Shown here one piece after another: positions 1 to 46,575 of a stretch of 46,575 nt of DNA. Source of the stretch: Gammaproteobacteria bacterium (GTDB lineage: Bacteria > Pseudomonadota > Gammaproteobacteria > Eutrophobiales > Eutrophobiaceae). How positions within the stretch are numbered: position 1 is the first letter of the stretch; each line of letters begins with the position of its first letter. The notes under the pieces were generated by a model. It worked only from the letters and a program-made list of their open reading frames with translations, did not search any database and was not told where the DNA came from. Position numbers and translations under genes: made by a program. The stretch is taken from assembly GCA_038922895.1 (NCBI GenBank), contig JBCKWF010000001.1, forward strand, positions 1 to 46,575, given 5' to 3'.

Positions 1-257
1 CTTGATATGGTTAGCATACCAAGGGAATCATAAACTGTATCATCTCGGTGTTTGCTGACTTGAATACTAATGAAATCAGTTGTTGCAACTTTATTTTCAT
101 TATCTAATTTAGCTTTTACGAGAATCCAGCGAGAGCTTTCTTGCATGTCTTGCTCTACACACAATAATGAATTATTTTCTGACCAAGCTACCGTTCGTGC
201 AGAATTCTGCACGGGGTCATATTTCATGCTATCGAAACTTGAAAGTATTTTTTTCAT
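1..257 (-). CDS. hypothetical protein, N-terminal part only (ORF runs off the left edge of the window)
   Basis: Manual reverse translation gives an ATG at 257 and 85 stop-free codons (MKKILSSFDSMKYDPVQNSARTVAWSENN...) in AT-rich DNA. A GGTGA-like SD lies just upstream. It is absent from the ORF track because no stop falls inside the window. No family recognised. Confidence 0.35.
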   Translation of the reverse strand, partial: MKKILSSFDSMKYDPVQNSARTVAWSENNSLLCVEQDMQESSRWILVKAKLDNENKVATTDFISIQVSKHRDDTVYDSLGMLTIS

Positions 258-285
258 TTCTTCACCGACCGTAGCTATTACTTAG

Positions 286-1594
286 GAATCGCGTGAAAAT
301 AACTTGACCAATACGGTTTGCTGGTGTTTAATAATGGCATGCAAGATGCAGCCTCGCTACGCCAGATCAAATCACGCTATCGCTCGCTTGGGCCTTTGAT
401 GGATGAGCGGCTGCGCCGGCAATGGGCTGCGACGGAAGCGCCGAGCCTACGGACGAGGCGGAATGAGCGCGGTGAGCGGCGCTACGGGAATGTCGCGCAA
501 CACGATTCGCAAGGGATTGGCCGAGGTGGCGGCGCGCAAGAAGAAACCCAAGGCGGCAGTGGATGCTCGCTTGCGCAAGCAAGGCGGGGGACGCAAACGG
601 CTCACGGAAACTGACCCGGGCTTGCTGGGCGCGCTGGAACAATTGGTCGAGCCGACGAGCCGGGGAGATCCCATGTCTCCTTTGCGCTGGACCTGCAAAA
701 GCACGTCCAATCTGGCTGCAGCATTGACCCGCCAGGGGCATCCCATCGGCGCCTGGACGGTAGGGAAATTATTGAATGAAGCCGGTTATAGTTTGCAGGG
801 CAACCGCAAGACGAAGGAGGGAGGCTCGCATCCGGACCGCAATGTGCAGTTCGAGTATATCAACACGACGGTCCAGCAATTTCAGCATCGCGGCCAGCCG
901 GTGATTTCAGTCGACACGAAGAAAAAGGAACTGGTAGGCCTGTTCAAGAACGGCGGACGCGAGTGGCAGCCCAAAGGCGAGCCGGAAGAAGTGCTGGTGC
1001 ATGACTTTGTCGATAAGCAATTGGGTAAAGTCATTCCCTATGGGGTGTTCGATCTGAGTCTGAACGAGGGCTGGGTCAGTGTGGGCATCGACCACGATAC
1101 CGCGCAGTTCGCGGTACAGGCCATCGGTCGGTGGTGGCAGAAGATGGGGGCGAAGCGTTATCCCCATGCCAAAGAATTGTTGATCACCGCCGACGGGGGT
1201 GGCAGCAACGGTAGCCGATGCCGGTTGTGGAAGGTTGCGCTACAAGAGTTGGCCACACGTTTGGGGCTGCCCATCCATGTGCGCCACTTCCCGCCGGGAA
1301 CCAGCAAATGGAACAAGATCGAACATCGCATGTTCAGTCACATTACCAAGAACTGGCGTGGTCGTCCGTTGGTGAGCCACGAGGTCATTATCAATTTAAT
1401 CGCCAACACCAAGACCAAGGCTGGCTTACGAATTCGCACGGAATTGGATCGGGGCAATTATCCAACCGAAATCAAAATCAGTGACGCGGAATTGAATGCG
1501 TTGAATCTGAAGCAAGCGCAATTTCACGGCGATTGGAATTACGCGCTGTTTCCGCAACGAAAGAAATAATGGTCAACTTATTTTCATGTGACTA
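286..1594 (+). mobile_element. ISAzo13-like insertion sequence (about 1.3 kb)
   Basis: Imperfect terminal inverted repeats: 293-310 gtgaaaataacttgacca against the reverse complement of 1570-1587 tggtcaacttattttcat (16/18, with weaker matches extending to about 25 bp). A flanking direct repeat (ta)cttag occurs at 279-285 and 1593-1599. The element encloses a DDE transposase of the ISAzo13 type. Confidence 0.75.
339..1569 (+). pseudogene. ISAzo13-family DDE transposase, interrupted by a 1-nt frameshift near 438-444
   Basis: The N-terminal HTH part (MQDAASLRQIKSRYRSLGPLMDERLRRQWAATEA) is in the frame of ORF 318-614. It continues as RAYGRGGMSAVSGATGMSRNTIRKGL... in the frame of ORF 403-1569, with one extra base (c441) between the two. 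The 403-1569 ORF still contains the whole DDE domain. Confidence 0.75.
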
Positions 1595-1665
1595 CTTAGC
1601 TTATTGTGGCTACGTTCATAATTCGCGAGCGCCGCAAGGTGTTGATTTATAAAGCGCCTTGTTTC

Positions 1666-3357
1666 TCAGGGGGAGGGCTTGATTTCCTTCTGCAACAATC
1701 TTGCCGAACCCTCGCCGCGCTTGTCCGAGACCGCATAGACATGACCGGTACGCTTGTCCCACATGACCGCATGCATATCACCGTAGTCCCTGTTCGACAC
1801 ACGTAATTCGTGGCCACGTGCGCGCAGCTGCTGTTGTTCCTGTTCGCTAAATGCAGAAGGCTCGAACTGGACAACGTCCGGTTTGTACTGGTGATGATAG
1901 CGGGGCAGGTCAACCCAGGATTCTGGCAACTGGCCATCCGCAAAATCCAGGATACCGAGCAATACCATCGATATAATCCGGCTGCCGCCGGGCGTGCCTA
2001 GAATACCGACACGCTCATCAGTTTCCACAAACGTAGGCGACATGCTCGATAACGGCCGTTTGCCAGGGGCAATCGCATTCGCTTCAAAACCAACCAGCCC
2101 GTATGAGTTCGGCGTGTCCGGCTTTATAGCGAAATCATCCATCTCGTTATTTACCACCACCCCGGTCCCCGGTATGACAAACCCGGAGCCGAATGTCAGG
2201 TTGATACTGAGTGTACCCCCCACCCGGTTACCTTCTGTATCGATAATGGAAAAATGCGTGGTCGATTCACCGGATTGCTTGGGTCCGGGCACATCACCAA
2301 GCTCGGCGCTCGGTGTCGCCTTGTCCGGATTGATCGTCATCGTCAGTGCATCGATATAGTCCGGATCGAGCAGCCGATCCACAGGTATGCTGACGAAATC
2401 CGGATCGCCAAGAAACACGGAACGATCACGGTAGGCGCGGCGCAACGCCTCAATCACATAATGCGCCCTGCTCACCCTGTCCATTGGACCCAGATCAAAA
2501 TGCTCAAGTATCTTCAACGCCTCTGCCAGCACAATACCACCGGAGGATGGTGGAGAGGCAGATACCACACTGATATTTTTATAGGTGAACTTCTGCGGCT
2601 GGCGTTCGAGCACGAGATATTGTTCCAGGTCCTTCAGGCTCCATATACCACCATACTGTTGCATGCCCTGCACCAGTCTGGCTGCCATCTCACCATAATA
2701 AAAACCTGCCAGGCCTTTATCCGAGATGGACTGCAGCGTGTTGGCCAGATCAGTCTGCACAAGCAGATCGCCTGGCTCCGGCACCTTTCCGTCCGGCAGA
2801 AATATCTGCGCGGTTGGCGGGTATTGCAGCATTACTTCTGACCGGCCCTGGATCTGTCGTTGTAGTCCCGGCGTTACAGCAAAACCCTGTTTTGCATACC
2901 GGATTGCCGGTGCCAGACTGGTCGCTAGCGGCAAGCGGCCGTAATACATGGCTATATAGACCAGACCGGCAGGGATGCCGGGGATGCCGCCTGCAAGTGG
3001 GCCATCCAACGACAATCTGGGTTTGATTTCATCATTTTCATCTAGGTACATACGGGCATGCCCAAATTCCGGTGCCTTCTCCCGGCCATCGATCATGACC
3101 TGTTTGCCATCACTTTCCCTATGCAACAACCAGAAGCCACCACCACCTAGTCCGGACCCGGATGGATCGACGACAGCAAGTGCAGCACTGACAGCAACTG
3201 CCGCATCAAACGCATTACCACCCTGCTGCAGGATTTCAATTCCTGCATCGGTTGCAAGTGCATGTGCGCTGGCGATAGCAGCCGTCTGCGGCTGGGCCCC
3301 GGTACAGATGACCGGTACCAGTAACGCAACCAGCAGCACACTTCTCATACTCACCAT
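1666..3357 (-). CDS. ggt: gamma-glutamyltransferase (periplasmic, signal peptide)
   Basis: Autoprocessing and catalytic site TTHFSIID, plus GGSRI and MDDF motifs and an N-terminal signal peptide MRSVLLVALLVPVICTGA. I chose the ATG at 3357 because a GAGGGT SD lies 6 nt upstream. An ATG at 3378 or TTG at 3381 are alternatives. Confidence 0.9.
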   Translation of the reverse strand: MVSMRSVLLVALLVPVICTGAQPQTAAIASAHALATDAGIEILQQGGNAFDAAVAVSAALAVVDPSGSGLGGGGFWLLHRESDGKQVMIDGREKAPEFGHARMYLDENDEIKPRLSLDGPLAGGIPGIPAGLVYIAMYYGRLPLATSLAPAIRYAKQGFAVTPGLQRQIQGRSEVMLQYPPTAQIFLPDGKVPEPGDLLVQTDLANTLQSISDKGLAGFYYGEMAARLVQGMQQYGGIWSLKDLEQYLVLERQPQKFTYKNISVVSASPPSSGGIVLAEALKILEHFDLGPMDRVSRAHYVIEALRRAYRDRSVFLGDPDFVSIPVDRLLDPDYIDALTMTINPDKATPSAELGDVPGPKQSGESTTHFSIIDTEGNRVGGTLSINLTFGSGFVIPGTGVVVNNEMDDFAIKPDTPNSYGLVGFEANAIAPGKRPLSSMSPTFVETDERVGILGTPGGSRIISMVLLGILDFADGQLPESWVDLPRYHHQYKPDVVQFEPSAFSEQEQQQLRARGHELRVSNRDYGDMHAVMWDKRTGHVYAVSDKRGEGSARLLQKEIKPSP

Positions 3358-3405
3358 GATACTACCCTCATACTTCATCAACTCAAATGGAACGCCGGGG
3401 CTGTC

Positions 3406-4721
<1,316 letters not shown>

Positions 4722-4733
4722 ACGGCAAAATGT

Positions 4734-6056
4734 TCAATTACCCGGGCCGGTGGCAGACGGCGCAACCGGACCGACCATCACAGTAACAAACTTGTCTGTA
4801 TCAAGACGGCGCGAAAATGCGTCCTTTATCTGTTCGACCGTGACCGCTGTAACCCTGTCATTGAATCTGTCCAGATAATCCAGTGGCAGTCCGTAAAAAC
4901 CGATCACCGAAAGATAGCCTGATATCTTCTTGTTACTGTCTATACGCAACGGAAATCCGCCAGTAATGTTTTTCTTCACCGCGACCAGTTCAGCATCTGT
5001 CGGCCCCTGCTCGACAAAATCGGATATTGTTTTCTGCAATACTGCCAGGCCCTCTGCGGCCTGATCTTCACGCGTCTGTATACTGGCGAGGAACGGCCCG
5101 GAGTCCCGGCGCGGCGCAAAATAACTGCTGGCACTGTAGGATAACCCCCGTTTCTCCCGCACTTCTTCAAATAACCTCGAGACCAGGCCACCACTACCGA
5201 GTATCTGGTTACCGACATACAGGGGAAAGTAGTCCGGATCACCATAACGCATGCCTGGCTGGCCAACCAGGATATGCACCTGGGACGAAGGGTGCGGAAT
5301 ACTGATCGTTGCCGCCGCGGTTAGCGGCTTCACTTCAGTGACAGGTCCAGGCCTGTTGCCCTCGGGCAGATCACGTGTAATCATTTCAGCTATGGCCTCA
5401 GCACCAGCCCTGTCAGTATCACCCACGATCGTAATCATCACATTACTGGCTGTATAAAATTCAGTATGGAACCTGACCAGATCCGCCCGTTCAATAACCG
5501 CCAGGGTCTCCGCAGTTCCTTCATTCAGATAGGCATAGGGATGGCCCTGGTATATCGCAGCAAGAAATTTTTCCCCGGCAATATCTGACGGCGACTGCTG
5601 GTTTCTCTGGAGCGCAACCAGCAACTGGTTCCGTTGCCGGTCCAGATCTGCCTCGATGAAATCCGGATGGGTGATCACCCGGTGCAGATTTTCCAGTGCC
5701 GGTTGCAACCTGGCATCATCCGCGAGACTTCGCAGTGACACTGAGGCAGAGTCGTAGCCTGATTGGGCACCAAATTCTGCCCCAAGCCGTTCGAACTCGA
5801 AACTGATCTGGTCTGCATCCATTCCATCAGCAGCCTGATCGAGCAGGCTGTTGGCAAGCAGGGACAGTCCCCGTTTGTCCTGCGGGTCCCGCACACTGCC
5901 GGCATCAAATACCATCTGTATATCCAGCATAGGCAGCTGGTTTGTTTCAACAAAATAGACACTGATCCCACTTGCAGTCTGCCAGGTCTGGATTGCTGGC
6001 GCGGTCAGTGCGTTGACCGGGACCAACAGCAGTAGAAGTAACAGTCTATTCAGCAT
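4734..6056 (-). CDS. M16-family peptidase-like protein, non-catalytic partner (no HxxEH), secreted
   Basis: M16 fold-like sequence that lacks the HxxEH zinc motif. Signal peptide MLNRLLLLLLLVPVNALTAP starts at the ATG at 6056. The longer ORF to 6143 overlaps the upstream gene by about 100 nt and is unlikely. Confidence 0.8.
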   Translation of the reverse strand: MLNRLLLLLLLVPVNALTAPAIQTWQTASGISVYFVETNQLPMLDIQMVFDAGSVRDPQDKRGLSLLANSLLDQAADGMDADQISFEFERLGAEFGAQSGYDSASVSLRSLADDARLQPALENLHRVITHPDFIEADLDRQRNQLLVALQRNQQSPSDIAGEKFLAAIYQGHPYAYLNEGTAETLAVIERADLVRFHTEFYTASNVMITIVGDTDRAGAEAIAEMITRDLPEGNRPGPVTEVKPLTAAATISIPHPSSQVHILVGQPGMRYGDPDYFPLYVGNQILGSGGLVSRLFEEVREKRGLSYSASSYFAPRRDSGPFLASIQTREDQAAEGLAVLQKTISDFVEQGPTDAELVAVKKNITGGFPLRIDSNKKISGYLSVIGFYGLPLDYLDRFNDRVTAVTVEQIKDAFSRRLDTDKFVTVMVGPVAPSATGPGN

Positions 6057-7428
6057 TCTGATCTCCTTTTGTAGTCGGTCCCTGTGTCGCTGCTTCGTCC
6101 ATCGGCAGTGGTTCCAGCAAGGCGACCGTGGCCCTGTCATCAACCAGATATTTTTGGGCGACCGTGAGCACCTGCGCGGCCGTAATTTGCTGGATACGAT
6201 CTACGTATTCGTCTGCCAACTGCCACCCAAGCCCGACAGTCTCGAACGTACCGAGCACCATTCCCTGGAAAAATGCGGAGTCACGTTCGTACACTTCACT
6301 GGAAACTACCTGCGCCTTGATTCTCTGCAACTCGTCTATGCTTACTTCATTCTCGCGCAGTTCGTCAACCTGCTGCCTGATTGCCGTTTCCAGTTCTGCT
6401 ACGGTCCTGTCTTGTGCGGGGGTCGCACCGACAGTAAACAGACCATCCAGTCTGCCCGTCAGTTGATAACCGCTACTGGCACCGGTAGCCACCTGCTGGC
6501 CACGGACCAGCCTGGATTCAAACCTGGCACTGCTGCCGCCACTCAGGATACCGGACAACACTTCCAGCGCATACGGCTCCCAGGCTTCAACTTCCGCATT
6601 CTCACCCTGCACAGATATCAAGCCCGGCACCTTCCAGGCCATATACAACTGAGGGACCTCTGCCGGTCGTTTTACCACTACCCGCTTCAAACCCTGCTGT
6701 TGCACCTCAGGTCTGAATGAGGGAGCAACGATGACCTCCTTTTTCAACGGCCCAAAATATTTTTTCGCGAGCGCATGGACTGCTTCCGCCTGTATATCGC
6801 CGACCACAACAACGGTCGCATTGTTCGGGGCATACCATTGTCTGTACCAGTCTCTGAGTTGCTCAACCTGCATAGACTTCAGATCTGCCATCCAGCCAAT
6901 AACAGGCTGACGATACGGGCTGGTCTGGAACGCTGTCGCTGTCGCAATTTCCCGCATGAATGCATTCGGATTGTCTTCGGTACGCAGGCGTCGTTCTTCC
7001 ATGACTACTTCAATCTCTTTCGAAAATTCAACCTCTGGCAGGGTCAGATTTCGCATGCGGTCTGCCTCCAGCTCAAAACTGATAGGCAACCGCGATTTTT
7101 CCATGGTCTGGAAATAGGCGGTGTAATCATCTCCGGTGAAGGCATTTTCGTTACCGCCATTTTCTGAAATGATGCGCGAAAATTCTCCTTCACCGTGCTT
7201 GCGGGTCCCCTTGAACATCATATGTTCGAGCGCATGTGATATTCCGGTGATTCCGTCATATTCATAACTGGAACCGACCTTGTACCAGACCTGGGATACC
7301 ACCACAGGGGCCCGGTGGTCTTCTTTCACCAGCAACTTCAGTCCGTTTTTCAGGACATACTCCTGAACCTGCGCCCCTGCAAGCGTGCTGCACAGACACA
7401 GGAGAATAGCCAGAATCGACTTTAACAC
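6046..7428 (-). CDS. M16-family zinc metallopeptidase (pitrilysin-like), secreted
   Basis: HALEH (HxxEH) zinc-binding motif in ISHALEHMMFKG, and N-terminal signal peptide MLKSILAILLCLCSTLAGA. Paired with a downstream non-catalytic M16 gene. Confidence 0.88.
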   Translation of the reverse strand: MLKSILAILLCLCSTLAGAQVQEYVLKNGLKLLVKEDHRAPVVVSQVWYKVGSSYEYDGITGISHALEHMMFKGTRKHGEGEFSRIISENGGNENAFTGDDYTAYFQTMEKSRLPISFELEADRMRNLTLPEVEFSKEIEVVMEERRLRTEDNPNAFMREIATATAFQTSPYRQPVIGWMADLKSMQVEQLRDWYRQWYAPNNATVVVVGDIQAEAVHALAKKYFGPLKKEVIVAPSFRPEVQQQGLKRVVVKRPAEVPQLYMAWKVPGLISVQGENAEVEAWEPYALEVLSGILSGGSSARFESRLVRGQQVATGASSGYQLTGRLDGLFTVGATPAQDRTVAELETAIRQQVDELRENEVSIDELQRIKAQVVSSEVYERDSAFFQGMVLGTFETVGLGWQLADEYVDRIQQITAAQVLTVAQKYLVDDRATVALLEPLPMDEAATQGPTTKGDQNAE

Positions 7429-7633
7429 GTGTGATCTCCCGATGGGTTTACCAAAACTACAGACATATTTTAAGTAACATTAATTTATTATATTGTATTT
7501 TAGCAGCAAAGCTGGTGCTAATGATACGCGCTGAAACAGTTCGCTGAGCATACTACGGTGTATTCATCAAACAGTGGTTGGGTTAGAATCCGCGCCGGGA
7601 AGCAAAACACCAGCCTAAACCAGATGGATTACG

Positions 7634-8464
7634 ATGAAACCCCATAAGCAACAGAAAACTGTAAAACCCCCTGCCAGTTCACAGGCTGCACAGGCTGACA
7701 TCCACCAACTCTACGAGGCCGCGGTCCAGTGTGTGGAAGCGGAGATCGATTTCGTTGATCAAACCTATAAAAAACTTCGCGGCGGCCCTGCCCGTACGCT
7801 GCGAGAAGATTTCTGCGGCACGCTGAACACGTCCTGTGAATGGGTACGTCGGCGCAAAAGTAATCTGGCCTACAGTGTCGATCTGGACCGCAAGGTGCTG
7901 GCATGGGGCAAGGCCAACAAGCTTGCAAAACTGGACCGTCAGCAGCAGGACAGAATCACCATTTTCAGAAGTGATGTGAGAACGGTCAAGACACCTCCGG
8001 CAGATATCGTACTGGCGATGAACTTCAGCTACTGGATATTCAAGTCACGTAAGGCCATGATTGCTTATTTCCGCCATATCCACGCCAGTCTTGAGAAGAA
8101 TGGCATCTTGTTTCTGGACAGCTTTGGCGGCCATGAAGCCTACAAGGAAATGCTGGAGACCACCCGCAACAAAGGCTTTACTTATGTCTGGGACCAGCAT
8201 AAATATAATCCAATTACCAATGACGGACTGTTTCATATCCACTTCAGGTTCAAGGACGGATCTGCAATTGAAAAGGCGTTTAGCTATGACTGGAGGATAT
8301 GGAGCCTGCCTGAAACCACGGAGATGCTGACTGAAGCGGGGTTCCGGCCAGCGGTTTACTGGGAGGGCACCGGCAAGGACGGTCAGGGCAATGGGGTTTT
8401 CACCCGGACCACCAAAGGTGAAGCAGATGCGAGCTGGATCGCCTACATTGTCGCGGAAAAGTAA
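7634..8464 (+). CDS. class I SAM-dependent methyltransferase, substrate unknown
   Basis: LREDFCGTLNTS (motif I-like) and VLAMNFSYW (post-I/II-like). 276 aa. Confidence 0.7.
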   Translation: MKPHKQQKTVKPPASSQAAQADIHQLYEAAVQCVEAEIDFVDQTYKKLRGGPARTLREDFCGTLNTSCEWVRRRKSNLAYSVDLDRKVLAWGKANKLAKLDRQQQDRITIFRSDVRTVKTPPADIVLAMNFSYWIFKSRKAMIAYFRHIHASLEKNGILFLDSFGGHEAYKEMLETTRNKGFTYVWDQHKYNPITNDGLFHIHFRFKDGSAIEKAFSYDWRIWSLPETTEMLTEAGFRPAVYWEGTGKDGQGNGVFTRTTKGEADASWIAYIVAEK

Positions 8465-8473
8465 GGCGCCACC

Positions 8474-8998
8474 TTATGCAATCTCCTCCGGCCTTACCAG
8501 TTGCTGCAGTTGCGCGGCATGCGGTGCGGTGTTGATAACTGAATCAGCGTAATCGAAAATCGCCAATGCGGATGTTGTCATCAGTTTGCCCGATCCGGTT
8601 CTGTCAGGCCCTGCGCTGGCCAGATATGTTATCAGACTGTCCAGTCCGGGATTGTGGCCGATGAGTAACAGACAATGGCAATTCACCGAGTATCGGCCAA
8701 TCACAGCCAGCAACTTTTCCAAGCTTGCTTCATAAATGTCCTTTTCCCATGCAAGCAGGTCCGGCCCCAGCTTCAGCGCCTCTACGACTATTTTTGCAGT
8801 ATCCCTGGTCCGCACGGCCGGTGAGCTGACAATCAGATCGGGAACACGCTTGTGTAAGCGCATCCACCTGGCAATTTTCCGGACATCGGCATTGCCCCGT
8901 TGCGTCAGTGGACGGTCAAAATCCTGTTTGACTCCGGCATCCCAGTCCGATTTGCCATGGCGCATCAACAGCAGGTGGTAATTTCTATGATTTGTCAT
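8474..8998 (-). CDS. sixA: phosphohistidine phosphatase SixA (histidine phosphatase superfamily)
   Basis: LLLMRHGKS RHG catalytic motif and LLIGHNPG. Size is about 170 aa. Confidence 0.8.
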   Translation of the reverse strand: MTNHRNYHLLLMRHGKSDWDAGVKQDFDRPLTQRGNADVRKIARWMRLHKRVPDLIVSSPAVRTRDTAKIVVEALKLGPDLLAWEKDIYEASLEKLLAVIGRYSVNCHCLLLIGHNPGLDSLITYLASAGPDRTGSGKLMTTSALAIFDYADSVINTAPHAAQLQQLVRPEEIA

Positions 8999-9044
8999 AA
9001 TAATCCCTGAATATCTATACGGTATAATCAGGAACCAGCACTGT

Positions 9045-10547
9045 ATGACTAAAGAATCGACAGAAACCTACGCTGCCGTGGATCTCGGATCCAACAGCTT
9101 TCACATGATCGTAGCCAGTTATACCGACCAGCGCCTGCAGATTATCGACCGCATAAAAAAGATGATCCAACTGGCATCTGGCCTGGATGAAAACGATAAT
9201 CTGACTGAAGAGTCGATGTTGCGTGCACTGGAATGCCTGGAGGAGTTTGGCCAGCGGATCCGGGAAATCCCGCGCGTCAATGTCAGGGTAGTAGGCACGA
9301 ATACACTGCGTCAGGCCAACAACGGCAAGCGCTTTATTGCCATGGCTCACAAGGCACTTGGGCTTCCGATTGAAATTATTTCCGGACTTGAGGAGGCCCG
9401 GCTTATTTATCTGGGTGTGGCACATGCTGTATATGATGATACCAATAAACGTCTGGTCATAGATATAGGTGGAGGCAGCACCGAACTGATCATCGGCAAG
9501 GGTTTTGATACCTATAAAATGGAAAGCCACTATATCGGTTGCGTTAACATGAGCCGCCGGTTTTTTTCTTCCGGCAGCGTGACTGCCAAAAATATGCAGA
9601 CCGCCATACTTGCGGTCAGACAGGAACTGGAACCTGTCGAGGCTACATTCAAGAAAACCGGATGGCAAAAGGCAATAGGCTCCTCCGGCACCATCCTCAC
9701 AATTAACAGCATCGTGGCCAACAAGGGCTGGAGCAATCACGGTATCACCCGTACTGCGCTGATGAATCTGAAGGAAGAAATAATTAATACCGGACACATA
9801 AACAAATTAAACCTTCCAGGCCTGGGGGACAGCAGAATACCGGTATTCACCGGCGGACTCGCCATACTGTGCGGCATATTTGAGGCCTTTGATATTGAAC
9901 AACTCGATGTGTCTGAAGGAGCGCTGCGTGAAGGCCTGTTATACGATTTGCTTGGCAGGTTGCATGATAAGGACATACGCGATACTACAATTGCTGAACT
10001 GGGCAAACGCTACAATATAGATGCAGAACAGGCCACGCGCGTCAGAAAAACTGCGGTACAGTTGTTCAGGCAGGTCTCGGATAGCTGGGGTTTGAACCGG
10101 AAGATCGACCTGAAATACCTTGAATGGGCGGCCAGTATACATGAAATCGGCCTGGCAATTGCCCACGCCCAGTATCACCGGCATGGCACCTATTTGATTG
10201 CCAACTCCGACATGGCCGGTTTTTCCAGACAGGACCAGACCCGACTCGCATTGCTGGTCCGCTGCCATCGTCGCAAATATCCGCTAGAAGAAATAAATCT
10301 GGTCCAGAAAGAAGACTGGGACCAGGTGATCAGACTGAATATACTTTTACGGCTGGCCGTACTGTTAAACAGAAGCAGGCTCTATGCCACACCACCGAAA
10401 CTGTCAGCCAGTGTGACCGGAAGATCAATCAGTCTGGTATTACCGAAAAAATGGCTGGACAATAATCCGTTGACCCGGACCGATCTTGATTCTGAGGAAG
10501 GATACATCAAGACTGTTAATTATACGCTTAAATACAGCACGGATTGA
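9045..10547 (+). CDS. ppx: exopolyphosphatase (Ppx/GppA family)
   Basis: ASKHA phosphate-1 motif AVDLGSNSFHM, DIGGGSTE, and a C-terminal HD-like region. 500 aa, convergent with ppk. Confidence 0.9.
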   Translation: MTKESTETYAAVDLGSNSFHMIVASYTDQRLQIIDRIKKMIQLASGLDENDNLTEESMLRALECLEEFGQRIREIPRVNVRVVGTNTLRQANNGKRFIAMAHKALGLPIEIISGLEEARLIYLGVAHAVYDDTNKRLVIDIGGGSTELIIGKGFDTYKMESHYIGCVNMSRRFFSSGSVTAKNMQTAILAVRQELEPVEATFKKTGWQKAIGSSGTILTINSIVANKGWSNHGITRTALMNLKEEIINTGHINKLNLPGLGDSRIPVFTGGLAILCGIFEAFDIEQLDVSEGALREGLLYDLLGRLHDKDIRDTTIAELGKRYNIDAEQATRVRKTAVQLFRQVSDSWGLNRKIDLKYLEWAASIHEIGLAIAHAQYHRHGTYLIANSDMAGFSRQDQTRLALLVRCHRRKYPLEEINLVQKEDWDQVIRLNILLRLAVLLNRSRLYATPPKLSASVTGRSISLVLPKKWLDNNPLTRTDLDSEEGYIKTVNYTLKYSTD

Positions 10548-10579
10548 TTGCCAGCAGATACTCCGGGGCAAGCAATTAT

Positions 10580-12649
10580 TTATTCGCAAAAATATTCCAG
10601 CGCCATTTGCTGGGCTGACCGCAGCTTGTTGCTGCCGGGCTTCTGGCGCTTGTAGGAGCCATCAGTTTGCATAATCCAGGACTGGCAATTGTCAATCAAG
10701 TAATTGTTGAGCCCGTACGTCAGCACCTGGTCGCGGGGGCGCTTCTCGTCAATCGGGAAACAGGTCTCCACTCGGTTATGCATATTTCTTGGCATCCAGT
10801 CAGCACTCGAACAGAACAACAGTTCTTTGCCACCGTGATAAAAGTAAAACACCCGACTATGTTCGAGAAAACGGCCGACGATGGACCGCACATGGATATT
10901 TTCGGATACGCCCTTGACGCCTGGCCGCAGACAACATACGCCCCGGATAATCAGATCAATTTTTACACCGGCCTGCGAGGCACGATACAAGGCCCGTATC
11001 AGATCCGGATCGACCAGCGCATTCATCTTGACGATGATCCTGGCCTCCTTTTTTCTCATTGCATTTTTTGCCTCTGCATCTATCAACTCAAGCAGTCGCT
11101 TCAGCAAGGTAAACGGGGACTGCAACAGCTTCTTCAACTTGCCGGCCCGTCCGAGACCGGTCATCTGGAGAAACAGCCTGTTTACATCCAGGCCGATGTC
11201 CTTGTCACAGGTAAACAGACCGTAGTCAGTATAGATACGTGCGGTCCTGGAATGATAATTTCCGGTCCCCAGGTGCACATAGCGCCGTAATACCCTGCCT
11301 TCCCTGCGCACGACCATGCACATCTTTGCATGGGTCTTGTATCCGACAATACCGTAAACAACATGCGCACCTACTTCCTGCAGGTCGTTTGCCATTTCAA
11401 TATTCGCTTCTTCATCAAATCTGGCAAGCAGTTCAATTACCACTGTTACCTCTTTACCAATCTGGGCAGCGTCCTTCAGTGCCTCCACGATCGCTGAATC
11501 CACACCGGTGCGGTACAGTGTCTGTTTGATCGATAACACATTCGGATCATGTGCTGCCTGACGCAGAAAATCGACCACAGGGGCAAACGACTGAAACGGG
11601 TGGTAAAGCAGGATATCGCCATTTCGCAGCGTATCAAAAATATTATTGCTCTTTTGCAACCTGGGAGGTATGTCCGGGGTAAAACCGGGATAGACCAGGT
11701 CCGGGCGATTGGCCAGATCCAGGATTGCGCTTAGCCGGTGCAGATTGACCGGTCCGTGGACCTTGTACAGATCGGTCTCATCCAGTCCGAATTTCTGTAA
11801 CAAAAATGAACAAAGTTCCTCCGGGCAATTGTCTACAACCTCAAGACGCACTGCATCACTGAACCGTCTGGATGGAAGTTCACCCTCCAGCGCTAGTAAC
11901 AGATCATCAACCTCCTCACTGTCTACAAACAGGTCACCGTCCCGGGTCACCTTGAACTGGTAACAACCTGTAACCTTCATGCCTGGAAACAAATCATTGA
12001 CATGCGCATGAATTATCGACGACAACAGTATAAAATCATGCGGGCCACTGGTATGTTTGGATGTAACCGGCACTACCCTGGGCAAGGAACGCGGGGCCTG
12101 CACAATCGCCAGATCAGTTTCACGGCCGAACGCGTCCTTGCCTTCGAGTGAAATAATAAAATACAGGTTTTTATTCAGTACTCGCGGAAACGGATGGGAC
12201 GGATCCAGACCGATAGGACTGAGTACCGGCAAAACATTATTGTTAAAATACCGCTTGACCCATCTCGCCACATTCGGTACCCAGGCCTTACGCCTTAGCA
12301 CGAGGATTTTTTCCTTCGTCAGCGCCGGTGTAATGACTTCATTCAACACCCTGTACTGTTCCTGGACCAGCTCATGTGCTATCTGACTGATGCGACTGAG
12401 AATCTCGGCCGGGGTCTGGTTATCAGGCCCGGTCTGAACTGAACCATACTTGACCTGCTGTTTGATCCCGGAGACGCGTATCTCAAAAAACTCGTCCAGA
12501 TTGGTGCTGGCAATACACAGGAACCGCAATCGTTCCAGCAATGGGACAGATTCATCACTGGCCTGCGCGATCACACGCCGGTTAAACTCAAGCAGACTGA
12601 GTTCACGGTTTATATAAAGCTCAGGATTATTCAGGTTACTTGCGCCCAT
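10580..12649 (-). CDS. ppk: polyphosphate kinase 1
   Basis: 689 aa. N-terminal NRELSLLEFNRRV, PLD-like YKTHAKMCMVVR, and C-terminal GSADWMPRNMHNRVE. Confidence 0.95.
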   Translation of the reverse strand: MGASNLNNPELYINRELSLLEFNRRVIAQASDESVPLLERLRFLCIASTNLDEFFEIRVSGIKQQVKYGSVQTGPDNQTPAEILSRISQIAHELVQEQYRVLNEVITPALTKEKILVLRRKAWVPNVARWVKRYFNNNVLPVLSPIGLDPSHPFPRVLNKNLYFIISLEGKDAFGRETDLAIVQAPRSLPRVVPVTSKHTSGPHDFILLSSIIHAHVNDLFPGMKVTGCYQFKVTRDGDLFVDSEEVDDLLLALEGELPSRRFSDAVRLEVVDNCPEELCSFLLQKFGLDETDLYKVHGPVNLHRLSAILDLANRPDLVYPGFTPDIPPRLQKSNNIFDTLRNGDILLYHPFQSFAPVVDFLRQAAHDPNVLSIKQTLYRTGVDSAIVEALKDAAQIGKEVTVVIELLARFDEEANIEMANDLQEVGAHVVYGIVGYKTHAKMCMVVRREGRVLRRYVHLGTGNYHSRTARIYTDYGLFTCDKDIGLDVNRLFLQMTGLGRAGKLKKLLQSPFTLLKRLLELIDAEAKNAMRKKEARIIVKMNALVDPDLIRALYRASQAGVKIDLIIRGVCCLRPGVKGVSENIHVRSIVGRFLEHSRVFYFYHGGKELLFCSSADWMPRNMHNRVETCFPIDEKRPRDQVLTYGLNNYLIDNCQSWIMQTDGSYKRQKPGSNKLRSAQQMALEYFCE

Positions 12650-12751
12650 CAGAATCTTCGTGTGCAGTCAGAGGGGAAAAACCGGGCTGGTTATGGGTAT
12701 AATAATTAAAAAAAAACAGCATTATCCTGATTGAGTGTCCCGGCCACTGGC

Positions 12752-13459
12752 TCAGGAATTAACTTCCTTCTCCATCTGTTCAATACTGATATGGCGGACG
12801 TCCTTGCCCTCGACAAAATAAATCACATATTCACAGATATTCCTGGCATGGTCGCCGATCCTTTCCATAGCACGCGCGATCCAGACTACGTCCATCGAAC
12901 TGGTAATATTGCGCGGATCCTCCATCATATAGGTAATCAGCTGTCTTAATAACGCACCATACTGATCATTGGATTGAGGTTCCTTGCTGGCTACATGCAG
13001 CGCCGCCCTTGAGTCCATCCTGGCAAAAGCATCCAGTGCGTCATGCACCATTTGATTGACCAGCGTTCCCATCGCCTTCAGCCCGATATAATAGGCCTTG
13101 GGGGCCTGCTTTTCTGCAAGCAGGATCGCCATCTTTGCTATTTTTTCTGCCTCATCACCTATGCGTTCCAGATCGGTAATTGTCTTGATGATTGCCATAA
13201 TCAGGCGCAAATCGACAGCAGTGGGCTGTCGTTTCGCCAGGATACGGATACATTCCTCGTCTATCGAAACCTCAAACTGGTTCACATTATATTCAGTCTT
13301 GATTATATTCTCGGCCGTTTCAAGATCAGATTCGACCAATGCATTAATCGAAGCAGTTAATTGTTGCTCGACCAGACCTCCCATCGCAAGCACCAGGCTG
13401 CGGATATTTTCGAGTTCATTGTCGAACTGCTTGGAAATGTGTTGGCTGGTGCTGGTCAT
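12752..13459 (-). CDS. phoU: phosphate signalling complex protein PhoU
   Basis: Two PhoU repeats (DLERIGDEAEKIA and AMERIGDHARNICE). Lies last in the pstCAB-phoU order. Confidence 0.95.
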   Translation of the reverse strand: MTSTSQHISKQFDNELENIRSLVLAMGGLVEQQLTASINALVESDLETAENIIKTEYNVNQFEVSIDEECIRILAKRQPTAVDLRLIMAIIKTITDLERIGDEAEKIAKMAILLAEKQAPKAYYIGLKAMGTLVNQMVHDALDAFARMDSRAALHVASKEPQSNDQYGALLRQLITYMMEDPRNITSSMDVVWIARAMERIGDHARNICEYVIYFVEGKDVRHISIEQMEKEVNS

Positions 13460-13480
13460 AACGATTCTCCGCCGGTGTGA

Positions 13481-14371
13481 CTAACCATGCCGACCGGTTA
13501 TATAGTCCTCGGTCATTTTCTGCCAGGGTTTGGTAAACAGCGTGCTGGTATCATTAAATTCGATTAATTCTCCAATATACATATACGCAGTATAGTCTGA
13601 AACTCGCGCCGCCTGCTGCATATTGTGCGTCACGATAACAATAGTGTATCTGGATTTCAGTTCGTAGATTAACTCTTCAATCTTCAGGGTGGAAATCGGG
13701 TCCAGTGCCGATGCCGGCTCATCCAGCAGCAACACCTCAGGTTCAATTGCGATTGCCCTTGCAATGACCAGACGCTGTTGCTGACCGCCTGATAGCCCCA
13801 TTGCATCTGCATCAAGCCGGTCCTTCACCTCGTCCCACAACGCCGCACTGTGTAGTGACTTTTCTACAACCTCCTCCAGCACCTTGCGGCTCTTGATCCC
13901 ATGAATGCGCAGGCCATAAGCCACGTTCTCAAATATAGTCTTCGGGAACGGATTCGGTTTCTGGAACACCATACCGACCCTGCGCCTCAATTCCGAAACG
14001 TTTATCGATTTCGCTAAAATATTTTCGCCATGCAGGGTTATCTCACCCTCTACACGTATATTATCAATCAGATCATTCATACGGTTAAAACAGCGTAGCA
14101 AGGTCGACTTGCCGCAGCCGCTCGGACCAATAAAGGCGGTTACCCTTTTTTCAGGTATCTTCAGGTTTATAGTTTTTAATGCCTGGTTGTTGCCGTAAAA
14201 GAAACTAAAGTTCTTCACCTCAATACAGATCTTCTCATTATCAAGCTCGACCCTGCTGGACGATTTCCTGATTATATCCGGATCAATAGCGTGCGTGCGT
14301 AGGTTACGCTGCGGTTCATCATGCTGACTCATATCATTCTTGCTCACCTGACTAGTGCTGTTCGGAAGCAC
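13481..14371 (-). CDS. pstB: phosphate ABC transporter ATP-binding protein
   Basis: Walker [10 protein letters not shown], signature LSGGQQQR, Walker B LLLDEP. GTG start at 14371 with a GGGAGA SD 6-7 nt upstream. An ATG at 14332 is an alternative. Confidence 0.93.
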
Positions 14372-16010
14372 GGTATTTCTCCCTTAGCTTATTTCTAATA
14401 TGGATTGCTGCCAAGTTTAAAAATATGATTATCAGCACCAGTAATAGCGCAGTTGCAAATACGAGCGGCCTGGCGGCCTCAACATTCGGACTTTGAAAAC
14501 CTACATCATAGATGTGAAACCCCAGATGCATGAATTTGCGTTCCAGATGCAGGTAAGGAAAGTTAGCGTCGAGAGGCAGTGAAGGCGCCAGTTTGACTAC
14601 ACCAACCAGCATCAACGGCGCAACTTCCCCGGCTGCCCGGGCAATGGCCAGGATCATACCGGTCATCATCGCCGATGCTGTCATTGGCAACACGGTACGC
14701 ATTAATGTTTCTGCCTTGGTAGCACCCAGTGCAAGACTGCCTTCCCGTATTGATCTGGGCACCCTTGAGAGGCCTTCTTCGGTTGAAACGATAACCACGG
14801 GCACAGTGAGGATGGCAAGTGTCAATGCAGCCCAGAGCAGCCCCGGCGTACCAAATGTAGGTGAAGGCAATGATTCGGCAAACAGTAATTCATCAATATT
14901 ACCGCCGATAAAGTAGACAAAAAATCCAAGTCCAAATACGCCGTATACAACCGATGGCACACCGGCCAGATTATTGACCGCAATACGGATAATCCTGACC
15001 AGCGTACCCTGCTTCGCATACTCACGCAGGTAAACAGCGGCAATCACGCCGAACGGGGTAACCATGATAGACATTATTATTACCATCATTACCGTGCCAA
15101 ATATGGCCGGGAAGATACCACCCTCCGTATTTGCCTCTCGAGGTTCATCGGAGACAAATTCCCACAGCTTTTTCAGATAAAAGCTGACCTTGGCAAACAG
15201 CGACATTGCATTCGGGCGATACGCCCTGACAACCTGTGACAAGGGTAATTCAATCTCGCTACCATCAGAAATCCTGGCAGTGATACTGTATCTGCCTAAC
15301 CCGGCATACAGCCGGGAAAGTTCTTCGGTATGACTGTCGTATTGCTGCTGCAGCTGATTTTGCTGCTCAGCAAGCAGGGCCTGTGCACCTGAATCTCCCA
15401 GCTGCTTTGCTTGCAGACGCAATCGTTCCATACTGAAATTAATCTCACCTATCAGATCCTTCTCGATATGTTCTATTGCATCATGGACTACTGCAGTTTC
15501 AGCTATCGCCTGCTGAAACTTGTCCCATACTGAACTGTTATCAGCAGGATCATCCTGACCGTTCTGCTTCACGGCGACCAGATAAGCATACAGGTTGCCC
15601 CATGCACGCCGCTCAACTGCCATTAATTCGTCAGGATAGCGGATATCCATCATGCCGTTCCCCACCACCCAGCGAAAATCCATGCCTAGATGGTCCCGAT
15701 TTCCTGTCTTGATCAGGTATCGGTCAATAAAGTCCATATCTTCCGGAATGCGAACATCGGTTTCAGCGATCCGGGATCGCGGTACATTTTCATGATCCAC
15801 AAGTTCACCGATAATCAGAGTGTTGGTACCCTCTGCGTCCATGTATTCAAATTCTGCTATTGATGCCGGCCAGAAATGTCCGAGTCCGCGTACCGCAATC
15901 AGTGTTAACAGCCCCAGTACCATCAGTATGGAAACACTGACTGCCCCTGCATTCAGCCAGATCCAGGGGGTACCGCTATCCAGCCAGCTTTTTATATTTT
16001 TCGGTATCAT
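14352..16010 (-). CDS. pstA: phosphate ABC transporter permease PstA (long form, 552 aa)
   Basis: C-terminal permease core with EAA-type loop [20 protein letters not shown]. Large loop after TM1. ATGA overlap with pstC. Confidence 0.9.
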
Positions 16011-18286
16011 AATGAACTGTACTTCTGGCGCAGACGTTGTCTTACCACTTCAGCCACTGTATTAAACACGAACGTTGCCATGAACAATACCAGCCCGGCA
16101 AGAAACAGGATCCGGTAATGCGTACTGCCCAATTCGGACTCGGGCATCTCCACTGCGATATTTGCAGAAAGCGCACGAAAGCCCTGGAACATATTCAGAT
16201 CCATGATGGCCGTATTTCCGGTGGCCATCACTACGATCATGGTTTCACCGACTGCACGGCCGAGACCGATCATAACTGCAGAAAAAATGCCGGGGCTCGC
16301 TGTAAGTAATATCACCCTTGCCATCGTTTGCCAGGGCGTGGCCCCCAATGCAAGTGAACCTGTAGTCAGGTGCCTGGGTACGCCGAAGATTGCATCCTCG
16401 CTGATGGAAAATATAGTGGGGATCACTGCGAAGCCGATGGCTATACCAACAATAAACGAATTACGTTGATCATAGGCTATCCCCAACTCCTGAGTCAGCC
16501 ATAAAGGCAGGTTCCCATCAAACAACCATAATTCGATCGGCTTGCTTATACCAAATACCAGTGCTGTAACCAGCATAATGACCGGGATTAATATTATTGC
16601 CTCTGAACCGGCCGGCACCCGCAGTCTGATTCGTTCAGGCAGCGTGTGCCATAGCCAGGCGGTTGAGAGTATCGCCAGTGGTATCATAATAAATATCAGG
16701 AACATTGCAGGCAGATATGCCTCGACTATCGGGGCAAACCACAGGCCCGCCAGAAACCCGAGGATGACTGTTGGCAAGGCTGCCATGATCTCGATGGTTG
16801 GTTTTACCAGGTTGCGCAAACCGGGCGACATGAAATAGGCGGTATAGATTGCAGCCATAATCGCGAGTGGAATGGCAAATAACATCGCATAAAAAGATGC
16901 CTTCAGAGTACCGAAAGCCAGCGGTGTTAGACTGAATTTTGGTTCAAAGTCACTGCTGGCGGACGAAGACTGCCAGATATATGCCGGTTGTTCGCGGCTT
17001 TCATACCAGACCTTGCCCCAGATGGTGTTCCACGATACCTCCGGATGTTCATTTTCAAGGTCCCACAATTGCAGTTCTCCATTGCTGCCTTCAACCAGGA
17101 CTGCGTTGGCCCTCGGGGCAATTGCGAGCATGCCTTTAGGCCCTGAATTTACCTGCTTAATCTTCATAGTGCGATGGGCTGTTGCATGATAGATGCCCAG
17201 ATTACCGGCCTCGTCCAGTGCCAGCATGCCCTTGCGATAATGTTCCGGGACCATGCTGTGTATGGCCGCCGTCTGCGAGTCAAAATTTCGCACATTCTGT
17301 AATGTATAATTATTGTCAGCATCCCTGACCGGAAACCATTGTGAGATGGATCCGTCGGTAGAACCAACCAGTATGGATATGCCCCCGCTTAAAAACTGCA
17401 GTGAAGTAATTCTTGCGTTGTTATGTACTACCCTGATCCGCTCAAGTAACTGGGGCGCCGTTTTATCGCTGATATCGTAGAAATATAACCAGCCTCTGTC
17501 GTCGGCAAAATACAATTCCCGCTGCTCCACATCGAGCACCAGATGGGTTACTTTTGTATTCGTGTTCATCTGTATGGTCTGATCAATTCGCTCAACCGTC
17601 TGGCCATCACCCAGAACACCGGATTGCAGCGCGAGATTGACCAGCAACAAACGACCATCTTCGGTAACTGCAGCAATCGTAGTCTGCGTTTCGTCAGACT
17701 GCGCAGACAAAAGCATCAGTCGTTTTTGGATTGAATCAATACGGATCGGCTTACCATCAAGCAGGCCGGTTACTGACGGCGTGATCAATCTTTTATCCTC
17801 TGGATAGGTAACGCTATATTGATGGCTGCGCAGTAATACTGACCCGTTGTCCAGCCCGAAGGCAAGCAATCGCTGGGCCGGATCACCGGCAGCGAAACTG
17901 GTGACTGATCTGCTTGGGTCTGACAGCACCGATTCCTGCTTTATAATCCCACCGGTTGTGGTATTAAAAAACAGTATGCCTCCCAGGTCTGTCACCCGCA
18001 TACCGATTTCATGTTGTTCTTCCATAGCGTAATAGACAGACGCCTGTTCTGAACCACCAGGCAGGCTGTAGGAGGCTACCTGCTCCAGCCGGGCAGGCAG
18101 AAACAGCGGGACAACAACCCAGACCAGATACAAGGCTATCATGACTATCGCGGCTATCACCCCGCTACCGCCAATTGCCACCAGATAGCGTATCACCACG
18201 TCCTTTAGCTTGCGGTAATTACGATAACGTTTTGCGGCCGCGTCGTTAAAATCCGGCAGAAAGGTTTCTGTATTGCTTACTGGCAT
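16007..18286 (-). CDS. pstC: phosphate ABC transporter permease PstC (long form, about 760 aa)
   Basis: C-terminal permease core with [26 protein letters not shown] domain of about 430 aa lies between TM1 and the core. I chose the start MPVSNTETFLPDF... at 18286. The extra 36 codons up to 18394 run through a Pho-box-like promoter sequence. Confidence 0.88.
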   Translation of the reverse strand: MPVSNTETFLPDFNDAAAKRYRNYRKLKDVVIRYLVAIGGSGVIAAIVMIALYLVWVVVPLFLPARLEQVASYSLPGGSEQASVYYAMEEQHEIGMRVTDLGGILFFNTTTGGIIKQESVLSDPSRSVTSFAAGDPAQRLLAFGLDNGSVLLRSHQYSVTYPEDKRLITPSVTGLLDGKPIRIDSIQKRLMLLSAQSDETQTTIAAVTEDGRLLLVNLALQSGVLGDGQTVERIDQTIQMNTNTKVTHLVLDVEQRELYFADDRGWLYFYDISDKTAPQLLERIRVVHNNARITSLQFLSGGISILVGSTDGSISQWFPVRDADNNYTLQNVRNFDSQTAAIHSMVPEHYRKGMLALDEAGNLGIYHATAHRTMKIKQVNSGPKGMLAIAPRANAVLVEGSNGELQLWDLENEHPEVSWNTIWGKVWYESREQPAYIWQSSSASSDFEPKFSLTPLAFGTLKASFYAMLFAIPLAIMAAIYTAYFMSPGLRNLVKPTIEIMAALPTVILGFLAGLWFAPIVEAYLPAMFLIFIMIPLAILSTAWLWHTLPERIRLRVPAGSEAIILIPVIMLVTALVFGISKPIELWLFDGNLPLWLTQELGIAYDQRNSFIVGIAIGFAVIPTIFSISEDAIFGVPRHLTTGSLALGATPWQTMARVILLTASPGIFSAVMIGLGRAVGETMIVVMATGNTAIMDLNMFQGFRALSANIAVEMPESELGSTHYRILFLAGLVLFMATFVFNTVAEVVRQRLRQKYSSL

Positions 18287-18308
18287 CGCGCAAGTGTAGG
18301 TGTGGTTA

Positions 18309-18326
18309 ATGACATATTTGTTACAC
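18309..18326 (-). promoter_or_regulatory. Pho-box-like site upstream of pstC (GTGTAAC-AAAT-ATGTCAT on the minus strand)
   Basis: Two 7-nt half-sites with 11-bp phasing that resemble CTGTCAT-N4-CTGTCAT. A TACACT -10-like hexamer lies 10 nt downstream and ends 6 nt before the pstC ATG. Confidence 0.5.
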
Positions 18327-18591
18327 GACCCCGTGTTCTGGAATATATATACAGTGGTTAGTTTGTCCGTGATCGTTTTTTTTGAGACCCGCAAGCTTCC
18401 CGGCGTAACAGTTGTTCATCACAAATTAAATGTTTGTGCTGTCTGTCCACACGCTGGAGTGACAGCTGACAAATGACTTGTCACGCGTATCCGGACATCT
18501 TTTCAGCTTGCCTGGCATCCGTGCAGATCCCTGCTGCTTCCATAAAGGCTGACATTATATATAGCAGCCCGTGTATTTGTTACAGGAAAAA

Positions 18592-18666
18592 CTGTCATAA
18601 AAATTTAACAATACAAATACACGAAAGTAATAAAATTGTAACAATTGTAATAAAATTGTAACAATT
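18592..18666 (+). promoter_or_regulatory. Plus-strand array of Pho-box-like half-sites with 11-bp phasing
   Basis: CTGTCAT-aaaa-ATTTAAC-aata-CAAATAC-acga-AAGTAAT-aaaa-TTGTAAC-aa-TTGTAAT-aaaa-TTGTAAC. The first 11 nt match the E. coli consensus. The TTGTAAT and TTGTAAC half-sites recur in the phoB/porin array at 37439-37467. Confidence 0.45.
18627..18666. repeat. perfect tandem duplication, 2 x 20 bp (gtaataaaattgtaacaatt)
   Basis: Read directly: 18627-18646 is identical to 18647-18666. It lies immediately left of the Rep C-terminal fragment. Confidence 0.95.
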
Positions 18667-18671
18667 AGGTA

Positions 18672-19192
18672 TTGCCCAGCAGAATTGCAAGATCAGTTAT
18701 TTACCGTATTATAATGAAGGCCTATTGCAAACACTGTGAACTGAAGAAACATCCGCCGACCAGGACAGATATAATTTCTGACCTGTCAGAATTTTCACTG
18801 CCATTACTTCGCATCGAATTAACTCTACGTCGGCCAGAGTTGAAAGGCCGGGGGGTACTGGACGAGTCCATCATATGGAATATTTTTCAAAGCTGGAGAT
18901 CCACACAATGAAAATCCGAAACATTGCAGACGTCACTTTACGGCCATTCGTCAAGCTCACTTTGCAGTCCTGGTATGATGGCAGTGATGTCTCTCTTACA
19001 CTGCCACGCAGAACTTTTTATAAATACCGGAAAGAAATTTTACACGAGACCGGCATCGATATTTCAATGTCGTATCGTGAACAGAATCCAGATGCAAAGC
19101 CGACATTATTGGGCATGGATGAATTAAAAAAGAGAGAAGTAAAAATCTACCCAGACCGCATCCAAGCGTCACTCTTCGGGGCTGGCCGATAG
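18672..19192 (+). pseudogene. C-terminal half of a replication initiation protein (phage gpII/X, Phage_CRI-like), with an internal frameshift near 18870-18880
   Basis: KAYCKHCELKKH...LRIELTLRRPELKGRG in ORF 18672-18911 continues in another frame (ORF 18875-19192) as EYFSKLEIHTM...QSWYDGSDVSLTLPRRTFYKYRKEILHETGIDIS. This is the characteristic C-terminal block of this Rep family as I recall it. Confidence 0.65.
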
Positions 19193-19372
19193 CACTGCCA
19201 TGAATCACCAGTGTGACTACCAGACCAGCAATAGATGCACGTGCTACGCACCAGCGGCCAGGGTGAAATGGATAAAAACTCTGAGTTGTGATAATAAGCT
19301 ACGAATAAATACAAATTTTAATGCTCCGTTGTCAAAGAGCAATTAGGGGCCTATATCTAGTTAGGAGTAATC

Positions 19373-19843
19373 ATGGACATAATTACCGTCGCATCTGCGT
19401 TTAGCCAAGCGCACCAAATCATCAAGGCGTTGCTTGAACTCAAGGTTGATTCTGAAACACTCGCCAAAATCACTACCTTGCAGTCTGTCCTTGCCGAAGC
19501 TCAAACATCTCAACTCATGCTGCTTGAGCAAAATTCGTCTTTGCTGAAGCTGAAAAACAATCTGGAAGAAGAAATTGTTCGCCTTGATACATGGGCGCAC
19601 GAGTCGCAACGCTACAAACTGCACGGGATACAGTCTGGTGTTGTCGCTTATGCGCTGAAGGAATCCCATGCAAACGGAGAACCACCATATTGGCTTTGCA
19701 CAAACTGCTACAACAACGGCCAAAAATCTATCCTCAATCGTAGCAAACGTAGTGGCTATGACCATACATATACTTGTACGCGCCAAGGATGTGGCAGCTC
19801 TATTATTATTGATGAGAATAATTCCCCTCAACATGTTTCCTAA
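19373..19843 (+). CDS. hypothetical protein: N-terminal coiled coil plus C-terminal four-Cys zinc-ribbon-like module
   Basis: Strong SD (taGGAGtaatcATG). Heptad-like LxxL-rich N-terminus (TLQSVLAEAQTSQLMLLEQNSSLLKLKNNLEEEIVRL), then WLCTNC...YTCTRQGC. No family recognised. Confidence 0.6.
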   Translation: MDIITVASAFSQAHQIIKALLELKVDSETLAKITTLQSVLAEAQTSQLMLLEQNSSLLKLKNNLEEEIVRLDTWAHESQRYKLHGIQSGVVAYALKESHANGEPPYWLCTNCYNNGQKSILNRSKRSGYDHTYTCTRQGCGSSIIIDENNSPQHVS

Positions 19844-19933
19844 CTCGGCAGTCAACCGAAAGTAGTGTCTAAAATTAAGTAGAATTTTACAGGTAGACGC
19901 GCGTGATTTCTGCCGGTCTCGATTCAACCGCCC

Positions 19934-19964
19934 AATGAGAGGCGAATTTAATTAATTATCGTGG
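19934..19964. repeat. direct repeat copy 1 (AATGAGAGGCGAATTTAATTAATTATCGTGG)
   Basis: Matches 20646-20678, with 10 + 16 identical positions around one G/A difference, a 2-nt indel near the 3' end, then GTGG in both. Contains the palindrome TTAATTAA. Ends 9 nt before the orf223 ATG. Confidence 0.9.
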
Positions 19965-19973
19965 GGATTAGAT

Positions 19974-20645
19974 ATGAACAAGTGGATGAGCAGAACTACA
20001 AGGCCCCTACTGGCCGTTGTGCTGTGTCTGGCGGCACTGGAAATGAGTCAGGCTGCCGAGCCTGAGCCGTTGGAGTTCAAGGGATCAAAAATGGGTTCGA
20101 GCGAGCAGGAGCTTAAGGAACTATATCCCAGTTCGTTTTTCCAGCCGGAGATTAATGAAGAACTATATCGCAGTTTGGGCGAGCGGTATAAGGCACTATA
20201 TCTCAGTTCGCACAGTTCGCGTGAAGTACCGCGCGTATTTTGCGAGAGTCCGGAGGATACTCAAGGTGATCGAGTCTGCCGCATTTCCGAGGCCACTATT
20301 GCCGCCGTTGCAGCAAGCACATACTTTACCTACTACTCCAATAGTCTAGCTTCGATATTGATAACATTTGAACAGCCAGAGGCAAACTTTGCTCCAGTGC
20401 TGGAGGCGCTTGTAGAGAAGTACGGACCGCCGACAAAGATCGAGCCAGATGAAGTGGTTACGGGCATGGGCGTAAAATATACCAACCAGACCGCCACCTG
20501 GTTCCTGCCGTCAGGCTCTATCACAGCACAGAAATATAACGGTGAAATTAGCGAGTCGATTGTGTACTTTTTGTCAACCATGGGGTTAGAGGAAAGTAAG
20601 CGCCGTAATGCCGAGCACGCCAAAGATGCCGCTAAAGACCTGTGA
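19974..20645 (+). CDS. hypothetical secreted protein (signal peptide), 223 aa
   Basis: N-terminal signal peptide MNKWMSRTTRPLLAVVLCLAALEMSQA|AEP. No family recognised. Bracketed by about 31-bp direct repeats. Confidence 0.6.
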   Translation: MNKWMSRTTRPLLAVVLCLAALEMSQAAEPEPLEFKGSKMGSSEQELKELYPSSFFQPEINEELYRSLGERYKALYLSSHSSREVPRVFCESPEDTQGDRVCRISEATIAAVAASTYFTYYSNSLASILITFEQPEANFAPVLEALVEKYGPPTKIEPDEVVTGMGVKYTNQTATWFLPSGSITAQKYNGEISESIVYFLSTMGLEESKRRNAEHAKDAAKDL

Positions 20646-20678
20646 AATGAGAGGCAAATTTAATTAATTATCTTGTGG
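20646..20678. repeat. direct repeat copy 2 (AATGAGAGGCAAATTTAATTAATTATCTTGTGG)
   Basis: See copy 1. It starts at the first base after the orf223 TGA stop codon (20643-20645). Confidence 0.9.
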
Positions 20679-20810
20679 CCCAGCCAGGCCGATAGCACTA
20701 CTTTTCACCCCCTAGTAACCCTGGCCAGGGACACTCCCGCAAGCGTAGCGCATCTGGTGGTAATACCGCACTTTTGTCTACGTGGTGGACTTTGGTGTAT
20801 ATTCAGGGAC

Positions 20811-21311
20811 ATGATTGACTGGTTTACTGGATACGTTGGCTATGATGCCTCTGGCCTGAAATTCGGTCGCTTTTTAGATATAGACAGCGACGGGCAAGTA
20901 CTGCGAGACCGGGACCGGTGGGAACAGCAAAGAGGTAGCTGGGAATCCGGATTACAGGTAACGCGTTCGCTTTCTACAGATGTCATGCGGCAGTCGAGAT
21001 ATCTCTGCTCACCCTCATGCTTAAAAATTTCTGGCAATCCATCAAAATTTCTTCAGGGTCACAATGTAGCAGGTCCTTCGGTCTCACTGCTCGGGCCAGT
21101 TTTACAAGCGACAGTTCGTCAGTTCGGCGTTGGAATTCGTCCGCGTGATGCAGATTCAAGAGTACTCCCCGCAGTTCATCGATCGCGAGTCGATATCACA
21201 ACGATGATTGACCTGGACACTCACAATTCAGTACACGAATGGTTACGCCTGGCTGAAACAAATACCCGTAGCTGGCACGGTCGCGCAATCGCTGATTCTG
21301 GTACTGTCTAA
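20811..21311 (+). pseudogene. N-terminal half of a replication initiation protein (phage gpII/X, Phage_CRI-like), truncated at the IS30-like end
   Basis: MIDWFTGYVGY..., KISGNPSKFLQGHNVAG and HRSRVDITTMIDL are hallmark blocks of this Rep family as I recall it. Similarity ends at ...ADSGTV, followed at once by a stop at the predicted IS30 terminus. The 46 codons before the ATG at 20811 look non-coding. Confidence 0.7.
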
Positions 21312-22362
21312 GGAGGGCGGTTCCAAGTGCAAAAAGTGCAGCGTGATGCTGCCTAAAATCAAATGCATCTGGCGTGAACAACTGCGCAGGACATTTGAAC
21401 CCCAACGATTTACGTGGTCGCGGGTTCAGTGACCAGGCAATCGCATCCAACTCCCTCTGCGTGACACCACTCAAATCTTTACCCTTGGGCAGGTACTCGC
21501 GCAGAAGTCCATGCGTGTTCTCATTGATGCCACGCTGCCAGGGACTATGCGGATCGGCACAATAAACTTTGCTGCCCGTTGCAGATGATCTGTCATTTGC
21601 TTGCCCTGAGCGTACGTCATCGACAAGCGCTTTTGTGCCTCAATACGCTTGAACGCTTTTCCAAACCCCTGCACTGCCAAAGCGGCGCTACTATCTTCCA
21701 TCCGGGCCAACACAGTAAACAAGGTGGTGCGCTCCACCAAGGTGCCTACCGCTGAACGATTGTGCGCCCCCTTGATCAGATCGCCTTCCCAATGACCCGG
21801 GGACAAGCGCTCCTCTATTTCTGGTGGACGATCATGAATGCTGACCATGTCAGGGCTACGTCCACGCCTGTCCTCACCTCGGGCACGCGGGCGTCGCTTG
21901 GCGTAACCAGCTAATTACTTCGGTACGCAGCTCGCCACGCGGCATTGCATAAATGGCCGTGTAGATGGTTTCGTGAGAAACCTGAAAGCTGGGAGTATCG
22001 GGATGCACGGCTGCTAGTGTGGCAGCAATCTGCTCCGGTGAATAACCCACGCACAGGTATTTTTTGACCTGTCCCCATAGCGCATTACCAGACCGCAGTT
22101 TGCACGGGGTACGTGGCTCTATAGCGCAGCGCTGGGCGCGTCGCTGTGCCTCATCAGATTTATAACCGCCCGCCGGCGAAGGTCTTCCCGCGCGCCGCGG
22201 CTCTTGTGGACGACTCCAGCCGTTACGTTGCAACTCGCGGCTCACTGTGCTGGTAGATCGACACAGCTCACGAGCGATCTCGCTAGCCTTGTAGCCTTGC
22301 GATAACCCTGTTTGAATCAGAGTGCGCTCTTCAATACTCAACTGCTTGTAGTGTTTTCCCAT
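21311..22362 (-). pseudogene. IS30-family transposase broken by two frameshifts into three ORF fragments
   Basis: HTH N-terminus MGKHYKQLSIEERTLIQTGLSQGYKASEIARELCRSTSTVSRELQRNGW (21874-22362). Middle fragment DMVSIHDRPPEIEERLSPGHWEGDLIKG (21471-21848). Manual reframing restores ...LRQ/RRPRARGEDRRG near 21905 and ...QRAA/KVYCADPHSPWQRGINENTHGLLREYLPKGKDLS near 21570. The last fragment reads on to 21196, past the predicted IS end. Confidence 0.8.
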
Positions 22363-22402
22363 GCAACATTATCATCCAGATATGCACTGCTGAATCTCGC
22401 CT
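21311..22402 (-). mobile_element. IS30-family insertion sequence, decayed (about 1.09 kb, boundaries approximate)
   Basis: Encloses the IS30 transposase fragments. Imperfect terminal inverted repeats: 21311 AGGAGGGCGGTTCCAAGTGCAAAAAGTG against the reverse complement of 22376-22402 AGGCGAGATTCAGCAGTGCATATCTG. I saw no matching flanking duplication. Confidence 0.6.
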
Positions 22403-22518
22403 ATGTATATCAAAAGGCAGGTGATGCAGCCAAGGCACAACAGTTACGGATTCAAAACGAGACTGCGCATTAACAACAGCACAGGTATGCTATCAAAAGA
22501 CGGGGAATCAGGATTGAC

Positions 22519-23304
22519 TTATAAACCAGCTTGCCATTGTATACGGGCACGACCTTGTTCTATTGGGCCCAGCAACGACAACAGGCCTTGGACTGAATCT
22601 GGCGCATCAGCAGCAACCCAGGCCTGGCCTGTAAACCGCAGTATACTACCGGCCGGATCCATACTAAGGTCGCCCTGTACACTTAATAGCGCATCTGCGG
22701 ACACGGTCTCGATCTTTCCCTGCACAGGCCCACCAGCAACGGTCTGTAACTGAATCGAGTAATTACCCAAAGGCCGATGTGTGTTCAATTGATCCAGTTG
22801 CAGTCCCTCTATATTCGCTGCGAACCTGCCTGTTGCAGGCAACTTGCGGTAATTACCGGCTAACGCATTGCCATTGAAAACAATTCGTCCGCGCGGACCA
22901 AACATGTTCAGTTCGGGTAAAAGCATCGACAATATTTGCACGGGCAGTGCGCCTTCAAGCTGTGGTAGCTGCCACCCGTCCCGATTCAGTATTAGCACAC
23001 CGCTGACTGCACCTTCATCAGGCACAAGCTCAAACTGCAGCCTTAGCCGGCCGAGCAACAACCACAGGATTGAAACCCTTACCTCAAAGGATTCAATCAG
23101 TAAGCTGCGCGTATCAGATAATCTGAAACTAAGGTTGTAAAAAACGGGATGAAACACTGTCCCGGTTACCTGCTGCCACTGTATATTTACCGGGATTTCA
23201 TCCCGGTACCGGTGCAGGACACGATCTGCCGGCAATTGTATCAAAAACGAAATCAAAAAAATCGCCGGCCCGGCGTACAATAATCGACGCCGGTACTGCA
23301 TCAT
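22519..23304 (-). CDS. gspN: type II secretion system protein N
   Basis: Last gene of the collinear gsp operon. One N-terminal TM (LLYAGPAIFLISFLIQL), about 260 aa. ATGA overlap with gspM. Confidence 0.75.
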   Translation of the reverse strand: MMQYRRRLLYAGPAIFLISFLIQLPADRVLHRYRDEIPVNIQWQQVTGTVFHPVFYNLSFRLSDTRSLLIESFEVRVSILWLLLGRLRLQFELVPDEGAVSGVLILNRDGWQLPQLEGALPVQILSMLLPELNMFGPRGRIVFNGNALAGNYRKLPATGRFAANIEGLQLDQLNTHRPLGNYSIQLQTVAGGPVQGKIETVSADALLSVQGDLSMDPAGSILRFTGQAWVAADAPDSVQGLLSLLGPIEQGRARIQWQAGL

Positions 23305-23810
23305 TGCGTAGTAGCTGGGATCAGTGACAGGCTTGCCTCAACCATACCAAGCTGGTCCTGCAAACGGCTGATACTGGCCAGACTGATTCGGGCAGCGGCC
23401 CGATTACGCAGCTGCAACAGAAATTCCATCAATTGCGCATACGCTACCTGCTCAAACCTGAGCAAAACTCCTTGCCCCGAGGCAGACCGCAGTTCACTGA
23501 CTTGCCCATGCACACCAGATTCACGCAACAGTTCTTCTACCAATGCAATGGTCAGGACTGCTTTCCCGGGGCTGGCAGGATCAGTTACACCGCGCAGTTG
23601 ACCTATTTCAGCGATCTGTGCCTGCATCCAGACCAGGTCCTCACGCAAGCCGGGTATTTCCGCCTCCACTTGTTCACGTCGCTGGATCGCCGGTCCAATC
23701 AACAACCAGGCAATCACAATCAGCAGCAGCACAGCCCCGGCTGCAAGCACGGATTTTTCCCGCGCTGCCCGCTGCTCCCACCAGGACAATACTCTTTCCT
23801 GTAACATCAC
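23301..23810 (-). CDS. gspM: type II secretion system protein M
   Basis: 169 aa with a single TM (VLAAGAVLLLIVIAWLLIGP). The position between gspL and gspN and 4-nt overlaps on both sides support the call. Confidence 0.8.
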   Translation of the reverse strand: MMLQERVLSWWEQRAAREKSVLAAGAVLLLIVIAWLLIGPAIQRREQVEAEIPGLREDLVWMQAQIAEIGQLRGVTDPASPGKAVLTIALVEELLRESGVHGQVSELRSASGQGVLLRFEQVAYAQLMEFLLQLRNRAAARISLASISRLQDQLGMVEASLSLIPATTQ

Positions 23811-25063
23811 ACCTGCCCACCCAGACGGATACGGCCATACACACGACCGTCCTTCAGTTCTGCATTTTCAATATCGACAGAAGTAAACTGTGCCAGTTGA
23901 CCCTGCAATAGTTCCAGAGACTCGTAATCGGCAACACTGACTTCCAGCGTGATACTACTGCCGTCAAAATTAATCATTTGTAACCGGGAGTCCGGATTTG
24001 CCACGAGCACCCCGGACAGCAGTTCCAGTCGAGCGAGCAAATCCAACCTGTTATTTCCAGACTGGCTGTTTTCTACCAGACTTTTGATCTCTTGCTCCAT
24101 CTGAAAGCGCGGGTCAACCAGGTTGTTTGCCGCAGGGAAGGCCTGACGATAAGTTGCTTCAATCGATTGCTGCAGTTGCAGATGTTCTGACTGAAGCTTC
24201 GCACCATTAACCAACCAGTGTATTGCACTGATCACAATCAGTACTGCCAGCATTACAGTCGCAGGCAGCAGCCTGTGCAGATTCAGGCCCTGCCGATCCC
24301 TGTTTGCATAAGGGCCTGTCAACAGATTCGTGCCCGGTTCAGGCAACGGCTGGCATGCCAGCCAGGCACTACGTGGGCGCTCATCTAGAAAGATATCAAG
24401 CTGAATATTACGTGACGTGAGCGCATCCGACCAGGCAGAGACTGTTTTATATTGCTGATGATCAGCGACCCGTACCCGTAATAATTGTGGTGGGGGATTG
24501 GCCTGTTCCAGCGCCAGCAACAGCGTCCCGATAGTCTGTGTGCCGGGCCCCCCTGCCAACACGGCCCCCTGTCGACCCGGCATTCTCAGTAGTAAGGGTG
24601 GCATACTCGCATCAATCAACCATACACCTGGATCCGGCGCGGGTATGGCAAGATAGTCCGGCACCAGCATACTTACTTGCCAGCCAGACTGTTTGCATTG
24701 TTCCAGCAGTCCGCCCAGGTACGCATGTTCAATCACCACGACCGGCACATCCTGTACACCTCTGTCCGTCTGCAGTGGGACCAGATGGTATGAGGCGGGC
24801 TCATGCAATAGTTGATCTTCGAGGGCAAACGGCAAGGCCTGCAGAAAACGCTTACGGTTGCGTACCGGCAGACTGACCTTATGTATACGGGCCCGATCTC
24901 CAGGCACACACAACACAAGTCTGGCACCTGCCGGGGCCGGTATCGCGGCAATCTCCGCACAACTGCCCTGTTGCCGCAGACCAGATTCGCCAGTAAAGCA
25001 ACGCGCCCAGTTTATGCCATTCGCATGCAGGCGCACCCACCAATATTCGCCACGTATGCTCAT
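23807..25063 (-). CDS. gspL: type II secretion system protein L
   Basis: 418 aa. Cytoplasmic actin-like N-domain, central TM (LLPATVMLAVLIVISAIHWLV) and periplasmic C-domain. Operon position fits. Confidence 0.8.
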   Translation of the reverse strand: MSIRGEYWWVRLHANGINWARCFTGESGLRQQGSCAEIAAIPAPAGARLVLCVPGDRARIHKVSLPVRNRKRFLQALPFALEDQLLHEPASYHLVPLQTDRGVQDVPVVVIEHAYLGGLLEQCKQSGWQVSMLVPDYLAIPAPDPGVWLIDASMPPLLLRMPGRQGAVLAGGPGTQTIGTLLLALEQANPPPQLLRVRVADHQQYKTVSAWSDALTSRNIQLDIFLDERPRSAWLACQPLPEPGTNLLTGPYANRDRQGLNLHRLLPATVMLAVLIVISAIHWLVNGAKLQSEHLQLQQSIEATYRQAFPAANNLVDPRFQMEQEIKSLVENSQSGNNRLDLLARLELLSGVLVANPDSRLQMINFDGSSITLEVSVADYESLELLQGQLAQFTSVDIENAELKDGRVYGRIRLGGQV

Positions 25064-25101
25064 ATTAATATAGTCTGTTATTTTCCATTACAGATGAAAG
25101 T

Positions 25102-26070
25102 CTAGCGTAACTCGCGGTTATGCCGCAGGATTACGGCCTGGCCCTGATCACGCCGATACAAGGTCGTCATCCGGTATACGACATTATCAAAACTCAACTG
25201 TGTGTGTGCGTTAAAAAACCGTGTCCCCAGGACCAGGCCCGGTGGGATCGGTTTGGTCTTGTCGCCAAGCATCTGCTCGGAGACAATATTCATATCCTCC
25301 ACAGGCTGTTGAGCCACTTTAGCTGTCCACACTTCCGCCAGCAGCATTGTCTGACCTGACAGCTCCCATTCCGTTACTGCAGCTGCCAGCACCTCGGTAC
25401 TGGCCGTATTAATATTAATGGGGGTCGATTCAGGTAAGGCGCTGACATAAGGCTCCAGTTTTTGCCAGACCTCCAGATCTACTCCACGAACCAGCCGCAG
25501 CTCAGCCGTATCTTCGAACGGGCGGTTTGCCGCAAAATAAGGCGTGGCCAGACTGATATAAAAAACATCCTCCGCGCCCCAGGGACCTGCAGTACTACTA
25601 TCCGCATCGATCCAGTCAGCCACAGCCTGGGCTATCCCGGGATTCAGTTCAAGGATCTGTAACAAACGCTCGAACTGCTGCATCGCCAGCGTATCCAGCT
25701 TGCCTTCTGCATCAACCAGATTGTTCAGATTAAACCGGGCCTGCAGGTCTTCCACCCATCCAAACAATACTCCCCATCCTGCCGGCAGCGGTGGCAGCGG
25801 TTGTGCCCACAGATCGGTCACAGCATCAAAACTGTTATCGTCCTGTTCGAGTATGCCGGCAATCCAGGCCTGTGCTGCCCTGGATGCCAGGTCCGCCTGG
25901 GCCAGTGCAGCACTGTTTTCCACCTGTCTCACCCAGACCTGGTTCGACAGTCCGATACGACTGACAATGGCCGTCAGTATCGCCACTATGAGCAAAATAG
26001 TTATCAGCGCCACACCGCGTTGGCGGACACTCAAATCAGTTTGCAGCGCCAACATTGAACACGCGTTCAT
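25102..26070 (-). CDS. gspK: type II secretion minor pseudopilin K
   Basis: N-terminal QRGVALITILLIVAILTAIVS hydrophobic segment typical of GspK, 322 aa. An alternative start at 26055 is possible. Confidence 0.85.
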   Translation of the reverse strand: MNACSMLALQTDLSVRQRGVALITILLIVAILTAIVSRIGLSNQVWVRQVENSAALAQADLASRAAQAWIAGILEQDDNSFDAVTDLWAQPLPPLPAGWGVLFGWVEDLQARFNLNNLVDAEGKLDTLAMQQFERLLQILELNPGIAQAVADWIDADSSTAGPWGAEDVFYISLATPYFAANRPFEDTAELRLVRGVDLEVWQKLEPYVSALPESTPININTASTEVLAAAVTEWELSGQTMLLAEVWTAKVAQQPVEDMNIVSEQMLGDKTKPIPPGLVLGTRFFNAHTQLSFDNVVYRMTTLYRRDQGQAVILRHNRELR

Positions 26071-26662
26071 AAGTTTGCTGGCTACCCAGCGTTAAGGTCA
26101 ATTGGACCGCTAGTGGCAAGCCAGCCGCTTGATCGGTTGCGGGAATGGTCGGCCAGGATGCATTCCACTGACGGGTGGTATCCAGAAATCGCAACTGGAT
26201 GTCTGTCACCTTATCAATGAGTTCGGCCTCTGTACCCTGTTCAGATTCCGGCATATTCAGTCGCGGCCAGGTTGTCCGATACAAGCTGCCTTCCCGCAGC
26301 CGGTAGGCTACACGCAGATGAGGACTGACCAGACCTGCACTATAGGATGCGTGGCCGCCCCTCGTAAATGACACTAACTCCCCTTGGGCTGCCGGGTTCG
26401 GTTCGCTGGCACCCACAAATGGGCGGACCGCATTCACTGGTATCCGTTGTGACAGGTTCCTGGCCTGATCAAAATCCTGTTGCAGCAGTATCATTATAGT
26501 ATCCAGCCGACGCCAGTATTGTCGTTTTTGCTGCAGGCCGTCCTGGATCGCGAGCCCCTGCTGCAGGCCGCTGTATCCCGCACCGGCCATCAGGATGAAT
26601 ATCGTCAACGCTACCAGGACCTCCAGCAGGGTCATACCCTGTTCGTATGAGCGATATTTCAT
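26036..26662 (-). CDS. gspJ: type II secretion minor pseudopilin J
   Basis: Prepilin-type N-terminus EQG|MTLLEVLVALTIFILMAG. 208 aa. ATGA overlap with gspI. Confidence 0.85.
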   Translation of the reverse strand: MKYRSYEQGMTLLEVLVALTIFILMAGAGYSGLQQGLAIQDGLQQKRQYWRRLDTIMILLQQDFDQARNLSQRIPVNAVRPFVGASEPNPAAQGELVSFTRGGHASYSAGLVSPHLRVAYRLREGSLYRTTWPRLNMPESEQGTEAELIDKVTDIQLRFLDTTRQWNASWPTIPATDQAAGLPLAVQLTLTLGSQQTYERVFNVGAAN

Positions 26663-27084
26663 CGCCGCCCCCGATCATCCGTTACATTTTCGAATGAAAC
26701 GGACCGGGTCGCAGGATTTTGCAGAAAACCCTGCAGGCTAATCAGCGCAGAATCTTCGTCCTTACCCACACTGACAGTAATGCTGCGCATTTGCGTCTGA
26801 CTGGTCTCTGCGATATGTTCGTTCCAGTACCAGGTCTGGCCACCCATCTGTTCAGATCCACTATAGGCACGCGTATCCGGCCATTCACCCATCACCTGGC
26901 GCATTGTAATCCGGTTCTGCGCGACCCAACGCGCGATAACCCTGTCCGGTAGCCCCTGACTGACGGCAATCCCCTGGGCAAGACCTTTCCATAATGCCGT
27001 CATCGCAATGACCATGACCATAAGTGCAACCAGGACTTCAAGCAAGGTAAAACCGGCTTGTCTCGAGCAGGCTCTGGTTTTCAC
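26659..27084 (-). CDS. gspI: type II secretion minor pseudopilin I
   Basis: Prepilin-type N-terminus QAG|FTLLEVLVALMVMVIAMTAL. 141 aa. Confidence 0.85.
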   Translation of the reverse strand: MKTRACSRQAGFTLLEVLVALMVMVIAMTALWKGLAQGIAVSQGLPDRVIARWVAQNRITMRQVMGEWPDTRAYSGSEQMGGQTWYWNEHIAETSQTQMRSITVSVGKDEDSALISLQGFLQNPATRSVSFENVTDDRGRR

Positions 27085-27584
27085 AGTTCCAGCACCCCGG
27101 CTTCCCCTACCGGACCCATTGCAACCACATATTCTCGCTGTTCACCTTGCAGTACCAGTCTGAATGAATCCTGTTCACCCGTTGGGAAAAGGTAAATCTC
27201 CCCGGGTACCGACAGGAATTGTCCGTTTATCTCCAGCTTGTCCAGCGTAACCGCCGATATCTGGTGATCGCCAGCGAACGGTTGCAGGGTGACGTCTACA
27301 AACTCATTTCCGGCAATCTGCAGAAAACGATAACTATGTTCGACCGGGTCGAGTATTACCTGCCATATCCTTGCTGACATCACGGCCTCTTCCCTGGCCT
27401 GATTTATTAACAGCACCATCCGGTTCGCAGCGGTGGCGGCATCCCGATTACGGTTATTGCCCAGCATTGGAACTACCATGCCGGCCAACACGGCGATGAT
27501 TACGATCACTGCCAGTAGTTCCAGTAAGGTAAAACCATGCGGCCGTGAGGTGTGAGGAGTAAGGAGTGAGAGGAACATTCGCAA
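27081..27584 (-). CDS. gspH: type II secretion minor pseudopilin H
   Basis: Prepilin-type N-terminus PHG|FTLLELLAVIVIIAVLAGMV. 167 aa. Confidence 0.85.
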   Translation of the reverse strand: MRMFLSLLTPHTSRPHGFTLLELLAVIVIIAVLAGMVVPMLGNNRNRDAATAANRMVLLINQAREEAVMSARIWQVILDPVEHSYRFLQIAGNEFVDVTLQPFAGDHQISAVTLDKLEINGQFLSVPGEIYLFPTGEQDSFRLVLQGEQREYVVAMGPVGEAGVLEL

Positions 27585-27592
27585 CCGGCCTT

Positions 27593-28030
27593 TCAGAGCT
27601 GCCAGGATCCGATATCGTCTTCATCTCCGCTACGACCATTCGGTCCAGGGCTGAATACATCCACATCAGCATGCTTGCCCGGTTGCAGATACAGGAATTG
27701 TTTGCCCCAGGGATCCTGCGGAATTTTCTCCATATAACGGTTCCAGCTGGGAGGTACCGGATCGGAACCGGGTCGCTCTACCAGCGCCTGCAGACCCTGA
27801 TTAGTAGTAGGATAAGCATGGTTATCAAGCTTGTACATATCGAGCGCGGAGCGAATCGCACGGATATTGCTTTGTGCCGCGCTGATACGGGCCTGATCGG
27901 GCCGGTCCATCACCCTCGGCACGACAACCGCCGCGAGGATACCCAGGATTACCACCACGACCATAAGCTCAATCAGGGTAAATCCGCGATTATAGTTCCG
28001 ACTGCCAGCGCAGGACGTCAACGTGATCAA
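27593..28030 (-). CDS. gspG: type II secretion major pseudopilin G
   Basis: NRG|FTLIELMVVVVILGILAAVVVPRVM...ARISAAQSNIRAIRSALDMYKLDN is classic GspG. No ATG lies near the cleavage motif. A TTG at 28030 sits 8 nt after an AAGGAG SD. The ORF-track start at 28090 would give a leader of about 35 aa. Confidence 0.88.
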   Translation of the reverse strand: MITLTSCAGSRNYNRGFTLIELMVVVVILGILAAVVVPRVMDRPDQARISAAQSNIRAIRSALDMYKLDNHAYPTTNQGLQALVERPGSDPVPPSWNRYMEKIPQDPWGKQFLYLQPGKHADVDVFSPGPNGRSGDEDDIGSWQL

Positions 28031-28139
28031 TATCCATTCTCCTTCGGGCAAAACCTGCATAGATAAATAAGTGAACTGGACCCGCAACAAATGCGGGAGC
28101 CAACCCGGGCTTGCGATGATTGATATATCTTTAACACGG

Positions 28140-29354
28140 TTACATCCCTACCAACTGGTTCATCTCGAATATAGGCAACAGTATGGCCAGCACGATGACC
28201 AGCACGATGCCACCCATAACCAGTATTAACAACGGTTCAATCAATGCGGTTGCGGCAGACACCGTGGTTCCAAGTTCACGTTCATAATGGATAGCGGCAC
28301 GCTCCAGCATACTTTCCAGCTCACCACTCTCTTCGCCTGCAGCCAGCAGGTGTACCAGCAACGACGGAAAGTATCCGGTCCGCTTCAGCGTATCATGTAA
28401 ACGGCCTCCTTCCCGCACCGTTACAGCCGCGCCCAGCACGGCCTCGCGTATTGGCATATTGCTGATCACCTGCGCCCCGATATGCAGGGCTTCGAGCAAG
28501 GGCACACCGCTGCCCGTCAGGATAGCCAGCACCCGGGCCAGACGCGCTGTATTAATAATACGATACAAGCTGCTGATAAACGGCAAGCGCAACAGCAGCT
28601 TGTCACGCTGGTAACGTACCGCAGGACGTCGCAGCATATATACCGACAACATGCCGAGCCCTGCAATACCGGCCAGCAGATACAGGCCGTTGTTTCTGAC
28701 AAAATCGCTGCCGGCAATCAGACCACGGGTAAGTAGCGGTAATTGCTGACCGGTCTGTTCAAATACCTTGATGACTTCAGGCACTACATAGGTCAACAGG
28801 GCTATTACTATCAACACTGCAACGATAGTCAACAGGACCGGATAGATCAGCGCGACGCCGAGTTTATGCCGCAGATGTTGTTGCTCTTCCGTATAGTCGG
28901 CCAGTCGATCCAGGATTTCATCCAGGCGACCACTGGCTTCACCTGCCTCGACCATGGCCCGGTACATTTCGGGAAACGTACCAGGAAACTTTCCCAGTGC
29001 TTCGCCAAGCGAGAGGCCTTCTGATATATGTGCGCGTACTCCGGTAATGACGGATTGCAGGTTACGGCGGCTGGTCTGTTCACCCAGCGCACGCAACGCC
29101 TGCTCCAGCGGCATGCCCGCACGCACCATTGTTGCAAGTTGACGGGTCATCAGGGCAAGGTCTGCTGTAGATACCGACTGTCTGAATCGTTGTGATACAC
29201 CAGCTTCACTATGCTCAGCTACCCGCTGGACGTCCAGCGGAAACAGTCCCTGCCCACGCAACCATGCACGTATCTGACGGGGGGAATCACCAGCTAGCAC
29301 CCCCTTGCGGGACCGCCCGCCGGCATCAAGTGCATGGTATTCAAACGCGGCCAT
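28140..29354 (-). CDS. gspF: type II secretion inner-membrane platform protein F
   Basis: 404 aa, with two GspF-type repeats and three TM segments. Starts 1 nt after the gspE stop. Confidence 0.92.
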   Translation of the reverse strand: MAAFEYHALDAGGRSRKGVLAGDSPRQIRAWLRGQGLFPLDVQRVAEHSEAGVSQRFRQSVSTADLALMTRQLATMVRAGMPLEQALRALGEQTSRRNLQSVITGVRAHISEGLSLGEALGKFPGTFPEMYRAMVEAGEASGRLDEILDRLADYTEEQQHLRHKLGVALIYPVLLTIVAVLIVIALLTYVVPEVIKVFEQTGQQLPLLTRGLIAGSDFVRNNGLYLLAGIAGLGMLSVYMLRRPAVRYQRDKLLLRLPFISSLYRIINTARLARVLAILTGSGVPLLEALHIGAQVISNMPIREAVLGAAVTVREGGRLHDTLKRTGYFPSLLVHLLAAGEESGELESMLERAAIHYERELGTTVSAATALIEPLLILVMGGIVLVIVLAILLPIFEMNQLVGM

Positions 29355-29355
29355 G

Positions 29356-31005
29356 TCAAACCTGCGTTACTCGCAGCACCTCTGCCAGACTCGTCTCACC
29401 GGCAACTACCCTGGCGATTCCGTCAGTACGGAGACTACGCATACCTTTATCGCGAGCGAGCTTGCGTAGCGTCTGCTCACCGTGGTTGTCGTGAATTAAC
29501 TGGCGAATCTGTTCATCCACTATCATCAATTCGTATATGCCCGTGCGGCCGCGGTAACCGGTATAACTACAGGCTTCACAGTTACCGGGGTAATAAATGG
29601 TCAAAGGAGTATCCTGTTCTACTCCGATCAGTTGATGTTCACCTGCATCGGCGCTATGTGGCTGACGGCAGACTAGGCAGAGTTTACGCACCAGGCGCTG
29701 GGCCATCACCCCGACCAGGCTGGAGGCGACCAGATACGGTTCTACTCCCATATCGACCATACGGGTGATGCTGCCGGCCGCATCATTTGTATGCAGGGTG
29801 GAAAAAACCAGATGGCCTGTCAGGCTGGCCTGTACCGATACCTCCGCTGTTTCCAGGTCACGGATCTCACCGACCATGATGACATCAGGGTCCTGTCGCA
29901 GTATGGCGCGCAAGCCTCTCGCGAAAGTCATACCGGTTTTTGTATTGACCGGGATCTGTCCGACACCTGCGAGCTCATATTCAATCGGATCCTCGATAGT
30001 GATGATATTCACTTTAGGGTTACGCACCTGCTGCAAGGCGGCGTACAGAGTTGTGGTCTTGCCGGATCCGGTCGGTCCGGTGACCAGAAAAATTCCGTGC
30101 GGTGAACCTAACAGTCCACTAAAAGCGGAACTGATATCTGCAGGCATGCCAATCTGTTGCAGTGATAATGGGCCCTGTTCTTTTTCCAGCACACGCAAGA
30201 CTATGCGCTCCCCATAATAGGTGGGCAGTGTGGACACACGCACGTCAACCATCCTTCCCGCCAGCCGCAGACTGATACGGCCATCCTGCGGCACACGCCG
30301 CTCGGCAATATCAAGTCGTGCCATTACCTTGATCCTGGCCGCAATCCGTCCGGCCAGCGCACGTGGGGGCTCGACCACGTCACGCAGCATGCCATCGACA
30401 CGGTAACGGATGACCATATGTGACTCGAACGGTTCCACATGAATATCAGATGCACCTTCCTCGATTGCCTGGGTCATTACCGCATTCAACAGGCGGATAA
30501 TGGGTGCATCATCCTGGTTATCCAGCAAGTCTTCGGGCAGCGCCGCCGAGGCAGTTTCCAGATCGACTGAGTCGCCCAGATCCTCAACCACATCCGCTGC
30601 CGCACCGGTCCGTTCAAAGGCACGCTGCAAGGCACGATTAAATGCAGTTACGCCAATCAGCACTGGCTGTATACCGGAACCAAACTCTGCCTGGACTTCA
30701 AGCCAGGTGGCCCAGGTCACGTCGGGGCGCAACCAGATAACGGTAATGTCTGATTCCCGATAGGCCGGCAGTATTCCCAGACGGCGGGACTGGCCAAATC
30801 CGAACATTGAGGCGAGGGACTGATCCAGCTTGCTGATATCGGGGTGTTCATCCCATAGCCAGCCCAGTTGCCTGGCGCGTTCGATGAGTGCTGATGCAGA
30901 TTCGGGGGAGACGGGTTCAAACTCACTGATCACAGATTCAGGCTTGCCGGTCGCTGATACCAGCCCGTTGTCTTCAGCCGGCACCTTGCCAGCCCTTAGG
31001 TTCAT
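29356..31005 (-). CDS. gspE: type II secretion ATPase E
   Basis: Walker A GPTGSGKTT, His box HLVFSTLHTND, and C-terminal tetracysteine CLVC...CEAC. The ATG at 31005 forms an ATGA overlap with the gspD stop. The ORF-track start at 31068 lies inside gspD. Confidence 0.93.
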   Translation of the reverse strand: MNLRAGKVPAEDNGLVSATGKPESVISEFEPVSPESASALIERARQLGWLWDEHPDISKLDQSLASMFGFGQSRRLGILPAYRESDITVIWLRPDVTWATWLEVQAEFGSGIQPVLIGVTAFNRALQRAFERTGAAADVVEDLGDSVDLETASAALPEDLLDNQDDAPIIRLLNAVMTQAIEEGASDIHVEPFESHMVIRYRVDGMLRDVVEPPRALAGRIAARIKVMARLDIAERRVPQDGRISLRLAGRMVDVRVSTLPTYYGERIVLRVLEKEQGPLSLQQIGMPADISSAFSGLLGSPHGIFLVTGPTGSGKTTTLYAALQQVRNPKVNIITIEDPIEYELAGVGQIPVNTKTGMTFARGLRAILRQDPDVIMVGEIRDLETAEVSVQASLTGHLVFSTLHTNDAAGSITRMVDMGVEPYLVASSLVGVMAQRLVRKLCLVCRQPHSADAGEHQLIGVEQDTPLTIYYPGNCEACSYTGYRGRTGIYELMIVDEQIRQLIHDNHGEQTLRKLARDKGMRSLRTDGIARVVAGETSLAEVLRVTQV

Positions 31006-32996
31006 TGTTGTGGGACCCCGGTAGCTGGTTGTTGTTGCGGCTGTACAACCGGACTGATGTATTCCCATTCCTGTAATGGTGGTGATTTCTCCGCAGGTCT
31101 TCCTGATTGCTGCTTACTGGTCAGTTCATCCAGGTATTCATACTTGCGGCGGGTCGGTTCATCCATGTCCGTCGATGCACGTACGATACGCGGCCGCAGA
31201 AATATCAGCAGATTCGTTTTTGAACGTTTGTTGCTTCGATAACGGAACAGATTACCCAGGATCGGGATATCTCCAAGCAAGGGGACCTTCTGCCGGGTCT
31301 GCGAGGTATCATCCTGAATCAGTCCACCCAGCACCACCATGCGATTGTTTTCGGCTATCACAGTAGTTTTCAATGAACGCGTGTTCGTCACGATGTCCTG
31401 GGCCTCACCCCGTTGCGCGACGCTGGAAACCTCCTGGTAAATCTCCATCTTGATCGAGTTACCCTCGGTTATCTGTGGTTTAATGCGCAGAGTCAGGCCG
31501 ACGTCCCTGCGTTCGATGGTCTGAAACGGGCTATTGAGCGCGCTGCCTGCACCAGTCTGGCTGTAGGCCCCGGTCACAAACGGCACATTCTGACCAACCA
31601 CAATCTGCGCTTCCTGGTTGTCCATCGTCAGGATGTTCGGGGTAGACAGGATATTGGTACCACTCTGGCTTTCCAGGGCCCTCGCCAATCCAACCAGATT
31701 GATAATCTCGGTTCCGTCCGGCAGCACCACAGTCCCGTCAATAAAACCGATACTGAGACCGGCCCCGGGTGCCAGCGGATTCAGAGTCACATCCTGGATA
31801 CTGGTACCAAGATCAAATCCGCTGCTGCCAATCACGCCCCGGTTGTCGTTCCTGAGACCATCGGCAGTCTGAAACTGGATACCAAATTCCTTGGCGACAT
31901 CCACGGATACCTCGGCGATCAGTGCCTCGACATAGACCTGCAGGCGGCGCACATCCAGACTTTCGATCACCTGTCTGATTTCATTGAACTCAGACTTGGA
32001 GGCATGCACTATCAACGCATTCGTGTCCGGATCTGCCTTGATAGTAAGCTTTGATACTGCACCGGTTGCCGGTTGCGCACCAGTGTTACTATTCACTGTG
32101 TCCTGCAATACGCTGACCAGGTTTTCCGCATCGGCATTGTTCAGAAAAATTACCTGGGTATCACCGTTATTGTCGGTTGGTATATCCAGATTGGCGAGCA
32201 ATTCCCTGATCTCGGTCCGGGTTGATACATCCGCCTTGATTACCAGACTGTTCGTACGCGGATCCTCCATCACCATAACTCCACTACCCAGTAAGGCCGG
32301 ATCAGCCACAGGCGGATACAATTGCCCGAGCAATTCAGCCATCTGCGCAGCCGAAGCGTGGACCAGCGTGATCACTTCCAGCTCGCCATTCTGTGCGGGA
32401 CGATCCAGTCTTCTGACTATACTGACGATACGATCCACATTTGCAGCGCGGTCAGTAATAATTAAAGAGGAGGATTCGGTGTCAGCCGCCATGTGTCCGT
32501 AGGCGGGCACCAGCGGCCGCAAGATCGGCACCAGCCGTTCCGGATTGACATATTCGAGATGTATTATGCGCGTCTGCATATCATCATTACCGGGCTGTGC
32601 ACCTTCTTCATATACACTGGTATCCCGCACCTTACCCTCTTCTGCCGGAACAATCTTGATCGCACCGTCCGCCTCAATTGTGACAAAACCGTTTACTTCG
32701 AGCACAGACTGGAACACCTTATAAGCCTGTTCCTCAGTCAATGGTGTAGGGGCAACCACCGTGACCTTGCCTTGCACACGCGGGTCGACCAGAAAATTCT
32801 TGCCGGTAAATTCGGCAACTGCCTGTATAACCGCCCGCAGATCCGCATCTTCAAAATCGAAATTGACCTGCGCGGCCGGGACGCTGGTTGTATCGACCGG
32901 TTGGGCCGGGACGCTGTCCGGAACCAGTAACAATATACAGACAGAGACCTGTAGCAGGAGTAAATGATAGCGCTTGATGTACTGATTATGATCCAT
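31002..32996 (-). CDS. gspD: type II secretion outer-membrane secretin D
   Basis: 664 aa with a signal peptide, repeated N-domains, and a C-terminal secretin domain including VPLLGDIPILGNLFR. Confidence 0.93.
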   Translation of the reverse strand: MDHNQYIKRYHLLLLQVSVCILLLVPDSVPAQPVDTTSVPAAQVNFDFEDADLRAVIQAVAEFTGKNFLVDPRVQGKVTVVAPTPLTEEQAYKVFQSVLEVNGFVTIEADGAIKIVPAEEGKVRDTSVYEEGAQPGNDDMQTRIIHLEYVNPERLVPILRPLVPAYGHMAADTESSSLIITDRAANVDRIVSIVRRLDRPAQNGELEVITLVHASAAQMAELLGQLYPPVADPALLGSGVMVMEDPRTNSLVIKADVSTRTEIRELLANLDIPTDNNGDTQVIFLNNADAENLVSVLQDTVNSNTGAQPATGAVSKLTIKADPDTNALIVHASKSEFNEIRQVIESLDVRRLQVYVEALIAEVSVDVAKEFGIQFQTADGLRNDNRGVIGSSGFDLGTSIQDVTLNPLAPGAGLSIGFIDGTVVLPDGTEIINLVGLARALESQSGTNILSTPNILTMDNQEAQIVVGQNVPFVTGAYSQTGAGSALNSPFQTIERRDVGLTLRIKPQITEGNSIKMEIYQEVSSVAQRGEAQDIVTNTRSLKTTVIAENNRMVVLGGLIQDDTSQTRQKVPLLGDIPILGNLFRYRSNKRSKTNLLIFLRPRIVRASTDMDEPTRRKYEYLDELTSKQQSGRPAEKSPPLQEWEYISPVVQPQQQPATGVPQQ

Positions 32997-33007
32997 AATT
33001 GACCCGG

Positions 33008-33928
33008 TTATTCGACAGCAAGATTGAGGTTAATTTCCTTACCATCACGCACCACGCCGACCTTGAACGCGCTGGCAGCACCAAGATTACGGTAAGCATT
33101 TAATGCTTCTTCAACATTGCGGATCGCGGCACCGTTGACAGAATATATAATGTCGTTCTGCTGGATACCAAGCTGCTGAAACACACTACCCTGCTGTAAA
33201 TCAACGATGCGAAAGCCGGCCGGTTCACCATCTTCGCTGTATGGCACGGCGGTGGCCTGCTGCAATAATGCAGGCAGGTTATTTAACTGCTGTTTCAATG
33301 AACTACGTGACATGGTCCATTCATTATTACCTAGCTTGCGTATACCATTATTGAAGCTGATACGGTCCGGTGTACTGGTCCTGGTCGGATTAGTTGACAG
33401 CTTTTTCACTGCCAGATCCAATGCCTCGGTCATCCCGTTACGGCGGATGATGACCCGGCGTGTTTCAATCCTTATAATTTCAGCCCCTTCAATCTGGTCT
33501 TCTACACGGTAGACTTTTTCCTTGTTGTCACCGACCGCGATCAGGGCCAGTCTGTTGTCAGAACCACTGTCTGCCAATATGCCCTTCAGGGTCAGGTTCA
33601 GGCTGGTCTGCTGCAATGGCTGCTGCATTGCGTCCTCGGACATGGCAGATACATTAGCCTTACCAAACATTTGCCTTAATGCAGGCGAGATTCTGTCGGC
33701 GTCTGATTGTATTTGAACAGTTGGCCGGCCCTGGGGTTCGACCGGCACGAACCAGCCGGAACTTGCAGCGGTAGTGCTGCCCGGAACCGACGGGATCAAT
33801 TCACCAGCCAGTCGCGCCAGCGAGACTGCGAGCAGGACAACCAGCACAACCTCGACCCACCTGATGATACGATTCAGTGTCATCTGGTCATGGGCATATG
33901 TGCTTATCAGGTTGGCAACGCGGATCAT
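33008..33928 (-). CDS. gspC: type II secretion protein C (PDZ-containing)
   Basis: N-terminal TM (VEVVLVVLLAVSLARLAG) and a C-terminal PDZ-like region (GFRIVDLQQGSVFQQLGIQQNDIIYSVNG). First gene of the operon. The start could also be the internal ATG, MTLNRII. Confidence 0.8.
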   Translation of the reverse strand: MIRVANLISTYAHDQMTLNRIIRWVEVVLVVLLAVSLARLAGELIPSVPGSTTAASSGWFVPVEPQGRPTVQIQSDADRISPALRQMFGKANVSAMSEDAMQQPLQQTSLNLTLKGILADSGSDNRLALIAVGDNKEKVYRVEDQIEGAEIIRIETRRVIIRRNGMTEALDLAVKKLSTNPTRTSTPDRISFNNGIRKLGNNEWTMSRSSLKQQLNNLPALLQQATAVPYSEDGEPAGFRIVDLQQGSVFQQLGIQQNDIIYSVNGAAIRNVEEALNAYRNLGAASAFKVGVVRDGKEINLNLAVE

Positions 33929-34111
33929 GGTAATTTCAGTTTAAACACGCCCACAGGCATTAGCAATTGCTGATCATGCTGAAAAACCCTGAAATCATCG
34001 CTATTTTCCCTTAATTTACCCGATATGAGGTCTTAACAGGATCTTGATCGGTCTACTTATTGACAAAATATCAGGGATAAACTCCGTCTGATAAACCGGC
34101 AGGGACCAAGC

Positions 34112-34141
34112 AAAATGGGCGTGCCCCGCTGTTCAGGGCAC
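34112..34141 (-). terminator. possible intrinsic terminator after pstS
   Basis: Stem gtgccc (34121-34126) pairs with gggcac (34136-34141) around a 9-nt loop. On the minus strand it is followed by gccca then TTTT. The T-run is short and offset. Confidence 0.35.
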
Positions 34142-34198
34142 ACTTGTGGCAGACTGCGTTGTTGCTATATCTGTCTGCTGATGGTCAACCAGCAGCAG

Positions 34199-35167
34199 CT
34201 ATTGTGCCAGACCTAACTGTTGCCTGGCCACGGTAGCAGGCAAGGGTATGTAACCGTCCTTGATCACCACCATCTGTCCGAGCTTCGACATCACCATCTT
34301 GAGGAATTCTGTTTCCAACGGAGGTAATGGGTTGTTCGGGTGTTTGTTCACATAGATATAAAGGAATCGTGACAAGGGATATTTACCTGCAATTGCATTG
34401 TCAGCAGTGGCCTCGATATAGGGCTCACCCGATTTATTAGCGAGCGGGACTGCGACAACGCCGGAGGTCTTGTAGCCTACGCCGGAATAGCCGATGCCGT
34501 TGATTGATTTGGATATGCCCTGCACGACCGAGGCAGAACCAGGCTGTTCATTCACCGTATTCTTGAAATCTCCCTTGCAAAGGGCATGTTCCTTGAAATA
34601 TCCGTAGGTCCCGGATACCGAATTTCTGCCGTACAGCTGCAGGGGGCGTGAGGCCCAGTTAGCATCAAGACCCAGTTTGCCCCAGCTGGTAATATCTTCA
34701 GCATGCCCACATTTCCGGGTAGCAGAAAAAACTGCATCAACCTCGGCGATGGTCATCCCTTGCAACGGATTGTCCTTGTGCACATAGACGGCCAACGCGT
34801 CGATAGCTACACCAATAGCAGTCGGTTTGTAACCATGTTTACCCTCAAATGCAGCGATCTCACCCTGGGTCATCATCCTGCTCATCGGACCCAGATTGGC
34901 AGTGCCTTCTGTTAATGCGGGAGAGGCCGTGGATGAACCGGCTGCCTGGATTTGTATACTTACATTCGGATACAAGCGTTTAAATTCCTCCGCCCACAGT
35001 GTCATCAGATTGGCCAATGTATCTGAGCCCACACTGATAATATTCCCGGAAATTCCGCTCTGCCTAGTATAGTCAGGCAGTGCAGGATCCATCTCTGTAT
35101 CAGCCAGAACAGCCCATGATCCAACAACCAGTAACAACACTGCGATAATTTTCAAATGAATTTTCAT
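34199..35167 (-). CDS. pstS: phosphate ABC transporter substrate-binding protein
   Basis: PBP-type PstS sequence ([23 protein letters not shown]..., [11 protein letters not shown]). Signal peptide [22 protein letters not shown] starts at the ATG at 35167, with a GGAGA SD 5 nt upstream. Confidence 0.92.
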
Positions 35168-35230
35168 TGTTATCTCCAGATAAACCGTTTTGTACACTAT
35201 ATGATTTGGCCAGGATCATGCATCCGAACC

Positions 35231-35270
35231 ATGATCAGGATATGACACGAATATTAAAATTATGTGACAA
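35231..35270 (-). promoter_or_regulatory. Pho boxes upstream of pstS (four half-sites, 11-bp phasing)
   Basis: Minus strand reads TTGTCAC-ataa-TTTTAAT-attc-GTGTCAT-atcc-TGATCAT. It begins 4 nt after the phoR stop codon. Confidence 0.6.
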
Positions 35271-35273
35271 CGC

Positions 35274-36626
35274 CTAGAATCGGCCTTTTGTCGTCCCTGT
35301 TGGCAAGGCCTTCTCTGTAATCATGCCTTTGCTCAGCATCAGAGAGGCCGGAAACCGGAACCGGAATGTACTTCCGACTCCGGGCTCGCTTTCAATTTCC
35401 AGCCTGGCATTATGTCTGGCGAGGATATGCTTGACGATGGCCAGTCCCAGCCCGGTCCCGCCTTTTTCACGGGAACGCCCTCGATCGACACGGTAAAACC
35501 GTTCGGTAATTCTCGGAATATGTTCAGCACTGATACCTTCGCCGGTATCAGCTACTTCCAGAACGGGCCCCTGTGCATCGGCATACCAGCGAACCGTGAT
35601 TTTTCCGAGATCTTGCGTATGCTGGACTGAATTGAAAACTACATTTGAAACAGCGCTGTAGATCTGGTTGCGGTCCCCTTCCAGCCACAAATCGCTATCT
35701 GCTTCGACCACAAACTGGTGTTTTTGATCCCCGCTGATGGCCCTGGCCTCTTCAATAATGCCATTCAGCAGATCCGGGACCCGGACCGGTTCACGCTGGG
35801 TCTGGGTTTCTGTTGTCTCCAGTGTAGAGAGTTTCAACAGGTCCTCGATCAGGCGCCGCATACGCTCTGTCTGTTTTCGCATCTGCCTGATTTTGGCCCT
35901 GGTTTGACCGCTACCAGCATCGGCAAAATCATCCTCAAAAGATTCAAGATAACCTGAAATAACTGTTAAAGGTGTACGCAGCTCGTGTGAAGCATTTGCG
36001 ATGAAGTCGGTACGCATCCGATTGATACGGTAGATAGTAGTAATGTCTCTCGCCAGCAGCAGTTTTCCCGAATCACCGTAGGATATCAGCCGTAATTCCA
36101 GATTCATGTCCTGGTTAACCGGCGAGATCAGATCCAGGCCCCTCTCTATCCTTTGATTTTTGCCCCTGGTCTCTTTCATGAAGCTGACCAGTGCCGGATG
36201 ACGAAACAGGTTAATCAGCCTCTGGCCCCGGTCCTGAGGATGACGTATTCCCAGATATGGCCTAGCCTTGCTGTTGCTCCACTCAATTACATCATTACTG
36301 CCGAGTACAACGATTGCATCAGGCAATGCCAGGGTTACCTCCTTGAACTGTCGCAGATAGCTGGCCAGTTTCCGCTTCTGTTTTTTGTGGTGATCGCGCA
36401 GCTCGTCATACTGCATTGCAATGGCGCCAAGTACCCCGGTATCGGTTGGTGAATCAGCATCACGCTTGCGATGCATCCACTTCAGCAGCCTGGCAAGGGT
36501 CATATATTCCCAGTAATTATAGGCCAGCAGTCCCGCGAACAGGCAGACAAATACATAGTCGGTCAACACACCGGCCAGCAGTGAAACAAGTAATACGCCT
36601 GAGATACGATAAATATCCTGCTTCAT
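35274..36626 (-). CDS. phoR: phosphate regulon sensor histidine kinase
   Basis: Two N-terminal TM segments, a PAS-like region, H-box SHELRTPLT, and G-boxes DTGEGI and GGTGLGLAIVKH. Lies directly downstream of phoB. Confidence 0.92.
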   Translation of the reverse strand: MKQDIYRISGVLLVSLLAGVLTDYVFVCLFAGLLAYNYWEYMTLARLLKWMHRKRDADSPTDTGVLGAIAMQYDELRDHHKKQKRKLASYLRQFKEVTLALPDAIVVLGSNDVIEWSNSKARPYLGIRHPQDRGQRLINLFRHPALVSFMKETRGKNQRIERGLDLISPVNQDMNLELRLISYGDSGKLLLARDITTIYRINRMRTDFIANASHELRTPLTVISGYLESFEDDFADAGSGQTRAKIRQMRKQTERMRRLIEDLLKLSTLETTETQTQREPVRVPDLLNGIIEEARAISGDQKHQFVVEADSDLWLEGDRNQIYSAVSNVVFNSVQHTQDLGKITVRWYADAQGPVLEVADTGEGISAEHIPRITERFYRVDRGRSREKGGTGLGLAIVKHILARHNARLEIESEPGVGSTFRFRFPASLMLSKGMITEKALPTGTTKGRF

Positions 36627-36647
36627 AAGACGGCAGCGGGGAAGGGC

Positions 36648-37334
36648 TTACTTGAGGGAGAAGCGGTAACCAAAACTCCGGACAGTCTGGATAAATTTAT
36701 CGAAACCGAAAGGCTCCAGCGTTTTACGCAGTCTGCGGATATGGACATCAACCGTCCGTTCTTCCACATAGACATTCTGGCCCCAGACCTGATCGAGTAG
36801 TTGGGCCCTATTATAGACCTTTTCCGGATGTTTTATAAAAAAATGGAGCAGTCTGAACTCTGTCGGGCTGATATCAACGATGGTCTCTCCCGCATTGACA
36901 CGACAGGTCTCAGGGTCAAGCCGAAGTCCCTGGACTTCAATGACATCAAGCGTCTCTTTCTGCGAAGTCCTGCGTATGACCGCACGTATCCTTGCCAACA
37001 GCTCCTTGGTCGAAAAGGGTTTGGTGATATAGTCATCCGTACCGATATCCAGCGCCCGGACCTTGTCGGTCTCCTCACCCTTGGCAGTCAACATGATGAT
37101 TGGAATGTCTTTGGTTTCCATATTCGACCGCAAGCGCCTTGCATAATCGACCCCGCTGACTCCAGGCAACATCCAGTCCATTAATATCAAATCGGGTTTA
37201 CGACGCTCAATTACCAGCCTGGCATCCTCTGTAGTAGCGGCTTCTTCGAAGATATAGCCTTCCTTCATCAGTGCATAGCCAAGCATTTCACGGATCGCCG
37301 CTTCGTCTTCAATTACGAGTATCCGTTCTTTCAT
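36648..37334 (-). CDS. phoB: phosphate regulon response regulator
   Basis: MKERILVIEDEAAIREM... receiver domain with LILMDWMLPG, and an OmpR-type winged helix (RTVDVHIRRLRK, RSFGYRF). I used the ATG at 37334. The 17 extra codons in the ORF track look non-native. Confidence 0.93.
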   Translation of the reverse strand: MKERILVIEDEAAIREMLGYALMKEGYIFEEAATTEDARLVIERRKPDLILMDWMLPGVSGVDYARRLRSNMETKDIPIIMLTAKGEETDKVRALDIGTDDYITKPFSTKELLARIRAVIRRTSQKETLDVIEVQGLRLDPETCRVNAGETIVDISPTEFRLLHFFIKHPEKVYNRAQLLDQVWGQNVYVEERTVDVHIRRLRKTLEPFGFDKFIQTVRSFGYRFSLK

Positions 37335-37438
37335 CTGTGTAATGTAATCAGGCACATTCAGATTTAATGCTATAAATATTACCAATTTGATTAATTTAAT
37401 ATGTAGAAACGATTAAACAATAATAGAAAATGCTTGCC

Positions 37439-37489
37439 TTGTAATATGCAAGCAATCTGATTGTAACAGTACTGTCATATTCATGTCAT
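37439..37489 (+). promoter_or_regulatory. array of five Pho-box half-sites (11-bp phasing) in the phoB/porin divergent intergenic region
   Basis: TTGTAAT-atgc-AAGCAAT-ctga-TTGTAAC-agta-CTGTCAT-attc-ATGTCAT. The last 18 nt closely match the classical CTGTCAT-N4-CTGTCAT box. Confidence 0.7.
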
Positions 37490-37542
37490 ACGCTTCCCGC
37501 GCTGGTTTCATACAGCTTTATTACTCAAATCGGGAGATACCT

Positions 37543-38796
37543 GTGTTAGAAAAACTGGTCAAAACATTCACATATATGGTTATTGCTGCGACATTTTCAA
37601 TTGTACCGTCCCAGGTCTATGCGGCTAACAGTGCCTTACTGGAGCTGATACAGATATTGAAAAACAAGGGCAGTATTAGCGATGAGGAATATCAATTGCT
37701 GCAAAAGGCCGCAGCAGAGGACAATCAACAACCGTCGGTAAGCACCCAGAATGAACTTGTAATAAAACCGGAAACGGAGTCTGCAGTTGTTGAGGTAAAG
37801 CCGGCCAGTTCCAGTTGGACCGAGAATGTTTCAATAAAAAGCGATATACGCTTGCGCTATCAGAACGAACAGGAGGGTCCGGGCACAGGTCGGGATCGTG
37901 ATCGAATACGTTACCGGTTAGGAGTTACTGCCCGGCCAACAGCCGGCTGGGAAGTCGGTGGGGGTCTGGCAAGCGGCGATAAACCTGATGGACGTTCAAC
38001 CAACCAGTCCTTTACCGACTCGTTCACCAAGAAATTGGTCAGTCTCGATTATGCTTACGCCCAGTATAAATTTAATGACCGGCTGGCACTGATAGCCGGC
38101 AAATTCAGGGCACCAGCCTACCTGTATATGGTCTCCGACCTGTTGTGGGATACCGATATCAATCCGGAAGGCGTCTCCGTCAGTTTCAATCATAAATCGG
38201 ACCTCGGCTCTACGTTCGCCAACAGCGGCATGTGGGTACTCGGGGAAAAAAGCACATCCGCCAAGGATCCCTATATGGCTTACCTGCAACTTGGCCAGAC
38301 CTTTTCTGCCGATAATCTGTTCGGGACTGTGGTCGGCACCTATTATACCTTTGAAGATATCACTGCGCTGAATGACTTCCCGACTACCGGTTCTAACACG
38401 GATTTTCATTTCGGTGGCATCTACTCACTCGCGGGTGAAATTGGCATTACCGGTTTGCTTGTCGATCAGACGAGATTCAGCCTTGTGGGTGACTGGATCA
38501 AGAATGCTGACACCAACACGGACGCAGATAATGGTTACCTGATCGGTCTGAAGACAGCTTATCGACTCTGGTCATTCAGGTATAACTACGTCAACCTTGA
38601 GCACAATGCCTGGCCTGATATTTTCCCGGACGCGGACCGTTATTCAGGATTTACCGGCATCCGCGGCCATGAATTTATATTTGAATATGAGATCATGAAA
38701 AATGTGTTGCTCGGGCTTGATTACTATATGTCCGAAAAGATTTTGACAGATACCGATCAGGATCTGCTCCAGGTCGATCTAAACGTCAGGTTCTAG
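37543..38796 (+). CDS. outer-membrane beta-barrel porin, probably Pho-regulated (exact porin family not resolved by eye)
   Basis: Signal peptide ...MVIAATFSIVPSQVYA|AN, alternating beta-strand pattern, and C-terminal ...VDLNVRF. A GTG at 37543 follows a GGGAGA SD. The ATG at 37483 used in the ORF track lies inside the Pho box. Confidence 0.75.
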   Translation: MLEKLVKTFTYMVIAATFSIVPSQVYAANSALLELIQILKNKGSISDEEYQLLQKAAAEDNQQPSVSTQNELVIKPETESAVVEVKPASSSWTENVSIKSDIRLRYQNEQEGPGTGRDRDRIRYRLGVTARPTAGWEVGGGLASGDKPDGRSTNQSFTDSFTKKLVSLDYAYAQYKFNDRLALIAGKFRAPAYLYMVSDLLWDTDINPEGVSVSFNHKSDLGSTFANSGMWVLGEKSTSAKDPYMAYLQLGQTFSADNLFGTVVGTYYTFEDITALNDFPTTGSNTDFHFGGIYSLAGEIGITGLLVDQTRFSLVGDWIKNADTNTDADNGYLIGLKTAYRLWSFRYNYVNLEHNAWPDIFPDADRYSGFTGIRGHEFIFEYEIMKNVLLGLDYYMSEKILTDTDQDLLQVDLNVRF

Positions 38797-38823
38797 ACCG
38801 CTACAATTCTGTCTGACATAACA

Positions 38824-38839
38824 GCCCGGGCGCCCGGGC
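38824..38839 (+). terminator. GC-rich hairpin downstream of the porin gene (weak terminator candidate)
   Basis: gcccgg-gcgc-ccgggc stem-loop. The only T-run (tttt) is about 17 nt further on, so this is not a canonical intrinsic terminator. Confidence 0.3.
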
Positions 38840-38947
38840 GCTGTCAGCATCCCCCTTTTGAGGTATTTCCAATTCCGTGCGAATGTGTAATATCACTGTG
38901 CAGTTCAAGCAAATAATGGATTAACTGACACGAAAAGGAGATATGTT

Positions 38948-39223
38948 ATGGAAACCATCAAGAAATTTTTATTCATCACGCTGCTGGCATTCAGCCTGAC
39001 CCTGTCTGCCGCAGACCCCATCAACATCAATTCAGCTGACAAACAAACGCTGATGCTGGTCAAGGGTGTCGGCGAAAAACGCGCCGAGGCTATCATTGCC
39101 TGGCGGGAAAAGAACGGCCCGTTCAAGTCTGTCGATGACCTGATACAGGTTGAAGGTATCGGCCAGGCCACACTGGATACGAACCGGGAAATGCTGACTA
39201 TCGGCACAAGTACAGCGCAATAA
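38948..39223 (+). CDS. comEA: ComEA-family helix-hairpin-helix DNA-binding protein (secreted, 91 aa)
   Basis: Signal peptide, then INSADKQTLMLVKGVGEKRAEAIIAWREKNGPFKSVDDLIQVEGIG tandem HhH motifs. Confidence 0.85.
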   Translation: METIKKFLFITLLAFSLTLSAADPININSADKQTLMLVKGVGEKRAEAIIAWREKNGPFKSVDDLIQVEGIGQATLDTNREMLTIGTSTAQ

Positions 39224-39275
39224 AGCCACAACTGTTCCAGCTGTTCAGCTTGTAACTGAATAGCTGTCCTCCGAA

Positions 39276-39315
39276 ACGGGCCCGGACGATACCCTGCCTG
39301 GGCCCGTCTTTTTTT
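39276..39315 (+). terminator. rho-independent terminator after comEA
   Basis: Stem acgggccc (39276-39283) pairs with gggcccgt (39300-39307), followed by c-ttttttt. Confidence 0.75.
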
Positions 39316-39399
39316 GTCCCGTTACTGCTGCTTGCTTGTTCGCTGCAAGGGCACTGCTGTATCCTTGCACGCTGGAATTTCCCGATAGCACAGGAATAA

Positions 39400-42105
<2,706 letters not shown>

Positions 42106-42183
42106 CACCGGTATAATTTCCTTGTATGTTCCGCCCCATGATTTTATCCTGTGGTAATACATTTGAAGTTGCGAACTTTGGAA

Positions 42184-42681
42184 ATGAAACTGCAATTCTC
42201 TCTGCTACTGGCAGTATTACTGCTTACCTCATCCTGTGGCTTCCATCTGCGGGGCTCACAGGCTGTCACGACCACAGCAATCAATGGTATCGCCATCAGT
42301 GATGCAGCCGCTGCAGGTGTCGGCAACGAAGTCAGAACACTGCTGCAGACCCTGGGCAGCACCATTATTACAAATGCTGACGAGGCTGAATACAACCTGT
42401 ATCTGACAGATCAACTGCTGAATAAATCGGTACTGAGTGTCTCCGCTGTCACTGGCAAGGTCGAGCAATATCAACTGACCCTGACGGTAAGAATGACGGT
42501 AACCAATGCTGACCAGGAGGACCTTCTCTCCAGTCAGCAGATCCGCGTCACCCGTGATTATGCGTTTAATGACGCAGCGGTGCTTGGATCTGTGTCCGAA
42601 CAACGTGTACTCGAACAGGAAATGCTGCGTCAGGCGGCCTCGCAGATAGTCCGGCGCCTGAACGCGCTGGCAGGTAAATAA
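42184..42681 (+). CDS. lptE: LPS-assembly lipoprotein LptE
   Basis: Lipobox LLLTSS|CGFHLRG is typical of LptE, and the leuS-lptE-holA synteny fits. The start MKLQFSLLLAVL is at 42184. Confidence 0.88.
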   Translation: MKLQFSLLLAVLLLTSSCGFHLRGSQAVTTTAINGIAISDAAAAGVGNEVRTLLQTLGSTIITNADEAEYNLYLTDQLLNKSVLSVSAVTGKVEQYQLTLTVRMTVTNADQEDLLSSQQIRVTRDYAFNDAAVLGSVSEQRVLEQEMLRQAASQIVRRLNALAGK

Positions 42682-42696
42682 CGGTCCTGTTCCCAC

Positions 42697-43725
42697 ATGC
42701 GCCTTGGCATAGATCAATTGGCATCTCATCTGCAGCGCAGCGACCCTGCACCGGTGTATCTGCTCAGCGGGGACGAACCCTTACAAATGATGGAAGCGGC
42801 TGATCTGATACGCAGTAATGCCAGACGTGCCGGGGCCGAACGGACTGTTTTGTCAGTCGACAAGGGGTTCGAGTGGAACCAGATTGTGCAGGAAAGCGCC
42901 TCCATGTCCCTGTTTGCGAGCAAACGACTGCTGGAACTGCGCATGAATGATCAGTCGCCCGGGAAAGAAGGCAGCGAGGTGCTGACGGTGTATGCGGGCA
43001 ACCCCGCGCCGGACACAACGCTGCTGGTCAGTATGGAAAAACTGGACAAACGTAGTCAACAAAGTCGCTGGTTCAAGGCAATCGACCAGGCAGGTGTTAT
43101 CGTCCAGATCTGGCCGGTAGAACCCTCGCGTCTGCCCGACTGGATAATCCAGCGGCTCAGGCAGCAAGGCAAACGTATAGACAAGGCCGCCGCCTCACTG
43201 ATCGCACAGCGTACCGAAGGCAACCTGCTGGCCGCAAAACAGGAACTGGACAAGTTATGCCTGCTGACCGACCAGGACGAAATAACATTACAGCAGGTGC
43301 AGGACGGCGTGACTGACAGCACCCGCTATGGTGTGTTTATGCTGATAGAATATGCTTTACTCGGGGAAGGGGCGCGTATTGCCGCCATGATGAGGGGCCT
43401 GCGCCAGGAAGGTATCGAACCTATCGGGCTGTTTGGGGCTATAATGTGGGAACTGCGCAGACTCTGTGCGATATCCATGCAAATCAGCAACGGGGCCAGC
43501 AAGGACAAGGTGTACGCTGACTACAGGATCTGGAACCAGCGGCAGACCGCACTGAACAAGGTCCTGAACCGGCTGAATCGCCGCCAGCTGGAATCATTGC
43601 TTGCGGAGGCTGTACTGATAGACAGGTCGTTGAAGGGTGCGGTTAAACGTAACCCGTGGGAACTGATGGAAAGCTTGCTGTTCCGGTTTGCAGGCGTGGA
43701 CCTGCATCCCGGTATAAATAATTGA
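42697..43725 (+). CDS. holA: DNA polymerase III delta subunit
   Basis: 342 aa, with N-terminal PVYLLSGDEPL. Position after lptE fits the conserved order. Confidence 0.88.
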   Translation: MRLGIDQLASHLQRSDPAPVYLLSGDEPLQMMEAADLIRSNARRAGAERTVLSVDKGFEWNQIVQESASMSLFASKRLLELRMNDQSPGKEGSEVLTVYAGNPAPDTTLLVSMEKLDKRSQQSRWFKAIDQAGVIVQIWPVEPSRLPDWIIQRLRQQGKRIDKAAASLIAQRTEGNLLAAKQELDKLCLLTDQDEITLQQVQDGVTDSTRYGVFMLIEYALLGEGARIAAMMRGLRQEGIEPIGLFGAIMWELRRLCAISMQISNGASKDKVYADYRIWNQRQTALNKVLNRLNRRQLESLLAEAVLIDRSLKGAVKRNPWELMESLLFRFAGVDLHPGINN

Positions 43726-43788
43726 ACCAGACTGGCAGACCGGGCCAGACGCCATCAAAATATGCATTTGGCACTGGACACTGAATAT

Positions 43789-45045
43789 ATGAATGTAAAA
43801 CAATACATAACCGAAACCGGACAGCGGGCCCGGACCGCTGCACGCCTGATGGCGCAGGCACCAACCGCAGCAAAAGACCGCGCATTGGGGCTGATCGCGG
43901 AAATTATCCAGGCCGGCACAGCTGAACTGATGCAGGCAAACACCAGCGATCTGGAGGCGGCCAGAAAAGTCAATATCGAACCTGCAATGCTGGATCGGCT
44001 CGAACTGAACCCGTCCCGTATCAAGGCTATGGCGGACGGCCTTGTTCAGATTGCCGCGCTGACCGATCCAATCGGCGAGATCAGTGGCATGCATTACCGG
44101 CCGAGCGGTATCCAGGTCGGCAGGATGCGGGTACCGCTGGGTGTGGTCGGCATCATTTATGAATCAAGACCGAACGTGACCGCAGATGCTGCAGGTCTGT
44201 GTCTGAAATCCGGGAACGCGACCATACTGCGTGGTGGCTCGGAGGCGATTCATTCTAACCAGGCCATTGCTGCCTGCATCCGCAAAGGATTAAAACAGGC
44301 AGGACTGCCTGAAGATGCGGTACAGGTAATCGACACGACTGATCGCGAGGCGGTCGGCCTGCTGTTGCAAATGCCAGAATATGTCGATGTGATTATCCCC
44401 AGAGGTGGCAAGGGCCTGATCCAGCGGGTAAGCGAACAGGCACGCATGCCGGTAATCAAACATCTGGACGGTATTTGCCATGTCTATATTGATGACAGCG
44501 CCGACCTGAACAAGGCGATAGCTATCGCCTACAACGCGAAAACGCAGCGTTACGGTGTCTGTAATACAATGGAATGCCTGCTGGTGGCCGACTCCATCGC
44601 GATCACAGTGCTGCAAAGACTCGGCCCGATGTATCAAAAGGCCGGCGTGGAAATCCGTGGTTGTGAAAAATCCAGAAAGATCCTGCCAGGCATAAAGCTC
44701 GCGACAGAGCAGGATTATGCAACAGAATATCTAGCCCCGATCATGTCACTGAAAATAGTCAATGGTCTCGACCAGGCGCTCGAACATATTGACCGTTACG
44801 GTTCGAAACATACAGATGCTATCGTTACTGAAAACCTGGCGAATTCCCGCAGGTTTCTGGCTGAAGTCGATTCGAGCTCGGTCATGGTGAATGCCTCGAC
44901 CCGGTTTGCGGACGGCTTTGAATACGGCCTGGGTGCCGAGATCGGCATCAGCACCGACAAGTTTCATGCACGCGGACCGGTAGGTCTGGAAGGACTGACA
45001 TCGCAGAAGTATATCGTCATAGGTGACGGACATATAAGGAAATAG
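43789..45045 (+). CDS. proA: glutamate-5-semialdehyde dehydrogenase (gamma-glutamyl phosphate reductase)
   Basis: ALDH-fold ProA blocks [53 protein letters not shown]. Start MNVKQYI at 43789. Confidence 0.93.
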
Positions 45046-45135
45046 CGATTGGCTACAGTCCGACATCCATGTTTGTACTTTTCTTTCCTGAACTCTTACG
45101 CTGGTCACCAGTCGCTAGTGGCTGGTCGCTGGTAA

Positions 45136-45786
45136 ATGATGAATTTGCCGATAGGTATACTTGGCGGCACTTTTGATCCGGTCCATTCCGGTCATTTGCG
45201 ACTCGCCATCGAATGCCTGCAGGCTGCAAATCTGGCTGAAGTAAACCTGGTCCCCTCGCACACACCCGCCCACCGCGGACCGGTACACGCGACACCGGAA
45301 CAACGGCTCAGCATGCTGCAGCTGGCAACCGAAAATATCGAAGGGCTGAAGGTTGATGATATCGAAATCCGGCGCGGCGGTACGTCCTGGACCATCGATA
45401 CTGTCAGCGAGTATCGCCGCAGACTCGGCGACAGGCCGCTATGTCTGATCATGGGCATGGATGCATTCCAGGGCCTGCACGGCTGGAAACAATGGGATTT
45501 GATTCCAGAGCGGGTTCATATTATTGTGGCGACCAGACCTGATATGAACACCGGTTTTGACCATAAACAGATTGCAGACCTGTACGCAGCCAGACACACC
45601 GACAATCCGGCAGACATCCAGACCACCCCGGCCGGAAGGATCCTGAAGGTCAACATCCCGACGCTAGCAATATCATCAACCAGGCTACGGTCGCTGATCA
45701 GTGCGGGACATAATCCTGCATACCTGCTGCCGGAAAAGGTAGTTTCATACATCCATAATGAAAAACTATATCTGAAAAAATCATGA
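45136..45786 (+). CDS. nadD: nicotinate-nucleotide adenylyltransferase
   Basis: GILGGTFDPVHSGH motif and ISSTRLR motif. 216 aa. Confidence 0.92.
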   Translation: MMNLPIGILGGTFDPVHSGHLRLAIECLQAANLAEVNLVPSHTPAHRGPVHATPEQRLSMLQLATENIEGLKVDDIEIRRGGTSWTIDTVSEYRRRLGDRPLCLIMGMDAFQGLHGWKQWDLIPERVHIIVATRPDMNTGFDHKQIADLYAARHTDNPADIQTTPAGRILKVNIPTLAISSTRLRSLISAGHNPAYLLPEKVVSYIHNEKLYLKKS

Positions 45787-46151
45787 CACCAAAAAAAGCA
45801 ACCGAAAAACTAATAGCAGCGCTCGAAGACATGAAGGCCGTCAATATCAATACGCTAGATGTCAGGAAACAGACATCTATCACTGACCTGATGATCATAG
45901 CCTGCGGCCGCTCAAACCGGCAGGTCAGGGCGATTGCAGACAAGATTATTGAAACAGCAAAACAGATCGGGCTGCCGTTACTCGGTATTGAAGGACAAAA
46001 AGATGCTGAATGGATACTCGTAGATCTGGGCGACTTTGTCATACACATCATGCAACCCCAAATCCGGGAATATTATCAACTTGAGAAACTCTGGACGCCG
46101 GCACCGAAAAAAAAGCGCGCCTCGAAGAAAAATCCGGACCCTGATGTGTGA
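45783..46151 (+). CDS. rsfS: ribosome silencing factor RsfS
   Basis: 122 aa, with TDLMIIACGRSNRQVRAIAD and VDLGDFVIHIMQPQIREYYQLEKLW. 4-nt overlap with nadD. Confidence 0.9.
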   Translation: MTPKKATEKLIAALEDMKAVNINTLDVRKQTSITDLMIIACGRSNRQVRAIADKIIETAKQIGLPLLGIEGQKDAEWILVDLGDFVIHIMQPQIREYYQLEKLWTPAPKKKRASKKNPDPDV

Positions 46152-46575
46152 TCCGGATTACCATTGTCGCCGTCGGAAAACGTATGCCGGACTGGATCCA
46201 GACCGGTTTTGCCGAATATAAAAAACGACTCTCGCACGAGATTAGTCTGGAACTGGTCGAGGTTACCCCGGCCAGACGCGGCAAAAATACCATTACTCAG
46301 AGACTACGTCAGCAGGAGGCCCATGCAATCCTGGACGCATTACCTGAAGGCAATCATGTCATTGCACTGGATGAAACCGGCAAGCGTCAAACCACACTGC
46401 AACTGTCCAACTGCATGCAAAACTGGATTGATCAGGGTGTGAATTCCAGCCTGATTATCGGAGGTGCTGACGGTCTGGATGAATCTGTACTCGCTGCAGC
46501 AAACCAACGCTGGTCATTATCCGACTACACGCTGCCACATGCGCTGATTCGTGTGGTTCTGGCAGAACAATTGTA
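46148..46575 (+). CDS. rlmH: 23S rRNA (pseudouridine1915-N3)-methyltransferase RlmH, 3' end outside the window
   Basis: Manual translation from the GTG at 46148 (GTGA overlap with the rsfS stop) gives VIRITIVAVGKRMPDWIQTGFAEYKKRLSHEISLELVEV...LIIGGADGL...LPHALIRVVLAEQL. It is absent from the ORF track because it has a GTG start and no stop in the window. Confidence 0.88.
   Translation, partial: MIRITIVAVGKRMPDWIQTGFAEYKKRLSHEISLELVEVTPARRGKNTITQRLRQQEAHAILDALPEGNHVIALDETGKRQTTLQLSNCMQNWIDQGVNSSLIIGGADGLDESVLAAANQRWSLSDYTLPHALIRVVLAEQL

Follow-up and report, generated by a model that had tools for sequence, protein, structure and literature searches.

A putative fossil of a rolling-circle mini-plasmid with a split, permuted rep gene in a bacterial chromosome

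The two halves of rep and the features between them

Next to pstC, the window (the whole 46,575-bp stretch of DNA analysed here) carries, in order, the C-terminal half of a replication-initiator gene (rep), the cargo genes orf156 and orf223, an origin (ori), the N-terminal half of rep and an IS30-like element. The N-half (20811-21308, plus strand) lies in an ORF spanning 20673-21311, is intact in frame up to its end (...ADSGTV), and matches Phage_CRI (Pfam PF05144) at positions 1-155 of 232 (59.9 bits, cut-off 21.7, E 3.9e-16) and phrog_702 at positions 2-171 of 382. A sequence-only reading of this DNA had placed the N-half of a Phage_CRI-type Rep at these coordinates, which we confirm. The C-half (18717-19192, plus strand) is found 2.1 kb upstream on the same strand, starts with MKAYCKHCE, including the putative catalytic Tyr, and suffers a -1 frameshift at ~18877, where a single G is missing, TGG(G)AA. 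Its first ORF matches Phage_CRI at 167-220, weakly when taken alone (E 0.027, 14.6 bits, below the cut-off), and phrog_702 at 179-239, and its second ORF matches G2P_X_C (PF05155) at 21-54 (E 5e-4, 21 bits, below the cut-off) and phrog_702 at 294-338. An X-like internal ORF of the C-half is intact (18908-19192). The earlier reading was right about the existence, strand and spacing of this half, which is significant in a profile search, but set its start too early, at 18672: rep-derived DNA begins at about 18715-18717 (MKAYCK...), DNA-level similarity to other rep genes starts at 18713-18715, and positions 18395-18716 are chromosomal.

Using a clade-specific Rep profile of 339 positions built from 18 full-length homologues, the N-half was aligned to positions 1-170 (or 171) and the C-half, in its two frames, to 178-249 and 236-338 (86 and 122 bits), the segment from MKAYCKHCE onwards corresponding to ~179-338. 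Since the halves map to 1-170 and ~178-338, they are adjacent, non-overlapping parts of one protein, with about 7 codons absent between them. A simple fusion of the two matches proteins of 339-341 aa end to end, with 55-63% identity over 100% of the length and E-values down to 2e-132. The alternative that intact homologues occur naturally as two genes in this order was not borne out: the fetched loci yielded 63 rep genes that are full-length and unbroken, and those on complete circles have the order rep, cargo, ori.

The break splits the active-site hairpin (T-x-Y-x-G ... K-x-Y-x-K..E) between its two motif strands, the first motif ending after T-V. With its catalytic strand cut off from the remainder, Rep cannot be made any more, and the split rep is a pseudogene; the earlier view of a frameshifted C-half and a dead replicon stands. 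In this family the hairpin reads T-V-Y-W-G-KNSTRWSM-K-A-Y-C-K-HC-E, with motif spacing identical to that of the pT181-family Rep_trans proteins RepC and RepD, whose motif is T-x-Y-x-G ... (R/K)-x-Y-x-K..E (Carr et al. 2016, PMC4797284). Judged from its primary structure, the family is Rep_trans-like, not HUH; against Rep_trans, neither sequence nor fold comparison yielded a significant match, the AlphaFold model being of poor quality and Foldseek returning nothing.

Upstream of the N-half lies a decayed origin (20750-20805, plus strand). Its left stem arm is gone, but the right arm and a portion of the loop persist (GGTGGTAATACCGCACTTTTGT); a second, small palindrome and a -10-like box come next. 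The stem-loop motif TAGT[AG]A[TC]A[CA] (loop TAGTRATAC) is present upstream of rep in 31 of 34 distinct circles and also in the plasmid pXCV2, where the same architecture is seen, a stem-loop with the loop TAGTGATAC and then a second palindrome. The loop contains T-AATA, which we take to resemble the nick sites of pT181 and f1. The window copy does not fold (z +0.65), unlike the origins of two other loci, L093 (z -2.2) and L010 (z -3.2); the remnant is sufficient evidence of descent, not of function. Being common to metagenome circles of 1.3-2.6 kb and to cryptic plasmids like pXCV2, this stem-loop is a simple marker for finding such circles.

Both cargo ORFs are intact, lie on the plus strand and are absent from the other circles compared. 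The first, orf156 (19373-19843), has a coiled-coil N-terminus and a Cys-rich C-terminus and belongs to a family of unknown function (phrog_1244, E 5e-29); it has no Pfam, NCBIfam or PADLOC match and was not found on any other fetched circle. The second, orf223 (19974-20645), has a signal-peptide-like N-terminus and only a weak match to phrog_16676, and 33-nt direct repeats lie on both sides of it (19934-19966 and 20646-20678).

The IS30-family element (21316 to about 22373-22380, minus strand) is dead, its transposase being broken by two frameshifts. This transposase has HTH_38 (E 3e-17) and rve (E 1.6e-5) domains and matches NF033563 at positions 1-98 (51 bits) and 117-206 (90.5 bits, cut-off 80), and the core of the element is only about 65-69% identical to ISPsp7/ISBlo4-type elements. 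The right terminus at 21316 is intact (GGCGGTT..., resembling the ISPsp7 end ...AACCGCC), whereas there is no left inverted repeat: the sequence kept ahead of the ATG at 22362 amounts to just 11-18 nt, and at least ~20 nt of this end are gone. TPR-gene homology starts at 22374-22381, so the left end of the IS is truncated and replaced by TPR-gene sequence. The element was thus recognised correctly from the sequence, although its extent was not, since it does not reach 22402. No other IS copy occurs in the window and no target duplication lies beside this one, both as described before; the opposite side of the insertion is lost. At J2, a 7-nt spacer, TAAGGAG (21309-21315), read directly from the sequence, separates Rep codon V170 from the IS terminus. 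It could represent mutated Rep codons 171-173, but does not read as the expected Tyr-Trp-Gly codons, and J2 is therefore not proven to be a transposition joint.

Junctions and the ancestral chromosomal site

To place the element in its chromosomal context, junctions J1-J4 were mapped on the single contig of the window against the related genomes L171, L172 and L176. Positions 18395-18716 are the promoter region from which pstC (minus strand) and a TPR gene since lost (plus strand) diverge, with Pho-box-like repeats at 18590-18666; this region is collinear with L176 (85% identity to at least 18703, alignable to 18716) and is also conserved in L172. It meets the Rep C-half at J1 (18716/18717). 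At J3 (about 22373-22380), the truncated left end of the IS meets a TPR-gene fragment (22381-22443, plus strand), which covers codons about 58-79 (YALLNLAYVYQKAGDAAKAQQ) and is 92% identical to L176 6427-6365. At J4 (22443/22444), this fragment meets a region 75 bp downstream of gspN; identity to L171 picks up again at 22444, where L171 and L176 retain a TonB-receptor gene.

The ancestral gene order, as given by L172 and L176, is gspN, TonB receptor, beta-helix, lpxR, orf146, TPR, pstC. The element and the IS30-like remnant stand in place of 196 bp of the small TPR gene that neighbours pstC. Another ~6.4 kb, reaching to gspN, is missing: the rest of the TPR gene, orf146, lpxR, the beta-helix gene and the TonB-receptor gene. 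This comparison, proposed earlier as a way to define the empty site, refines the suggested capture between the pstC promoter and the end of the type II secretion operon: the neighbours were named correctly, but the insertion lies inside the TPR gene, and gspN adjoins only through a separate deletion of ~6.4 kb. As genome archaeology, the region records the remodelling of the interval between the phosphate-transport and type II secretion operons by a 2.6-kb plasmid, an insertion sequence and two deletions.

Type of replicon and relatives

We interpret the region as the probable remains of a ~2.62-kb rolling-circle mini-plasmid, dead and fossilised in a bacterial chromosome, its rep gene split into halves that now stand in the opposite order; the island has unit length (2,599 bp). 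The putative plasmid consists of an initiator gene of the II/X family (Phage_CRI, Rep_trans-like), two cargo genes and a pXCV2-like origin stem-loop upstream of rep. It is ordinary mobile-DNA wreckage from a known kind of element.

Window Rep is assigned by similarity to a metagenome-only clade, which forms part of a group of circles, 1.3-2.6 kb in size, that abound in metagenomes from soil, peat and sediment. Intact relatives (Rep 55-63% identical) are complete circles of 1.31-2.62 kb, as determined from terminal k-mer overlaps and head-to-tail concatemers. No complete rep-orf156-orf223 circle was found, either IS-bearing or IS-free, and the closest Rep is only 63-66% identical. Among isolates, small cryptic plasmids of the same size class encode Rep proteins of the same family (26-33% identity to window Rep over about 90% of the length). 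These include the rolling-circle plasmid pXCV2 of Xanthomonas euvesicatoria 85-10 (NC_007504.1, 1,852 bp), plasmids of P. aeruginosa (NC_010722.1, 2,140 bp) and Sphingobium baderi (NZ_CP128173.1, 1,582 bp), and Klebsiella plasmids of 2,095 bp. Unlike the pXCV2-like plasmids, which are autonomous circles of about 1.3-2.8 kb, the window copy is linear inside the chromosome, permuted and IS-interrupted, and its origin is decayed.

Homologous initiators are also encoded by filamentous phages (gene II/X; phage I2-2, Lineavirus I22; PF05144/PF05155) and by the TLC/Cri satellite of Vibrio cholerae. Window Rep is 28% identical to I2-2 gII over its full length and, like gene II/X proteins, has an internal Met that is a possible start of an X-like protein. 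Membership of the Inoviridae was rejected, since orf156 and orf223 match neither the pI/Zot morphogenesis ATPase nor a coat protein and the unit, only 2.6 kb, is a third of inovirus size. The earlier assignment to a filamentous-phage gpII/X-type Rep is thus correct for the protein family, whereas the replicon itself is best classed as a small plasmid of the pXCV2 type.

A site-specific integrative element of the integrase or XerCD type was likewise rejected: Pfam and NCBIfam searches revealed no recombinase gene in the island, and no att-type repeats occur at the junctions, the best repeat being 11 nt with a mismatch and lying off them. In this respect the element differs from filamentous phages and the TLC satellite, as it shows no sign of integration of the XerCD/dif or integrase type. 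Some distant relatives do have a serine or tyrosine recombinase gene as a neighbour. Integration of SSV1-type elements splits the element's own integrase gene. By analogy only, the window resembles SSV1 in that the gene for a key enzyme is partitioned into halves at the ends of the integrated copy; unlike in SSV1, there is no evidence of a recombination site in rep: att repeats and conserved DNA are absent, and about 7 codons have been lost.

Origin of the permuted layout

We propose, with a probability of roughly one half, that a rep::IS30 circle was opened once at the junction of IS and rep C-half and joined to the chromosome by illegitimate recombination. An IS30-family element would have transposed into the active-site hairpin codons of rep, at about codon 171-173, and the resulting circle of ~3.7 kb would have undergone a single opening at the left IS end or close to it, a site of nicking by the transposase, with a loss of about 40-60 nt comprising the IS tip and about 6-7 rep codons. 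The linear molecule would then have been joined by recombination of the microhomology or end-joining type into the TPR gene divergent to pstC, with the loss of 196 bp, leaving behind the order C-half, orf156, orf223, ori, N-half, IS30. The ~6.4-kb deletion from the rest of the TPR gene through the TonB-receptor gene would have brought gspN alongside later; the origin hairpin, Rep C-half and transposase have decayed since. Whereas the sequence comparisons establish what the parts are, where the four junctions lie and how the ancestral site was laid out, we infer the order of events and the enzymology of opening and joining. Since the IS end facing the N-half is intact, the other IS end is short by at least ~20 nt and the C-half is short by ~7 codons, one opening explains both chromosomal joints, and is the most parsimonious reading of the four junctions. 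A circle of ~2.6 kb carrying IS30 inside rep and opened at this junction had already been envisaged from the sequence; however, we prefer a single opening to the two routes favoured at that time, since a cointegrate followed by deletion needs two extra deletions and a truncated tandem array needs a coincidence.

IS30 elements transpose by a copy-out-paste-in mechanism and generate cointegrates and deletions, and the decay products of cointegrates include non-transpositional deletions that take all or part of one IS together with flanking DNA (PMC9333248). A cointegrate mediated by a plasmid-borne or chromosomal IS30 would have had the layout IS, C-half ... N-half, IS, with later deletions removing one IS, about 7 rep codons and 5' sequence of the TPR gene and trimming the tip of the other IS. 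Gene order, orientation and the lack of a target duplication would all agree with this, yet at least two independent deletions would be needed, one ending ~20 nt into rep and the other ~20-45 nt into the IS that survives, and neither a second IS copy nor a remnant of one is present at J1. We consider this route unlikely. The window resembles described IS30-family rearrangements (Olasz et al. 2022, PMC9333248) in having an IS30-type element at a rearrangement joint, an adjacent deletion and no target duplication, but one end of its IS is itself truncated, so that its final joints do not look like products of transposition.

At a different site in an unrelated gammaproteobacterial chromosome, L010, there is a second permuted copy, again of unit length (about 2.15 kb, 40% identity). 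It contains no IS, and its N-half (profile 1-165) and C-half (173-320) are separated within the same ~14 codons as in the window. IS30 is therefore not the sole route to the permuted layout, of which the window is an example as the footprint left by a circular replicon, and the break position may have a cause outside the rep::IS30 model. The circle might have been opened at a fragile or targeted site in the hairpin codons independently of IS30, with IS30 drawn to or selected at the same spot, or only copies with the Tyr separated might be tolerated in the chromosome. Further breaks nearby are in keeping with this, namely an IS5 at profile 173-175 of an inovirus rep (L063) and a deletion ending at 178/179 (L141), although the latter lies between short direct repeats, which suggests slippage. 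However, the origin stem-loop, and so the presumed nick site, is about 500 bp away in both permuted loci, the junctions share no repeats, and synonymous-site constraint was not found at these codons. Moreover, short N-half-only proteins in a library of 1.84 billion proteins are mostly contig-end truncations, not breaks at this position, and two loci within about 14 codons are expected by chance roughly 5-10% of the time. We regard an IS30-independent opening as unlikely.

It is very improbable that the island is what remains of a head-to-tail array, plasmid or phage, after separate truncations on either side: relatives are often recovered as concatemers, but two truncations within about 8 codons of the same rep position, leaving exactly one unit (2,599 bp), would be a coincidence of roughly 1-2%. 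Equally hard to credit is a chimera in which a free plasmid contig was wrongly joined to chromosomal contigs, for although the window makes up a whole contig that probably belongs to a metagenome-assembled genome, and the IS is a potential repeat, the sequences at J1, J3 and J4 are unique and share no more than a few bases of microhomology, which is not something that graph assemblers join, and the flanking TPR-gene pieces are collinear and correctly oriented.

It seems quite doubtful that splitting of rep in the active-site hairpin codons is a recurrent, non-random route of these mini-plasmids into chromosomes, of which the window and L010 would be two independent cases. Should a wider census confirm breaks in the same ~14 codons, so far seen in two unrelated chromosomes, this would suggest that these replicons are integrated or domesticated by a specific route. 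Such recurrence may reflect a fragile or targeted site, or it may be that only copies keeping an intact N-terminal origin-binding fragment without the catalytic tyrosine are retained; the N-terminal Rep fragment could, as a dominant negative, protect against the entry of related plasmids or filamentous phages.

Split rep gene and its putative active site

The island belongs to a known class of small rolling-circle plasmids but is integrated and dead, and the IS30-family element beside it is dead as well. Its rep gene is in two pieces, both on the plus strand and in reversed order, with the C-terminal half before the N-terminal half. The ORF of the N-half, whose Rep part spans 20811-21308, matches positions 1-155 of 232 of Pfam Phage_CRI (E 3.9e-16) and positions 2-171 of phrog_702. 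The C-half consists of two ORFs (18672-18911 and 18875-19192) that match Phage_CRI 167-220, G2P_X_C 21-54, and phrog_702 179-239 and 294-338. A simple fusion of the pieces matched 343 proteins, the best of which are 339-341 aa long and 55-63% identical at 100% query coverage, and 18 of the matched proteins, all full-length, were used to make a Rep profile of 339 positions. On this profile the N-half covers positions 1-170 and the C-half, which is in two frames, covers 178-249 and 236-338, so the fragments are adjacent and non-overlapping parts of a single protein; about seven codons (YWGKNST) are absent between them. The two frames of the C-half result from a single missing G in TGG(G)AA near 18877. 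The permuted order, the complementary coverage of the halves and the frameshift had all been proposed in a sequence-only reading and are confirmed. That reading had also placed the C-half at 18672-19192; the Rep C-terminal part is indeed present, but it starts later, since 18672-18716 is the 5′ region of a chromosomal TPR gene. Interpretations of this stretch as an IS remnant or as divergent Rep were rejected.

The active site of Rep_trans proteins includes T176, Y178, G180, R189, the catalytic Y191, K193 and E196, and similar motifs have been noted in Phage_Cri proteins (Carr et al. 2016, PMC4797284). The motif T-V-Y-W-G-K-N-S-T-R-W-S-M-K-A-Y-C-K-H-C-E of the clade of the window Rep has exactly the spacing of these residues. 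Solely from this identical spacing, we infer that the tyrosine in KAYCK, where the C-half begins, is catalytic; it replaces the Tyr of GTVY as the candidate. The break in rep would then separate one strand of the active-site hairpin from the other. For the fused Rep, AlphaFold2 yielded a poor model (pLDDT 63), and neither Foldseek against the PDB nor a profile search of PDB sequences returned anything meaningful. Synonymous variation along the rep alignment shows a sole mild dip (observed/expected 0.86) at residues ~237-245 (window ~18885-18910), directly upstream of a nearly invariant internal Met (~residue 240). This dip is consistent with a ribosome-binding site for a putative X-like protein translated within rep, as in filamentous phages.

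Ancestral replicon and its relatives

Homologues of this Rep are encoded on very short contigs, many with terminal overlaps equal to assembler k-mers (55, 95, 99, 123 or 127 nt), and their contigs include head-to-tail concatemers with a period of 1,310 bp (L001), eight copies of 1,388 bp (L002) and a unit of ~2 kb (L003). The homologues therefore represent complete circles of 1.31-2.62 kb. Each 1,388-bp circle in the 11-kb L002 contig (ENA ERZ26869290 ctg339347) codes for Rep alone, and the 1,310-bp L001 unit carries rep and a 73-codon ORF with just ~70 nt of non-coding sequence; these units rank among the smallest replicons seen. A loop motif, TAGT[AG]A[TC]A[CA], is found at most 300 nt upstream of rep in 31 of 34 distinct circles, mostly 50-115 nt from the start, and is flanked by perfect stem arms of at least 6 bp in 29 circles. 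Downstream of the stem-loop come another small palindrome and a -10-like box, and the nick is predicted to lie within TAGTAATAC of the loop. No relevant publication on the loop motif emerged from a literature search.

The Rep element of the island (18717-21315) is 2,599 bp long, with a G+C content of 0.474 versus 0.517 for the window. Its origin (~20750-20805) is decayed, retaining the right arm and part of the loop but not the left arm, and does not fold, unlike the origins of a relative (L093) and of a second permuted copy in another genome (L010). The replicon is dead, as the earlier reading had concluded from the frameshift in the C-half. Between the rep halves lie orf156 (19373-19843), a member of phrog_1244 of unknown function, and orf223 (19974-20645), whose product looks secreted; both genes are absent from every other fetched circle. 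A 33-nt direct repeat (91% identical) lies on both sides of orf223 (19934-19966 and 20646-20678), and the rep stop codon (19184-19196) and the sequence directly upstream of the origin remnant (20687-20699) share the exact 13-mer GGCCGATAGCACT. The cargo genes give the impression of modules that were inserted between repeats. Internal-deletion derivatives also occur among the relatives: locus L141 (700-1000 compared with 2130-2560) has a 126-nt deletion of profile positions 138-178 in tandem with an intact copy, and protein P0278 fuses ~residue 112 to ~residue 290. These look like defective, helper-dependent variants of the mini-plasmids.

Isolate plasmids of 1.6-2.8 kb with a II/X-family Rep are common in Klebsiella, Acinetobacter, Xanthomonas, Pseudomonas and Vibrio (26-33% identity), and the gene II/X product of phage I2-2 is 28% identical. 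The cryptic Xanthomonas plasmid pXCV2 (1,852 bp) has the same origin architecture as the fetched circles. Two apparent split copies in Xanthomonas plasmid records were rejected, as the records are over-assembled or partial. Distant relatives with an intact rep (38-46% identity; L124, L126, L139 and L161, on Ga0209777 and Ga0315286 long contigs) adjoin genes for large serine recombinases of ~530-600 aa, L128 has a tyrosine integrase and an excisionase-like gene as rep neighbours, and L124 carries two different rep genes 2 kb apart. Some lineages of the Rep family seem to ride on integrase-bearing elements.

Insertion site and history of the island

Three related loci (L171, L172 and L176) together give the ancestral state of the site. 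The order in L172 and L176, whose PstC is 79% and 88% identical to that of the window, is gspN, a TonB-dependent receptor gene, a beta-helix protein gene, lpxR, orf146, a 116-aa TPR gene and the divergent pstC-pstA-pstB-phoU; L171, 98.6% identical to the window across 22444-33304, retains a TonB-receptor gene behind gspN. Collinearity between the window and L176 extends from 10577 to at least 18703, with alignment possible up to 18716, and the two match again at 22381-22443 (TPR codons ~58-79, 92% identity). This comparison yields four joints. The TPR 5′ untranslated region is joined to Rep codon ~179 at 18716/17 (J1), Rep V170 is followed by 7 nt (TAAGGAG) and the right IS terminus at 21308-21316 (J2), the truncated IS meets TPR codon ~58 at ~22373-22381 (J3), and TPR codon ~79 is joined to a point 75 bp downstream of gspN at 22443/44 (J4). 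The island replaced 196 bp of the TPR gene, and J4 reflects an additional deletion of ~6.4 kb. No att-type direct repeats were found at the junctions in the window or L010, and searches for tRNA genes, Rfam families and defence systems were negative in and around the island.

The IS30-like transposase has HTH_38 and rve domains, matches NF033563 and contains two frameshifts. The element shares ~65-69% DNA identity with ISPsp7/ISBlo4-type elements, and plasmid database matches reach 64-69% at most. ISPsp7 has inverted repeats starting GGCGG and a right end of ...AACCGCC; by comparison with it, the terminus at 21316 is judged intact. At the opposite end TPR sequence starts just 11-18 nt upstream of the ATG, which leaves no left inverted repeat; a candidate for it at 22390-22401 was rejected as TPR-gene sequence. 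The IS30 assignment of the sequence-only reading thus stands, but the end it gave at 22402 does not, with TPR sequence present from 22381. A search of the window confirmed that the IS is present as a single copy and that no target duplication flanks it.

We propose that the IS30 element inserted into rep of a free plasmid, that the resulting rep::IS30 circle was opened once at the joint between the left IS end and the rep C-half with a loss of ~40-60 nt, and that the linear molecule was ligated into the TPR gene. This would be the simplest history, comprising one transposition and one illegitimate joining, and a single opening of the circle would explain why the IS end beside the N-half is intact and why the other IS end and the C-half are truncated. 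The sequence-only reading had likewise described a permuted circle with IS30 in rep, opened at the IS30/rep-C junction, a core model that is supported here with refinements, but favoured a cointegrate followed by deletion or a doubly truncated tandem array, both of which we rank lower. The cointegrate route has experimental precedent, as IS30 cointegrates decay via non-transpositional deletions that take IS copies and flanking DNA (PMC9333248); however, it requires two such deletions with conveniently placed ends. A tandem array truncated on both sides requires a coincidence of 1-2%, and an assembly artefact, conceivable because the window is a whole contig, is unlikely given that J1, J3 and J4 are unique joints.

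The region upstream of the first joint (18590-18666) is the divergent control region of pstC and the TPR gene. A canonical-looking Pho box CTGTCATAAAAATTTAACA and, after it, a pair of exact tandem 20-mers GTAATAAAATTGTAACAATT together form plus-strand TTGTAAY repeats with 11/9-nt spacing that are kept in L172 and L176. Since this region now faces the Rep C-half, an intact X-like ORF, orf156 and orf223, these might be phosphate-regulated. Downstream of the type II secretion operon lies a hotspot of strain-level change. In L171 (GCA_038922825.1, JBCKWG010000003.1, 12660-20786) another island, with genes for a type I restriction-modification system, a GmrSD-like protein and Fic, cuts short the TonB-receptor gene that follows gspN. 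Further along the window, a cumulative GC skew minimum at ~39500-40500 coincides with a shift in gene orientation from mostly minus to plus.

Recurrent break position in rep

A scan of 185,579 species-representative genomes returned two loci only, a 2,419-bp circle in a MAG (L009) and L010, which lies in OZ000552.1, the 2.63-Mb chromosome of an unrelated gammaproteobacterium. L010 has the same layout as the window: a tRNA-Ser gene is followed after 480 bp by a C-half (profile 173-320), and then come two small ORFs, a foldable origin stem-loop, an N-half (profile 1-165) and a TonB-receptor gene; the locus has no IS, is 40% identical and has a unit of ~2.15 kb. The same short stretch of rep is interrupted at profile positions 173-175 by an E. 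coli IS5 (InsH transposase; 836-2025) in a complete inovirus-like element, an E. coli-type inovirus from IMG/VR (IMGVR_UViG_2010170003_000002), and the L141 deletion ends there at 178/179, between short direct repeats.

Rep-mediated integration via an origin or nick site within rep was rejected, as the conserved origin stem-loop of most circles is located 50-115 nt ahead of the rep start, and the break codons lack synonymous-site constraint, the lowest ratio being that near residue 240. A search of 1.84 billion representative proteins with the N-half for split copies gave no clear excess ending at the break point, and short matches were mostly contig-end truncations. Origin location, synonymous constraint, junction repeats and this search revealed no cause for the shared position. 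Chance could account for the two permuted loci at roughly 5-10%; selection against copies retaining a nicking-competent fragment is possible, as is a fragile or targeted site in rep. The recurrence is the sole feature of the island that might repay a wider census. Within L010, a stretch in another frame that overlaps the end of the C-half ORF (10434-10497; NRWSIKACC*TCDTHQ) weakly matches profile positions 176-196 (3 bits; E 0.02, though the search space was tiny) and could be a remnant of a second copy or a chance match.
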